Positions 1 to 64,000 of a stretch of 64,000 bases of DNA are shown piece after piece. The notes below the pieces were generated by a model. It saw only the letters and a list, made by a program, of their open reading frames with translations. It did not search any database and had not been told where the DNA came from. This DNA comes from an uncultured Acidimicrobiia bacterium. Its GTDB lineage: Bacteria > Actinomycetota > Acidimicrobiia > Acidimicrobiales > AC-14. Location of the stretch: NCBI GenBank assembly GCA_963836205.1, contig CAWIIV010000012.1, positions 1-64,000 on the forward strand, written 5' to 3'. The translations under genes were made by a program, and so were the position numbers. Position 1 is the first letter of the stretch, and each line of letters starts with the position of its first letter.

Positions 1-1
1 C

Positions 2-235
2 ATGGGCATCTTCCCGCTGACCTTCCTCTCGAACGTCTTTGTCGACCCCACGACGCTGCCGGGCCCGCTGGAGGCGTTCGTGAACGTCAACCCAATCTCT
101 ACCCTGGCCACCCAGGCCCGCGGCCTGATGGAGGGAAACGCCGACGGCGGCGACATCGTGATCGTGCTGGCGGTGGCGGCTGCCCTCACCGCGGTCTTCG
201 CCCCCCTCACGACTCGCCTGTACGGCAAGAGCTGA
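2..235 (+). CDS. ABC-2 type transporter permease (DrrB-like), C-terminal part
   Basis: Hydrophobic ORF with FLSNVFV..LP..L..F..VNP motif typical of ABC-2 permeases; truncated by window edge. Confidence 0.75.
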   Translation: MGIFPLTFLSNVFVDPTTLPGPLEAFVNVNPISTLATQARGLMEGNADGGDIVIVLAVAAALTAVFAPLTTRLYGKS

Positions 236-349
236 GTCCTTGTTCTTACCGGGGCGATGGTTGCCGGCGGGCGCGCCGGACATGAGGAGCTCCTGCCCGG
301 CGACCTCTTACCGCGGTGAGCGCCGTCGGGTCGTCGATCCGAGGACGAG

Positions 350-1144
350 TCAGGCGATCTCCGTGACGACCAGGTTGTCGAAGACCAGGCCGGCTGTCGA
401 TGAGCCGACCATGCCGATGCGCGCCGGTGCCAACCCCTCCGGGTCTGTGGCCATACCGACGACCGTGTCGTTGACGGACAAGACGAGCGATGTCGGCACC
501 TGCCCGACACAATCAAGTCGCAGACGGGCGACGAAGCCATCTCCCTGTGGATTCTCGAGGGCGGGTGCCTTCCCGCCGGCCAGGACCCGTTCGACGTACT
601 CCTCCGTGCCGAGAGTGTTCCGATTGACGGTCCAGGTGCCGTCCGGGCTCAGGCTCCCTACGTAGGTGTCGCCTCCCAGCCACTCAGACCGGCAGAAGAC
701 ACCGAACCAGGTGTTCGGGTCGCCGGGCACCGCCTTCACGTCGACGGCCACGCCGATGTCCCGCGTCTGAAGCACCCTCGCTGCCGATGGGGCCTCAGGC
801 GGAAGCGGCACGTAATGATCGGCCCCGTTCTTCGTGGTCATCCGGAACGACTCGTTCTCGACGCCGTCGGAGTCTTCGCTCGTGCGGGCAAAGAAGGTGG
901 AGCCGGCTGCGAAGTCGTCCCGGAACAGGACTGAGTCCGCGCTCGCCTGAGCTCGCTGTCGCGATCCCTCTCGGTCGCGGCGAACGATGATCGTGGCCAG
1001 GTCACCGACGATGACGGCGGCGATGAGCAACCCGACGAGTCGACGCGGCGCCCTCGTCCGGCTCCGCTCGATCGGCCGGGACTCGCCCTCGTCCGGCCCG
1101 ACCAGTTGGCTTCCGTCAACGTCTCGACCACCGTCGGAACCCAC
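350..1144 (-). CDS. Membrane-anchored hypothetical protein with beta-sandwich (lectin/LamG-like) domain
   Basis: Single TM segment, then LFRDDF ... LRLDC ... FDNLVV pattern. Confidence 0.55.
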   Translation of the reverse strand: MGSDGGRDVDGSQLVGPDEGESRPIERSRTRAPRRLVGLLIAAVIVGDLATIIVRRDREGSRQRAQASADSVLFRDDFAAGSTFFARTSEDSDGVENESFRMTTKNGADHYVPLPPEAPSAARVLQTRDIGVAVDVKAVPGDPNTWFGVFCRSEWLGGDTYVGSLSPDGTWTVNRNTLGTEEYVERVLAGGKAPALENPQGDGFVARLRLDCVGQVPTSLVLSVNDTVVGMATDPEGLAPARIGMVGSSTAGLVFDNLVVTEIA

Positions 1145-1285
1145 GACGAGAACATATCAAATGCTTCGAGGGGGGCCGTGATCGATCGGAAGTGGCCGGT
1201 GGAGCGACCGCCGCCACCCGCGCCCCGCTGGTCGAACGGCGGGCAAGCTCTGTTCGGAGCTCGGCCGTCCTACCTTTCTCCTTGC

Positions 1286-1330
1286 GTGCGTCCCGAGGGC
1301 CTCGAACCCTGAACCCGCGGATGACGAGTC
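1286..1330 (-). repeat. Degenerate copy of tRNA-Lys 3' half (att site)
   Basis: gtgcgtcccgagggcctcgaaccctgaacccgcggatgacgagtc matches 6044-6088 at 40/45 nt, same orientation. Confidence 0.85.
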
Positions 1331-1557
1331 GGTCCCGATGTCTAACGAGTGCGTACCAGTGCGCGGTGACCTGCGGCTCTGTCGGCGCCCTGGTGCACCG
1401 CGTACACCCAGCATCCGCCGTGGCCCGAGATGAGCCGGCGATCCGCGGTCGTCAACCGCAACGATCTGGCCGGAGCACAGCCTGCGTGCCCTTGACACCT
1501 CGTGGGCCGGTGGCGTCCCGTTGGGCGGAGAAAACAGCGGATCGGGTGCGGCACGCC

Positions 1558-1577
1558 GTGTTATCGTTAGATATCAC
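1558..1577. promoter_or_regulatory. Inverted repeat, likely antitoxin operator
   Basis: GTGTTATC-gtta-GATATCAC (7/8 match) directly upstream of the antitoxin RBS. Confidence 0.5.
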
Positions 1578-1589
1578 GGAGGTGGAGGC

Positions 1590-1811
1590 ATGCCGGACAT
1601 CCTGATCCGAGACGTCCCAGACGATGTCGTGGCTGCCATCGACGCGAAGGCGCAGCGGGCCGGGCTCTCTCGGACTGAATACCTGCGGCGAACGCTGTCT
1701 CGCGAGCGCAACGAGGGGTCCGGCGGCGTGACCGTCGATGATCTGTCGCGGTTCGCGCAGACCTTCGCCGATCTCGACGATCCGGAGGTCATGAGCCAAG
1801 CGTGGCGGTGA
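1590..1811 (+). CDS. vapB: Ribbon-helix-helix antitoxin (VapB/FitA-like)
   Basis: [36 protein letters not shown] pattern; GGAGG RBS; overlaps PIN gene. Confidence 0.8.
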
Positions 1812-2215
1812 CCGCCTGGTTGATCGACAAGTCCGCCCTGGTCCGCCTCGCGCAGAGCGACGATGCCGCAGAGTGGGCGTCGAGGATCCAGCGTGGCCTG
1901 GTGCGGATCACGACGGTGACGCGCCTGGAGGTCGGGTTCTCCGCCCGCTCGGCCGGCGAGTTGCGGGCAAGCATCGGCAGGCCGCCGCTGGCGTCCATGC
2001 CGGTCGAGTACCTGACGCCCTTGATCGAGGATCGTGCCGTGGCCGTACAGGCTGCCCTGGCCGACCGGGGCCAGCACCGGGCACCCTCAATTCCTGATCT
2101 GCTGAACGCGGCGACCGCCGAGCTGGCCCAGCTCACGGTTCTCCACCTCGACCACGACTTCGAGCTGATCGCCGATCTCACTGGTCAGCCCGTCGAACGC
2201 CTGAGGCTCCCATGA
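1802..2215 (+). CDS. vapC: PIN-domain toxin VapC
   Basis: [28 protein letters not shown] acidic PIN motifs. Confidence 0.9.
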
Positions 2216-2321
2216 CAGGCCGAGGGATGTTGACCGCAGACGGTGCATCCCGCGGACGTTTCCCTTCACCACCATGAGAGGTCGCCCTGCCCTGGAGGAG
2301 CCGAAGTCGTAACCTTGCGGC

Positions 2322-4067
2322 GTGGGTCTGGGGACGGTGGTCGAGCTGGAGGAAGCCACCGCGCTGGTGACCTCCGCGCAACAGGCGATGTGGGCGGGCG
2401 ACTTCGACAGGGCCGTCGCCGACTACGCGGCGGCGGTGGCGCTGCGGACCGCGGCCGGCGCCAACCGGGAGGCGGCGATGGCCTGCGCCGAGCTCAGCGT
2501 CCTCTACAGCGCCCGGTTGATCAACAAGGTGGCCGCCCGCCCCTGGCACCTACGGGCCATGCGGCTGGTCGAGAACGAGCCGCCGTGTCTCGAGCAGGGC
2601 TACGTCGCCATCGCCGGCCTCGGGTGCGATGTCGACGATCCCGCCGTGCTGGCCCAGCGGGCCGAGCTCGCCCTCGACCGGGCCCGCCGTTTCGGCGACG
2701 TCACCCTGGAGATGAAGGCCCTGGCCGACGGCGGCCTGGCCCATGTCCGGGCCGGGCGGGTCGCCGAGGGGATGGCCATGGTCGACGAGGCCATGGCCCT
2801 GGCCTGCACCGGAGCCGTCTCCGACCTGTTCGCCATAGGAAAGTCGGTGTGCTCCTTCTACACGGCCTGCCACACCGTCGCCGACTTCGAGCGCGTCGAG
2901 GCCTGGAGCCCGGTGCTGCGCGAGCGCGGCATCATGGCCGATGCCCCTGGGGTTCAGGCCCTGGCCAGCAGCCACTGCGCCAGCGTGCGGGGAACGCTGC
3001 TGTGCGACGTTGGCCGCTGGAGTGAGGCCGACCACCTCCTGCGGCAGGCCTACGGTCAGCTCGAGCGGCTCATGCCCGGAGCCAGCTGGCACCCCCCGAT
3101 CGCCCTCGCCGACCTCCGGATCCGCCAGGGCCGGCTGGCGGAGGCCGAGGCGCTGCTCCTGGGGCGGGACGACCACATGGAGGCCCTCCTGCCCATGTCG
3201 CGCCTGCACCTGGCCCGGGGCGACTTCCACCTGGCCGGGGCCACCGCCCGCCGGGGCGTGCGCCTCATCGGCGACGACCGGGTGCGGGCGGCGCCGCTGC
3301 TCGGCGTCCTGGTCGAGGCCGAGCTGGGCCTGGGCGACCTCGGTCGGGCCGCCGAGGCGGCCTCCGAGATGGATGCCCGGGTCGCAGGGCTCGATGGCGT
3401 ACAGGCGCTGGTGGGGGACGCCGCTCGTCACCGGGCCAAGGTGCAGGCGGTCACGGGAGACGTGGCGGCGGCGATCCAGACGCTCCAGAGCGCCCTCGAC
3501 GCGCTGGGCGGCGTCGACCTGCCCTTGCTGCGCATGTCCATGCACCTCGACCTCGCCCGCCTGCACGAGGCGGCCGGCGACCGGGTGGAGGCGGTTTTCG
3601 AGGCCCGGACCGCATCCGCCCTCCTGGTCCGGCTCGACGTGGTCGTGAGCGCCGAGGACGCCTCGCTGCTCGAGCGCCTGGGCTCGGAAAGCACCACCCG
3701 GCCGGTGACCGCCGCCGGCCGGATCGCCACCATGATCCGCGACGGCGACTGGTGGACGGTCGGCTGCGACGAGACGAGCGTCCGCCTGCGCGACACCAAG
3801 GGCATGCGCTACCTCGCCGAAGTGGTGGCCAGCCCCGGCGTCGAGCGCCACGCCCGGCGGGGCGAGATCCTGGCCCACCACGCCACCGGCGCCTCCAACG
3901 GACCCACCGAGGCGGTGAACCTGATCGTCAAGAAGGTCGTCCGTGTGGCCCACGGATTCCGTAGCTTCAAGAACTACCGGCTCCGGGTGCTTCTCCACTG
4001 CGGCGTGAAATGGCAGACTCCTCCTGCCGCACGAATCAGAGGCCGTGGTTCCCGCTTGGCCGCGTAG
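2322..4067 (+). pseudogene. TPR-rich (MalT/LuxR-associated type) regulator truncated and fused in frame to an ISL3 transposase C-terminus
   Basis: Helical TPR-like repeats up to LRDTKGMRYLAE..PGVERH, then an abrupt switch to SNGPTEAVNLIVKKVVRVAHGFRSFKNYRLR (ISL3 tail). Confidence 0.75.
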
Positions 4068-4071
4068 AGCC
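3851..4071 (+). mobile_element. ISL3-family right-end remnant
   Basis: Transposase C-terminal motif followed by terminal AGAGCC (reverse complement of GGCTCT, the ISL3-type end); left boundary approximate. Confidence 0.75.
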
Positions 4072-4459
4072 CGTTTCACGGGGTCTGGGTCGGCGGTCAG
4101 TGTCAAGGCGAAGCCATTTGGGACGGGCTCGGGTCGAACCCAATCGCTGCGGCGGCCAGCGCACATTCCAGATCGGGCTCGCCGGGGCTCAAGTCGACCT
4201 CAGCCGTCGCCCGGTGCGCCCCTCACGGCCCGACCCATAGATGGGGTGTCCCAGTGCGTCGGTACTCTCCGAGCGCATGTCCCTTTCCCGCCTACTCGAC
4301 GATCGTCATGGTCGGCGACCGTGGGTTGTGCGCTTGGCCCGGCGTCCACGAGTCGCGAATGTCGTCGATCCGAGCGTCCGCCCGCTCGACTTTGTGCACC
4401 GAGAAGCTGCTGAGGAGGCGACTCTCGCTCGGTGGCGGGGACGCTGACAGAATTCGGCG

Positions 4460-4864
4460 ATGCCGGACGCCGCGCCGAGGATCCGCAGCGGGCCCATCCC
4501 GGATGACGCAATTGTCGTCATTCGCGGCGAGGATCCACCCGAGGTGCTCACGGCAGACGCCCGACGGTTTCGCCGGCGCTTCCCTGACTGGAACCGGTTC
4601 GGGGTCTCCGGCTTCCTCGCGCGTGACGCTGCTGAAGTCGACGCGCTCTGCGAGACGCGACTGATCGAGTGGACGAGAGTCCGAACGTTCCGACGCGAGG
4701 CACTCGAGGCGGCCGGGATAGAGGTGGTGCCGACGTTCCGCACGCCGCACGTCACATTGGCGCACGCCGAGCTCGATGAACTCCTCCAACGGCTCTCCGA
4801 CTGCGAGCACAACATTCTCGAGAACCCCTACCATGAAGACGAGTCCAGCCCCCTGGAGACGTGA
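4460..4864 (+). CDS. Hypothetical protein, possible ADP-ribosyltransferase-like fold
   Basis: Good codon usage; VIRG ... GVS ... PHVTL spacing; adjoins next ORF. Confidence 0.55.
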   Translation: MPDAAPRIRSGPIPDDAIVVIRGEDPPEVLTADARRFRRRFPDWNRFGVSGFLARDAAEVDALCETRLIEWTRVRTFRREALEAAGIEVVPTFRTPHVTLAHAELDELLQRLSDCEHNILENPYHEDESSPLET

Positions 4865-5113
4865 ATGGACGCTGTTCCCATCGACCTGCCCCTTGATCTG
4901 GCTTCCGAGGATGACACCGGCCTGCCGTGGGGCTTCCTCGACGAGGCCTTCGATCAATCGCGCATCGTTGAAGGGGCGTGGATCGTGGTTGGATCGACCA
5001 CCGCAAACGCGGTCGCCCAAGTGGCTGACATCGATGGCGAGATCGTTCATGTTCGTCCCCTTCCCGGCCCGGTCAGCCGCCATCGTCAGCTTCTCCGCAC
5101 TGCGGTCGCCTGA
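4865..5113 (+). CDS. Small acidic hypothetical protein
   Basis: ATG immediately after upstream TGA; GGAG RBS. Confidence 0.6.
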   Translation: MDAVPIDLPLDLASEDDTGLPWGFLDEAFDQSRIVEGAWIVVGSTTANAVAQVADIDGEIVHVRPLPGPVSRHRQLLRTAVA

Positions 5114-5163
5114 CCAGCCAGCCACGCCGGCCGTCTCGGGCTGGCCGTCCCCGGCGGGTGCGA

Positions 5164-5925
5164 TCAGCCCACGATGTCGCGAACCCGAGTATCCGCAGTC
5201 GGATTCCGGCTCGTCCACTGCCGGCCTCGCGCCCAGCGGTAGGTGTCGGCCAGGAGCGTGAGGATTTCTTTCAGTTCCTGGGGAGAGGCACCGCGGCTGT
5301 ACGCAGTCCGAAGAAGGACATCGATGTCGGCGGTGTCGAGGAGCGCGGCGAAGTCGCGACCGCAAGCGGATTCGATGACGGTGTCCGCGATCCTTCGGTA
5401 ACTCTCGACCGGAGCGATGGCGCTGCCGTCGTCGAGCCAGGTGAGGTAGCGGTCGAGGAGTTCCCGCACCCGTAGGTCGCCCAGGCGGGTTGGCCCTTGG
5501 GTGGTCTCAGCGAGGTCGGTTAGGGCTATGTCGGCGTCGTCCTCGCTGCCGTTGACCGTGCGGTAGCGACGTCGGGAGCGACCGTCGGGCCCAGTACCCA
5601 GGCTGACAGCCAGCTCCCAGACCCCGGGCTTCACCTCGCGCTTTGATCCGGTACGGCGCTGACGGCGAGGCGGTGTCGCGCTCTGCGGCCGGTCGAGTCG
5701 CAGATGCCCGAGCTGCACGCAGGCTCGCTCCTCCGGGCAGGCGAGCACTCGGGCCCCCGGAGGAAGGGGTCCGTGAGCGAACTCCCAGGCGGCACGCTGC
5801 ACGGTGCGAAGCGAGCCGTCGATGCGAACCAATCCCGTGCCTCGGGCGTCCCGAGCGCCGGACCACACCTCGTGGCTGCCCTGCTGGCGAACCTTCGCCC
5901 GGAACCGCTCTTCGCTCGGTGTCAC
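5164..5925 (-). CDS. Degenerate HNH-like domain fused to tyrosine-integrase N-terminal (arm/core-binding) domains, no catalytic domain
   Basis: RFRAKV..W.GAR..G.G..QRAAWEFAHGPLP..C....CV..HL (phage HNH pattern), then GS.REVKPGVWEL.VSLG..RRRYRTVNG..LRVRELLDRYL..RNP. Confidence 0.65.
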   Translation of the reverse strand: MTPSEERFRAKVRQQGSHEVWSGARDARGTGLVRIDGSLRTVQRAAWEFAHGPLPPGARVLACPEERACVQLGHLRLDRPQSATPPRRQRRTGSKREVKPGVWELAVSLGTGPDGRSRRRYRTVNGSEDDADIALTDLAETTQGPTRLGDLRVRELLDRYLTWLDDGSAIAPVESYRRIADTVIESACGRDFAALLDTADIDVLLRTAYSRGASPQELKEILTLLADTYRWARGRQWTSRNPTADTRVRDIVG

Positions 5926-5932
5926 GCAGCGT

Positions 5933-5981
5933 AGTTTAGCGAGAGTTTAGCGGGCTAGTGGATAAGCGGTGGGATAAGCGG
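5933..5981. repeat. Tandem short direct repeats, putative integrase arm-type sites
   Basis: agtttagcg x2 and ggataagcgg x2 between tRNA-Lys and the integrase remnant. Confidence 0.45.
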
Positions 5982-6044
5982 GCGAAGAGCCGAAAATCAG
6001 ACCATAGGCCGACCCTGCAACGTCCTGACCTGGGACTTTAGGGG

Positions 6045-6117
6045 TGCGCCCCCAGGGACTCGAACCCTGAACCCGCGGATTAAGAGTCCGCTGCTCTGCC
6101 AATTGAGCTAGAGGCGC
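6045..6117 (-). tRNA. tRNA-Lys(CTT)
   Basis: GCGCCTCTAGCTCAATTGGCAGAGCAGCGGACT-CTT-AATCCGCGGGTTCAGGGTTCGAGTCCCTGGGGGCGCA cloverleaf. Confidence 0.97.
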
Positions 6118-6131
6118 CGATCTTGTCTGCG

Positions 6132-6205
6132 GGTGACCGAGGGGACTCGAACCCCCGACTTCCAGGACCACAACCTGGCGCTCTAACCAACTGAGCTACG
6201 GCCAC
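6132..6205 (-). tRNA. tRNA-His(GTG)
   Basis: GTGGCCGTAGCTCAGTTGGTTAGAGCGCCAGGTT-GTG-GTCCTGG...GGTTCGAGTCCC; G-1 present at 6206. Confidence 0.97.
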
Positions 6206-6373
6206 CGGGGTCGAGCCCAGCATGGCACAGGCGCAGGCCCGAGCGGCTCGGGTTCTGGCAGCCAGCCGCCCGATCCCGGACAGGCCGGGCTTGGGGTGGC
6301 GAACAATGTCGCCGGAATCCGCATGGCTGGAATGCCCGGGGCCGGTCGGCCTCGGGCTGTAGCGTGAGGGCAG

Positions 6374-6447
6374 GCCCCTGTAGCTCAGCTGGATAGAGCG
6401 GCTGCCTTCTAAGCAGTAGGTCGTAGGTTCGAGTCCTACCGGGGGCG
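6374..6447 (+). tRNA. tRNA-Arg(TCT)
   Basis: GCCCCTGTAGCTCAGCTGGATAGAGCGGCTGCCT-TCT-AAGCAGTAGGTCGTAGGTTCGAGTCCTACCGGGGGCG. Confidence 0.97.
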
Positions 6448-6507
6448 CCGGCAAAAGCCCAGGTCAGAGCCACGATCTCCCTCCAGCCCGACGACCTGGC
6501 CAAGCCG

Positions 6508-6529
6508 ATCCGCAACAAATCCGCAACAA
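6508..6529 (+). repeat. Tandem 11-mer, putative arm-type site
   Basis: atccgcaacaa x2 between tRNA-Arg and integrase start. Confidence 0.5.
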
Positions 6530-6549
6530 CTGTGCCAAAATCTGCGGCC

Positions 6550-7668
6550 ATGGCGAGCGTGCGCACTACCCCCCAGGGAACTTTCCAGGTGCTCTACCGG
6601 GACCCCGCAGGGCGGCAGCGGTCGAAGACCTTCAAGCGCAAGACGGACGCGAACCGGTTCACCTCCACGGTCGAGGCGGACATTATTCGGGGCGACTGGA
6701 TGGATCCACGTTTAGCGCGCATGACGGTCCGCCAATGGTCCGAGCGCTGGCAGGTCACGATGACCCAGGCCCCCAAGACCCAGGAAACCTACGAGGGCCA
6801 CCTCAGAAACTGGGTCCTGCCCATGCTCGGCGACGTGGCGGTGGCCAACGTCGACAGAGCCATGGTGCGGGGTTTCGTGGCCGAGATCCGCGGCCGCGGC
6901 AGGTCGCAGGGGACCGTGGACGGTTGCGTGAAGGTCCTCAGGCTCGTACTGGGGTTTGCGCTCGACGCTGGGGCTATCAGGACGAACCCGGCCGCTCGCC
7001 TGAACCTGGAGCGCCAGCAACGCCAGGAGATGCATTTTCTGACTGAGCGCGACGTGGTGTTGCTAGCCGCCACGATGCCCGCTCCGAGCTACGAGACGAT
7101 GGTGCTCTTCGCCGCCTGGACTGGGATGCGGGCCGGGGAGATTGAGGCGCTCCGAATCAAGCGGCTCAACCTGGTGACGGGGAAGGCGGACGTTGCAGAG
7201 AACCTGGGCGAGGCGCCCGACGGGTCCCTGCGCATTGGACCGACAAAGACGCATCAGCGCCGCACCGTGCCGCTGGCCCCGTTCCTCGCCGAACGCATGG
7301 AGCCTCTCGTGGCCGGCAGGGGCGCTGAGGACTTCGTTTTTACTGCCCCTGAAGGGGGTCCGGTTCGGCACAACAACTTCTACGGTCGGGCCTTCAAGCC
7401 GGGCCTCACGAAGGCAGGCCTCGATCCCTCCATCCGCTTTCATGACCTTCGCCACACCTGCGCGGCCTGGCTCATCGACTCTGGCGCGCACGTCCGAGCG
7501 ATCATGGAGTGGCTGGGGCACTCGTCGCCCTCGGTCACGCTCGGGACCTACGGCCACCTGTTCCCATCGCTGGCCGCGAAGCTCGTTGATGGGCTGGAAG
7601 CGCGCTGGCGGGCCGTGAATAGCGCTGATCCTGGCCGAGACTCGGACCGCGACTCGCCCCGAGTCTGA
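6550..7668 (+). CDS. Tyrosine recombinase/integrase
   Basis: TGMRAGE, FHDLRHT, LGHSS, TYGHL catalytic R-H-R-H-Y set; adjacent to tRNA. Confidence 0.95.
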   Translation: MASVRTTPQGTFQVLYRDPAGRQRSKTFKRKTDANRFTSTVEADIIRGDWMDPRLARMTVRQWSERWQVTMTQAPKTQETYEGHLRNWVLPMLGDVAVANVDRAMVRGFVAEIRGRGRSQGTVDGCVKVLRLVLGFALDAGAIRTNPAARLNLERQQRQEMHFLTERDVVLLAATMPAPSYETMVLFAAWTGMRAGEIEALRIKRLNLVTGKADVAENLGEAPDGSLRIGPTKTHQRRTVPLAPFLAERMEPLVAGRGAEDFVFTAPEGGPVRHNNFYGRAFKPGLTKAGLDPSIRFHDLRHTCAAWLIDSGAHVRAIMEWLGHSSPSVTLGTYGHLFPSLAAKLVDGLEARWRAVNSADPGRDSDRDSPRV

Positions 7669-7784
7669 CGGACGCCCGTCGCTCCAGTCCGGTTTCGCTC
7701 GCTGGGTAAGTGAGCGCTGCTCAACTGCCACCTGGGCCGTCGATTATCGAGAGGCGGAGCGGCAGTTGCTTGGCGTCGCATCGG

Positions 7785-8363
7785 TCACCAAGACCCTCGT
7801 CGCAACGGCCGCACGTTGTCCGGGGGCTTGCTGCCCGCCTGTCCCCAGCCCGGCAGCAGCGGAGGCAGATCGCGCCCTTGGGTGTCGGCTGGCATCGGGC
7901 CCTCGCCGTTGTCGTCCGCCCACCGGAGACCGCGCTGATCGGGGATGTCGCCCCAGCCGAACACAGCCGCCGGGCGAGGCGGGATCGTGCCGAGGAAGTC
8001 GAGGGGGTCGCGCCGCTTCGGGCCCACCGTGCACAGGTGCGTCCAGTAGTCACCGAGGTCGAACACGTAGGCGAAGCGCTCCCCGGAGGCCAAGGCGACT
8101 GAGTTTGACCCGACGGGCGTGAACGAGCACCCGCCCCTCGTCCCATTCGGGATCCGGCAACCCGAGGCAGGTCCCGTCGGCCAATACGAACTCGTGGAGG
8201 TGATTGAGATCCCACCGGCCGAACGCGTCGTCGATGGCTTCGGCCAACTGCTCGAAAGAATGGGATCTTGCGGCAACGAACGTCCGGCCCGGTCGCGGCC
8301 AGAGGTCCTCCCATGTCCCGCCGCCAACAACTCGACCGTGATCTCGAGCCACGTCCGCGCCAC
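7785..8363 (-). pseudogene. pRiA4b ORF-3-like protein, frameshifted
   Basis: LAEAIDDAFGRWDLNHLHEF in one frame and ERFAYVFDLGDYWTH in another; two compensating shifts. Confidence 0.7.
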
Positions 8364-8527
8364 GCTCGGACGCTACTCAGCCGAAGGGAGCGAAGAGCAC
8401 TTGCCCAGTAGCATCCGGCTGGTCGTCGATCACGCCGCCGTCGCTGTGACGCCGGCCCTACGCCGATGCCCGCGCCGGGACTCTCCCGGCGTTGCCGAAT
8501 CCGATCGGGCACTGCCACCGTGCGCCG

Positions 8528-9991
8528 ATGACTACCAGGACCGTGGCGGTGTACTGCCGCATCAGCAAGGACCCGGCGCGACTCGAGCTGGGAGTGGACC
8601 GCCAGCGCGCCGACTGCCTCGAGCTCGCGGGCCGCCTGTGGCCCAACGCGCCCGTCCGACTGTTCGTCGACAACGACCTGTCAGCGGCCGACCCGGACGT
8701 GCAGCGGCCGATGTGGAAGGCGATGCTCGACGCCCTCCGATCGGGAGAGGTGGACGAGATCGTCGCCTACGACCAGAGCCGCCTGACCCGCCAGCCGATC
8801 GAGTGGGAGCAGCTCCTGGTGGTACTCGGCCGGAGAGGGATCACCTCATTGCACACCGTGCGAGAGGGCGAGCGGGACATTGCCGAGGGCGGGGGCCGGA
8901 TGGTGAGCCGCATCATCGCCGCTGTCGACGCCGAGTACGCCGAGGTCACGCGTATCCGAATCCGGCGGGCGATGCGCCAGCTGGCGACCGAGGGCCGGCC
9001 CGTCGGCGGCCGCCTCTTCGGCTACGTCTCAGCCGTCGGCGAGGACGGTCGCAAGACCCGGGCCATCGTCCCCCGGGAGGCCGAGGCCATCCGGTGGGCG
9101 GCCGAGGAGATTCTCCGGGGCGAGACGCTCGCGTCGGTCGCCCGTGGGTTCGATGCCCAAGGTCTGGCGCACGTGAAGAAGGGCAACCAGTGGTCCCCCA
9201 CGCACATCCGCAGCCTGGTCACGAACGCCGCCGTCGCCGGTCTGCGCAAGGACCCGGACGGCAACCTCATCCCGGCCATCTGGCCGGCGATCCTCGACCC
9301 CGTCACGTGGAGGAGCGTCAGAGCCGCGCTCTCGCGGCCCGTCACGCTGACTCGCTCCGACGGCGTCTTCTACCGCACCACCCGGGAGCGCCGCCCATCC
9401 CGTCGGCACCTCCTGTCGGCGGGACTCGCATTCTGCGGAGTCTGCGGCGCGCCGCTGACCGCCCAGGTCCAGAAGCGGCAGTCGGGCCAGCTGTTCGTCT
9501 CCTACTTCTGCAGCCCTCGCCTCGGCCGGGTGTGCGTCGGGATCGTCGGCCATCATCTTGAACGGTGCGTCCTCGAGAGGCTGTTCGACGCGTTCGCCGA
9601 TCCGAGAACGAGAGAGCTACTCGCGGGACCGGAGCCGAACGTGCTGAAGGCGGTCACCGATGAACTCGACGTCGTGGACAAGGATCTCGCCGATCTGGCC
9701 GGCAGGTGGGGCCGGGGGGACATCAGCAGGATCGAGTGGGAGGCGGCGCGGGAAGGTCTCGCGTCCCGGGGCCACTCTCTCCGGAGCCAGCTCGGTGTGC
9801 TTGCGGTGCCGGCATTCGACACCACCGACCTTCCCGCCCGCTGGGAGGAGTTGGGGCTTGCGGGCCGCCGAGCGATTCTGGCCGCCGTCTTTAAGCGGAT
9901 CGAGGTGCTTCCGGCCTCAACGACGCTCTACGACCCGAGTCGGGTCAGGCTCGTCTGGCGCAACACCGAAGCAAACGCCGCATGGGGATGA
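8528..9991 (+). CDS. Large serine recombinase
   Basis: YCRIS catalytic Ser, DQSRLTR, RLFGY recombinase domain, CGVCG..C..C zinc ribbon, coiled coil. Confidence 0.93.
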   Translation: MTTRTVAVYCRISKDPARLELGVDRQRADCLELAGRLWPNAPVRLFVDNDLSAADPDVQRPMWKAMLDALRSGEVDEIVAYDQSRLTRQPIEWEQLLVVLGRRGITSLHTVREGERDIAEGGGRMVSRIIAAVDAEYAEVTRIRIRRAMRQLATEGRPVGGRLFGYVSAVGEDGRKTRAIVPREAEAIRWAAEEILRGETLASVARGFDAQGLAHVKKGNQWSPTHIRSLVTNAAVAGLRKDPDGNLIPAIWPAILDPVTWRSVRAALSRPVTLTRSDGVFYRTTRERRPSRRHLLSAGLAFCGVCGAPLTAQVQKRQSGQLFVSYFCSPRLGRVCVGIVGHHLERCVLERLFDAFADPRTRELLAGPEPNVLKAVTDELDVVDKDLADLAGRWGRGDISRIEWEAAREGLASRGHSLRSQLGVLAVPAFDTTDLPARWEELGLAGRRAILAAVFKRIEVLPASTTLYDPSRVRLVWRNTEANAAWG

Positions 9992-10123
9992 CCCCTGCTA
10001 CTCGCACCTGGACTGGCCCAATCGTGTTAGTCGGTCAGGTTTCGACCGGCGCACACCCGGCCGGGTCCCGAGCCCTCGTGTTCGCCCAAGCTGTCGACTC
10101 GATTCTGCGGCAGACTAGGAGCA

Positions 10124-11023
10124 GTGGGCTTGGCGAGCGTGCTGCCGGGGCTCCGGGACGTGCGTGGTCCACTGGCGTCCGGCTACTTGTGGCTAATCAC
10201 GATCTGGCTCGGGGTTGCGAGCCGCCTACCCGACGCCAACACCGACTCGGGTGTGATCGGCGACTTCTACGACCTCTCGGGTGTCGTAAGCGCCGTCGGC
10301 GTAGCCGTGATTCTCAGCTTCGGCGCCTACCTGGTGGGCGCCATGACTGAGGGTCTAACTAATGGAGATTCCCATCAGCAAACTGCCGGCGCAGCGAAGT
10401 TCCGCCAGTGAGAACCAGCTCAACGAAGCTGTGGTTGGGCGAATCAAGGCCGTGCGCGCACAGGCTGGGTACGCCATCGAGCGGATCAAAAGGCACATCT
10501 CCGAGCACGGGAGTGAGCTTGATCCGACACAGGACGCGGAACTGACCCGGCACCTGGCTATCTTGGCCGGCATACAGGATCCAAACAGCGACAACCTCGT
10601 GCTGTCGGATGAGAAACGAGCGACGGATCTACTTGACAAGGACGATCTGCTGGCCGTAAGGCTCCTGGTCGCGGAGGAACGCCTGTTCCAGGTCTACGAC
10701 CGCTGGCGCGCTGAGTCGGAGGTTCGCCTCGGGGTCGTCCCGCCGCTCGTCGGCCTCTCGATCGTCCTTGCGGCCCGTATGCACCTCGTGTGGCTCCTGC
10801 TGACATTCCGACACTCATCCTCCTCGTTCAGGGCATTCGAGTCCGTCGGCGCTCCGGGAACGTGCTCGTCCAGGCCGTGATCCTCGGGCGGATCGCCCCG
10901 ACGGTGGGGGTCGAGCTTTCCGAGCGAGATGTCGCAGCCTCGCTGCAGGCACTCGCCGAGGTGATGCGCGCCGCCGAGGGACTACCTCCATGGGCAGCGG
11001 CCCCCTTGCCCGGCAGGCCGTGA
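10124..11023 (+). pseudogene. Membrane hypothetical protein split over three frames
   Basis: Overlapping ORFs 10124-10411, 10362-10880 and 10790-11023 read as one TM protein. Confidence 0.5.
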
Positions 11024-11129
11024 GTCGCCTCGCCGCTGTAGCTCCGACCGCCCGCGACGTCCTCAGCAGCGTCGGCCTGGCAAGATCGTTGCGAGAACAT
11101 CCCCCTCGTGGGACAGTGGTCCAAGCCAT

Positions 11130-11145
11130 GCGAACAGGTATTCGA
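11130..11145. promoter_or_regulatory. Putative LexA (SOS) box
   Basis: GCGAACAGGTATTCGA vs actinobacterial consensus TCGAAC-N4-GTTCGA (2 mismatches), just before the AGGAG RBS of dprA. Confidence 0.6.
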
Positions 11146-11155
11146 CAGGAGTAGC

Positions 11156-12103
11156 ATGGGTATCTCGGACGACCAGAAGCGTCTTCTCGCCCTTTGCGCG
11201 GTCCGCCTCGACGGCCACGGCGTCGACTGGAACCTCATTGCCCGCCAGGCCCAACTTGAGCGTGGTGTCGATGGGCTCTGGTCGCAGAAGCTGACGGAGA
11301 GCTCCGAGGCCGCCCGGGTAGCGGCGCCGATCCTCAAGGCGGGACTGAAGGACACCACCGCGGCGATGGACCGGGTGGGGGCGGAGATCGAGGCCGCGGC
11401 GGCCGTCGGCGCCCGGCTGGTGACCGTGCTCGACGACGACTATCCGGCCAACCTACGGCTGATCCCGAACCTGCCGCCGTTCCTGTTCTACCGGGGCGAG
11501 CTACGACTCGACGACGCCCGGTCGGTGGCCGTGGTCGGCACCCGTGGGGCGTCGGAGAAAGGTCTGTCTCGTGCCGATCGCATGGCTCGGATGCTCGCAG
11601 CCGAGGGCGTCACCGTGATCTCGGGCCTGGCCCGGGGCATCGACACCGCCGCCCACCGCGCCGCGCTCGACGCCGGCGGCAGGACCATCGCCGTCCTCGG
11701 CACCGGCATCACCCGCTGCTACCCGGCCGAGAACGAGTCCCTGGCCGACCAGATCGCAGGTCACGGTGCCCTGGTCTCGCAGTTCTGGCCCACCCGCACT
11801 CCGGGCCGCGACACCTTCCCTCGGCGCAACGTCGTGACGTCGGGGATCGGCCAGGGGACCGTTGTCATCGAGGCCAGCTCCACGTCGGGAGCGAAGATGC
11901 AGGCCCGCCTCGCCCTCGAGCACGGCAAGAAGGTCTTCCTCGTGCGCTCCCTGGTCACCGACCAGATCTGGGCCCAGAGCTACCTCCAGCGAGGCGCCAT
12001 CGAGGTCGGCGACGTCGCCGACGTCGTCCGCCACCTCGCCGCCCCCGAGCGGGTCGCACAGGCCGGGGCCCAGCGCCAGCAGCTCACACTCACGCTGCTG
12101 TAG
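11156..12103 (+). CDS. dprA: DprA/Smf-family (SLOG) protein
   Basis: YPANL..PPFLFYRG, VAVVGTR, ISGLARGIDTAAH, FPRRN, VIEASSTSGA motifs. Confidence 0.92.
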   Translation: MGISDDQKRLLALCAVRLDGHGVDWNLIARQAQLERGVDGLWSQKLTESSEAARVAAPILKAGLKDTTAAMDRVGAEIEAAAAVGARLVTVLDDDYPANLRLIPNLPPFLFYRGELRLDDARSVAVVGTRGASEKGLSRADRMARMLAAEGVTVISGLARGIDTAAHRAALDAGGRTIAVLGTGITRCYPAENESLADQIAGHGALVSQFWPTRTPGRDTFPRRNVVTSGIGQGTVVIEASSTSGAKMQARLALEHGKKVFLVRSLVTDQIWAQSYLQRGAIEVGDVADVVRHLAAPERVAQAGAQRQQLTLTLL

Positions 12104-12858
12104 TGGCCGGTCGGGCCGAGCCGCCGGCGAGGCTCGACTTCCCCGCCTGTCCGAGGTGCCCCTATCTGCAGGGCGGCTCAGCCGCATTCTGCTTCTCGTG
12201 CGCCAGCCAGAGCATTGAGCCGATCGCAACCAGGGCCTGCCCGGTGTGCAGCCAGTTTCTCGACCGGGATGACACCTGCCCTAACTGGCTCTGCTCCGAC
12301 CCGACGAGGCGCATCGAGCGGATCGACGCCATCGGCTACCTCTCGGGCCCACTGCGCAGGAAGATCGTGTCCTACAAGTACGACGACAAGTACGGGTGGG
12401 CGACCATCTTCGGCCGGGTGCTGCTCGGGTGGCTGGCGGACAACCTCGCCGATCGGATGCCGGACCTCATCGTCGCCAACCCCACCTGGGTGGAGCCGGG
12501 GTCGACGTTCGCCACCGGTCACACGGAGCGGGTGCTCGAAGCGGCTGCGAGGGAGGACGCTCTCGCCCGCTGGAACCTCGATGTCGCCAGCCCTAGGGTG
12601 GTCACCAAGACCCGGGCCACCGCCAAGTCGGCCAGGAACACGGCTCCCGCCAAACGAACCGCCGCCCGCGAGCTGCGCGCCGCGCTGGCCCTCACCGACC
12701 TCGGCCGAATCGCTGGCAAGCGGATCCTCGTCTACGACGATGTCTGCACCACCGGCTCCCAGCTCAACACAGTGGCGTCGTGCCTCCTTGACGACGGTGG
12801 CGCGGCCGAAGTGACGGGGGTGGTGCTGGCCCGAGCTCCATGGCGGCAGAGGCTCTAG
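12103..12858 (+). CDS. ComF-like phosphoribosyltransferase with N-terminal zinc ribbons
   Basis: CxxC pairs, YKY, ILVYDDVCTTGSQL PRPP-binding loop; start overlaps dprA stop. Confidence 0.88.
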   Translation: MAGRAEPPARLDFPACPRCPYLQGGSAAFCFSCASQSIEPIATRACPVCSQFLDRDDTCPNWLCSDPTRRIERIDAIGYLSGPLRRKIVSYKYDDKYGWATIFGRVLLGWLADNLADRMPDLIVANPTWVEPGSTFATGHTERVLEAAAREDALARWNLDVASPRVVTKTRATAKSARNTAPAKRTAARELRAALALTDLGRIAGKRILVYDDVCTTGSQLNTVASCLLDDGGAAEVTGVVLARAPWRQRL

Positions 12859-13248
12859 GCGACGAGGGCGCTCTGTCGCCCCCGAAGGTGTACCCCGGAC
12901 ATGCGACGTCGGACCACAGGCCAGAGTTCGACTGGCGACGCAACACGACGCGCGCGCCGCTGTCTCGGCTCCTCTCCGCCCGCAGCAGCGCGACGGGTCG
13001 GTGCCGATGAAGATGCGCAGGGCTCGGCGGCCATACTCATCGCAATCGGGCGCGCGCCATCGCCACCGCCCCGCGGCCCGCACTCCGCGCCCGGCGCGCA
13101 CGGTGCCAATCACGTGTCGAAGCGCCGGGAGAGGTGGGGCGGCGCCGCGCCAGTGCTTCCCTGGCGCGACGCCCACCCGAATGACCCGCGAGGCCTGGGG
13201 CCGTCGGCATCCGGCAGCACTGGATCCCGTGGCTCGCCTCTGAATTCC

Positions 13249-13626
13249 TCAGCCGTCGTTGCTCACCTGGAACACGATGTTGTTCCCAAGCTTTTGCGCA
13301 TAGAGTGGGAGGCAGGCCGTACATTGGTAGCTGGTGAACATACGAGCCCAACCGCCGGCGGTCAGTCGTACGATGTTCTGCGTGCCCCGCATCTCCCGCG
13401 TCACGAGAGCGCGACTTAGGACGGTGGCCGTGTCGGCCGTTTTCGGCGCCATGGAGAACGGGATAGTCGAAGAACCGACATTCCATTCGACCACCAGATC
13501 GTCGTAGAACGGTTCCTTAATGACATACGCCGCACTGTAAGGCACCGTCAGCGCCATCGCGCTCTGGGTGATGACTCCCAGCAGAGCGAGGACGCCGACT
13601 GAGATCATTGCAGCCCTTCGTACCAT
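13249..13626 (-). CDS. Small secreted hypothetical protein
   Basis: Signal peptide MVRRAAMISVGVLALLGVITQSAMA; purine-rich RBS. Confidence 0.55.
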   Translation of the reverse strand: MVRRAAMISVGVLALLGVITQSAMALTVPYSAAYVIKEPFYDDLVVEWNVGSSTIPFSMAPKTADTATVLSRALVTREMRGTQNIVRLTAGGWARMFTSYQCTACLPLYAQKLGNNIVFQVSNDG

Positions 13627-13790
13627 CAGATACCCCTTTTCTCTCTTGTGACTGGACCATTCCGTCCGTCTAACCGACGTCGCTGGCCAACACTTCCCAC
13701 ACGGCTCAGATGTGTGGCTAACACCCGCATTTGGACGCAAGCCGCCCCGGAGAAGGCGACACCTCGGCCGTCGACCACCGATCGAAACCG

Positions 13791-15227
13791 GGCTCTCCTG
13801 ACCACGATGTGGGTCACGCGGCCACCTTCCCGGCCACCCGTTCATGCGGCAGCTTGAGGTCGATGGGCCCGGCAGCAAGCATGACAAGGGCCAGGGCGGC
13901 GTCGGCGGAATGGAACCCGTACGCCCTGCGGATGATGAGGCGGACCTTGGTGTTGAAGCCCTCCACCCGGCCGTTGGAGATCCCGTGCTCGACGGCGTTG
14001 AGGATCATCTCCCGACGCTGGCGCATGGTCTTGGCCACCTTGACGAACGGCGCCAGCCGCGATCTCTGGGCTCGGGCGCACCACCGGTCGAGAAGCTCGC
14101 CCGCCTCGTCGCGGGTGAGGTCGCCGGCCAGGATGGCCCGGAACTGCTCCTTCATCTCATAGGCCCGCCACATCCCGCCCCGGTTGCGTCGGATGCGCTT
14201 GAGCTGGGCGGCCTGGGTGCTGGTCAGGTCCTCGGGGTTCTTCAGCAGGGCCCACCGGGCTCCCTTGAAGTCCTTGGCCCAGCGGTCGTCGGGAAGCCGG
14301 CGCAGCTGGTTCCACAGGTCCCGGCGGACCTCGTCGAGAGCGTCGCCCACCAGGCACACGAGGTGGAACGGATCGGCGCACACGATGGCCTGGGGAGCGT
14401 GTCCCTCGGCCTTGACGCTCTTGAGGTAGGCCGGGCCCAGATCCATGGAAATGGCGCTGAGCTGGGACGATCGCTCCGGCCCGAGGTCGTCGAAGAAGGC
14501 GTCGAGGGTCTTGGCGTCCTTGCCTTTGGCTCCCCAGACGACCCTGCCCCGGTCGTGGTCGACCACCAGCGTCAGGTAGCGGTGGTGCTTGCGCCAGGAG
14601 ATCTCGTCGACCCCGATGCGGAACAGGCCGTCGAGGCGATGGTCGTCGAGCTCGCTCGCCACCACCCGTTCGCAGGCCCGTCCCACCGTCCGCCACGACA
14701 CCCGGCACAGACGAGCGACCGCCGTGCGGTCCATCCTCGTCGCCAGCCACGCCAGCAGGTCGTCGAGGTCCCGGGTGAGGTTCGCCCCCGGCCGGGCGAA
14801 GGGGACGGCCTCCACCACCACGCCGTGGTCGGGGCAACGAAGACGGCGCAGGCTGGCCCGGACCTCCAGCCGCCAGGTGCCCAGGTCGAGGTGGCGCCAC
14901 CACGACGGCGCCGGCCGGGTGTCGTAGCGGAACCGGGTCTTGAACCCGCAATGGGGGCAGACCAGCCGCCGCCGGCGCAGGGCCACGGTGACGATCACGA
15001 TCGTGGTCAGGAACTCCACGGCGACGACGTTGACGTCGTCGAGCCGAAGGAGGCGCTTGAATGCGGTGGTGACGCGCACGGGTTGAGGACCTCCCGGTTC
15101 AGGGGTGTGAGAAGTCCGTGAACCTTGGCCCGGCCCGTGCGCGTCACGCGGATACCGGAAGACCTGCTCAGCCAGCCACTACACGCCTGCCGGCTCCGAT
15201 CCCATCCACACTTGGGTCAGGAGAGCC
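13791..15227 (-). mobile_element. ISL3-family insertion sequence, intact
   Basis: Terminal IRs GGCTCTCCTGACC at both ends; 8-bp target duplication CGAAACCG at 13783-13790 and 15228-15235. Confidence 0.95.
13814..15079 (-). CDS. ISL3-family transposase
   Basis: CPHCG zinc finger, IGVDEIS, SMDLGPAY, DPFH, SNGRVEGFN..AYGF motifs. Confidence 0.95.
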   Translation of the reverse strand: MRVTTAFKRLLRLDDVNVVAVEFLTTIVIVTVALRRRRLVCPHCGFKTRFRYDTRPAPSWWRHLDLGTWRLEVRASLRRLRCPDHGVVVEAVPFARPGANLTRDLDDLLAWLATRMDRTAVARLCRVSWRTVGRACERVVASELDDHRLDGLFRIGVDEISWRKHHRYLTLVVDHDRGRVVWGAKGKDAKTLDAFFDDLGPERSSQLSAISMDLGPAYLKSVKAEGHAPQAIVCADPFHLVCLVGDALDEVRRDLWNQLRRLPDDRWAKDFKGARWALLKNPEDLTSTQAAQLKRIRRNRGGMWRAYEMKEQFRAILAGDLTRDEAGELLDRWCARAQRSRLAPFVKVAKTMRQRREMILNAVEHGISNGRVEGFNTKVRLIIRRAYGFHSADAALALVMLAAGPIDLKLPHERVAGKVAA

Positions 15228-15854
15228 CGAAACCGGAGGTCCTCCGCGAGTACGCCATCGGGCGGAAGTCCGGCAGCGGTCGCACCACGAACGCGCACGA
15301 GCTCCGGGCGCGCCACCTGGACCCAGCACAGCCAAGGACCGTCGTCAGCCCGATCTCGATGCTCGCAGCTGGCATCGCCCGATGCTGGTGAGAGCGGTCG
15401 GAGTCTGCCGCTCAGTGCAGGTGCCCGCGTCGGGCGATGTCTGGCACGCCCTGGCCAGAGGTCAGCCGACACCGTCGCCAGCTACCCCGTTCACCCAGGT
15501 CGACCAGCCCTCGACGGCCGATCCTCAGCGGTCAGACCTCTGCCGACCCGGCTCGAAGGCGAGACCTGTCCAGCCGCGACAGCGCGCCCCCCCCCCGTAG
15601 GCCTCGTCGGCCCGGAGCCCCCCCCGGGGGATCGACCGACGTGCCGGTGGCCGTTCACCGGGAGGGCTCCAGTCGTCGATCTGGGCGGTCCCGAAGCCAC
15701 ATCAGGCCGGCACGGCCCACGCCGGGCAAGGGCTGGTCCATAGCTGCGACCCAACCCCCCATGGGTCGTCTCCACACTGGGAGGCCGGAAGGCGGCGAGC
15801 GCTCGGCGGTCCTGCCAATCCCTCCGCAGGCCAGGAGTGGCACCCTTACCATCA

Positions 15855-17003
15855 ATGACGGCGAGGCGAGGATTACGGCTGACGGTCACCGCTCTTGTCC
15901 TGGCCACGTCGTGCGTGGGCTCGTCGGACCCTCCGCCGCCGCCGGAGGTAGTCCGGCGGCATCCGTTCGAGGCCACGTCGATCTCGTTCACCGACCGGGA
16001 CCACGGGTGGGCGTTCCATGGATCGTGCGACCAGTACGCCCTGTGCAACGACCTGTGGGCCACTGCCGACGGCGGGGCCACCTGGCGCGAAGTGCCGGCG
16101 CCCACCGGCCGGCGCAAGGGCGGACCGCCCCTGACTGACCCGGCGACGGGTGCCGTCCACTCGGTCGTGTTCGCCGACACCCGCCATGGGTGGCTGGCCG
16201 ATCCCGGCCTCTTCGTGACCCACGACGGTGGCCGAGAGTGGAAGGAGGAGCGCCACGACGGCGCCGTGTTCGACCTGGCCGCCCGGGACGGTTGGGCGTG
16301 GGCCCTGGAGCGCCCGCCCTGCCCCGGCGACACCTGGCCCTGCCGGCGGCAGGTGGCCCAGGTCCTCCGGGGCCCGGTGTCGGGCTCCCTCGAGCCCCTC
16401 GACGAGCAGCCGGAGCGGGTCAAGTGGGCCAACCAACTGGTCGTCGTGAGCGACCGCCGTGCCTACCTGGTGGTCGGCGACCTCGCCCCCACCGAGATCC
16501 TCGCTACCGCCGACGGCGGCGCCACCTGGCGTCGGGAGGAGGCGCCCTGCCATCGGGACACGGTTCGCCTGCATGTGCTGGCCCCCTCGCGCCTGTGGCT
16601 GACGTGCACCGTCAGCCACCTCGGCACCCGCCATTTTCAGTCGCTCGACGACGGACGCCAGTGGGAGCCGGCTCCGTTCCCGGAGACGGGTGACGACTTC
16701 AGCGGACCGTTCCCCCTCGACGAGACGAGGATCCTCTACGACAAAGGCGATAGCAAAGGGATTCGCGTGAGCGCAAGCTGGGGCCGCACCGACCAGGTCG
16801 TGTTGCCGACCCCGAGAGGCGCCGTCGGACGGGGCCTGGTGCGCGAGTTCCACCAAGCCGACGCCGACCATCTGTGGTTGCTCACGATCCCCGTATGGCC
16901 CCCCGACCCCGAGGCCGATCCGAGCTTCATCTTCCGCCCGGGCCGGTCACTTCTGCGCAGCGACGACGGAGGAGTGTCCTGGATCGTCACCCAGGTCAAG
17001 TAG
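15855..17003 (+). CDS. Lipoprotein with BNR/Asp-box beta-propeller repeats
   Basis: Lipobox-like LATSC; repeated T.DGG.TW / S.DGG.SW boxes. Confidence 0.8.
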   Translation: MTARRGLRLTVTALVLATSCVGSSDPPPPPEVVRRHPFEATSISFTDRDHGWAFHGSCDQYALCNDLWATADGGATWREVPAPTGRRKGGPPLTDPATGAVHSVVFADTRHGWLADPGLFVTHDGGREWKEERHDGAVFDLAARDGWAWALERPPCPGDTWPCRRQVAQVLRGPVSGSLEPLDEQPERVKWANQLVVVSDRRAYLVVGDLAPTEILATADGGATWRREEAPCHRDTVRLHVLAPSRLWLTCTVSHLGTRHFQSLDDGRQWEPAPFPETGDDFSGPFPLDETRILYDKGDSKGIRVSASWGRTDQVVLPTPRGAVGRGLVREFHQADADHLWLLTIPVWPPDPEADPSFIFRPGRSLLRSDDGGVSWIVTQVK

Positions 17004-17190
17004 TCGCGGCAGCTCACGACTCGGGCCTGACCCCGTACGACCAGGCCGCGTAGATCGGACGAGATGCTTGTTGGTGATGCGGGTGAGAGGGTGCATCCGG
17101 GTACCGTCCCGCCGCGAGGATCACGCCTTCACGGAGCCGAGACGCCAGCCCGCCATCGAGGCGATCCAGATGGTCGCGGAAAAGGCCCGA

Positions 17191-17570
17191 TCAGCAGCTG
17201 ACGTCAAGGTGAAACGGCCAGTCGCTCAAGCCGCCGCCTAGGTTCTTGGTTTCGACGTAGACGCGGCTCGGACCACTGTGTCCCCCGGCGGTGTAGACAA
17301 CGTTGGGGTAGTAGACGAGGTCGTTGGCAGGGTCGCCGATCGTTGCCGTGTAGGCGCAAGGGCTCACGTCGCTGTTGAACGTCACCTCGTACCGACCGAC
17401 GCCGAGGTGGGTTGTGGCGACAGCTCCGCCCCCCCGCACCAGAGTGCCGTTGGCATCCACCACGCCGAAGAGCGTTGCCGCCGGACAGCTGACCTCAAGG
17501 TGGAAGGGCCAGTCGGCCAGGCCGCCGCCGAAGTTCTTCGTCTCGACGTAGACCCTGCTCAGACCGCTGT
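17191..17570 (-). pseudogene. 3' fragment of a repeat-containing extracellular protein
   Basis: Two copies of VYVETKN.GGGL.DWPFHL.VSC; no intact 5' end. Confidence 0.5.
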
Positions 17571-17701
17571 GGCGCCATGCACTGTTCCCTCGGTCCAGCC
17601 GGCGAGCGCCACTGGTTCGCCCCTCCTCCGTAGCCGGTCACCGGATGAGGCTCCTCCTGCGGGGCTACGTGAGACCTCCACGCCGCGGAGGTCCCACGTA
17701 G

Positions 17702-17732
17702 GCGGGGTGCTGGCAGTAGGCCGGCACCCCGC
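17702..17732. terminator. GC-rich hairpin
   Basis: gcggggtgctggc-agtag-gccggcaccccgc stem. Confidence 0.35.
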
Positions 17733-17748
17733 GGGTAATCAGCCCTTA

Positions 17749-19005
17749 GGGTCCACGCCAGGTTAGTCCGCGCGTACTAGGATGACGGCGTGCAGGTCAC
17801 ATCCGACGGGCTCGCGCGGTTCTTCGATGTGGTCCTGCGCCATCTGGACGAGCGCCAGCGACGGGTGGTGGTCGGGGCGGCGGCGGAGATGTTGGGCCGG
17901 GGCGGCAAGACGGCAGTGGCGGAGGCGTCGGGCATGAGCCGCAACACCGTCATCAAGTCGGTGGCCGAGGTGTCGGCGGGCATGGAGCCGTCGGATCGGC
18001 TGCGGGCCGTGGGTGGCGGCGACAAACCGTTGAAGGACAAGCAGCCCGGTCTGCTCGAAGCCCTCGACGAGCTGGTCCATCCCGAGACCCGGGGCAATCC
18101 CATGTCGCTGCTGCGCTGGACCTCGAAGTCCTCGACCAAGCTCGCGGCCGAGCTGGTGCGGGCCGGCTTCGACGTGTCGTCGCGCACGGTGCTGCGGCTG
18201 CTGCACGAGCTGGGCTACTCGCTGCAGGCCAACGCCAAGGTGACCGAGGGCCGCCAGAGCCCCGACCGTGACGCCCAGTTCCGCTACCTCAACGACCTGG
18301 CCATCGCCTTCGTCGACGACGGCCAACCGGTGATCAGCGTCGACACCAAGAAGAAGCAGCTGGTGGGCGACTACGCCAACGGCGGAGCCGAATGGGCCCC
18401 GGAGGCTGAGCCGGAGCGGGTGCGCGTCCACGACTTCGTCGATCCGGTATTGGGCAAGGCCATTCCCTACGGGATCTACGACCTGGCCAACAACGAGGGC
18501 TGGGTCAGCGTGGGCGACACCGCCGACACCGCCGAGTTCGCCGTCGAGTCCATCCGGCGGTGGTGGGACCAGATGGGCCGGGCCCGGTTCCCCGAGGCCG
18601 ATCGCTTGATGATCACCGCCGATGCCGGAGGGTCCAACGGCTACCGCCTGCGGGCGTGGAAGGTGCACCTCGCCGCCCTCGCCGCCGAGACGGGCCTGCG
18701 CATCACCGTGTGCCACTACCCGCCGGGGACCTCGAAGTGGAACCGCATCGAGCACCGCATGTTCAGCTTCATCACCGCCAACTGGCGGGGCCGGCCCCTC
18801 GTCAGCCTGCGCACGATCGTCGAGCTGATCTCGGCCACCACCACCCAGACCGGGCTCAGCATCCAGGCCGCTCATGACCCCAACTGGTATCCCACCGGCG
18901 TGCAGATCACCGATCCCGAGCTCGCCGCCGTTCCCCTCAGCCCCCACGATTGGCACGGCGACTGGAACTACACCATCAACGCTCAATCAGACGTGACGTG
19001 AGCCC
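17749..19005 (+). mobile_element. ISAzo13-family insertion sequence
   Basis: Imperfect IRs GGGTCCACGCCAGGT / GGGCTCACGTCACGT; TTA on both flanks. Confidence 0.8.
17790..19001 (+). CDS. ISAzo13-family transposase
   Basis: LRWTSKS, ISVDTKKK, KAIPYGIYD, ITADAGGSNG, PPGTSKWNRIEHRMFS, HGDWNYTI. Confidence 0.95.
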   Translation: MQVTSDGLARFFDVVLRHLDERQRRVVVGAAAEMLGRGGKTAVAEASGMSRNTVIKSVAEVSAGMEPSDRLRAVGGGDKPLKDKQPGLLEALDELVHPETRGNPMSLLRWTSKSSTKLAAELVRAGFDVSSRTVLRLLHELGYSLQANAKVTEGRQSPDRDAQFRYLNDLAIAFVDDGQPVISVDTKKKQLVGDYANGGAEWAPEAEPERVRVHDFVDPVLGKAIPYGIYDLANNEGWVSVGDTADTAEFAVESIRRWWDQMGRARFPEADRLMITADAGGSNGYRLRAWKVHLAALAAETGLRITVCHYPPGTSKWNRIEHRMFSFITANWRGRPLVSLRTIVELISATTTQTGLSIQAAHDPNWYPTGVQITDPELAAVPLSPHDWHGDWNYTINAQSDVT

Positions 19006-19015
19006 TTAGGAAACC

Positions 19016-19393
19016 TCAATACGAAAGGTACGGCGAACACGTCCATTGGTTCGACACTGACGGCGCCGGCACCCAGCCGACCATTCCGTAGCGCGGGCCG
19101 GTGCGGACGGTGATGCGGAACCACTTGTATTGGCCCATGGAGTAGGGGCCCCCGTTCCAGCCGTCCATCCACACTCCCGTACCGGCGTCGACCGCGTAGT
19201 ACCAGGCGTTTCCCGGCGTGGAGTTGAGATTCCTCGTCGTGTTCATGTAGGACGCAGCGCCATCGCGGGTGTTGCACGCCATGGCCGGTGCCTGGACGCC
19301 AACAGGAATCATCAGTGCCGCTGCAGCGACGACGGCTCGAAGGCTGAGGCGCCACCGACGCGAGCGTGCTCGGGAATTGCTGCTATTGGTCAT
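19016..19393 (-). CDS. Small secreted protein (SH3-like, terminal Cys pair)
   Basis: Signal peptide ending APAMA; KWFRI..GWVP pattern. Confidence 0.55.
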   Translation of the reverse strand: MTNSSNSRARSRRWRLSLRAVVAAAALMIPVGVQAPAMACNTRDGAASYMNTTRNLNSTPGNAWYYAVDAGTGVWMDGWNGGPYSMGQYKWFRITVRTGPRYGMVGWVPAPSVSNQWTCSPYLSY

Positions 19394-19575
19394 CACTGCT
19401 CTCGACTGCTTGCCGTCGAGCCACCGCGCGTTTCTCACTTGGTTCCCTTCCGTTGGACGAAGATGTGCAGCGAGTCCACGACAGCGTCGACTCATGGTCA
19501 TCCTCCGGGCCAGTCCGTGTGAAGATCGATCGCGTTGTGTGGGAATCGGTGTATGCGCCGTGGGAGACGGAGCGC

Positions 19576-20862
19576 TCAGGCGGGACAGCGCGCCTGGCCG
19601 CCGAAGGGCAGCGTCGAGATGGCGTACCCGGGCAGGTTGCCACCGATCTGGCGAGCGGCGCTACCGAGACAGTCCCACGTCCCCCCGTCCGGGATCCATA
19701 GCCGGCGTCCTTCGTCGTCGACGAACCACGCTGTAGCGTCCGCCTGGCGCAGGATGCGGCCGCGGATGGACTCCAATGTCGGCAGCTCGTCCCGAGGGTG
19801 ATCGACGAGGCTAACGACAGGGTCGCCGACGCGACCTGGAGCGACGGTGCCGACCCCGTGCTGGAATTCCTGTCGGGCGGACGCGAGCGGATTGCTCGTC
19901 GGTAGGCCAAGCTCGGGGTGTTTCCGCCACCATTCGACGAAGGGGGCGGGGACCCAGAAGTACGGCGCGTCCGACCGCTCGGCGACAAGTACGGTCCCAG
20001 TGGACAACTCAATCTCCGCGTGACCGTCCTCGAAGTCGATGACCTCGATGATGAGACCACCCATCGCCTGTGCGACGCCGCCGTCCTTCCCGCCAAGTTG
20101 GTGATAGGAGCCCCAAGCCGCCCGGTTGAGGTAGACGTCCACATCGTTGGGGGACGTCACAAGGGCGCCGTTGGGGAGGCCGTGCTGGCTCATCTCCTGC
20201 ACGACGAGCTTCTGCCAACGATAGGCGGGTCCGGTCGGGCAGCCCGCGGTCACGTCGCCGCCAGCATGGTCGAAGACGGACTGCAGCCGAGCGCTGATGC
20301 GGTCCGCAGTTGGCTCACGACTCAGGACGACATCGAGGGCGCCTACTGCTCCGGAGCAGCGCAGCGCCCGTGTCGCCGCGGGCGCACCCTGATCGTCGCG
20401 GCGGAGGACCACTGCGCCAGCGACGACGACTCCGAGGACCAGTGCGATCCGAACAAGGCGCTTGACCCTGTCTCGCGCCAAAGCGGGGTCCGTGGCTCCT
20501 GCTCCGCGCCGCGGATGCCCCACGTTCTCCGTGACGCGGGGAGTGTCCACCGGATCCGGATCTGTCCTAAGCAGGTCGGTCAGCGATACCGCGACCCGCC
20601 TCACCACGTCGTCCATCCGACTTGGTCGGACGATAGTTCCGCGGCGAAACCCGTCGTAGCCGATGCCGAAGCGGTCGGCCGCCCGCCGGCCGCGCACCGA
20701 TAGCTTCATCCAGCCCATGTCCGTGAAGGGCATAGGGAAAAGGTCATGTGCTGCTGCCCGGTAGACGGGGTCGTCGAGAGCGTTGATCGCCTGCTGAAGC
20801 GAATCCACGAGCCCGTCCCGCGTGCGCCCAGCATCCTTGAGGAGCAGGTCGAGCGTTGGCAA
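19576..20862 (-). CDS. Bitopic membrane protein with extracellular LGFP-like region
   Basis: Cytoplasmic N-domain, one TM, LGLPTSN..RQEFQHG motif. Confidence 0.55.
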   Translation of the reverse strand: MPTLDLLLKDAGRTRDGLVDSLQQAINALDDPVYRAAAHDLFPMPFTDMGWMKLSVRGRRAADRFGIGYDGFRRGTIVRPSRMDDVVRRVAVSLTDLLRTDPDPVDTPRVTENVGHPRRGAGATDPALARDRVKRLVRIALVLGVVVAGAVVLRRDDQGAPAATRALRCSGAVGALDVVLSREPTADRISARLQSVFDHAGGDVTAGCPTGPAYRWQKLVVQEMSQHGLPNGALVTSPNDVDVYLNRAAWGSYHQLGGKDGGVAQAMGGLIIEVIDFEDGHAEIELSTGTVLVAERSDAPYFWVPAPFVEWWRKHPELGLPTSNPLASARQEFQHGVGTVAPGRVGDPVVSLVDHPRDELPTLESIRGRILRQADATAWFVDDEGRRLWIPDGGTWDCLGSAARQIGGNLPGYAISTLPFGGQARCPA

Positions 20863-21429
20863 ATCGAGCGAGCGAAGTGCCGTAGGCGTCTTGCCCTCGG
20901 AGAGGACCGAGCGCAGCTCTTTCGTTACGGAGACGACCGGTTCGCCGTCGTCAGCGAGCGAGGACGTGACTCCTCCACCTCCGGCAAAGCTCTAATGCCG
21001 CGCACGGCCAACGTGCGGAGCCGCCGAGCCTGTCCATCGCGATCTCAGGCTAACCCCCTGGACAGCCGCCCGACAGTCCCCAACGCCTTCGCACGCGGAT
21101 GGTCGGTCGCCCGTGCCCGTCGGAGCGCCCCCTCGGGGCTGGCTGCACCCTTCGGAGAAGAGAACCGCCCTGATCAGCGGGGCAGCTGGCTGGGCCGGCC
21201 CGACCGCCTGTGAACAGGAGCCGGCGCCTTCGTCCGTGCGCAGGGTCCGGCTCTGGCCGCCATCGAGGAGCCACTGGAGGTGGACCGCAATGGCCAACCC
21301 ACTGCCTCCAGGCAGGGGAGGCCCCCTCTGGTCTCCCTCCCGTTCTTCGACCATTACCCCATCGGCATTCGCGTCACCGAAGCTACGACTCCCGGCCAGC
21401 AGGTCGTAGTTGCCGGACAGCTCCTCTAG

Positions 21430-21711
21430 TCAGCCCGTTCCTTCTCCGTCGTCCCCTTCGGACCGACCGTCGTCCTCGGGCGCCCTCTCGTCCTGGCCCT
21501 GCGGGTAGAGGTGAGCCAGCGATCCCGGCTCGACGCGGTGTTGCTGGATGAAGGCCTCCAGGTCGACCCGCCGGATGCGGATGACTCGGCCGAGCTTGTA
21601 CGCCGGAAGCTCGCCGCGGTCGATGAACGAGTAGAGCGTACGGAGTCCGATGCCGAGGAACCGTGCCGCGTCGGGGGACCCGGACCAGTCGCTTCCTGTC
21701 GACCTCGGCAT
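21430..21711 (-). CDS. Excisionase-like HTH (HTH_17) protein
   Basis: AARFLGIGLRTLYSFIDRGELPAYKLGRVIRIRRVDLEAF. Confidence 0.85.
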   Translation of the reverse strand: MPRSTGSDWSGSPDAARFLGIGLRTLYSFIDRGELPAYKLGRVIRIRRVDLEAFIQQHRVEPGSLAHLYPQGQDERAPEDDGRSEGDDGEGTG

Positions 21712-21933
21712 GGCCGAGATGTTATGGCGTTGATTCAGCCGTCGGACGCTGATGTCGAGGATCTGGGCGAGGACGACGGGGGACCGACGAGACCCTCGGC
21801 GAACTGAAACGCGGGCAAGATTGCCGTCGCCGGAGATGGCGCAGCCGAATTGACCAGCGAGGCCAGGGTCGCGGGTGTCGATCGTCGTCTTCTCCTGCGA
21901 TCGAGGGGCCGCCCGTCGATGGTGGGGAACGGG

Positions 21934-22596
21934 TCAGGCACGACCGAGCAGCTCCTGTGCGACACGCCGTGCCCGGGAATCGGAGCCGCGTTCGAGCAGG
22001 TCGATCGCGGCAACCTCGGGCCACGCTTTCCGTTCCCCGTGAGCAAAGGGCCAGGGGGCTCGCACGACCCGGGCGATCAAGTTGGGCTGCGCGGCGTGTT
22101 CGTCGGGCACGTATCGGTCAACCAGTCGATCGAGGACGTCAGCCGCGATGTACAGGTCGATCGGACCGCTGTCGCGGAGGTGGCCGCTGGCCCGAGCCCC
22201 GCCGACGACGACACCTTCCTCGGCGAGGAGGTCATCGATCAAGCCGGGATGCACGTACCAAGGACGCCGGTCAGCGCGGCGGCGAAGTTGGGACGCCATG
22301 TCACCGATGGATCGGGCGGCGAGGACGTCTTGCAGTCGGCTGATCTCGGCGGATGCGAGCCAGGAGACGTCACGGCGGGCAGCGAGCGCCAGCAGCGCCC
22401 AGGCGCGGGCCGCCGTCCAAGGCCGTCCGGCGCGGCGCTGCTCGTGGGCGAGCCGGTCGACGCTGTCTGGATCGACCAACCATCGACCGGAGACCTGACG
22501 TGCGTCGAGCCGTCCGACCCGAATCAGCTGGCGGACCCGTTCGAGTGAGACGTCGAGGGCTTGTGCGGCTGCGGCGACGCCGATGCGTTCCACCAC
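21934..22596 (-). CDS. HTH_17 plus AbiEi-like antitoxin domain protein
   Basis: N-terminal AAAQALDVSLERVRQLI..G.L.A..GRWLVD; C-terminal D.Y..PNL..R..VAAIDL.E..D.R. Confidence 0.6.
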   Translation of the reverse strand: MVERIGVAAAAQALDVSLERVRQLIRVGRLDARQVSGRWLVDPDSVDRLAHEQRRAGRPWTAARAWALLALAARRDVSWLASAEISRLQDVLAARSIGDMASQLRRRADRRPWYVHPGLIDDLLAEEGVVVGGARASGHLRDSGPIDLYIAADVLDRLVDRYVPDEHAAQPNLIARVVRAPWPFAHGERKAWPEVAAIDLLERGSDSRARRVAQELLGRA

Positions 22597-23089
22597 ACAA
22601 TCCTACTGCCAGACCAAGGAATAGTAGGCATCAATCCTTCTCTGTCGGACGGTAGTCGCAACTTGCGCGGCCGCTTATGACGCCCGGAGCCGGTGACCGG
22701 GTCCTCCTCATGGCGTGATGTCCGGGTCATTGCCGGCCGCCACCAGCCCCCGCGCGAAATAGCGTCCGCGGCGGAGCTCGAAGGTTTCGCCCCCGCGCCC
22801 GGCGACCCTCGGCAGAGCGAAGGCGCACTCCCTGGCACCGCGCCCGGAGCACGCCCGGTGGGGTTGTGGTGTACTGCGTCCAGCCACATGGAAAGGGGCG
22901 GGCGCTGCACCATGTGCTTGGACACGGCGTACCCGGCGGATGCAACCACCGGATCGGGTTGATTCGCCCCACGGGGGATCCTGATCGTCGGGTTGGGGCT
23001 GCGACGGCGCGGACTTTTGGAACCGTCGCTGCCGCTAACCGGACCCCGCCCCGGCATCGCACACACAGGACTGGAGAACGGGGGATGAC

Positions 23090-24691
23090 GTGGGGATGGT
23101 GACCCGCAAGGCGGCCTGGGCCGAAGGCGCTCCCGCTAATGGCTGGAGCGACGACCTGATTTGGTATGCCGCCGCCATGAACCGGATGAAGGCGTTGACA
23201 CCACGGCTCGACGACCTCCCACCGATCGCCGAAGCGTTCATACAGCAGCGCGGCCAACTGACGAACAGGCAACAGGCCGAAGCCAACTCGATCATCAAGG
23301 CCTGGTCGGACCCGCGCAGCCTCGGCTACCAGGCGCAGGTTCACGCCACGTTCATGTCACCGAGCGCGTGGCCGTCCTATCGCTCCAAGCGGGTCCTCTG
23401 GCAGGAGTGCGCGCATGGCAACTTGTTCTTCCTGCCGTGGCACCGCGCCTACCTGCTCGAGTTTGAGGCAGTGGCCCGCCAGCACGTGCGCGAGCTCGGC
23501 GGTCCCGCGGACACGTGGGCCCTTCCGTACTGGAACTCCTCGGACTACGCCGATCACCCGGCCGCGGCCGGACTGCCACTGGCCTTGCGCGGGCGATCGC
23601 TGCCCCCCGGCGTCGTGGTGCCGGGTGTGGAGGCGCGCCCCGATGGCTCCTTCCCGAATCCCCTCTACGACGCGACTCGGGAAATGACCGGCGACGCCCC
23701 TACCTGGCGGCGGGCGAACGCCGGGTTGTGGACCGACGCGTCGGACGCCTTGAGCAGGCGCCACTTCGCGACCGCACAGGACGCGCAGTCGGTGTCGTTC
23801 GGCGGCGGCTATCTCGAGGACATCACCCTGTTCCACATCGCCGACGAGCTGGGTCAGCTGGACGGGCAGCCCCACGGCACGGTGCACTCCGCAGTGAACG
23901 GCAACATGGGGCTCTTCGAGACCGCGGGCCTCGACCCGGTGTTCTGGATGCACCACGCCAACGTCGACCGGCTCTGGGAGACCTACGCCCGGGATCTCGG
24001 CCACGGCTACCCGTTCGAGGACGGCACCCCCGCCGGGCCTGCCCACGACTCCTGGTCCAGCCAGGTGTTTCGGTTTCTTCGGCCCGATGGGCGCGTCTTC
24101 GAGTGGACCGCCCCGATGGTCGTGGACCTCGCCTCGCTCGACTACCGCTACGACACGACGGCCCCGCCGAGGATCTTGCCGGTGCTGACCGATCCCCCCG
24201 GGCAGGACGACGACCCTTTCGGCCTGGCCGGGGAGGCGTACGAACCGGTCGCGGCAGCATCGGAGGTGCCTGTCGCACAGGCGATCGAGGTCGAGCTCAC
24301 GGGCGGGGAGCAGGGTCAGGACGGCTCCGGTCTCGGCTTGTCCGGGACAGGCTGGGTGTTGCGCTTCGACGGAATCAGAGCCGCTCGCCCGGCGCTCACC
24401 TCCTATCAGGTGTACCTCGGTCTTCGTGCTGCGAGCGACGCCGACCCAACCGACCGCACCCACTTCGTCGGGGTGCTGTCGCTCTTCGGGGTCTTCGAGG
24501 CCAGCTGGGACGACGGCGGATTCGCTGCGTCCGGCCAGTCACGGCGCTTCGTCGTGACCAGCCTCGTTCGCGGACTCGGCGTCGGGTTCGACCCCCTGCA
24601 CGCGGTCGTGTGGCTCGTGCCGCTGGATCCTGATCGCGACCTCGACGAGGTCGGGCTGTCCGTCGGGCGGGTCTCGCTCGACGTTCGCTAG
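23090..24691 (+). CDS. Tyrosinase (type-3 dicopper) with C-terminal shielding domain
   Basis: CuA ECAHGNLFFLPWHRAYL, LPYWN; CuB PHGTVHSAV..DPVFWMHHANVDRLW; YRY. Confidence 0.92.
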   Translation: MGMVTRKAAWAEGAPANGWSDDLIWYAAAMNRMKALTPRLDDLPPIAEAFIQQRGQLTNRQQAEANSIIKAWSDPRSLGYQAQVHATFMSPSAWPSYRSKRVLWQECAHGNLFFLPWHRAYLLEFEAVARQHVRELGGPADTWALPYWNSSDYADHPAAAGLPLALRGRSLPPGVVVPGVEARPDGSFPNPLYDATREMTGDAPTWRRANAGLWTDASDALSRRHFATAQDAQSVSFGGGYLEDITLFHIADELGQLDGQPHGTVHSAVNGNMGLFETAGLDPVFWMHHANVDRLWETYARDLGHGYPFEDGTPAGPAHDSWSSQVFRFLRPDGRVFEWTAPMVVDLASLDYRYDTTAPPRILPVLTDPPGQDDDPFGLAGEAYEPVAAASEVPVAQAIEVELTGGEQGQDGSGLGLSGTGWVLRFDGIRAARPALTSYQVYLGLRAASDADPTDRTHFVGVLSLFGVFEASWDDGGFAASGQSRRFVVTSLVRGLGVGFDPLHAVVWLVPLDPDRDLDEVGLSVGRVSLDVR

Positions 24692-24703
24692 CCCGGCTGA
24701 CTG

Positions 24704-25504
24704 ATGGCAGGCGTCCTTCGAGCCGTCCGGCCGCCGTTGGCGTGGCGGGCGTGGACTCGGGCCATGGTTCGTCCCGGGCCGGCGCGTTGGCTGTCGATCG
24801 TCGCCGGGCTTGGCTGGGGGGCGTTGATCGGCCACGCCATCGGGTTCATGGGTTTCGGCGCCGTGGCCCCCGTGATGGACGGCCACCAGATGGCGGGCGT
24901 GGACATGGCGGGTACCGACACCTCCGCCTACTCGACCCAAGGATGGGTGATGGTCGCCTGCATGTGGGCGGCGATGCTGGCGGCGACGATGCTGCCTCTG
25001 GTGGCGCCGAACGTGCGCTTCGTCGCGGCACGCAGCCCACGTCGCCGTCGAACCGCCGCCACCGCCGAGGTCGTCGCGGGCTGGGCCTTGAGCTGGGCCG
25101 CGGCCGCGGTGGCCATCGCGCTCGCATCAGGGCTGCTCGTGCACGTGCTCGGGCGGCCGCAGGCGATCGTGGTGGCATTTTCGTTGGCGGCGGTGTGGCA
25201 GCTCAGCCGTGCCAAGCGCGTGGCTGTTGCCCGCTGCCACCGCACGTTCGCCCCGCCCCTCGACGGGTGCGCACCGAGAGCCTGTCGAGGGTTCGGGCGG
25301 CGACTTGGCGCTGACTGCGTCACCAGCTGCTGGGCGCTGATGGCGGCGATGGCGGTGTGCGACCACCGACTGCTGATCGTGGCGCCGCTCGCCTGGGTGC
25401 CCTGGTTTGAGCGGCGCCGGCCGCATCATCTCCCGGGCACCGGCGTGACGCTGATCGTGCTTGCGGCCGTCGGCGTCACGGCCGCGACCACCGTCGGCTC
25501 GTGA
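24704..25504 (+). CDS. DUF2182-like metal-binding integral membrane protein
   Basis: Met/His-rich loop, MW.AM..A.MLP, WQLSRAKR....RCH, CVTSCWALM. Confidence 0.8.
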   Translation: MAGVLRAVRPPLAWRAWTRAMVRPGPARWLSIVAGLGWGALIGHAIGFMGFGAVAPVMDGHQMAGVDMAGTDTSAYSTQGWVMVACMWAAMLAATMLPLVAPNVRFVAARSPRRRRTAATAEVVAGWALSWAAAAVAIALASGLLVHVLGRPQAIVVAFSLAAVWQLSRAKRVAVARCHRTFAPPLDGCAPRACRGFGRRLGADCVTSCWALMAAMAVCDHRLLIVAPLAWVPWFERRRPHHLPGTGVTLIVLAAVGVTAATTVGS

Positions 25505-26841
25505 CCGCCTATGCGCGGTCCGGCAGCGTAGGTGAACGACGCCTTCCCCGATGTCGGCGCCTGGACATCGAACCACCACACGCCATCGGCAAGATCGTCC
25601 GTGTTGTAGAGAGGCCCGAGCCCCCGGAGCGCGCCTAGGAGGTCGGGGTCGGGGACTGCTCCTTCCGTCGTCTTGTCGTAGACGCCCTCTTTTGTGGACA
25701 GGACCGACGTGAGCGGGTGCTTCGTCCGCTCCGTTGACGTCCAGAGCCTGTAGAGGCTCTTGGGCGTGGCGTTGCGGCTGCCGTGGTGGCCGACCTTGTA
25801 GACGTCGACGTTCGCCAGCTGCCTGCGGAGGGCCTCGTCGAGGCGTCGGCCGTTCTTACCGAGAGCGCAGTCGAGGGCGTAGGACCAGTTCTCGACCTGG
25901 GCGTCGCCGGCGAGCAGGATCGATCGCTTCCCGACCGTGACCAGCAGCACGATGCTGGTGTTGTTCAGGACATCGTCGAAGCCCTCGACGATGTCGAGCA
26001 CTTGCCGTGAGCCGACCCCGTGCAGGCGGCGCAGCAGCCACTCGGCGGCGCCGACCCCACCCGGTGCCGCCACCTTGTCCAGCGCGTCGACCAGGGCGTC
26101 GGCGCTGGGCGGGGTGATCAGCGGAGCGACGTCACCGGCAGCGGCGAGGGCCAGCCAGTACTCGGCCGACGCCGACGCGTAGCTCCTCAATCCGGGGACC
26201 TGGCTGAGCGTCGGGGGACCGAGCACCTGCAGGTGGACGCCGGGCAGGAGGTCGGTGTCGAGGGTGTCGCCGGCCTTCACCCAGGCCGGCTGAGCGTCGG
26301 TCGCCCACGCCTCGAGCCGGGCGACGGCCCGCCCGTTCGGGATGCCCAGCTCGGCGAGCGCCTTGGCTCTTTTGGCAACCTTGCTCCTGTCGACGGCGAA
26401 GCGCTCCTGGACCGCTGCTGCCTCGCGGTTGACCTCGTCCAGGGTCGACATGAAGTCCTGCGATTGCTGGTCAAGGCCGAGGGCGGGATCGGCCCGCTTG
26501 CGCTCGGGTACGTCGGTCCAGGGTCGCACGATGAGTTTCGGGTGGAGCTGATCGAGGTGGCTCTCGGCCCCCGTATCTCCGAAGCCCTTCACGTGGTCCT
26601 GATGGCGGTGGGTGGCCACCACCGCGTCGAGGTGGCCGCCGCAGTGCTCGGCGATTTTGGCCGCGATGTCGGCCATCACCGGTCCGCCCTCGCGGTAGAC
26701 CCGCGAACCGAGGTCGATGAGCACGTGCCGTTCCCTTCGGCGGTCGGGAAGTCGCGACCCGTAGGTGATGGTGAGCAGGAGGGCGTCGCCGAAGCCGACC
26801 TGGTACGTGCGCAGCCGGACGCTGCTGGGCCGGGGCGCCAT
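25426..26841 (-). CDS. ComEC/Rec2-type metallo-beta-lactamase-fold hydrolase (soluble)
   Basis: VGFGDA, LIDLG, THRHQDH, NNTS, LAGDA, KVGHHGS.NAT. Confidence 0.88.
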   Translation of the reverse strand: MAPRPSSVRLRTYQVGFGDALLLTITYGSRLPDRRRERHVLIDLGSRVYREGGPVMADIAAKIAEHCGGHLDAVVATHRHQDHVKGFGDTGAESHLDQLHPKLIVRPWTDVPERKRADPALGLDQQSQDFMSTLDEVNREAAAVQERFAVDRSKVAKRAKALAELGIPNGRAVARLEAWATDAQPAWVKAGDTLDTDLLPGVHLQVLGPPTLSQVPGLRSYASASAEYWLALAAAGDVAPLITPPSADALVDALDKVAAPGGVGAAEWLLRRLHGVGSRQVLDIVEGFDDVLNNTSIVLLVTVGKRSILLAGDAQVENWSYALDCALGKNGRRLDEALRRQLANVDVYKVGHHGSRNATPKSLYRLWTSTERTKHPLTSVLSTKEGVYDKTTEGAVPDPDLLGALRGLGPLYNTDDLADGVWWFDVQAPTSGKASFTYAAGPRIGGHEPTVVAAVTPTAASTISVTPVPGR

Positions 26842-28901
26842 CAGAAACTCTCCTCCGACGGCTCGGGGTGCAGCAGTGCGAAGCGCTCGTCGGCCTGCAC
26901 GCCGTCGGTCGTTCCGTAGCCCCCATGCTGGTCATGGAGCCCCTGGGCGAACAGGCGTGCCAGGCGGAGGTCCTGGCGGCCGATATCGAGGATGGGTTTG
27001 CGTTGGTGGAGTCGGAAACGGCCGAACTGGTCGAAGACGAGGACGCCACCGCCCCACATCTCGACCACTGCATCGTCGGCCATCCCGGCCGGCTTGTGCA
27101 TTCCGGGCGGGAGGCGACCGGCGGTGGTGCGCAGCAGCTGCGAGTAGTCGGCCAGCACCTCGTTGAGCACCAGGCCGTCGGGTCCGGCCCGTGTCGTGGC
27201 CAGCACCCGGTCGACCCTGGTGGACAGGCGCACGTCGAGGCCCAGGGGTCCCGAGTTGTTCCAGATGAACTGGTACACCTCCTCGGCAGAGGTGCGCAGG
27301 GCGGCGAAGTTGAGATGCTCGTAGCGGATGTCCTGACCCGTTGCCGGCGCATCTGGGTCCTCGAGATAGTGCGCCTGGGGCCGTTCGGCGGCCTGGTCCG
27401 GGCCCGGCGCGACCAAGCCGTCTTCGTCGATGATGCGGTGCCTCGGCGCAGTGATGCCGTAGCTCTCGAAGACGTTGGCGAGCGCATCGCGGTAGTGGTG
27501 CTCGTCGTTCGGCGCAAGGCGCCGGTCGGCGGTGATCACTGAGTCGATGACGTCCGCGAACTCCAGCTCGACGGGTGGCAGATAGTCGAGCGAGCGCAGG
27601 AGCATGCCGAGCAGGTGTTGCGCCGACTTGGTGCCCTCCTCCGCCACCCGGGCGGCGTCCATGCCCCCCTCCGTGCTGAGCGCCTCCAGCCGGCCGGCCC
27701 ACATGGTGACGAAGGTCTGCATGAAGGCGGCGACGAGGACTTCGGCTCGCCGATGGGCCTCGTCGTAGCGCGGGTCGGTCAGCCAGGCCTTGCCCGGCTC
27801 GAGGTCGACGGATCGTCGCAGCGGCATCGAGCCCGGGCCGGTGTCGGCGGTGCCGGCGCGCAGGGCCTTGGCCCGACCGAGCTGGTCGGCCAGGCCGGCG
27901 AGGGGGTTGCGCCTGAGGAACGCCGCTCGACCGGCCAGGCGCGCCGCCTTCTGAGCGGCGGGGTCCGCGAGCGCCCGCGCCGCCGCGTCCGACGCGAACG
28001 TGATGCGACCGACTCCGTCGGGATCGAGGAGCCGCTGCGCGACACCCTTGAGGCCGAACACCGAGAACAGCGCGACCAGGTCGGCCAACGCCTCGTGGAA
28101 AGCCAATTGGTCCGGCAAACCCGGCTCGACGTACCGGGGCCGCAGTCCGTCGAGGATGGCGTGGGCGACCTCGTGCGCGATCACGTCATAGGAGAGCGAC
28201 GTGTGCACTGCCGGCAGGCCGGCGACGGCCGGCAACCAGCCGAAGAACACGGCCGAGTTCGTCGGCGAGTAGTACGCGTTGGCGCCGAGCCTGGCCTCCG
28301 GTATCAGGTAGAGGTGGGGCCAGCCAGACCTCCAGGGGACGCGGCGGCCGAGGTGTCTTTCGAACAGGGCGAGGGTGTACGAGGCGATGGCGAACACGTT
28401 CTGGGCCCGGAAGGCGCGGTCGCTGGCGAGGGCGGCCGACTCGGCCCCGGTCCGGTTGGCCCAGCGGTCGACGTAGGCCCAGGGGCTGCCCTCGACATGG
28501 AGCACGACGGGCTCGACAGCCCGACTCGTCGCGACGTTGACGTCCACGACGTGGAACCGATGACTGCGGGGACCTCGTTGCAGGCGGCCTGCGGGCACCG
28601 GGATCGGCGTCACGACGGTGCCCAGTCGGTCGTGGATCTCGGGGTCCTGGGCGAGGACGGTCATCGCCACCGCGTCCTGGCGCAGCAGGTTGGGGATGGG
28701 TTCCCTCCGAGCCTCGGTCTTCTTCCTACCGGAGGCGGCCTTGCGCGGATTGCGGGACGCGGGCTGGGCCGGCTTGATCTCGACGAACTCGGGGCTCATG
28801 TCGCCGGGAGGCCGCGGAGAACGAACAAGGGGCGACTGGATCTCATCAAAGCGGCCCCGGGCCTCGCTTCTGTCTGGATCTAGATCACCCCGACCCGCCA
28901 T
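26841..28901 (-). CDS. Cytoplasmic thermolysin-like (M4/M36-type gluzincin) metallopeptidase
   Basis: NAYYS, DVIAHEVAH (HExxH), AFHEALAD third ligand, DEAH; no signal peptide; start uncertain. Confidence 0.85.
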   Translation of the reverse strand: MAGRGDLDPDRSEARGRFDEIQSPLVRSPRPPGDMSPEFVEIKPAQPASRNPRKAASGRKKTEARREPIPNLLRQDAVAMTVLAQDPEIHDRLGTVVTPIPVPAGRLQRGPRSHRFHVVDVNVATSRAVEPVVLHVEGSPWAYVDRWANRTGAESAALASDRAFRAQNVFAIASYTLALFERHLGRRVPWRSGWPHLYLIPEARLGANAYYSPTNSAVFFGWLPAVAGLPAVHTSLSYDVIAHEVAHAILDGLRPRYVEPGLPDQLAFHEALADLVALFSVFGLKGVAQRLLDPDGVGRITFASDAAARALADPAAQKAARLAGRAAFLRRNPLAGLADQLGRAKALRAGTADTGPGSMPLRRSVDLEPGKAWLTDPRYDEAHRRAEVLVAAFMQTFVTMWAGRLEALSTEGGMDAARVAEEGTKSAQHLLGMLLRSLDYLPPVELEFADVIDSVITADRRLAPNDEHHYRDALANVFESYGITAPRHRIIDEDGLVAPGPDQAAERPQAHYLEDPDAPATGQDIRYEHLNFAALRTSAEEVYQFIWNNSGPLGLDVRLSTRVDRVLATTRAGPDGLVLNEVLADYSQLLRTTAGRLPPGMHKPAGMADDAVVEMWGGGVLVFDQFGRFRLHQRKPILDIGRQDLRLARLFAQGLHDQHGGYGTTDGVQADERFALLHPEPSEESF

Positions 28902-29249
28902 CGTCCGCCTCCCCGCAGAACCCACGTTACGACAGGGCATGTGGGTCGGCAAGAGTCCGTTGGCGAGGTCCTGAGCGCTCAGTCCCTGGGGAGGCGGCCC
29001 CCGTGACGCACTGGCCGCCAGCTGTCGGCTCACCCGGCCGCCGTAGATGCCGTCCCCGAGGTGCTGCTCGACGGACTGGACGGCCGTAGCATGAGCGACC
29101 GGTGGGCGACGAACCGGCGATCGATACGGCCGAGGTGGCCAGAGCGCTGCTCGACATCGCCGTGGATTTCATCGAGTTCCAGGAGGAGATGACTGGGCGC
29201 CTGGTTGCAATGCGGGCGCGTCTGATCTCTCTGGCGGAGCGGCTCGGGG

Positions 29250-29483
29250 ATGTCTGAGGCTGAGCCCCGCCGACCGGACGAGTGGATCACCACCCCCATC
29301 GCGGCGCGAATGCTCGGCGTCCAGGTCCGCACCATCGAGCACCTGATCGACCGAGGTGACCTACCCGCGGAGACCCACCGGATCAGGCACAGGAGGAAGA
29401 TCCGGCTCCGGCGCTCCGACGTCGAGGCCTATATCGAGCGGGCACGGGTGAAGCCCGGCCAGCTTCGCCACCTCTACCCCTGA
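29250..29483 (+). CDS. Excisionase-like HTH (HTH_17) protein
   Basis: AARMLGVQVRTIEHLIDRGDLPA..RLRRSDVEAYIE; paralogue of 21430-21711. Confidence 0.8.
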   Translation: MSEAEPRRPDEWITTPIAARMLGVQVRTIEHLIDRGDLPAETHRIRHRRKIRLRRSDVEAYIERARVKPGQLRHLYP

Positions 29484-29719
29484 GGCGGGTGTCACCGGCC
29501 ACCCCAGCGTGGCCTGACGCCCGGAGCGGGGAGGCGCAGGGAGGAGAGGACTCACACAGGGCCCGACGCCGCTTGTCGTACCAGGGACGACTTCTCGCTG
29601 ACAAGGAAAAGGGTTCGAGAGTCGATCGCCTCCCCTATAGTTGGAAAGCGGCGGAGGAGGCGGACGATGGTCGGCGACGGCGAGCGGGGATCCAGCAGTT
29701 CGGTGGGGAGTGAGTCGAG

Positions 29720-32318
29720 GTGACCTCGTACGGATCACTTCCGTCGGATCCGATGTCGGTCGACGCCGACTCGCCCGTCACCCGCTGGATTCGCTGGAGG
29801 GCGAGGTCGGCCGGGAAGGCGCTGGCTGGCATTCAGATCGGTGATCAGACTCCGAGCGCGTTTGTACCCGAACAAGTCCTGGTCGACCCTTCGGACTCGG
29901 AGCTGATCAACGACCTGATCGAGCGGTTCGGCGCCCAGGTGCTACCCACCCCGGCCAACCCCCCTCGCCCCCCGGAGCTCGGATTCTGACGAGGATCGAC
30001 ACAGGACGATGCCGATGCCGGTCAGGTTGCAGCTGCCACAGCCACCACCGGTGTCGACGCGGTTGGCGAGGATCTTCGCCGATCGGCTCGACTCGCCGGT
30101 GTCGGCGTCCTCCGAGGCTGCGGCGCGGTTGGTCGGCCTTGTCGCAGAGTTCGCGGCCGACGATCGGCCGATAGGGCTCAACGCGGTGGGCAGCGGCGCT
30201 GCGCTACCGCTGCTGACGGCCGCCGACGACTACCCGGCCGACCCGTTCCAGGAGGCCACCTATGGCAGCCCGGCGAGAGTCTGTGCCGCCTGGCAGCTCG
30301 TCGAGGCGTTCCGTGTGTTCAAGCCGATCAAGACCCCGGTGACGATCGCCGTCCTCGACGGCGGTTTCTGGCTCGACGGCCGTGCCCCTGGCTTTCCTCC
30401 GGCGCAGGGCGGCTCCGACTTCGGCCCGACCGTTGCCCAACTCAACCTTCGCGACGAGGATGTAGGCGCCAGCGGGACCAATCCCAACACGTGCGGCGAC
30501 TACAGCTGTCCTTGGCACGGCAACGCCGTGGCGAGCGTGGCCACGGCGCCGGTGGGCAACCGCCGGGGCGCGGCTGGTGTCGGCGGGACGGTTGCACGCC
30601 CAGTGCTGCTGAGGAGTGCGCTCTCGGTCTACGAGATCCTTCGAGGCGTGAACCTGTGCACGGGCTGGGGCATCGACGTCCTGAACATGAGCTTCCAGAT
30701 CAAGATGCCGGAGTTCATTTTCCCGACGACAGCGTGGGACAGTACCTTCGAGTACGCCTCCACCAACGGCCTCATCATGGTTGCAGCGGCGGGCAATGAC
30801 GGCGATTGGCTGCCCGAGGACGACAATCCGAGGCCTGCGACCCGGACCCCGGGTACGATCACCGTAGGCGCCCTCGACGGCGACCAGGCCAGGTCGGACT
30901 CGTCCTTCGGGCCTTCGATCGACATCTGGGCTCCCGGTACGGCAATAGCGGTCATGCCCGACCCGGACAACCCAGGGGGTTCCCTTAAGAGCGGCACGTC
31001 GATCGCGGCTCCCTTTGTTAGTGGGGTTCTGGCCATGATGCGAGCGGTGAACCCCTCGCTTGAGCCGGCGAGAGCGAAGGAGCTGCTCGTAAGCTCGGGA
31101 TGGAGGCCGGCGGGCCCGGGAAAGGTGACCGTTGGCGTCGATGCCTACGCCGCGGTGCTGTCGGCCATGGGGGGCAGGCTGCCCTCGGACCAGACCGTGC
31201 CCCACGACACGGCCCAAACCGCGGGCAAGCTGCGGACCATCTCCGGTGGCCGACTGGTTCCGTATGCCTTCGGGAGGTCGTTCTGCACGCTGACCCACAC
31301 GGCCGATGGGGATTGGTACAAATTCGCCATCAAGGAGTTCGCTCGTCTCGACGTACAGGCGCATTGGTACCCGCTCCTTGGCACGGTGAGTGTCTCGCTG
31401 GAGCCGGACGACCCTTCGAGCCGGGCCCTGGGGGAGATCGTCGAGGCCAGCTCGCCCGGCGCCAGCAGAACCACTGGCCTGTTGGCGCCGGGTTCGTACA
31501 AGCTGCGCGTCTGGGGATCGATCAACCTCTACGAGCTCACAGTTGACCTCGCGCCGGCCGCGCTGCCCCCGGACGATTTGGAGGTGAACGACTCCTTCGA
31601 TACCGCCACGCGGATTCGAATTGGTGACCCTCCGGGGACGCTACGCATCAGGGGGCGGGGGCCGGGTACCTACGACCTATCCCTTCATACCATCGCTGAC
31701 CGCGACTTCTTCAGGATCGAGGTCGTCAAGGACCCCAATCCCCTCAGCGTGCCCATCGTGCGCGTTGCCGGCAGCGATGCTCCGCTCGATGTGCAGGTTT
31801 TCGACAGCAATCGTAATCGTCTCGACGCCCTCCTCGGTGTGCGAGCGGGGCAGATCCTGCTTCGCGCCGCTGAGTCGAACGTCTTCTTCGTGCAGATCTC
31901 GGGCCGCTCCCAGACCCGTTACGCACTGACAATCCAGTTCGAGGTGGATCAGGCGCACCTGCCTGGGCCAGTGCAAGGTCACGACCTCATACCCGTCCCT
32001 GACCCCGGTGACCCGCCGTTCCGAGTAGATAAGGCGATGAGGCACATCCTCGTCGTCGTCGACGAGGCCCGACGGGCGGCCGGCAATCTGAAGCTGGCTT
32101 CGGTCGAAGGTCGCGCCATCCGAGCCGAGCTCCTCGACACTGCGGGCGACGTCGTTATGAGCCGGGCGTCCGAGAACGGCGGTGACCACGAATCCGTCGA
32201 GTTCGATATCCGCACGCTCGAGGCGGGTACCTACGTCCTCCGGCTCGGGCCCGACAACAAGCAGGATCCCGATTTCGCAAGGAGCCTCAACGTCGAGGTC
32301 CTTCCGACATTCGGCTGA
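29720..32318 (+). CDS. S8 subtilisin-like serine protease with C-terminal PPC-like domains; frameshift near 29980
   Basis: VLDGG, WHGNAVA, AAAGN, SGTSIAAPFVSG triad in 30009-32318; prodomain-like ORF 29720-29989 in another frame. Confidence 0.85.
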
Positions 32319-32764
32319 GCGACCATACGAGGGCGGCCAGCTTCGACGGCGACGGTCTAGTCGACCTGGCGCCCGCCGACGAGTCGGGGACGATTCACGT
32401 GCTCCCAACAACGGCCGAAGGGACTCACCGCTGGCACCGATGCTGCGCTGTGCCAACGCAACCCGGGCCGTCGGGGGGCGGCGGCTGACCGCGGCGTTGA
32501 CGTCGACAACGACGTCGTGGTAACCGGTCGCAAGTCCTCGCCGACCCCACAATCAATCGCTCCCGGCACGGCGCGGTGGCCGTGCACTTGAGCGACGGCA
32601 AGGGGTTTGCAGGCGCAGGCCATGGTCTCGACGGCGAGGAGCAGCCCCGCGTCTTTGTCTCGGGCGTTGTTCTGGGGCACCCCGGAGGGCCCGGAAGGGC
32701 GCCCGCACGGCAGTTCGCGACTGGCGTCACCCCAGCGGGGCCTATGAATCGAGCAGTGCCGCCG

Positions 32765-33733
32765 TCATTCAAGCTCGCGACGTAGTAGCGGCGACACGTT
32801 GCGAATCGTTACCCGTCCGCCGAAGTAGGCGTTGACGGTGATCAAACCCCGGCTTTCGAACGGCATCATCAGGGCCTCGGCCACGATCTGCGGGACGTCT
32901 TCAGCTTTCGCCAGGTCAGCTAGCTCGAACGACGTCGCCGGATCGTTCACGAGGTGGGCAACAAGTCTCTCCTGCACATCTCCAAGCTCGGGCTGCGCGG
33001 TAGCGAGGTACCTCAACAGTCCGCTCCACGACGGCTTGACGTAGAAGTACCGTCCGCCGTGCACCTCACGTGCCTCGTCGACCAGGCCCTCCGCATCGAG
33101 CGCGTGCACCGACTCACGGACAGCGACATCATCGAGTCCGGATGGCGCGCAGCGGACTGTGAGTTCCTCTCCCGGCACAAGGCGATGCCCCTGTGCGATT
33201 GACGCTTCAGCCAGCGCCACGAGAACAATTGAGTCCGACGCGGTGAGGCCAGGCACCGGATCGCGACGCGCGTAGGCGGGCGGGTCCCCTAAGGGCGGCC
33301 GACTGCTGATGCCGAAGATCGCGGCGAGGATGCGCCGGTACTCCTCCTCGTACGAGTCCACGTCAGCGAGGGGCTGCCAGACCGTCGCCTTGAGGGCGAC
33401 TGGGACCTGGACTCCATCCAGCACCACCGGAATCAGCTTGCAAGCGCCCTCAATTCGCTGGACGACTCCGGCATTCAGCTCCTCGCGCACCCATGGCTTG
33501 TCAATCGAATTCCCGGACAGCACGACGAGGAATACGTCTGCACCACCGATGCCCTCTTCGAAGATGCGACTCACGAGGCTGTCGCCGGGCGCCATCTCCC
33601 ACTTGTCCAGCCACGCATCCACACCGTCGCCTCGGAGACGTTGAGCGAAGGCGAGCACGAAGCGATCCTTGTCCTCGCTCGCGTGGCTGACGAAGACCTT
33701 CGGAGCCGAATGCGCGGTGTCCGATTCGGCCAT
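32765..33733 (-). CDS. TIR-domain protein
   Basis: KVFVSHASEDK, WLDKWEMAPGDSL, VLS.NSIDKPWVREEL with catalytic-type Glu. Confidence 0.9.
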   Translation of the reverse strand: MAESDTAHSAPKVFVSHASEDKDRFVLAFAQRLRGDGVDAWLDKWEMAPGDSLVSRIFEEGIGGADVFLVVLSGNSIDKPWVREELNAGVVQRIEGACKLIPVVLDGVQVPVALKATVWQPLADVDSYEEEYRRILAAIFGISSRPPLGDPPAYARRDPVPGLTASDSIVLVALAEASIAQGHRLVPGEELTVRCAPSGLDDVAVRESVHALDAEGLVDEAREVHGGRYFYVKPSWSGLLRYLATAQPELGDVQERLVAHLVNDPATSFELADLAKAEDVPQIVAEALMMPFESRGLITVNAYFGGRVTIRNVSPLLRRELE

Positions 33734-33969
33734 GCCCCTATCGTGGCATGCACTCGAGGACCAACTACGGAGACGTCCAAGGTCGAGCGGAACATCATCC
33801 GCCCATCAGCTCTCTCGAGCCCATGTCGCTCATGCACTGGCTGCCGCCGCACCCCGGAACTACGGAAGCCAGTGGCGAGCGGACGCCGCCCCTAGCGGTC
33901 ATACTCGTCACTGCGGCGGAAGTCCCTTCGCGGCTGCGTGAGGCAGTGTTTCGGGGGTTAGGGGTCTGA

Positions 33970-35568
33970 GTGCGTTCTCGCGGTCGTGTTGCGAGCTGTG
34001 GGGCAGCGGTGCTCCTGGTCCTGTCCGTCCTAACCTTCGAGGCTCCCTCCGCTGCCGCCACAGCGAGGCGCGCCGTGCTCCGTTTTGGGTTCGTCGACGG
34101 GGCCAAGACCGGGAACGAGTCGCCGTCCACTCACAGCGCGAGCTACATCGACGACGGCATTCAGTGGGACATCTATGGCTCGGCCGGTAGTGGGGTTCGG
34201 CCCGCCTTCTACTCGTCCGACGGCGCCGTCTCCCTATCGGTCTCCGACGGAGGAGATGTTCGATCCGGCGCCGTCGGGAACGGAGCGGGTCGAATCGCTA
34301 ATGTCGCCGTGCGTGTCGACGGCGTTCAGGTCGGCGTAGTCCGCTTCATGCACCTCGTTTCAGTTGCGGTCGGGCCAGGCTCACCCGATTCCTCCCTCGG
34401 CCCCCTTCCACCCAGCACGCGGTACGACGGCTGTTACGGGTGGCCCTGCTCGGCTAGTTGGGCGGTGCCGTCGCCGGCCGGGATCCACACTCATCTCGAC
34501 ATTGACCACGGCTGCTACCGGAACGTCGGCGTGAACACCGCGCTGGCCGTGGGTGAGCCGATCGCGATGCTGTCTTCAGCGTTCCCGAAGGAGAACCAAA
34601 GCGCTTGTGACCTTGCCGAGATGCAGGCTGTGAACACGGTCGCCGGCGGAAAGCTCGTCATCGCCGGGCTCAACACAAGTCTGCCCGCCGGCTCGAACAA
34701 CGTGTTCGTCCGCAAGCAGCTCGACACCAACGGGAACTGGCAGTCGAGCTGGACTTCCCTGAGTGGCTCCTTCACCGACCTCGACGTGGCGTCGTCTGCT
34801 GGGAAGGCGTCAATCGTGGCCATCAAGAGCGGCGCCGCTCCTGGCACCAACAACGTCTACGTCCGCGCCGAGCTCGACACCAACGGGAACTGGCAGGGTG
34901 GCTGGACCGCCCTGTCGGGCTACATGACGAAGGTGGCCACCGCCGTCGACAGCAGCGGAAAGCTCGTCATCGCCGGGCTCAACACAAGTCTGCCCGCCGG
35001 CTCGAACAACGTGTTCGTCCGCAAGCAGCTCGACACCAACGGGAATTGGCAGTCGAGCTGGACTTCCCTGAGTGGCTCCTTCACCGACCTCGACGTGGCG
35101 TCGTCTGCTGGGAAGGCGTCAATCGTGGCCATCAAGAGCGGCGCCGCTCCTGGCACCAACAACGTCTACGTCCGCGCCGAGCTCGACACCAACGGGAACT
35201 GGCAGGGTGGCTGGACCGCCCTGTCGGGCTACATGACGAAGGTGGCCACCGCCGTCGACAGCAGCGGAAAGCTCGTCATCGCCGGGCTCAACACAAGTCT
35301 GCCCGCCGGCTCGAACAACGTGTTCGTCCGCAAGCAGCTCGACACCAACGGGAACTGGCAGTCGAGCTGGACTTCCCTGAGTGGCTCCTTCACCGACCTC
35401 GACGTGGCGTCGTCTGCTGGGAAGGCGTCGATCGTGGCCATCAAGAGCGGCGCCGCTCCTGGCACCAACAACGTCTACGTTCGCGCCGAGCTCGACACCA
35501 ACGGGAACTGGCAGGGTGGCTGGACCGCCCTGTCGGGCTACATGACCAAGGTGGCCACCGCCAACTGA
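33970..35568 (+). CDS. Secreted protein: M23-like N-domain plus repeat-built beta-propeller
   Basis: Signal peptide; H..D, MHL, GIHTHLD; three 103-aa repeats each with two Trp-rich blades. Confidence 0.75.
   Translation: MRSRGRVASCGAAVLLVLSVLTFEAPSAAATARRAVLRFGFVDGAKTGNESPSTHSASYIDDGIQWDIYGSAGSGVRPAFYSSDGAVSLSVSDGGDVRSGAVGNGAGRIANVAVRVDGVQVGVVRFMHLVSVAVGPGSPDSSLGPLPPSTRYDGCYGWPCSASWAVPSPAGIHTHLDIDHGCYRNVGVNTALAVGEPIAMLSSAFPKENQSACDLAEMQAVNTVAGGKLVIAGLNTSLPAGSNNVFVRKQLDTNGNWQSSWTSLSGSFTDLDVASSAGKASIVAIKSGAAPGTNNVYVRAELDTNGNWQGGWTALSGYMTKVATAVDSSGKLVIAGLNTSLPAGSNNVFVRKQLDTNGNWQSSWTSLSGSFTDLDVASSAGKASIVAIKSGAAPGTNNVYVRAELDTNGNWQGGWTALSGYMTKVATAVDSSGKLVIAGLNTSLPAGSNNVFVRKQLDTNGNWQSSWTSLSGSFTDLDVASSAGKASIVAIKSGAAPGTNNVYVRAELDTNGNWQGGWTALSGYMTKVATAN
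34648..35562 (+). repeat. 3 x 309-bp near-identical intragenic tandem repeat
   Basis: Units start at 34648, 34957 and 35266; only a few synonymous differences. Confidence 0.95.
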
Positions 35569-35725
35569 CGGCGACCCTGTCCGTGGCCCCGGCTCGTGGA
35601 GCAGTAGTGTCCGGCCGACCGGGCCGCTGGCGGAGGTGCCTGATGGGCCAATTCGTACGCTCACCCAGTTCCGAATCCGATGAGCGCAGGACATCTGATC
35701 CGGGACCCGCAGTCGCGTCCGACGA

Positions 35726-36579
35726 GTGACGAGCAGACATGGGCCATCCGAAGCCCGACACGCGCCACGTTGGCTCTTGACGGCGGCAATAGTCGTCCTT
35801 GCCACGAGCTGCGGTCAGGGCGGGGATGTTGACGCGGGACCAGGGGGGATCGATGGCAGCCGGGAGGCTTCATCCCTACCTGGGAACGGTCAGCCCTCGG
35901 CCACCTGCGAGGTCTTGCCCAGCGGGCCGGCGACCGACGGGTCTGAGATCCTCGGCGACGCAGCGCCGGAAGGCTACGAGGTCATCGGCCAGCAGGCTCA
36001 GACGGTGCCGCCGGGCGACTCGGCCACGTTCCCCGTCCGTTTCGAAGGAGAGCCCGCCGCCGTCCTGTGGGTCCTCCCCGGCGGCGAGGGCATCACGCCG
36101 AGCTACGAGAGCGCAGAGTTCAGCGACGACGAGCTGTTCGGGGCCACGGCCGCCGTCGCCGCCGTCCCGCCCCAACGGACGGTCAGGTGGTCGTGCGCAA
36201 TGGGACCGGGAGCGCCGAGGACATCTCCGTGATCGTCTTCGGCCGAACCGGCCGGCGGCTGTCGATCGAGAGCGAACGTAGCGAAGCCGCAGCTCATGAG
36301 TCAGTTGCGGTCATGGTTCGACTTGGCGAAGCGACCGCCACGGACGCGCCGTGTGCTGCGGTCACAAGAGGCGGCGCGATCTTCGCCACCCTCGCCCTCC
36401 AGCCCGACGGCGTCGGCATCTGGCGGTCGACCTTCCGCCCAGACGCCGTCGGCGACTACGCGTTGGTGGCCTGGGTCGGAGGCGAGCGCCCTCGTCGGTC
36501 GGCGTCGGCCCTCGTGTCGGTCGGGACAGGCTCGCCCCGGGACGAGCCCACGACCGCGCCACCAGCCAAGGGGGACTGA
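35726..36579 (+). pseudogene. Lipoprotein, frameshifted near 36170
   Basis: LATSC lipobox; continues in ORF 36067-36579; resembles the middle of 37184-40582. Confidence 0.6.
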
Positions 36580-36580
36580 C

Positions 36581-37114
36581 GTGACCGTCCCCCGCTCGAC
36601 GGGCGCGGCATTTGGCGGCGCAACCGCGGTCGTCGTGGCAGGGGTCCTGGGTGCTTGCCTGGGTTGGTGGGCGGTCAGGTTCGTTCCCCCGACGACATCC
36701 GAGGTGCGTGCCGCGGCCCAATCCCTCGTGCCTCCCGGCTTCACCATCAAGTCCAGCAGCGCCGGGTACCTCTCTGGCCCCCCGACAAGAGGGCCGTATG
36801 GAGTCGGGATCGAGATGGAGAGTGCGGGCACCGTTGACGAGCGTGTGCAGGCAGTCCGTGCCCAGGCCCGGGCCAAGGCCTGGAAGACGGTCTCGACCGA
36901 GAACTTTCCCAACGCCGTCACCCTCAGTTTCGAGCGCAAGGGGATCGACGCGCAGGTCGATGTGCGACTCAGCAGCACCAGCTCGTTCGTCGGGACCAGC
37001 CGCCAGTCCGAGCCTGACTGGCGACTGAAGCTGCTGTGCGCCTCTGGCGCCGCCGCCTTGACCATGGGCCTATGGCTCCTCGTGAGGCGCGTATTTCTCG
37101 CTCACCGCACCTAA
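36581..37114 (+). CDS. Two-TM hypothetical protein
   Basis: GTG after GGGGGA RBS; N- and C-terminal hydrophobic helices. Confidence 0.55.
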   Translation: MTVPRSTGAAFGGATAVVVAGVLGACLGWWAVRFVPPTTSEVRAAAQSLVPPGFTIKSSSAGYLSGPPTRGPYGVGIEMESAGTVDERVQAVRAQARAKAWKTVSTENFPNAVTLSFERKGIDAQVDVRLSSTSSFVGTSRQSEPDWRLKLLCASGAAALTMGLWLLVRRVFLAHRT

Positions 37115-37183
37115 GCCTTCACCCACAGCGTCCGGGAAGGCCTTGTCAGGCCCCTGATGCACCCGTACTCTCGGCCGTAGCGG

Positions 37184-40100
37184 TTGCCGGTGCGGCGACC
37201 ACGGCGAAACGGAGTCCAGGTGGCGGAGCGGCGACGCGTCTCGACGGGGCGGCACGGGCAACGACGGCTGGCGACGAGGGCGCTCGCCATCCTCATGGGA
37301 GTCCTGGCTGCGCAGGCCACACCTGCCCTCTCGTCTGCTGCATTGGCGCAGGTATCAGCCGGGGAGCGGCCGCCGGTTCGGTCGGTCCAGGCTGGGGCGT
37401 CAGGGCTCGCCGCAGCGGCGGCTGGCCCGGGCGAGACGGATGTCTACCTCGATCAAGGAGGCAACGCCGTCTATCGGGTCGACGACGGCTACAACCTCGA
37501 CCAATACCTCGGCCGGAGCGAGAGCCCGATCAACTTCTCCATCGACCTCAACCGCGACCTTGGACCCGTGGACAGCACCGGCCACCCGGTCGCCGGAAAC
37601 GCCCTCTTCGGCAAGACCGCCCGTATCAGCCTGCGCGCCTTCGATGTCGACGACAAGACCGTGGTGTCAGGGGTTGCCTCCGAACGTGACCTCACCACCG
37701 TGAACGGGGAGATTCTCGAGAGCCCGCTGGCTGGTGCTGACAACCAGTGGAACATCAACACCCTGCGCTTTTCAGCCAACGAACTGCGGCTGCCGACCCC
37801 GTCGAACCCGACGGGGCGCAACGACTTCGAGGTGCTGGTCGATACCGCGAACTCGGGAGCCGACGTCTGGAAGGTGGAGGTCGACTGGGCCGAGCTTCGT
37901 CTGTCGACCGAGGTCGTGCCGATCGCGATGGTCCACGGGTACAACGGTGCCGCAGCCGACTTCACCGCGGGGAGCCGCCTCCTACCCTTCTACGAACGCT
38001 TCGTCCCCGGGCTCGACGGGCGGGCGATCGCCACGGCCGGGTCCAGGCGGGGCAGCATCCAACAGAACACCCAGGTGCTCGACGACGCGATCTCCGACCT
38101 TCTGCGCAGCTCGGGAGCCGACCGCGTCAACCTGCTGGCCCATTCCAAGGGTGGCCTGGAATCTCGGCTCTTCATATTCGACCACCCCGACAAGGTCGAC
38201 AAGCTGGTCATGCTGGGGACCCCCAACGGGGGCACCAAGCTGGCGGACATCGCCTGTGCCTTCGGCGCGCAGATCTTCGGCATCCCGACCAACCCCGTCG
38301 GCGTCATCGTCAAGAGTCAGTTCGGGAACTGCAACGGTCCCCAGGACGGGCTCTACCAACTGCAGCCCTCCTACGTCCTGAAGACGTTCAACAAGAACAC
38401 ACCTGACCAGCGTCAGGTCTTTTACGGCACGATCGCCGGAACCAAGAACGGCCCGGCGAGCGCCCTGCTCGACTCCCCCGACAACGACAGCTTCGTGACC
38501 GTCGGCAGCGTCGAGTACCTCAGCCGCGACGACCCCGCCCACCGCGGCCTCCACAACCCGTTGGACCTGTTCTTTGTGAACCACAGCGGTCTCATCGTCG
38601 ACAGCAACCCACCTGGCACGCGGGCCATGTGTGTGCACTACGAATCGACGTGCGGCGTTGCCGGAGTGTCGGCAAACGTCGCGGCATCCGGACCGGCCCC
38701 GGTGACGGCCGCCGCGAGCGTCTCGTTCGAGACCGCCGCGGCCAAGGCGGCTACGGTGCCGGCGGCCGGCGGTTCCGTCGACGTGGCGCTCAGCTTCGAG
38801 TCGGCCAGTCGGGCGCTGATCACAATCGTCGGAAGCGGTGCTGGCGGCGGGCTCGGGGGCTCCTTCGGATCGACGCCGCTGGAGGTGACGGAAGTCCTCG
38901 GGATACCCGTCCTTGCCGCCACTCTGACCGCGCCCGCGAACGGTTCGCTCCGCCTCACCAACACGACCGGGAGCCCTATCGACGCCGCGGTGATCGTCGC
39001 ACCGGAAACCCAGCGGCGAATGGCCGTGGCCGCCACGCCCAGCTTGGTCCCATCCGGCCAGCCAGTCACGATCGCCGCCAGCGTCAGCGATGCGGTCCCG
39101 ACCGACGCGCCTCGGGTGCAGGTACGGGACGAGTCCGGGGCAGTGGTGGCCGACGCCACGGGGACGAACGGGACGATCAACCTCACGTTCACGCCTCCCC
39201 ACGGCGGCGCCTACCTGGTGGTGGCGGAGGTTGACGGTCCCCGTCCACGTCGGGCAACGGACACCTTCGCCGTCGCCGCCGGTGGGGCCAGCATCGCCGG
39301 CGGCTTCACCGAGGCGACACCGGACGACAACGGCAATGGCCTCGCCGACGCACTGGTCATACGGACGACCGCCAACGCGACGACACCGGGGCCGTACCGC
39401 GTTGCCGCTCGTCTGGTCGACGCCAACGGGATGCCGGTGACCGCAACCGGGGTGCGAGTGAACCTCGTAGCGGGGGCGCAATCGGTGGAGCTGCGCTTCG
39501 ACGGCAAGGCGATCTACGACTCCGGGCTGTCCGGTCCCTACCGGGTCGTCGATGTCGCCCTCAGCCGCGACGACGCCAGCCTCACCCAGGAGCAGCAGGT
39601 CGCCCTCCTGGGCACGACGACTGCCTACGACTATCGGCAGTTCGAGCACTTCCAGGTCGAGATCGACCGCGATGGCTTCTCCGACCGTGGCATCGACACC
39701 AGCGGCGACGGCCAGTTCGACGTCCTGGAAGTGACGGGCCACGTCCGAGTGGACGGAGGCGGAGCGCATGCTGTCAACGCCAGGCTGGTGGCATCCAACG
39801 GCACCGAGGTCGGACGGTTCCAGGCAGAAGCGTCGTTCGTCGCCGGGTCGAACACCGTCACCCTGACGTTCCCGTTCCAGGCGATCCGGGCGGTCGGTCT
39901 CGACGGGCCGTACACCGTGGAGGATCTCTCGATCTACCCCTTGGCCGACGCTGACAGGCTCGGCTACCTCCTGACCGCCCACGTCACCCAGCCTTACCGG
40001 CTGGCACCGCCGGCGTCGTCGTGCCGGGCAGCGGTGATCCGGGTCGGCGGTGCCAGCATCTTGAACATCGGAGGCTCCACCGCGCTGGAGCTGGTCCCGG

Positions 40101-40582
40101 CCAATGCCGCGTACGACCCCTGTGCGACCGCTACAGCCGGCTTCCCTGGCCTGACCGCTGGGGCTGTGGTCCTCGACCTGCCACTGGCGACGACGACGAG
40201 CGGTCCCGGAAGTGGAGCGGCGACCGCGTCGGTCGCGAATGTGAGGGTCCGGGGTTTGCTCGGGCTCGACGTCCGGGTGACCGGGCCGGTCCATGCCGAG
40301 GTCGATGCACGGTGCACCAATGGCGTCCCAGCGCTCTCAGGATCGTCCTCCGTGGGCAGGGTTGTGATCGCTGGCATCGCTCTAGTGCCGGTTGGCACCG
40401 ACCCGTTCCAGCTCCCCGTACCTGGTCTCGGGACGATCTACTTCAATCAGCACGAACGCTCGACGAACGGGTCGACGGTGGACGACACCATCACCCAGAG
40501 AGCGGTCTTCTTCGACTCCACGACCCCACTCCTGCCCGATCTCGTGGTCGGTCAGGTCACCGCCTCGGTGCGGAACTGCTGA
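37184..40582 (+). CDS. Large secreted alpha/beta-hydrolase (lipase/PGAP1-like) with Ig-like domains
   Basis: Signal peptide, MVHGY, AHSKGG nucleophile elbow, LGTPNGG, DxxxxG Ca-type loops; start uncertain. Confidence 0.8.
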   Translation: MPVRRPRRNGVQVAERRRVSTGRHGQRRLATRALAILMGVLAAQATPALSSAALAQVSAGERPPVRSVQAGASGLAAAAAGPGETDVYLDQGGNAVYRVDDGYNLDQYLGRSESPINFSIDLNRDLGPVDSTGHPVAGNALFGKTARISLRAFDVDDKTVVSGVASERDLTTVNGEILESPLAGADNQWNINTLRFSANELRLPTPSNPTGRNDFEVLVDTANSGADVWKVEVDWAELRLSTEVVPIAMVHGYNGAAADFTAGSRLLPFYERFVPGLDGRAIATAGSRRGSIQQNTQVLDDAISDLLRSSGADRVNLLAHSKGGLESRLFIFDHPDKVDKLVMLGTPNGGTKLADIACAFGAQIFGIPTNPVGVIVKSQFGNCNGPQDGLYQLQPSYVLKTFNKNTPDQRQVFYGTIAGTKNGPASALLDSPDNDSFVTVGSVEYLSRDDPAHRGLHNPLDLFFVNHSGLIVDSNPPGTRAMCVHYESTCGVAGVSANVAASGPAPVTAAASVSFETAAAKAATVPAAGGSVDVALSFESASRALITIVGSGAGGGLGGSFGSTPLEVTEVLGIPVLAATLTAPANGSLRLTNTTGSPIDAAVIVAPETQRRMAVAATPSLVPSGQPVTIAASVSDAVPTDAPRVQVRDESGAVVADATGTNGTINLTFTPPHGGAYLVVAEVDGPRPRRATDTFAVAAGGASIAGGFTEATPDDNGNGLADALVIRTTANATTPGPYRVAARLVDANGMPVTATGVRVNLVAGAQSVELRFDGKAIYDSGLSGPYRVVDVALSRDDASLTQEQQVALLGTTTAYDYRQFEHFQVEIDRDGFSDRGIDTSGDGQFDVLEVTGHVRVDGGGAHAVNARLVASNGTEVGRFQAEASFVAGSNTVTLTFPFQAIRAVGLDGPYTVEDLSIYPLADADRLGYLLTAHVTQPYRLAPPASSCRAAVIRVGGASILNIGGSTALELVPANAAYDPCATATAGFPGLTAGAVVLDLPLATTTSGPGSGAATASVANVRVRGLLGLDVRVTGPVHAEVDARCTNGVPALSGSSSVGRVVIAGIALVPVGTDPFQLPVPGLGTIYFNQHERSTNGSTVDDTITQRAVFFDSTTPLLPDLVVGQVTASVRNC

Positions 40583-40603
40583 GACCTCACCCATCCGCGA
40601 GGG

Positions 40604-40930
40604 CGGCGCAAGAAGGACGGCAAGGACCAGGGCGCCGTGTTCGTCAACGTGGTGGCCTACGGCGGCCAGGCGACGGCGTCGAACGACTACTTGACCAAGG
40701 GCCGCCAGGTCGCCATCAGCGGCCTCCTCGAGTACCGGGAGTGGACCGGCGGCGACGGCAGCCCCCACTCCATGCACGAGGTGGTGGCAGACCACGTCGA
40801 GTTCCTCGCCTAGGTCAACGGCACCAGCTCCGCACCGGCTCCCGACGCCGAGCCGGGCGAGGAGCCCTACTGAGACGGGCCCCGGCGGTGGGCGGGGCGC
40901 CCCGGCGCCCCGCTCATCGCGTGGTCCGAG
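40604..40930 (+). pseudogene. ssb: Partial duplicate of ssb (3' part and downstream hairpin) with nonsense codon
   Basis: Near-identical to 47082-47408; CAG>TAG at 40811. Confidence 0.9.
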
Positions 40931-41481
40931 CCAGATTGAGTAGTACCTGATGAGCAGGGAAAGACGCTACGGGCGGATGGCATCGGACAGCGGGCCGGGC
41001 CGACGATTGCCTGCTCTTGGCCCACCCGTAGGTGGAGGGGGCGACCCCTGGCGCTCTGCAAGGCGCATATTTGAGATGACACTGGAGGTTGAGCGGGTGA
41101 GCGCGTCGGCGGAGATGGAGGCGGCAGCGCCGCCTATGCGAAAGCGGTTCGCAACCTTCTGTCGCAGCCAGGCCCGGGGCCGAGCCGAGCCCGGGTGCTC
41201 CTCCGCAGCCGACGCGCTGGCCGATGGCGCCGAAGCGCTGCTAACGCTTTCCGACGCTGTGACGGAAGCGGCTCCCGGCTCCAGGTGGATCTGCAGTCCG
41301 TTGAACCCGACGTCCGCGACGACTCAGGGAGGAGGACCTCCGACCACATTCTCAGCCATTCAAGAAGTCTGAAGAGTTCGTTCACACGAAACTAAGGGTG
41401 TTTTGAACAGATGGGAGTTCCGCGGCGCTCAACAGGTCCCAGGGATCCTCTAGACTCTGGCAGCACTCTGAAGTCTGCCGC

Positions 41482-42355
41482 ATGGTTCTACCGCTCCCTT
41501 GGAGCCATTTAGTCCCGTCGGCATCCCTCGCTGCGCTTGGTTATCGGATAGGATGGAAGCGTACTGATGTTCTAGCGTGTTCCTTGGGTTTCGATGCTGC
41601 CGTCCTGGACTTCTCGCCCCAGGATTATATTCTGCGGAGTGCCGATCTACTTCTTCCGCCTCTAGGAATTGTAGCCGTTGGCTTGCTCATTTTGATATTG
41701 GTTCATCTCGCCATCATTAAACACACCAACCACGGACGACACATGACGCTGTTTCGACTTAGCGCCCTCGTGATGGTCATCGGCGGGAGTATTCTTGTCG
41801 GTCGCCTTCGCTTTCGTCCTGCCGTTCCTTGACGGGTATGCGCGTTTTCGCCATACCGGCGAGCCAGAAGTGTCCCCCAACTATACGCCGCTCCTTGCGA
41901 CTGTCCTCGGCGTCCTAGCAGCGTGTTACGGTTGCGTTTTGCATCGCCGGTTGAGCCCCAATGCGCCGGTCTGGCGCGACGCTCGCGCGGCTGCCTGGAT
42001 GGTTTTCCCCGCTCTTTGTCTGATCGGGCTGCTTTCGCTGTTGACTATTACGGAAATCTATGCTGCCACAGCGGCACACCGCCAGGCCCACGCGCTGCGA
42101 ACTCGCCCGGGTGCACTCGAATCGGTAGTTGTAACGAGTAAGAACCGTCTTGGCCTCTTTAGAGATGGGATGGGCGAGGAGTACTTTGGCAGCGCCTCGG
42201 ACGGCCCGTCGGACTTCAAGTACCGGTACTCCGGGTTGCGATTGGTAATACGATCCGGGCCGACGTTTGTCTTGCTCCCAGAAGACGGTCGGAAAGAGGA
42301 CCCGACAGTAGTCGTACCAACGGCGGATAGTAGTATTAGAGTCGATTTCGGATAG
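41482..42355 (+). pseudogene. Lower-GC membrane protein, frameshifted
   Basis: GW.RT..LGFD...L.FSPQDYILRS continuing in ORF 41795-42355; visibly AT-richer than flanks. Confidence 0.55.
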
Positions 42356-42446
42356 TGCCGTGCATTCGCTGGCCAAAAAGCGACGGGCCCGTCGTCATCT
42401 CGAGTCCCATCGGCGACCAGTCATTGCCGGCCATGCTCAACTAGTC

Positions 42447-45400
42447 TCAGCCGGATTCTGGCCGAGCAGCTTTCGTCATAGCGGGATCCTCGACCACGGT
42501 CGAGAACGGGGAGAGGTAGAACGAGAAGCGGGCCACACGTGGGGCCCAAAGCTGGAACGGCTCAAGCCGGTCGATCTTCATTGCAGGTACGACAGCCTGA
42601 AGCCCTCGAGCGGCGCCTTTCCAGTCATCGATATCCAGGCGGGGGATCTGACCTAGCACGCCGTTTCGCCAATGCCGCCCGTCACTTGTCAGCCGAGGCT
42701 CCAGATGGGCGACGAACGTCGACCATGTCTCGCTTGCTTCTCGACCAAGCAAGCCTGAAGCGCCGTCGTCGACACGCTCGGGATCGCCCCAGCAAACGAG
42801 ACCGTAGAGACGCGGATAGCCGGTCAACAGCCCGAGAAGCACGGCGACCACCTCGTGCTCACCCGCGAGGAACCGTGACGCAAGACCGAGGTCTCGCGTC
42901 GCTCGAAGCATTCGGTAGATGTTCAACATCCGTTTCGCCGCGGCGGGGTACGAACAAGAGGGGCCAAGGCTGCGAGCACGTCGACCTCCGCCGGCGTGAG
43001 GTCGAGACGCCGTGGCGGCGGTCCGCCCTCGGCCATGGAGGCGACGACAGATCCGGGCTCAGCGCTTATCGCAGTGAGCTCGGGCGCTAGGCCCGTACCT
43101 TCGCCGGCCGAGCTGGCCTCGATTCCTAGCTCAGGGACCTCTTGGGCTTCGTCGCCCACGATCGCCCCATCAGCTCCGAGCCCCTCGTGTGTTCGGGGAC
43201 GCTCCGCCGTAGGTTCGGCCGGGTCGACCCCGGGCCGAAGCAGGCTCGCCAGCAGCGTTCGGTACCCCGCCGCGCTCATGCTCGGTAGCACGAAGGGAAT
43301 CTGGAAGATCTTCTCCAGGTAGTTCTGTGGTGTGGACTCCCAGTACCGCCCGTCCCGTGCGCTGTCTCCCGATGTAGCCCCGCGGCCGCCGCCGCTCGTG
43401 AGGACGCCGCGGAAATGCTGCTGCAAGGATCGCAGAAGCCACCGCGGGTCAACCCCCACAACGACGACGAACAGCTCCATAGCAAGCAGCAGATGCACGG
43501 CCTCGAGTACTTCAACGACGCGCGCCGGCGGGCACCGGTCGAGGTCGTCGACGTAAAGAACGATTCGATCGATAGCGGGTAGCGGGCCTGTTCCCCGCTT
43601 GTGCTCCTCGACAGCGGCACGCAGCCCCTCGGTCAGCTCCTCAAAGTCCCGCCGTACGACTGATACGACGCCCAGCTGGCGCCGGTAGTCGGTACTCGCA
43701 CTCCGCTCCGCAATGAACTGCTGGAGGCGGCGGCCAGCAGACAAGTCCAACAGCTGACGACTCAGGGTTTCGGCTTGGGCCCGTGCGTCCACGCCCTTCG
43801 ATTCGAGGTCGCGCCCTTCGGTTCGCGCCGCGTTGATGTCCGCCTGGAGTCGGTCGACTTCCGCGGCGCGTTGCTCCACCGTGGTCGCCCTTACGTTGTC
43901 TGCAACCTCGATGATTGTCTCGACTTGCACAAGCGCGCCGCGGACTGCCGCCGTCCGCCTCTGGAGAGCGGCAGCAAGTCGGCCGGCGACCGCGACCGCT
44001 GTTATCAGTGGCGCGACCGAAAGAGCCTTAAGCGCACCGGGGACCACTAGCACCACGAGGACGAAGACGGCCAGCGCGCAGAGGGTCAGCAGCAAAGCGC
44101 GGCGTCGGCCTCGATCACGCCAGGCGTCTCGGACGGTACCGGCGTCGGCGAGCAGGCTGCGAAGCTCGCCGGCAAGGGCGTGAAAATCGTCCAGCGCTGC
44201 GGTGATACCGAGCCCGGCAACAGCGGCATCGAGCTTTGTCGTCTGGCGGTGAACACGGGGGTTGGCGAGCACAGCCTTAGCGATGTCCGTGGCCCGAATT
44301 CCATCGAGTGTCCTCCGGGCGATCTCCTCGCGATCGCGAGCGGCCTCAAGCTGGCGCTCAATCTCCTCCGCCCGCCGTGTAGACGCCTCTATGGCGACTT
44401 CCATCTGTGTTGCCAGCTCGCGGTAGACACTCAGTTGATGGAGCAGGCTACGACGCAGTTCGGCCCGCTCCTCGGCCGGTCGCTCCTGGCCACCCCCCAG
44501 CTCGTCGAAGATCTGCACGGCAAGCGAAGCCCATAGGTTGGCATCCGCATAGTGCCAGGCGTTGAACCGGATCTGGACAATCTCCGAGCAGTACGGGCTC
44601 TTGCGACCGACAGCGCGGTCAACGGCAGCGCCCGCGGCGAGGCTGTCAAGGCGCTGCTGCATCAGCGCCATGAAGTAGCTCTTTCCGGATCCCCACTCAC
44701 CGAAGAGACCTACCGACAGGGGCAACGGAGTGTCGGCCGCAGCTATAACCGCGCAGAGCATTCCGATGTACGTGTCGACGTCGAGTTGGTCGACCAGAGG
44801 CTTGTCGGATCGCAGGACGACGAGATCGCTGTCGACGTTGCCGACGAGCACGGGCTCGGGCTCGACTGCGAGTGGGCGTTCCTCGATCGTGCCCAGATTG
44901 GGAAGCGGCAGGGTTGCAAAGTCGCGGAGGAGGTCGACGCCCTCTTCAATTGCCGCTTCGGCCGTGTCGCGTCGCCCCGCCCGTCTGTAGTGGTTGCCGA
45001 GGCTGATGAGGGCCGTGGCCAGGTAGGAGGTGAGCTCGGCGTCGTCGGCGACCAGCGCACGGAAGAGGCTTACCGCCTCCTCGGCCGCCGCCGCCGCCTC
45101 CTGAAGCCTTCCCAGGTCGCCGTAGCGGTTGCCGAGCTCGTGGAGTGCCGACGCCAGGTCGCGGAGGAAGTCGGAGCTGTCGGCGGCCAGCTGTCGGTAC
45201 AGAGCCACTGCCTCTGCGGAAGGCGCGACCGCATCATCTGGGCGTCCCGCCTTGGCGAGGGCTTTGCCCCGGAGACTGACCGACAAGGCCAGGTCACGGA
45301 CGGAGGTGGTGGGGTCCACAGTCGTCGCCGTGAACCGAGACGCCCCAGCTCCCTCGTCGGGCTCGAGTGCCCGGTCACCCACCATCTGCTGAGACGGGTC

Positions 45401-46126
45401 TGCAACTTGGAGGGATGGCTCTGCCTCGCCTTCGCTGGCCCCTACCGACGCAGCCTCCAGTGTCCGAGACTCGACGAGTGCTTGGTACAGCGCCATCTCC
45501 AACTGCTCTGGTGACCGGAACGTGCCTACGGCGGCCGAGTCGAGGACGCGATGGCGGAACGCCTCTTGCCGATCTTGGTGGACGGGGTCGAAGAATTGGA
45601 AGGGCACCTCGGCCAGCTCGTCGAGGAGGAAGATCAGCCGTGGTAACCCAGCTTTGGTGGCCGCGTCGAACTCGAGTTCCATGTAGGAGAGTTCTGGACG
45701 GTCTCGGACGGCCGAGCCGTAACGGAAGCCCAAGAGTCCTACATAGAGGTCGGATTCGAGCACCTCGCGACTGACTTGGTCGGCGGCGGACGTGCCTTCC
45801 CTGGGGGCAAGGTCCATGGTTCGGACGATGGCGCCCGCTCGAGCAACCGCGTCCGTGGCGGCCGTGACGAAGGAACGTTCCGGAGGGAACTCGCGGAACT
45901 CGCTCGTGTAACTGAGGAACACCCGCCGCGGTTCCACCAGTTGGAGAGGGTATGCGACCGGGGCAACATCGCGCCTCGGACGAGCATGTACCGGCAGCGT
46001 TCGCGAGAATCCGGTGGTGCCGAGAGTCGGCGAGACGAAGGCGGGCCATTTCGCCCTCGGGCGCACCGGAATAGAAGCGTGGCGCAGCTCGGGACTCCGG
46101 CGCAGACAAGGTTCGGCGGGTATCAC
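42447..46126 (-). CDS. DUF4062-like + TPR + KAP-family P-loop NTPase; frameshift near 42935
   Basis: RVFLSYTSE..DLYVGLLGFRYGS..ELEFDAA; TPRs; GEWGSGKS, FNAWHY, two TMs, YVDDLDRC, YLEKIFQIPF; C-terminus continues in 42447-42929; start uncertain. Confidence 0.85.
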
Positions 46127-46982
46127 CCCGGCACGGTGCGGGCCCTGCAGGAGTCGACTCAGCAGGGTTCGGGATCGATCGCCTCGTACCTATTGACGAC
46201 GGGACGGATCTCCTCCATGTAGGGGTGGACTTCATCGTCCGCGGTCATTAGTTAGGTCCGGGTCGCTCGTGTCCCAATCCCATTCCGAATCGATCAACTG
46301 AGGGCGTCACTGAGCAGACACTGAGCCGCGGCAGTGCCAGCGGCGTGGCGCCGATGGCTCACGACCCCGACAGACACCGGCGGAATGGTCTCCAGTAGGA
46401 CTCCTCTACGACCCGACAGCGGGGTTCGGTTCGGAACCTGATGCCGGTCGACCCTGGCGAGAAACCCGCCGCCCCCGTCCGCCCTGGCCACCTCGTTCCC
46501 TGAGCCGGGTCTGCCGTCCTCGCCGACCGATCAGCTCCCGGTCCTCTCCGCGTCGCGGAGGGCGATGCCTGCCACCCCCGTGGCCAGCAGCCAGTCGCCA
46601 GCGACGCCGACCGCCCGTATGCCACCACGTCGAGTTCGAACATCCAGACGCCCTGTCCGTCGCCCTCCAGTCCAGCGCCGTCCTCCGGCGCCAGGCGCAT
46701 CCAGCAGCGACCGCGACGTACTCGCCCCGTAGATCCCGTCGGCGCGGGGCCAGCGGGCTGAGCCAGCCACGGGGGTAGGCGGCGGTTCACGGGGAGGGCT
46801 CCCGTCGTGATCTGAGCTCCGAAGCCACTTCAGGCTGGCACAGCCCGTGCCGGGCGCAAGTGCTGGTCCGTGGCTCCGCCAGCTCCGCTACTCCCAGGCC
46901 TGCGGCAGACCCTTGCCCCCGCCCCTTTGGGCCGCGCCGGCCGAGCGGCGATCGGAACCCCGATCACGAAGGGAGCACACCC

Positions 46983-47351
46983 ATGAACAGCATCAACCTC
47001 ATCGGCCGACTGACCCGAGACCCCGAGCTCGACGAGACCAAGGGCGGAACCGCGGTCTGCCGGATGCGCCTGGCCATCCCCCGGCGCAAGAAGGACGGCA
47101 AGGACCAGGGCGCCGTGTTCGTCAACGTGGTGGCCTACGGCGGCCAGGCGACGGCGTCGAACGACTACTTGACCAAGGGCCGCCAGGTCGCCATCAGCGG
47201 CCGCCTCGAGTACCGGGAGTGGACCGGCGGCGACGGCAGCCCCCACTCCATGCACGAGGTGGTGGCGGACCACGTCGAGTTCCTCGCCCAGGTCAACGGC
47301 ACCAGCTCCGCACCGGCTCCCGACGCCGAGCCGGGCGAGGAGCCCTACTGA
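46983..47351 (+). CDS. ssb: Single-stranded DNA-binding protein
   Basis: MNSINLIGRLTRDPEL, YLTKGRQVAISGRL, acidic tail EEPY. Confidence 0.95.
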   Translation: MNSINLIGRLTRDPELDETKGGTAVCRMRLAIPRRKKDGKDQGAVFVNVVAYGGQATASNDYLTKGRQVAISGRLEYREWTGGDGSPHSMHEVVADHVEFLAQVNGTSSAPAPDAEPGEEPY

Positions 47352-47620
47352 GACGGTCCTCGGCGATGGGCGGGGCGCCCCGGCGCCCCGCTCATCGCGT
47401 CGTCCGAGTGGCCCTGCCAAGCTTCAGCACGGCCCGGCCAACGGCGCGCCCGCCGGTGCCGTTACGGGTGCCCCCGCGATCCATCGCCTCGCCCACGCGA
47501 GAGGCCCATGACGGATCCAGCAGGGACGGTGCCGACGGCGCTAGACAGCCCAACGCGGCCTCCTCCTTGCGGCGAGCCCCGTCCCGGCCTCTACCCCCAC
47601 TATGCCGCCGGGCCCTCCAT

Positions 47621-47689
47621 GGCCGGTCAAGGTCGTTCGGCGGCCGACCCCGGAGGGGACCCCCGCCCGGCGCTCCACCTTGACCGGCC
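47621..47689. promoter_or_regulatory. Hairpin element (putative ssDNA promoter) 1
   Basis: Perfect 13-bp IR ggccggtcaaggt / accttgaccggcc upstream of AGGAGG RBS. Confidence 0.55.
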
Positions 47690-47753
47690 CGAGCCCGGCG
47701 GACTGAGGCGGGGCCGGCCGGGCCAACGGGGCCCGCCGCAAAGGAGGTCCCGC

Positions 47754-47975
47754 ATGTACGTCATCCGCCTCGCCCATCCCTGCGGAACCATCGTCGTCCT
47801 CAAGACCGGCGGCCGTCGCATCGGGGGCGAGCTCGTCAGCTGGGGCGCCTACTACATCGGTCAGGCGGCCATCACCCACTGCCCCGGGTGCGGGGAGTGG
47901 CTGGGCAACGCCTTCGTCGCCGCCAAGGTCATGATCGAGCCCTCGCCCCACACCACGTCCCGGTGCGGTCGGTGA
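47754..47975 (+). CDS. Small Cys/His (zinc-ribbon-like) protein
   Basis: AGGAGG RBS; HPCG and CPGCG. Confidence 0.6.
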   Translation: MYVIRLAHPCGTIVVLKTGGRRIGGELVSWGAYYIGQAAITHCPGCGEWLGNAFVAAKVMIEPSPHTTSRCGR

Positions 47976-48098
47976 GCCGGACCGTTTTACCTGCTGCACT
48001 TCGAGCAGCGCCTACATCACGCCGGGCACTACCTCGGCTCGCCCGACGACGATCTCGAGCTGGCCAAGAGGTCGCCGAACCCGCCACGCGCTCGGTAG
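47972..48098 (+). pseudogene. GIY-YIG-like nuclease N-terminal remnant
   Basis: With a 1-nt shift reads V-YLLHFEQRLHHAGHYLGS, then stops early. Confidence 0.5.
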
Positions 48099-48819
48099 AT
48101 CGTTAGTAGGGGGACGCGCGGGGCCTATGGGGGGGAGAAGGTCCCCGCATTGGTGGCGCGGCCCTGGGCAGGCGAGTCATCTTGTTCGCAGACAATTTCA
48201 GGAGGCAACGGTTCGTGGTGAGAGTTCACAGAGCGCCCTGCAATGCCAGGGTGAGGGACTGCCAATCATGCGGGTTCGGTTACGCGGACCTGAAGCCGAC
48301 GATTCCCAGTGCCTATCCCAGAGGCGCCATGGTCGTCGTGGCCGTGCTCGGTCTCACCGTCGCCTTGGTGGTTGCCAGCTCCACCGGCTCTGCTGGCCTG
48401 GCCGCGCTGGCCGGTGCGATACATGCCCTCGCTCACTTGCTCGCGACGCTTGGACGTGGATCTTCAACGGCTCCATCTCCGCGAAGGTGCCACTACAACA
48501 TGCGATCCCGCCGGATCAGACGGCGATGCATCGCCCTGGCGCTCTGCCGCGGCCGCAGGACGCTTCCGGCTGTCGGAAGGTGCGCCGGTCTCCGCTGCGC
48601 CGCGGGCCAGCACTGCCGGCCCTGCCAGGCCACGAGGGTGAACTGCTGTCCAACGCGCCGGCGGGCGGGCATGGGCGGGACCACGTCGAATCCCTCTGAT
48701 ACCGGCGAGTCGACGTCGCCCACGCTGCGTAGGACTCAGACGCGTCCGGTCACGCCGGCGCCAAGCTCCGAGCAGCCAGCGTGGCCCCGCCGGGGCCACG
48801 GGGGAGGCCGGCACCGGGC

Positions 48820-49170
48820 CTCCCCCTCGCTCGCTGCGCTCGCTCCCCCTCCCCGAGTAGGAAGGTTCTTTTTCACGGGGCTGACCATTCCGCAGCCCTG
48901 TATTGCTGACGCCCGCAACGGGCCTGGCGGCCCGGCGGGCGCGCTGGAGGAGCTGCTGTAGCGGACCCGGGGCACCCCGCCGTCAAGGCCCGCTCCGGCC
49001 CTCATTCCGGCCGGGAACGACGCCTCGACATCGCCGACACCTCACAGCAACCGCCGACCCCCCGGCCTCCACTGCGGCCCTGCGCTCTGCGGCCTTGACT
49101 GCCGCCCCGGGCCCGCTGGAACGGGCACATCCCGAGAACGACTCGGGAGCTTGACCCCTGGAGGTCCGCC
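48820..49170. promoter_or_regulatory. Conserved upstream repeat / hairpin element 2
   Basis: Homologous to 51280-51654; gtcaaggcc (48982) / ggccttgac (49091) IR. Confidence 0.6.
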
Positions 49171-49617
49171 ATGTCCGCCCCCGTCCCCTTCGGCCCCGTC
49201 ATCACCGTCAGTGCCTGGCTCGACCCCGTCGTCGACGACCTCGGCTTCGACCCCACGTCGTCCTACGTGGAGTACCTCTGGCTGCCCCGCACCGGGCCCA
49301 GCGCGACCTGGTGCTACCGCCGTCTCACCGCCGGACTGCGCCCCGCCGACCAGCCCTACCAGCTCGAGCTCGCCTTCCTGGCCCAGGCGCTCGGCCTTGG
49401 CGTCGGTACCGCCCGCAACTCGCCCATCCAGAGGACGCTCCAGCGACTGGTCACCTTCGGCCTCGCCCTCCAGATCAGCGAGAGCGAGCTGGCGGTGCGG
49501 CGGCGGGCCCCGTGGCTCACCTTGGCCAGCGTCAACCGACTCGACCCCCGCCTGCGACGAGTCCATGACGGTCTGCTGGCCGCCCGCCGCCCCGTCGGCG
49601 AGTCCCGGGCCAGCTAG
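49171..49617 (+). CDS. Hypothetical winged-helix protein (DnaB/DnaD N-terminal or Rep-like)
   Basis: GGAGG RBS; YVEYLWLP..GPSATW.YRRL..LAQALGL..RTLQRLV.FGL. Confidence 0.55.
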   Translation: MSAPVPFGPVITVSAWLDPVVDDLGFDPTSSYVEYLWLPRTGPSATWCYRRLTAGLRPADQPYQLELAFLAQALGLGVGTARNSPIQRTLQRLVTFGLALQISESELAVRRRAPWLTLASVNRLDPRLRRVHDGLLAARRPVGESRAS

Positions 49618-49718
49618 CAGCTCGCAGCGGCCGGGTCTCGTCGGGGAAGCGAGGCCCGGCCCTGCCCCCTTGCCCCTTCCCCCGTGCCACCCGGCCCACG
49701 CCCCCGGAGGTATCCACC

Positions 49719-50021
49719 ATGCCCACCACCACGGCAATGTTCGCGCCCGCCGCCGCTCGACCCCGGCCGGGCCCCATGAGCGCCACGCGGTATCGCCTCA
49801 GCGTCGCCGGCGGCCTCGTCGTGGCCCGCTCGCCCAACCTGCCCTTCCTCGCCGCCCAGTCCCGGGACCTCGTCCGGCGGGGCTACGCGGCCTGGCTGTG
49901 GGACGACCAGGGCCACTCGGTCCGCCTCAGCGCCCACGACGGCGCCATCCGCCTCACTTCCCCTCCCGACAGCACCGCCTGGCACGAGCGCTGCCAGGCC
50001 CTCATCCACGAACACCCCTAA
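49719..50021 (+). CDS. Hypothetical protein
   Basis: GGAGG RBS, GC3-rich codons. Confidence 0.5.
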   Translation: MPTTTAMFAPAAARPRPGPMSATRYRLSVAGGLVVARSPNLPFLAAQSRDLVRRGYAAWLWDDQGHSVRLSAHDGAIRLTSPPDSTAWHERCQALIHEHP

Positions 50022-50047
50022 GACCATCAAGAAGGAGAGACCAGCCC

Positions 50048-51178
50048 ATGTACCAGGACCTTCCCATCGACGTCGTCCGCCCCGCCGACGACAACCTGCG
50101 CCGCCGCGTGGGCGACGTGAGCGACATCGTGGCCACCATCCCCACCCACGGCATCCTCGAGCCGCTGGTGGTCGCACCCCAGGACGACGGCACCTACGTC
50201 ATCGTCGCCGGCCACCGCCGCTATGCCGCCGCCACCGAGGCCGGGCTGAGCATCCTGCCCTGCGTGGTCAGGCCCATGACCGACGAGGAGCGCACGCTGG
50301 CCGCCCTCGTCGAGAACGGCAGCCGCCAGGACCTGCACCCGAGCGAGGAGGCGACCGGCATCTCCCGGTTGTGCCAGGCCGGCTGGACCCTGACCCGCCT
50401 GGCCGAGGCCATCGGCCGCAGCCGCCGGCACGTCTCCGGCCGCCTGGCCCTGCTCGAGCTGCCGGCGTCGGTGCGCAAGCGCGTCGACAAGGGCACGCTC
50501 AGCATCGCCGACGCGGCCGAGCTGCTCAAGGCCAAGGACTACCCCGAGGCGTTCAAGCAGCTGTGCGCTGCCGCCGTCGCTGGCGAGCTGGGCGACGTCC
50601 GCTGGGCGGTGACGCATCCGCCGAGGCCAGCTGGGCGAGGTGCTGGAGCGGAGGCTGCCAAGGGCCGATCTGGTCCGGCTCGTCTTCGGCCAGTTCGTCC
50701 GCACCGCCAACCAGGCTCCGGCCAAATTCGCCTGCGAGCTACTCGGCATCGAGGCGCCGCCCGCCAGCGGCGACTTCTACGGCGGGGCGACCCGCAAGCT
50801 GTTGCTGCGCCACGCCGGCGACAGCGACGCCCGGCTCCAGCAGGTGGCGCTCGCCCTTGCCTTCGCCCTGGCCGAGGAGCGCATGATCGGCTCCTACGGG
50901 CACTGGGGCGCGGTCGAGGTCACCGCCCACTTCCGCTTCCTGACCGGCGTCGGCTACACGCTGTCGAGTTCGAGGAGGCGGAGCCGCACCGGGCGGCCGA
51001 CGCCCTCCAGGCCGACGCCGACCGCCGGCGGGAGTGGGTCGAACGGCGCCTCGTCGCCCAGGCAACGGCCGAGGAACACTCGGCCGGGGGCGACGCTGAC
51101 CCCGCCGTCATCGGCGCTTTCCCGACCGGCGACGTCGACCAGTCCGACGCCCACGACGTCGAGGCCAACCAAGCCTGA
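50048..51178 (+). pseudogene. parB: ParB/RepB/Spo0J-family protein, disrupted
   Basis: GILEPLVV, IVAGHRRYAA, VENGSRQDL.P.EEA, HTH; frame changes near 50615 and 50965. Confidence 0.8.
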
Positions 51179-51687
51179 GCACAGCCCAAGGGGGCGGGCA
51201 TCCGACACGGTGCCCGCCTCCCGGCGCGAACCCGGCCGACCCCGGCTTGGTCCTGGCGGACCACGGGAAGGCCGGCTGCCTTCCCGGCTCGCTGCGCTCG
51301 CTCCCATCCGCGCCGAGCGGGATTAGTTCTCGGTCCTTCGCATTCCGCAGCGCGGTGTTGCCGGCGCCCGCAACGGGCCTGGCGGCCCGGCGGTCGCGCT
51401 GAGGAGCTGCTGTAGCGGAGCCGGGGCACCCCGCTGTCAAGGCACGCTGCGGCCCTCACTCCGGCCGGCTCGTCCCCACCGCCGCCCGAGCGGCATCGAC
51501 CGATGACGTCTTCACCCGTGGGCCGAGGCGCGCTCCGGACAGGCCGGCCTGCGCTGCGGCCCTGCGCTCTGCGGCCTTGACAGCCGCCCCGTCCCCGCTG
51601 GATCGGCCGGGGTCCCGAGAGGAGCTCGGGCTCGTGAGCGAAGGAGGCTCCACCATGGCCGTCACCGAACAGACCAGCGAGCACAGC
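51104..51687 (+). repeat. ~580-bp direct repeat copy 1 (parB 3' end + hairpin element + first 11 codons)
   Basis: Highly similar to 52396-52978; internal IR gctgtcaaggc (51433) / gccttgacagc (51574). Confidence 0.92.
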
Positions 51688-52038
51688 CACCCGGCGCAGC
51701 CCGGCGCCGACGCGACACCGGCGCCGATGATGCGGGTCCTCGTGTGCGGATCACGGACGTGGACGGACGAGGCCAAGGTCGACGAGATCCTGAGGCGGGT
51801 CACCGCGGGAGCAAGCAACGTCGCGCTGGTGCAGGGCGAGACCGGAGGTGCCAACCGCGTGGCTGCCCTCATCGCAGCTCAGAGGGGTTGGACCGTCGAG
51901 CACATGTCCGCCAGTCGCCCGGACTTCGTCGTCGCCTTTCTCGACGAGCGGAATCGACCCTCGCCTGACACTCGGGAGATGGTCCGCCGGGCCCAGCGAG
52001 CGGGACTGCACGGCGTCATCGTGCGGGCGCAGTCCTGA
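51655..52038 (+). CDS. DUF2493/YspA-like SLOG protein (internally shortened)
   Basis: MRVLVCGSRTWTD..LVQGETGGA..PDFVVAF; lacks the PADW..RN segment of the 54355 paralogue. Confidence 0.75.
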   Translation: MAVTEQTSEHSHPAQPGADATPAPMMRVLVCGSRTWTDEAKVDEILRRVTAGASNVALVQGETGGANRVAALIAAQRGWTVEHMSASRPDFVVAFLDERNRPSPDTREMVRRAQRAGLHGVIVRAQS

Positions 52039-52116
52039 CTTTGGCCGCGCCCTGGTTCGCTGGCGCGACCTGGCAGCGGCGCGCCGGGAGCAACCGACGG
52101 CGGCCCTGAGTCAGCG

Positions 52117-52320
52117 TCACCCGGTCCGCCTCCGTAGCAACTTCTCAACGGCTTCCAGCGCCCAGGCCACCACGAGCCCCGCCATGCCGGCCGCGAGCAG
52201 CCACCCGGCGACGTGTCCGTCGGCGCTCTGCCACTTCGCTGCGACGCCCGCGGCCAGCCCCAACGCGAGAAGCACGATCTGCGGGATACGCAGCGCCGGT
52301 CGCATTCGCGGCGTGCTCAT
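52117..52320 (-). CDS. Small two-TM protein
   Basis: Two hydrophobic helices and basic tail. Confidence 0.4.
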   Translation of the reverse strand: MSTPRMRPALRIPQIVLLALGLAAGVAAKWQSADGHVAGWLLAAGMAGLVVAWALEAVEKLLRRRTG

Positions 52321-52395
52321 ACCCACAGAGTGGCCCCTTTTTGGCTCCCGCCCCGACGGCGTCGGCCCGCGCAGGTGATCTGCGGGCGTCAACGG

Positions 52396-52978
52396 GCCGT
52401 CATCGGCACTTTCCCGACCGGCGACGTCAACCAGTCCGACACCCACGACGTCGAGGCCAGCCAAGCCTGAGGACAGCCGAAGGGGGCGGGCACCCGACAC
52501 GGTGCCCGCCTCCAGGCGCGAACCCCGCCGACCCCGGCCTGGTCCTGGCGGACCAGCGGGAAGGCCGGCTGCCTTCCCGGCTCGCTGCGCTCGCGCCCAT
52601 CCGCGCCGAGCGGGATAGTTCTCGGTCCTTCGCATTCCGCAGCGCGGTGTTGCCGGCGCCCGCAACGGGCCTGGCGGCCCGGCGGTCGCGCTGAGGAGCT
52701 GCTGTAGCGGAGCCGGGGCACCCCGCTGTCAAGGCACGCTGCGGCCCTCACTCCGGCCGGCTCGTCCCCACCGCCGCCCGCCGGCATCCACCGATGACGT
52801 CTTCACCCCCAGGCCAAGGCGCGCTCCGGACAGGCCGGCCTGCGCTGCGGCCCTGCGCTCTGCGGCCTTGACAGCCGCCCCGTCCCCGCTGGATCGGCCG
52901 GGGTCCCGAGAGGAGCTCGGGCTCGTGAGCGAAGGAGGCTCCACCATGGCCGTCACCGAACAGACCAGCGAGCACAGC
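52396..52978 (+). repeat. ~580-bp direct repeat copy 2
   Basis: Highly similar to 51104-51687. Confidence 0.92.
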
Positions 52979-53176
52979 TGCGACGTCGAAGATCACCTAT
53001 TCGTCGGCGAGGTGTTCGAGGCACGCACGTCCAACTGGCTGATTCCCGGCGACATGGTCTGCGTCATGCACGCCTGCGCCGACCACGCCCCGACGGTGGC
53101 CGCCCACACCCGCAGCTGGTGGGAGGAGTGGCTCCGGGGCGAGGGCGCCGAGTGGGGCTACACCACCCTGAGCTGA
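52946..53176 (+). CDS. Small hypothetical protein sharing MAVTEQTSEHS start with 51655 ORF
   Basis: AAGGAGG RBS; Cys/His/Trp-rich. Confidence 0.55.
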   Translation: MAVTEQTSEHSCDVEDHLFVGEVFEARTSNWLIPGDMVCVMHACADHAPTVAAHTRSWWEEWLRGEGAEWGYTTLS

Positions 53177-53265
53177 AACCCAGGGACCGGAGGGTCGGGC
53201 GGGACCCCGGCCCTTCCGGCGCGTGGGCCGAGATCGTCTCGGCCCCGACGACCGGGAGATCTCGC

Positions 53266-53877
53266 ATGTCCAGCATCGAAGGCCCATACCAGCCCACCCT
53301 CTACCTGTGGGGCGCCAAGGGAGGCGTCGGCACCTCGACGGTGGCCGCCGTCATCGCCCTGCACGCCTCTCGCCAGCGCCCCGTCGAGCTGCGGGCCACC
53401 ACCCCCGAGCGCCTCGACGAGCTGGCAGCGCTGCTCGGCATCACCCATACCCCGGGCGCCCCCCTTATCCTCGGCGGTGATGCGTGCGAGGACACGCTCG
53501 TGGTCGTCGACGGTGGTACCGACGCCACCCTGCCGGAGGGAACGACGGCCTCCCTCCTGGTCATCCGGGCCTGCTACCTCGCCCTGCGCCGTGCGCTCCA
53601 GCGCGCCGGCCCTCGCCCGGACGGCGTCATCCTGGTGGACGAAGCGGGGCGCTCCCTCACCTCCAGGGACATCGAAGACGTCCTCGGCGTCCCGGTGCTG
53701 GCCACCTTCCCGGTGGCGCCAGCGGTCGCCAGGATGATCGACGCCGGGCTCCTGTCCGGGCGCCCGCCCCGGTTCCCGACCGACGTCGTCCTGGCCTACG
53801 CCGGGCTGTGCCCGAGCGACCCGCGCTCAGCCACGCCCCCACACGCCACCCGATCAGCCGACGAGCGAGTTTCATGA
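53266..53877 (+). CDS. Truncated ParA/MinD/CpaE-like (Ssd-like) P-loop protein
   Basis: GAKGGVGTSTVAA deviant Walker A, VVVDGG, CYLALRRA, VARMIDAGLL. Confidence 0.7.
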   Translation: MSSIEGPYQPTLYLWGAKGGVGTSTVAAVIALHASRQRPVELRATTPERLDELAALLGITHTPGAPLILGGDACEDTLVVVDGGTDATLPEGTTASLLVIRACYLALRRALQRAGPRPDGVILVDEAGRSLTSRDIEDVLGVPVLATFPVAPAVARMIDAGLLSGRPPRFPTDVVLAYAGLCPSDPRSATPPHATRSADERVS

Positions 53878-54152
53878 GCGCGCCTGCCATCGCCAGCCAG
53901 GGACCCGTCCCGCCCCCGCTCGGCAAGTGCCGATTCTGCGGCGACGCGACCTGGGCCAGGGACGGCTCCGGACCCGCCCATCCCTGCTGCGTCATCCATG
54001 CCGTCGAGAATCCCGGCCAGCCCTGCATCGCCTGCGTGGCCTCCCGCCAAGCGCGTCGGCGCCGGCACGAGATGGGCATGCACGACGAGGAGCCCGACGA
54101 GATGTGCCCGCGGTGCAGCCCTTCACCCATCGACGACCAGGTCACCACCTGA
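53874..54152 (+). CDS. Small Cys-rich zinc-finger-like protein
   Basis: CRFC, HPCC, CIAC, CPRC; ATGA overlap with upstream gene. Confidence 0.55.
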   Translation: MSAPAIASQGPVPPPLGKCRFCGDATWARDGSGPAHPCCVIHAVENPGQPCIACVASRQARRRRHEMGMHDEEPDEMCPRCSPSPIDDQVTT

Positions 54153-54251
54153 CCAGTCCCCGAGCCCCACGCCAGGAGCTTTCGCGCTCGCCTCCTCTCC
54201 CGGGGCCGTCCCGCCTCTGCTTGCCTTCCGTGCCACAGCCGCCCGGCTCGT

Positions 54252-54294
54252 GCCGTCAAGGCCCGCTGCGCTCGCCTCCGGCGTCCTTGACGGC
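54252..54294. promoter_or_regulatory. Hairpin element (putative ssDNA promoter) 5
   Basis: gccgtcaagg / ccttgacggc perfect 10-bp IR upstream of AGGAGG RBS. Confidence 0.55.
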
Positions 54295-54354
54295 GCCCGG
54301 CGCCTGCGGCCTGGTGGCGGCGAAGCGGGGACGGCCCCAGAGAGGAGGAAGACG

Positions 54355-54723
54355 ATGCGCCTGCTGGTGTGTGGATCGAGGTCCTGGACCGACGAAGCCA
54401 AGGTCGACGAGGTGCTGGAGCGTGTCACCGCCGGCCACAGCACGGTCGTCCTCATCCACGGAGATGCCCGGGGCGCGGACCGCATCGCCGCTGAGGTCGC
54501 CCGTCGCCGTGGGTGGCAGGTCGAGGCCTACCCCGCCGACTGGGACCGTCACGGGCGCCAAGCGGGCATGATCCGCAACCGGGAGATGCTGGCCACAGCC
54601 AAGCCCGATCTCGTGGTTGCGTTCCTCGACGAGCGCAGCCGGCCGTCGGTTGGGACTCGACATATGATCGACCAGGCCCGGCGGGAAGGGCTCCACGGCC
54701 TCGTCGTCAGAGCCGGCTCCTGA
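54355..54723 (+). CDS. DUF2493/YspA-like SLOG protein
   Basis: MRLLVCGSR.W, IHGDARGAD, YPADW..HG..AG..RN.EM, PDLVVAF, GT.HM. Confidence 0.85.
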   Translation: MRLLVCGSRSWTDEAKVDEVLERVTAGHSTVVLIHGDARGADRIAAEVARRRGWQVEAYPADWDRHGRQAGMIRNREMLATAKPDLVVAFLDERSRPSVGTRHMIDQARREGLHGLVVRAGS

Positions 54724-54824
54724 CCCGCCGCTCTCACCACTCCAACAGCCTGCGGCCACCGACCACGACATCCACCTCCTTGCCACCGCCGGCCATCCCG
54801 GCCCTTGTCCCCTCCGTTGCGCTC

Positions 54825-55347
54825 TCAGGCTCGGCGGTTGCGGCCGGAGCGAAGGATCCGCACGAGGCCCCAGGCCACCGCGCCGACCACCGCGACCAGC
54901 AGGACGCCCATACCGGAGATCCAGATGAGGACCAGCGCGCTGGCCTTGTCCTCGTCGCCGCTGAGGGCTTCGACGAGAACCACCAACAGGACCAGGGCGC
55001 CCAAGGCCGCGAAGATGGACAGGGCGACCAGGCCGACCACGGCCAGGACCAGCGGGGGACCGACCGCCCTCATTGCGCTGGCCGCCGCCGGACCGACCTC
55101 CTCACCCTGCCGGCGGGCGTTGACGCTGCGGGCGACGACGTAGGCCACCGCGCCCAGCACTACGAGGCCGAAATTGCCAGGACGGCGGGAGACCGACCGC
55201 CGTCATCGCGCTCGCCGCAGCCGGACCTACCTCTTCACCCCGCCGGCATGCGTTGAGGCCATGGACGACGAAGTAGGCCGCCGCGATCAGCAGCAGCAAC
55301 ACCAGCAGAACCTGGATGCTGCGCGAGCCCGCGCACGCCGACTCCAC
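54825..55347 (-). CDS. Membrane protein(s) with duplicated GEEVGPAAASAM segment, possibly frameshifted
   Basis: ORFs 55102-55347 and 54825-55160 share a repeated segment. Confidence 0.4.
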
Positions 55348-55533
55348 GCATCAGTTGCAGCGGCGGTTTCGGCGACGGCCTTCTTCACCGAGTCGGTTGC
55401 GCATCGCCTCACCTTCCGCTGAAATCGACGAGGTCGGCCCCGTTCGTGCCGGTGCCTTTCCCGGTGGAAAGGGTGAGCACTTCTGGCAGAATCTCGCCGA
55501 CGGATTCGCGCGGATCCAGAAGGCAGGGCGCTG

Positions 55534-58500
55534 ATGCGGTCGAGGCGGAGGGTGGGGCGACGAGCATCCGGTAAGGCGGGCGCGGACCGCCGGGGAGTTC
55601 TGGGCTGGACGTCGCTGGCCTTAACCGTGATGTGGCTGCTGTCTGGGCTCGTACTGCCGTCGGAGCGGGCTCTGGGAGCGCTGCACAACCCCATCCCGCT
55701 CAACCAGAACGAGGAGCCGACCTACGACTTTGTTGACGACGATGCGTTGTTCGCGTACGTGACGTCGGACACCGCCGGCGGGCGGGTGTGCATCGTGGAG
55801 GCCTCGGTCGAGGATCCCGCCAATGGGGACTGCGACAGTCCGGCGTGGGGCACGCCCAACGTGGTCGTCGGCGTCGGAAGCGTGTTCACACCGATCGAGG
55901 CCCCGACGCTCAACCCGGGCAGCTGGCGGCTGCTCACCGAGGACTCGGCATTCGATCCGACTGCGGTCAGCGAGGTGTTCACCGTGACGCCGTGCGACGA
56001 CTGCTCGCGAGAGTTGGCGCTGGCGGCCATCCAGGCGTGGAAGGACCGGGCCCGGGAGATGAAGGTGGGGTTGCAGCTCACCTGTTTCGTCTTCGCGGTG
56101 AGGGACGTCGAGGGTGCGGTCACGGGTGCGCGAGGCAAGATCAAGAAGGCGATGGCTCGCGCCGACACGTACGAGGCTGGCGACCGGGGATGGAAGGCCA
56201 CGATCGCGGCGCCGATCGGCGGCGCATTAGGCGGGGCGCTCGGTTTCACTTTCCCCACGATCGACGGTGCCATCGGTGCCGGCTCGGAAAAGGCCTTGGC
56301 CATTCTTCACGACCTGTCCTGCGCCGCCGGCGCCATGTACCACGACATCGTCGAAGATCCGCCCGATCCCGACTTCGCCACGGTGGCCGCCCCGAGGTTC
56401 GCATCGATCTTGGATACCGAGTCGGACAGCCTCGACGAACTTCTTCACGCCCTCGACCGACAGGCCGCCCAGGCGGAGGCGGCCCTGACCGCCTTCGAGC
56501 GGCTCCTCGGTGCCGAGCAGGCCGGTTCGAGCGCCGAACCGGCAGCGGTCGCCCAGGCGGCTGCGGTGGCCCAGCTGACCTTCGACCAGCTTGACGAGAT
56601 GCGAGACTCGGCCGCCGCGCTACGGGAGCACGCGGTCGACCTCGACAGGGCCGGGCTGCTCCAGGGACCGGTTGCCAGCCCGTCGGACTGGACCCTGATC
56701 GAGAACACCTACGCCCGCGTCGTCGCCCAGGGCTTCACCGCCGACGAGATCTCACAGCTCCAAGCCGCAGGTCTCACCGCGGCGGAGATGGACGATCTTC
56801 GGACCCACTTCCACATCCCGCTCGACGACGTCGACCCCGCAGTCGCGTTCACGACCATCCTGCGCCAGCTCGCCGACACCACCGAGGCCCAGATCGAGGG
56901 CTTTGACGCCTTCGCCCGGGAGGCCGCGGCGGTGTCCGCCAGGCGGGCCGCCAGCCCTCCCAACCAGCCACCGATTGCGCTGATCGAGACCGACTCCCTG
57001 ACCGTGCCGGTCGGCTCGGTGGCATTCTATTCCGCCGGTAACGATCCTGACGGATCGATTGACTCCTATAGCTGGGACTTCGGCAACGGCGAGACCAGTG
57101 ACCTCTCCTACGGGTACCCGGTTTACGCCGATCCCGGCACGTACGCGGTCACCCTCACGGTCATCGACAACGATGGCGCCACTGCGACAGCCTCGGTGAC
57201 GTTGGTCGTCTACGCGCCACCGACCGCGTCCTTCACGATTGCTCCCTCATTGGACGGCGAGGTGCCGTTCTCCGTGACGCTGGACGCGTCCGCGTCGCAG
57301 GACAGGAATGGCCAGATCACCGCCTACGCGTGGGAGCTGGGGGACGGAACCACCGCCGTCGGACCGATCGTGCACAAGACGTACGCCGTGGAAGGTCACT
57401 ACAGCATCCGGCTGGTCGTGACTGACGACGAGGGACACGTCGCTGACCTGTTCCAGGCTATTGACGCCCGGAACCCTGCGGACAACCAACGGCCGGTGGC
57501 GTCGTTCACCCACTCCGTCACCACTGCCGGGTACCCGCCCGTCCTCGACGTCGACGGGACCGGCTCGACCGATCCGGATGGCACGATCGCGCAGTACCTC
57601 TGGGACTTCGGCGACGGACACACCGGCACTGGCCCCCGCCTCAGTCATCTCTACGAGAGCTCGAGCCCGTCGGCGTACAACGTCCGCCTACGAGTGGTTG
57701 ACGACCGGGGTGCCGTGTCGGAGACGGTAATGCTGGTTCAGACGACCGCCTCGCACGAGCAGCACATCACGAGCGAGGGGCCTCTGACCGACATCGGTAC
57801 CAATCTCGCCCTGAGCTGCTATGTGACTTATGCGGGTGACAGCGCCCCCCAGTTCTTCGCCGGCTGGGCCTGCGGGACGTTCCTCTCGGTCGGCGTAGGC
57901 GAGGGTTCCACGACCTACGGAGGCCGTCCGCCGGCCGGTGGCAACTCGACCGACGTCCTTTGGTCGCCGATCAAGCTCAGCCCGGCGACCGGCAGTGGCT
58001 CCTTCCAGGATCCATATCGGATCGAGGCGGAGGCGCGAGCCGGCGATACCGGACTCCGGGTCCAGCAACGCGACAGCTACGTCGTCGGCCAGGAGAACTA
58101 CCGCACCGACCTCACTGTGGTGAACGACTCGGATCAGGTCCAAGAGGTCATCCTGTACCGGGCCGCGGACTGCTACCTCCAGGACAGTGACGCGGGCTAC
58201 GGCAGTTACTCGGAAGCGGCCGGCGCCGTGGCCTGCCGCGCCACGTCCGGCCGCATCGAGCAGTGGTACCCGCTCACCGCGGGAAGCCGGTACATGGAGG
58301 ACGGATACAACACGGTATGGGCCAGCATCGGCGCGGGCCAGGATTTCCCTAACACCATCCTCGAGGACCAGTTTCTCGACAACGGGGCCGGGCTCAGCTG
58401 GCGCTTGCAGGTCCAGCCCGGAAGCACCGCGACCGTTTCCCACCTCACCGTCTTCTCCCCGCTCGGGATCCAGCCACTCATCGCCACCGCCACCGTCGCA

Positions 58501-59952
58501 CCTTCGGTCGTGGAGTCCGGGGGCAGTGTGACCTACGAGATCGCGATCGACAACCCCAACGCCACCGAGCTCACACTCGACGGGTTGAGCGTCGTGCTGC
58601 CTCCTTCAGTGACGCCGGTCGCAGGCACCTCTGTTGGCCTGAGCACCTCCCCGCCGGTGGTCGCAGATGGCGTGGCGACGTGGGCGGGTCCGATACTCGC
58701 AGCCCCGGGTCGGTCGGTTCTCACGTTCGACGCCCTCGTGCTGGCGCCTGCCGGTACTTACACCATCGATGTCCGGGGAGCCTCCCAGGCGGCGACGGTG
58801 ATCGCCGCCGAGCAGGTCGCACCGATCACCGTCACCTCGACGGTGCCGCCGAACTCGGCCCCGACGGTCGAAGTCGGCCCCGACCGCGAGGCGGTGGAGG
58901 GTGGGGCGATCGGGCTATCGGGCACCGTTGGTGATCCCGATGGAGACGAGCTCATCCTCAGCTGGAGCTCTGTGCCCGGCTCGGACGTGGACGCCGGCGC
59001 CCGGTGTGGGTTCACCTCGACCTCGACGCCGACGACCACGATCAGCTGCGATGACGACGGCACCTTCCTGGTCACGCTCACCGTCGACGACGGGACCAGC
59101 GACCCGGTCGCGGATTCGTTCCAGCTGCACGTGACCAACGCCTCCCCCGATGTCGAGATACTCGGCCCTGCCGATGCCAATCCGGCTCGAGCCACCAAAG
59201 CCGCCGCGGCCCGTCAGGCGGTGCTCGGAGCCGAGGTGGAGGTGCGGGCCGCCATCTCCGATCCCGGCGCACACGACACGCTCGGCTGCGCCATGGCCTG
59301 GGGCGACGGCACCACGTCGAACGGCACCATCGCCGGCGGCATCTGCTCGGTGCGACACACCTTCACCGCGGCGTCGTCTCCGACCGCCACCCTCACGGTC
59401 ACCGATGACGATGGCGGCCGGACGTCGGTGGAACTGCTCTTCGTCGTCGAGCCGGCGGACCCAGGAACCACCACCACGACCCCGACAACGACGACGAGCC
59501 TGCCGACAACGACGACGAGCCCGCCGACAACGACGACGAGCCTGCCGACAACGACGACGAGCCTGCCGACAACGACGACGAGCCTGCCGACAACGACGAC
59601 GACCACCGCGGTGCCGACCACGACCACCGCGCTGACGACCACGACCACCGTGCGGACAAATTCGGGGCCGACCACCACGGTCACGAAGAGCGCCCCGCCA
59701 GCCGGGACATCGCCCCCGAGGCCCGTGCCGCCGACGAGCAGCGTGACTGCGACGACGAGCACCGTGCCTGTTGTGGCCGATCCGCCCAACCCCCCGTCTT
59801 TCGACAAAGGCCTCGCCCGCACAGGTACCGAGCCGGTGCAGTCGGCCCTAACGGCCATCCTGCTCGTAGCGCTGGGCTCCGGCTTAGTGGCGTATTGCCG
59901 GACGATGTCTGATCGCGCGTCCCGGTGGCGCCGTAGGAGGTGGGTGCGGTAG
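55534..59952 (+). CDS. Large cell-surface protein with PKD domains, Thr/Pro stalk and sortase-type anchor
   Basis: Signal peptide; YSWDFGNG / AWELGDG / LWDFGDG PKD motifs; LARTG + TM + RWRRRRWVR tail. Confidence 0.88.
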   Translation: MRSRRRVGRRASGKAGADRRGVLGWTSLALTVMWLLSGLVLPSERALGALHNPIPLNQNEEPTYDFVDDDALFAYVTSDTAGGRVCIVEASVEDPANGDCDSPAWGTPNVVVGVGSVFTPIEAPTLNPGSWRLLTEDSAFDPTAVSEVFTVTPCDDCSRELALAAIQAWKDRAREMKVGLQLTCFVFAVRDVEGAVTGARGKIKKAMARADTYEAGDRGWKATIAAPIGGALGGALGFTFPTIDGAIGAGSEKALAILHDLSCAAGAMYHDIVEDPPDPDFATVAAPRFASILDTESDSLDELLHALDRQAAQAEAALTAFERLLGAEQAGSSAEPAAVAQAAAVAQLTFDQLDEMRDSAAALREHAVDLDRAGLLQGPVASPSDWTLIENTYARVVAQGFTADEISQLQAAGLTAAEMDDLRTHFHIPLDDVDPAVAFTTILRQLADTTEAQIEGFDAFAREAAAVSARRAASPPNQPPIALIETDSLTVPVGSVAFYSAGNDPDGSIDSYSWDFGNGETSDLSYGYPVYADPGTYAVTLTVIDNDGATATASVTLVVYAPPTASFTIAPSLDGEVPFSVTLDASASQDRNGQITAYAWELGDGTTAVGPIVHKTYAVEGHYSIRLVVTDDEGHVADLFQAIDARNPADNQRPVASFTHSVTTAGYPPVLDVDGTGSTDPDGTIAQYLWDFGDGHTGTGPRLSHLYESSSPSAYNVRLRVVDDRGAVSETVMLVQTTASHEQHITSEGPLTDIGTNLALSCYVTYAGDSAPQFFAGWACGTFLSVGVGEGSTTYGGRPPAGGNSTDVLWSPIKLSPATGSGSFQDPYRIEAEARAGDTGLRVQQRDSYVVGQENYRTDLTVVNDSDQVQEVILYRAADCYLQDSDAGYGSYSEAAGAVACRATSGRIEQWYPLTAGSRYMEDGYNTVWASIGAGQDFPNTILEDQFLDNGAGLSWRLQVQPGSTATVSHLTVFSPLGIQPLIATATVAPSVVESGGSVTYEIAIDNPNATELTLDGLSVVLPPSVTPVAGTSVGLSTSPPVVADGVATWAGPILAAPGRSVLTFDALVLAPAGTYTIDVRGASQAATVIAAEQVAPITVTSTVPPNSAPTVEVGPDREAVEGGAIGLSGTVGDPDGDELILSWSSVPGSDVDAGARCGFTSTSTPTTTISCDDDGTFLVTLTVDDGTSDPVADSFQLHVTNASPDVEILGPADANPARATKAAAARQAVLGAEVEVRAAISDPGAHDTLGCAMAWGDGTTSNGTIAGGICSVRHTFTAASSPTATLTVTDDDGGRTSVELLFVVEPADPGTTTTTPTTTTSLPTTTTSPPTTTTSLPTTTTSLPTTTTSLPTTTTTTAVPTTTTALTTTTTVRTNSGPTTTVTKSAPPAGTSPPRPVPPTSSVTATTSTVPVVADPPNPPSFDKGLARTGTEPVQSALTAILLVALGSGLVAYCRTMSDRASRWRRRRWVR
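59482..59604 (+). repeat. 21-bp tandem repeat (PTTTTSL), 5 full units plus partial
   Basis: ccgacaacgacgacgagcc(t/c)g units. Confidence 0.9.
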
Positions 59953-60121
59953 ATCCCTCGCTATGAGGTACACGCGACAGCCAGTGCTCGCTACGGAACT
60001 CGTCGTCGCCCACCGGCTGTCGGTACTTCCTCCGTTGTCGAGCAGCTCGGGCTCGGGACTCGCCTGCCGCCCGCCGCGTTTTCCTTCGACAGGTACCACT
60101 CGGCTAGGGCCCTGTTGTCTC

Positions 60122-60219
60122 CGTCAGGGTCGCCCTGACGCCGTCACCTCACCGCTGGCCTCGACGTCACCGCTCGCCTCGAGCCTCGGCGTCACCGCTC
60201 GCCTCGAGCCTCGGCGTCA
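60122..60219. repeat. Hairpin plus 2 x 25-bp tandem repeat in the presumed oriT region
   Basis: cgtcaggg-tcg-ccctgacg; cgtcaccgctcgcctcgagcctcgg at 60165 and 60190. Confidence 0.7.
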
Positions 60220-60594
60220 TCACCAGCTCGGCCAACTTCCACAGCTCTGACACCATCCACCGCTTGCCTCGGCGACTGCGTGTTTGCAACTCCGCCAGCG
60301 ACCCCCTCCCGTCCTCGGGCCCGAAGCGCGCGCCAACCTCGACCGCGATTCACCGCCAGTCAGGCCGTCGCACACACCCCTACCGCTCAGGTCTCAAATG
60401 GGAAAGCCTGCGGCCTACTCCGTCGCTTCGCTCCTCCGCAGGCCTCCGGCACGCACTTGCACCAATGGTGCTAGCTTCCCCTCAAAGGTACTTCTAGACC
60501 CTAATAGGACGTGTTCAGAGCCAAAATGCCCTCAACACCATCAACTTCCTCCTGCGAGACCCTGCGGCCCCCGGCCAGCAGCTAAGCGACACCT

Positions 60595-63500
60595 GTGCTC
60601 AGCATCGGCAAGCTCGCCCCGGGCAAGCACCACTACTACCTGCAGTCCATCGCCGACGGGGTCGAGGACTACTACCTCGGCGCCGGCGAGGCGCCCGGTC
60701 GATGGCAGGGCCGCGTGGCCGAGGACCTGGCCCTCACCGGCGACGTCGACGCCCAGACGCTCCAGCTCGTCCTCGGCGGCTACCACCCCGTCACCGGCGA
60801 GAGCCTGTTCCCCGATGCGGCCGGGCCGCCGCCAGCCCACCATGCCCGGCTTCGACGTCACCGTCTCGACGCCGAAGTCGGTCTCCCTGCTCTACGCCTT
60901 CGGCGGCCCCGCGATCCAGGCCGAAGTCGTCGCCGCCCACGAGGCGGCCGCGGCCCAGACCGTCTCCTACCTGGAGGAGAACGCGACCATGACCCGGCGT
61001 GGCCACGCGGGAGCGGAGCGCATCAGCGGCGAGGGTCTGGCGGTGGCCGCGTTCCGCCACCGGACCAGTCGGGCCGGCGACCCCCACCTCCACTCCCACC
61101 TGCTGGTGGCGAACATGACCGAGGGCGTGGACGGCCGCTTCGGCGCGCTGCACGGCACCCTCATCTACCAGCACGCCCGCACCGCCGGCTTCCTCTACGA
61201 GGCGGTCCTGCGTCACCAGCTCACCGAGCGCCTGGGCGTCGAGTGGACCGAGGTCCACAACGGCTGGGCCGAGATCGCGGGCATTCCCCGGGAGTGGATC
61301 GAGACGCACTCGCAGCGCCGCCAGGAGATCGTCGAGGCCATGGCCGACCGGGGCGAGACGAGCGCCCGCAGCGCCCAGTTGGCGACCCTCGACACCCGTC
61401 GACCCAAAGAGCGCTACGACGTCGACGCCCACACCCTCGAGGCCCAGTGGGCCGCCCGTGCCGTCGAAGCCGGCTGGGATCCGGCAGCCGTACTCGACAC
61501 GCTCGGCCGTCACCGGCCCACGGTGCTCGACCGCCGCGACGTGGCCGAGCTCTACCACCACCTGGCCGGCCCCGCAGGGCTGACCGAACAGGCCTCGACC
61601 TTCACCCGCCGTGACGTCCTGCGGGCCATCGCCGAGCGCCACCCCGACGGAGCCCCCCGCCCGCGCATCGAGGCCCTGGCCGACGACTTCCTCGACTCCG
61701 CCGCGGTCGTGCCGATCGTCGACGCCGCCCAGCGCCTCAGCCACCACGATGGGATCCGCCGCGTCGACGGCCGGCTGGTCTCGGCCGATCCCAACGAGGC
61801 TCGCTACTCGACTCCCGAGCTGCTGGCCCTCGAGCAGCGGACCGTCGAGCGCGCCGTTGCCCGCGCCGATGCCGGCGTCGGCGTCGCCCGGGCCGAGGTC
61901 GTCGAGGCCGTCATCTCCGAGCGGGGCCACGCTGGTGCGGCGTTGGGCGAGGACCAGGAGGCGCTCGTCCGCCAGCTGACGACGTCGGGCGCAGGGGTCG
62001 ACGTGGTCGTGGCCAAGGCCGGAACGGGCAAGACCTACACCCTCGACGCCGCCCGCGAGATCTGGGAACGGTGCGGCTTCACCGTCATCGGATGCTCGCT
62101 CGCCGGTGAGGCGGCCGACGGGCTCCAGCGCGACGCCGGCATCCGCAGCTCGACCATCGACCGGCTCCTGTGGGATCTCCAGGTCGGCAAGTACCAGGGC
62201 GGCTTCGCCCGCAACACCGTCGTGGTCACCGACGAGATGGGCATGGTCGGCACCCGCAAGCTGGCCCAGCTCCTCGACTACGCCGAAGGCGCGGGGGCCA
62301 AGGTCGTCGGCGTGGGCGACGACCGTCAGCTCCCCGAGATCGACGCCGGCGGTCTCCTGCGTGGCCTCGGCGACCGCCTGCCGACGCTGCAGCTCCACGA
62401 GAACCGCCGCCAGCGCCACGCCTGGGACCGGAGCGCCCTCGACCAGCTGCGCAGCGGCGATCCCGATCTCTTCGTCGCCGCCTACCGCGACCAGGGCCGC
62501 TTCGTCACCGGTCCCAACGCGGCCCAGGTTCGCGGCCAGATGGTGGCTGACTGGTGGGCCGCGTTCAGAGCCGACGGCCCCGAGGCGCTGATGAGCGCCC
62601 CCCGCCGCGCCGACGTCGACGACCTCAACCGGCGGGCCCGCCAGTGCATGGCCGAGGACGGCCGGCTCGACGGTCCGACACTGTTCGTCGGCCACCGGCC
62701 GTTCCAGCAGGGCGACCTGGTGATGACGCGGGTCAACGACTCCCACGCCGGCGTGCGCAATGGAACGAAGGGCTTCGTCGACGCAGTCGACCTCAACGCC
62801 AACACCCTGGCCATGACCACGATCGACGGCCGCCAGGTCACGCTCGACTCGGCGTACCTCGCCAAAGTCGGCGGCGGCCGGCCCCCGGTGCAGCACGCCT
62901 ACGCCGCCACCATCCACAAGTCCCAAGGCAAGACCGCGGATCGCAACTTCGTCCTCGGCGACGACAGCGTGTTCCGCGAACTGGCCTACTCGGCTGCCAG
63001 CCGCCACCGGGAGACCGCCGTCTTCTACGTCGTCGCCGGCCGGGACTACGGCCTCGACGTCGGCCGCCCCGATGCTCCCCGCGATCCGTTGGCCGAGTTC
63101 GAGCGCTCCATCGCCCGCTCCCGGGCCAAGGCCCTGGCCGTCGACAGCGGCGGCAGTCATGCCGACCTCGTTGGCGCCAGCCTGCGTCAGCTGTACGACC
63201 GAACGGGCCGAGCTCAAGCGCAGCGTCGCCGTGCCGCAAGACATCGCCGCCGCGCCCCACCAGCTGGCCATCCTCGACCGGCGCCGTGACACGGCGTCGG
63301 CCAAGCTGGCCCGCCTCGAGGCGACGGATGCGCCCGCCGCCGCCCTCGACGACGTGCGCCGGGAGCTGGCCGCCCTCGACCGGGCCCGGCCCCCACTCAC
63401 CGCCCGGGCGGCCGAGCTCGACGGCTACGAGGCCGTCATGCGTCCCCGGCTCGAACGCGGCGCCGCAGTCGACGACGCCATCGACCGCCGGCTCGGCCGA

Positions 63501-63821
63501 GTGCTGCGTTCAGTGGAGCAGCGACCGCCTGCCTACATCACCGACGCCCTCGGCCCCCGTCCCGAGCAGTGGCGCGACCTGCGCCTGTGGCGTCAGGGGG
63601 CGGTGGCCATCGAGGGCTATCGCCAGACGTGGGGGGTCAAAGGCGTCGGCGGCGCGGCCCTGCCGCTGGAGCGAGCCCTCGGCGCCGAGCCGGCGTCAGG
63701 CCAACAGCAGGCCCATCGCGTCCGCGCCGGCCACAGTGCCCAGCAAGCCCTCGAAGGCCTCCACCGCAGCCGGGCCATCATCCGCCCCGGGCCCACCCTG
63801 CAGCCGGCGGGACCCCGCTAA
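60595..63821 (+). CDS. mobF: MobF (TrwC/TraA-type) relaxase-helicase; frameshifts near 60825 and 63205
   Basis: MLSIGKL..YY..DYY..GEAPGRW.G, FDVT.STPKSVS, HRTSRAGDPHLHSH, AGTGKT, DE, GDDRQL, YAATIHKSQG. Confidence 0.92.
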
Positions 63822-64000
63822 GCCAGCAGGGCCAGCAGCACCAGCACCAGGACGATGACGGCCGCGGCCGCCACCAGCACCGCCCGGCGGCTGCGCCGCT
63901 GGGCCACGGCTACCTGCTCGGCCTGGCGTTGCTGGGTGACCGCCGCCTCCCGCTCGCGCATCTGTGCCTCCGCCCGGGCCACCAGAGCCGCCGCTGCGGC

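Follow-up and report, generated by a model that had tools for sequence, protein, structure and literature searches.

The analysed window, a stretch of 64,000 nucleotides from an uncultured Acidimicrobiia bacterium, encodes on its minus strand a thermolysin-fold zinc metallopeptidase, predicted to be cytoplasmic, and directly downstream a soluble ComEC-type MBL-fold phosphodiesterase. Comparison of homologous loci revealed that the two genes form a real two-gene module, linked beyond chance, and that this module is horizontally mobile. By analogy with published protease-gated nucleases we propose, with a probability of roughly 45%, that the pair is a protease-activated latent DNase module acting in immunity, with lipases and a tyrosinase as probable further effectors. 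Whether it constitutes an undescribed system is uncertain.

The protease and MBL genes overlap at a TGATG junction

The original prediction described a protease with the motifs NAYY, HEVAH and HEALAD and an MBL hydrolase with HRHQDH, GD and HHGS, and all of these were found, in two ORFs on the minus strand. The protease gene (26841..28901, minus strand) encodes 686 aa counted from the ATG at 28901, which has a Shine-Dalgarno-like GGGAGG ~7 nt upstream. At its widest the ORF covers 26841..29033 (730 aa, first GTG at 29033), and the gene annotated in the genome begins at the ATG at 28799 (652 aa, P0003). The MBL gene (25426..26841, minus strand) encodes 471 aa and is presumed to specify a latent nuclease. 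The junction reads ttcTGATGgcg, so that the A of the protease stop codon is also the A of the MBL ATG. This TGATG overlap (26839..26843, minus strand) is a signature of translational coupling and is as had been claimed. Direct reading of the translations revealed no hydrophobic signal-like stretch at either N-terminus, in keeping with the description of the protease as signal-less and of the MBL as soluble. Convergent with the MBL gene, and overlapping its 3' end by 79 nt, is a gene for a PpoB2-type membrane copper chaperone (24704..25504, plus strand; Pfam PF09948, E=4.7e-20) that is conserved beside the pair.

The pair is linked and coupled across phyla

The MBL gene was located downstream of the protease gene in 27 of 29 genome loci from three phyla, the linked loci including Chloroflexota (38% identity) and Acidobacteriota (30% identity). 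The protease stop and MBL start overlapped by 1, 4 or 8 nt in 26 of the 27 linked loci; because the script picked whichever start codon lay closest to the stop, this count is biased towards overlap, yet the tblastn alignments themselves start between query residues 1 and 8. Stop/start overlap was also observed at two plasmid loci (L124 and L125). In a phylum sample of 401 genomes, the MBL clade occurred at four places in three genomes, two of the places belonging to unpublished genomes (G001 and G088), and all four were beside the protease. Likewise, seven of seven plasmid MBL matches were directly downstream of a protease match, and each of the six annotated plasmid loci examined had an MBL-fold gene next to the protease. 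These results support a conserved, obligate and translationally coupled pair. Among the neighbours of the 29 loci there was no conserved sensor or NTPase partner, in contrast to Hachiman, AVAST, Lamassu and Canu, no conserved immunity or inhibitor gene and no conserved transporter or regulator.

The MBL hydrolase has two helical insertions between its catalytic motifs

The best Foldseek match of the MBL hydrolase was the ComEC MBL domain (9ic4, E=1e-13), and its NNTS...GD...HHGS block aligns to ComEC, which agrees with its designation as ComEC-type. The motifs are encoded on the minus strand at 26593-26610 (HRHQDH), 25954-25965 (NNTS), 25903-25908 (GD) and 25777-25788 (HHGS). The metal-ligand set H78, H80, D82, H83, D313, H352 and H353 is present, and 21 of the 24 homologues in the alignment retain all of it. 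Weak PADLOC and NCBIfam matches to LmuA, PDC-M48B, RTasMBL, Avs1a and 6A-MBL place the protein, as anticipated, in a ComEC-like group that also contains defence MBLs, with scores against every named MBL defence family far below the cut-offs. An identity as AVAST type 1 was rejected (NF041809, 33.4 bits against a cut-off of 420; no STAND gene beside the pair), as were Lamassu (a partial PADLOC match to LmuA of only 52 bits; the window pair has no adjoining SMC gene) and ComEC/Rec2 (TIGR00361, 33 bits against 190.05; a soluble 471-aa protein).

The long insertions reported between the catalytic motifs are evident in the alignment. The ComEC interval 77 to 149 (72 aa) corresponds to profile positions 88 to 294 (206 aa), and the ~134 extra residues are located between motif 2 and NNxS. 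In the predicted model a core hairpin separates them into two insertions, which are mainly helical rather than disordered, are both kept in 23 of 24 homologues and have a stable length across three phyla. Insertion 1 (residues ~110-183; 26293..26514, minus strand) is predicted to form three helices, is absent from the ComEC MBL domain, measures 62-77 aa in 23 of 24 homologues and has conserved L134, D151, N169, A172, L176 and W179. Insertion 2 (residues ~210-293; 25963..26214, minus strand) is predicted to be helical with a pLDDT of 59-75 and contains a conserved stretch, P260..G264..W268. Both are candidate gating segments.

According to Tuck et al. (Science 2025, PMC12799240), gating loops block the active site in HamM, Avs1a and CanC, with published cut sites at I134 and I234. 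In our profile matches the NNxS region falls at ~250 in the Avs1a model and ~208 in the LmuA model, which suggests that these cut sites lie in the same segment, and that the MBL insertions share it with the gating loops of HamM and Avs1a. The zymogen-pair analogy of the original prediction thus has solid precedent, and the pairing of MBL hydrolases with trypsin-like proteases in anti-phage systems such as Avs1, on which it drew, is documented in the same paper; cleavage of the present MBL by its metalloprotease, nuclease activity and a phage phenotype are proposed by analogy.

The protease combines a thermolysin fold with a conserved C-terminal domain

Residues 38-450 of P0003 (27450..28688, minus strand) adopt an M4/M36-like catalytic fold by VIA-align and Foldseek. 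The AF2 model (pLDDT 84.4) was aligned by VIA-align to the M36 protease 7qp3 (Z 23.1, rmsd 4.0, 319 aligned), thermolysin 4m65 (Z 20.1, rmsd 5.0, 289/316 aligned) and LasB 1ezm (Z 19.5), and Foldseek matched it to ProA, thermolysin, aureolysin and LasB with a probability of 1.0 each. The motifs NAYY (28269-28280), HEVAH (28161-28175) and HEALAD (28080-28097, all minus strand) contribute to a catalytic site in which H209, E210, H213, E236 and D240 (P0003) are invariant across 43 sequences; HExxH, with HEAxAD 24 residues on, is intact in 29 of 30 loci. All 954 protease homologues are named 'hypothetical'. By Pfam the protein was rejected as a classical secreted M4 enzyme (PF01447, 14.8 bits against a gathering threshold of 22.4; no match to PF02868, FTP or PepSY).

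The enzyme thus resembles thermolysin (M4) and fungalysin (M36) in fold, in the HExxH + ExxxD gluzincin motif and in the NAYY/NAFY strand. In contrast to these families, it is predicted to be cytoplasmic, lacks both a signal peptide and an FTP/PepSY propeptide, and adds a conserved C-terminal domain of ~150 aa. This alpha/beta domain (P0003 ~490-646; 26862..27332, minus strand; pLDDT 85-95) was delineated by secondary structure, contains the motif GGGVLVFDQFGRFRLHQRKP and has many invariant residues in the alignment of homologues. It had no Pfam hit and no Atlas lead, and VIA-align of the whole model did not resolve it. We consider it a candidate regulatory or partner-binding domain.

A protease subclade persists without a working MBL

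One protease subclade of eight rows (SH-aLRT 94 in a quick tree) has no MBL in two loci and substituted MBL metal ligands in the other six, and the protease motifs are intact in all eight. The protease therefore has some function independent of this nuclease, a point absent from the original prediction. The persistence of an intact protease where the MBL is lost is also consistent with the two proteins being parallel effectors, or a stable heteromer, switched together by some signal with no zymogen step, the insertions then functioning in partner binding or substrate choice. Translational coupling, which suggests fixed stoichiometry and complex formation, fits such an arrangement, as does the character of the insertions, whose length, helicity and partly good conservation set them apart from the loops of HamM, described in PMC12799240 as short and disordered. 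However, the insertions occupy the segment of the known gates, and some form of latency would be needed if a thermolysin-like protease and a nuclease were free in the cytoplasm, with no inhibitor or immunity gene conserved; we regard co-switching without cleavage as rather unlikely.

Tyrosinase, lipases and S8 fusions recur beside the pair

Partner genes that had gone unmentioned in the original prediction recur at these loci, namely a lipase, a tyrosinase with its copper chaperone, and S8 fusions as a third type. In the window, the PpoB2 gene is accompanied by a gene for a signal-less tyrosinase with a C-terminal DUF7868 (23090..24691, plus strand; Pfam Tyrosinase 2e-34, DUF7868 4e-11). Its architecture, a core plus a C-terminal domain, is of the latent type, with a full-length PDB relative (8b74) and mollusc haemocyanin units among its structural relatives. 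Latent tyrosinases of this build are activated by proteolysis. The tyrosinase may accordingly be the main client of the protease, the DUF7868 cap being removed or opened to permit quinone or melanin chemistry in a pigment, stress or envelope role, with the MBL secondary. Of the 29 loci, 14 have the tyrosinase beside the pair, and two further contigs end in PpoB2; it was present in both informative close metagenome relatives; on a Rhizobium plasmid it accompanies the pair in another orientation with a different copper chaperone (SCO); and at three loci (L016, L021 and L043) the protease is beside PpoB2 and tyrosinase with no MBL. Against this, the pair occurs without tyrosinase in six Actinomycetota loci, in all four Chloroflexota loci, in both Acidobacteriota loci, in five of six plasmid loci and in the paralogue within the same genome. 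None of 75 more distant tyrosinases was near the pair, and the MBL is the universally linked gene, making a tyrosinase-centred role unlikely. The tyrosinase is probably an accessory effector or a second client of the protease.

A patatin or Tle1-like (DUF2235) lipase recurs in the operon of the pair. Lipases of both kinds are typical secreted effectors, which would suit a toxic-enzyme cassette of protease, nuclease and lipase directed against other cells by a contractile injection system, T6SS or T7SS. Tail-sheath or eCIS genes were indeed found no more than two genes from the pair in two of the 29 loci (L002 and L012), but the remaining 27 had no secretion genes within two genes of it. Moreover, the proteins have no signal peptides or known delivery domains, no immunity gene is conserved, and gene order and coupling are kept across phyla with differing secretion systems. 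Delivery into other cells is thus very unlikely.

A broader version of the proposed activation would make the metalloprotease the master switch of a suicide or immune cascade, unleashing a gated DNase, a patatin/Tle1-like phospholipase and a capped tyrosinase. The arm acting through the tyrosinase would parallel, in a prokaryote, the prophenoloxidase cascade of arthropods, and could stand alone, as in the nuclease-less lineage that keeps protease and tyrosinase. We consider this extended cascade improbable as a whole.

The pair is patchily distributed and carried on mobile elements

The window copy is located within an integrative conjugative element, integrated at a tRNA-Arg gene and carrying an integrase, a relaxase and SSB, and TIR and KAP-NTPase genes adjoin it. 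Relatives were found on 37 plasmid records, of which 21 are conjugative, and the protease tree does not follow taxonomy. Overall, the pair occurs in at least five phyla, and conjugative plasmids from plant-associated bacteria carry it as well. A CBASS cyclase with SAVED and an AAA protein with HNH flank one of the plasmid loci, and an SMC-like ATPase was located 5' of the pair at a single locus, that of the Hymenobacter plasmid.

The original prediction had proposed enrichment in defence islands as a check. No recognisable defence system was found in 98 flanking proteins (the nearest two genes on each side at 29 homologous loci), so enrichment was not seen at these loci. Fourteen of the 98 had a PADLOC match at E<=1e-5, all generic (LuxR HTH, TnpB, EngA GTPase and luciferase-like enzymes). 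Metabolic genes flank most chromosomal loci, and the second-best structural match of the MBL was the phosphorylcholine esterase Pce, both of which would fit two ordinary enzymes of catabolism or detoxification, hydrolysing for instance a peptide or phosphoester compound, that are mobile by chance. This appears highly improbable given the very patchy occurrence of the protease (4 of 401 sampled genomes), the carriage of the module on an ICE and plasmids, the lipase linkage and the locus beside CBASS; nor is any transporter or regulator conserved.

Proposed mechanism and significance

In the proposed protease-activated module, the stop/start overlap would ensure that protease and MBL are made in fixed proportion, with the MBL a latent DNase held by its two insertions in the gating segment. 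The protease itself would respond to phage infection or to some other sign of invasion or stress, with its C-terminal domain or oligomerisation perhaps serving as the means of sensing. The triggered metalloprotease would then cut the MBL insertions and release the nuclease, which would degrade DNA and cause growth arrest or cell death. The patatin/Tle1-like lipases of the operon and the latent-type tyrosinase would probably be further effectors of the same protease.

Protease-activated MBL pro-nucleases are a recurring bacterial immunity module, shown in 2025 with trypsin-like proteases and caspases as activators (PMC12799240). If the proposal is true, a third, unrelated protease class serves as activator, in a system reduced to two genes and lacking a separate sensor. 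That lipases and a tyrosinase accompany the pair agrees with a published suggestion that further enzyme classes may be proteolytically activated in immunity, which is directly testable here, and an intracellular immune role for a tyrosinase would be a novelty among bacteria.

Comparison with known systems

The MBL core has its best structural and sequence match in the ComEC/Rec2 nuclease domain, with a common NNxS...GD...HHGS block. Unlike ComEC/Rec2, the MBL protein is free-standing and soluble, with no membrane channel or OB domain, and has the ~134 residues inserted. Prophenoloxidase-type activation of latent tyrosinases resembles the arrangement in the window in having a C-terminal-domain tyrosinase beside a protease; it differs in that the tyrosinase association is found in part of the protease family only, and its cleavage here would be an analogy.

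Among known kinds, the pair comes closest to the gated MBL pro-nucleases that have a partner protease. In the text of PMC12799240, HamM (with protease-HamA, Hachiman) and Avs1a (with Avs1b, AVAST type 1) are experimentally demonstrated pro-nucleases, Lamassu and DRT variants and the caspase-nuclease Canu (CanABC) are of the same kind, and the activators shown by experiment for ComEC-like MBL pro-nucleases are trypsin-like proteases and caspases. The window protease is instead a thermolysin-fold metallopeptidase, and the pair has no STAND, HamA/B, LmuB or CanB-type partner, either fused or adjoining. Its insertions are about twice as long as those of HamM, Avs1a and CanC and are predicted to be helical, and lipase and tyrosinase partners are not described for gated pairs in that text. 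With HamM, Avs1a and CanC it has in common that a ComEC-like MBL carries two insertions in the interval from motif 2 to the NNxS strand, that the protease is encoded by its own adjoining gene with strict co-occurrence, and that the distribution is mobile and patchy; with Canu it also shares the order of the genes, protease upstream of nuclease.

A translationally coupled protease-MBL gene pair

The original prediction described a gluzincin protease gene translationally coupled to the gene of a soluble ComEC-type MBL hydrolase, and read the two as a protease-activated nuclease defence system. The underlying observation was confirmed, as both open reading frames, their junction and all of the quoted motifs were found in the translations. 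The protease frame occupies 26841..29033 on the minus strand (730 aa from the first GTG) and is followed directly by the MBL frame at 25426..26841 on the same strand (471 aa). GC3 in both frames is 0.85 in a window of 68% GC, a preference for GC at third positions such as real genes show. The sequence at the junction is ttcTGATGgcg, and therefore the protease stop and the MBL start have one base in common. The protease start chosen in the original prediction is the ATG at 28901, with GGGAGG ~7 nt 5' of it; the genome's own gene call begins at 28799 and gives the 652-aa version, P0003. The 3' end of the MBL gene shares 79 nt with that of a convergent PpoB2 gene (25426-25504). The MBL tail (residues 447-471) shows no conservation and has low model confidence.

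Predicted folds of the protease and the MBL

The Pfam Peptidase_M4 profile matched the protease at E=0.041, below gathering. An AlphaFold2 model was built from an alignment of 43 homologues (pLDDT 84.4) and compared with known structures using VIA-align, which matched it to the M36 protease 7qp3 (Z 23.1, rmsd 4.0, 319 aligned), thermolysin 4m65 (Z 20.1, rmsd 5.0, 289/316 aligned) and LasB (Z 19.5). Foldseek returned ProA, thermolysin, aureolysin and LasB with a probability of 1.0 each. These matches indicate that the thermolysin-type catalytic fold is complete in the model (P0003 residues 38-450). Across the 43 sequences, H209, E210, H213, E236 and D240 were invariant. Of 30 loci, 29 had an intact HExxH with HEAxAD 24 residues on; the remaining one is a frameshifted MAG gene. 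The C-terminal domain (~490-646) is strongly conserved and confidently predicted, and has no assigned fold or role; VIA-align of the whole model covered only ~38-455, so that this domain was barely tested, and an ESM Atlas search with it gave no lead (top scores of 0.75-0.76, unnamed clusters). PADLOC produced zero matches to the protease at E<=0.1, and all 954 scored homologues, mainly from Actinomycetota, are named 'hypothetical'. Protease-MBL fusions were sought among the longer homologues, where the 21 long forms proved instead to be S8 fusions or tandem double gluzincins. A distant branch of ~1150-1250 aa proteins (P0125-P0139) apparently has two gluzincin modules in tandem, with HExxH/HEAFAD-like motifs around residues 200 and 800.

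The MBL was matched by Pfam Lactamase_B at E=0.007, also below gathering. Its model (pLDDT 84.7, alignment of 24 homologues) had the ComEC MBL domain 9ic4 as the best structural match (E=1e-13), followed by the phosphorylcholine esterase Pce. In a profile alignment with 9ic4, ComEC 77->149 corresponded to profile positions 88->294, and therefore ~134 residues are inserted between HxHxDH and the NNxS strand. In the model the inserted residues form two mostly helical segments, ~110-183 and ~210-293, with a core hairpin between them. PADLOC/NCBIfam gave partial, sub-threshold matches to LmuA (1e-14), PDC-M48B, RTasMBL, Avs1a, 6A-MBL and ComEC. Judged by sequence, the MBL is a relative of the defence MBLs that lies outside every named family.

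The pair is an obligate module with a thin, horizontal spread

Scanning one genome per species with the protease yielded 29 loci, 27 of which have an MBL homologue downstream of the protease, including four from Chloroflexota (protease identity 38-40%) and two from Acidobacteriota (30-32%). The MBL start overlaps the protease stop in 26 of the 27, by 4 nt (GTGA/ATGA) in 20 loci, 1 nt (TGATG) in four and 8 nt in two; the start codon nearest the stop was taken, which biases this count toward overlap, yet the protein alignments begin at residues 1-8. At the sole non-overlapping locus (L007, 11901-12674), two fragments of IS605-family TnpB (OrfB / Cas12f-like) lie between the protease and a degenerate MBL. 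Of 401 sampled genomes of the phylum, four had the protease (E<=1e-20). In the same sample the MBL clade (E<=1e-10) occurred at four places in three genomes, each place directly adjoining a protease match; two of the four come from G001 and G088, which are unpublished genomes, and that share of the count depends on them. A different contig of the window's own genome carries one more protease-MBL pair, which has diverged (47% / 40% identity). This second pair (G000 contig C15, 139956-143089) is flanked by a GH43 gene and an ECF sigma factor, with no tyrosinase or patatin nearby, and one TAG falls within the long open frame spanning its MBL match.

In a plasmid collection, the protease family was present in 37 records, 21 of them conjugative, with Rhizobium (18), Agrobacterium (5), Hymenobacter (4), Isosphaeraceae, Deinococcus, Kovacikia and others as hosts. 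The MBL query matched seven plasmid records, in all of them directly downstream of a protease match. The MBL was the next gene in all six annotated plasmid loci that we read, recognised by tblastn in L123 and L124 and by weak Lactamase_B matches in L125-L128. Phage records yielded one partial match, on an unannotated 9.5-kb contig. The neighbourhoods read were those of 29 genome and six plasmid loci, among roughly 1000 homologues. Pair conservation, a check proposed with the original prediction, was borne out in 27/29 loci, 4/4 sampled places and 7/7 plasmid MBL matches; from this linkage, the overlap and the genome and plasmid counts, it follows that the pair is an obligate, translationally coupled module. 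Its spread is thin and horizontal, covering at least Actinomycetota, Chloroflexota, Acidobacteriota, Pseudomonadota and Planctomycetota, and probably Bacteroidota.

Mobile element and flanking genes

From its gene content, the region of the window that holds the pair looks like an integrative conjugative element. Genes for tRNA-Lys, tRNA-His and tRNA-Arg (6043-6449; tRNA-Arg itself 6374-6449) are followed by one for a tyrosine integrase (6532-7668). Other genes present encode a serine recombinase (8492-9991), a DprA-like protein (11108-12103), an SSB (46860-47351), a TrwC relaxase-helicase (60284-63289) and two transposases. Possible defence cargo of the element consists of a TIR-domain protein (32765-33733, minus strand), with PADLOC matches to bSEFIR, PDC-S66 and ThsB, and a 1067-aa protein with DUF4062, TPR and a KAP P-loop NTPase (42923-46126, minus strand), with QatA and PDC-S20 matches. 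The element also encodes three large proteins on the plus strand: a tectonin-repeat protein (33970-35568), a 1132-aa protein with an alpha/beta-hydrolase core (37184-40582) and a 1472-aa protein with PKD repeats (55534-59952).

On an R. rhizogenes plasmid, the module is flanked on one side by a CBASS cyclase with SAVED and on the other by an AAA with HNH pair. We scanned the nearest two genes per side at the 29 loci, setting conserved partners aside first, which gave 98 proteins. In Pfam these were chiefly metabolic and housekeeping genes, and PADLOC matched 14 of them at E<=1e-5, by generic domains in every case. Defence-island enrichment, put forward with the original prediction as a further check, was therefore not seen at these 29 chromosomal loci, which make a limited test. 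Beside such neighbours the pair might be taken for ordinary catabolism, a reading that we consider highly unlikely. Two plasmid loci with distant pairs have other neighbours. In Hymenobacter (L127, 4550-11322) the gene directly upstream encodes an SMC-like AAA ATPase, and the gene of a JAB/MPN protein is convergent. In Isosphaeraceae (L124, 5749-7944) the upstream genes are those of a caspase-family protein and of an HTH regulator.

Lipase, tyrosinase and S8 partners

The original prediction had the genes, junction and motifs right, but the lipase, tyrosinase and S8 partners had gone unnoticed. Lipase genes share the operon of the pair at some loci. In six of the 29 loci, four of them from Kribbella and one each from Nocardioides and Chloroflexota, a patatin gene lies directly 5' of the pair, and it does so on the R. 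rhizogenes plasmid as well. Between Kribbella and Rhizobium the patatins have 49% identity (E=1e-108) and are more alike than the proteases of those loci; PADLOC gave no match to the linked patatins. In A. vitis, the gene after the MBL, overlapping it by 4 nt, encodes a Tle1-like DUF2235 lipase, and in R. gallicum another such lipase adjoins a second module. That the pair and such lipases form a cassette of delivered toxins seems highly unlikely.

Convergent with the MBL gene, the window has genes for a signal-less, 533-aa tyrosinase whose C-terminal domain is DUF7868 (23090-24691) and for the copper chaperone PpoB2 (24704-25504). The same arrangement was found in 14 of the 29 loci; two further contigs stop within PpoB2, and another is too short to tell. 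A metagenome search with the tyrosinase returned five close relatives (>=53% identity), with the protease present in both of the two that had enough flank, and beside none of 75 distant tyrosinases (<=38% identity). A second, independent arrangement occurs on an R. gallicum plasmid, where a distant tyrosinase, accompanied by HEAT and SCO genes, is upstream of the pair and divergent from it. Our literature search found no paper linking tyrosinase to phage defence or describing DUF7868.

Both Acidobacteriota loci, and several Rhizobium plasmids too, encode the protease with an S8 subtilase fused to its N-terminus. The window also encodes an S8 subtilase with a PPC domain (30009-32318, plus strand), divergent from the protease gene and separated from it by two small genes (29250-29483, HTH_17; 29720-29989). 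It was not counted as part of the system, having only generic S8 similarity to the fused S8 of Acidobacteriota (E=4e-5).

A lineage without an intact MBL

Eight protease rows formed one group in a quick tree, with modest support (SH-aLRT 94). The MBL gene is missing from two members, both Blastococcus (L016 and L021), whose protease abuts PpoB2 and tyrosinase; a genome-wide search for an MBL of the clade found none in one genome and only a distant one in the other. Blastococcus mobilis, without a cognate MBL, has a distant ComEC-like MBL elsewhere, in a 495-aa frame (G402 contig C45, 41875-42933; L129, L130). The other six (L005, L010, L017, L007, L009 and L019) have metal-ligand substitutions in the MBL, and insertion 1 (~110-183) is also missing in three of them. 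Protease motifs are intact in all eight rows and the tyrosinase is kept in seven, the eighth contig ending too early. A metagenome contig (L043) likewise has the protease and PpoB2/tyrosinase arrangement without an MBL. Since the protease is intact where the MBL is absent or substituted, it has a function independent of the nuclease, and this function is plausibly aimed at the tyrosinase. Extending this to the whole pair as a pro-tyrosinase maturation system is quite unlikely, in our view.

Comparison with protease-gated MBL nucleases

ComEC-like MBL proteins of Hachiman (HamM), AVAST (Avs1a), Lamassu and DRT are gated pro-nucleases whose active site is closed off by two insertions (Tuck et al., Science 2025, PMC12799240). 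Cleavage of the insertions by a partner trypsin-like protease, at I118 and I218 in HamM and at I134 and I234 in Avs1a, frees an indiscriminate DNase; in caspase-nuclease (Canu) loci the protease gene is upstream (PMC12799240). 6A-MBL is named as a jumbo-phage defence system in a preprint (bioRxiv 10.1101/2025.09.30.679545). Profile coordinates suggest that the insertions of the present MBL occupy the same segment as these gates.

We favour, at slightly less than even odds (about 0.45), a module of the Hachiman/AVAST/Canu kind, in which the pro-nuclease would be protease-gated and its activator a metalloprotease. Precedent, coupling and the insertions speak for this defence reading of the original prediction, and the lack of defence-island enrichment at chromosomal loci speaks against it; overall, that reading is supported in part. 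From the conserved pair and its insertions we infer a cleavage-activated DNase; a trigger and an immune role are presumed in the same way. The module would defend the host, or the mobile element that carries it, in a manner resembling abortive infection, and the lipases and tyrosinase may be further effectors under protease control. It is unlikely that the protease and MBL are instead co-effectors or a heteromeric enzyme with no zymogen step. A complex prediction of protease 100-652 with MBL 1-446 scored 0.13 against a mark of 0.32, which speaks neither for nor against an interaction.

Literature searches found nothing relevant on pairs of an MBL and a metalloprotease (or peptidase M4) in anti-phage defence, or joining tyrosinase, patatin, MBL and defence. 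The systems of Tuck et al. were shown by experiment; the present pair is described from gene sequences and structure models. It differs from them in the class of its protease, in being without any conserved sensor partner and in its insertions, which are longer and, in the model, helical. It also has lipase and tyrosinase partners, and this linkage, together with the nuclease-less lineage, raises its interest above that of a simple extra member. In common with those systems, the pair has the MBL fold, dual insertions in what appears to be the same segment, strict pairing and mobility.
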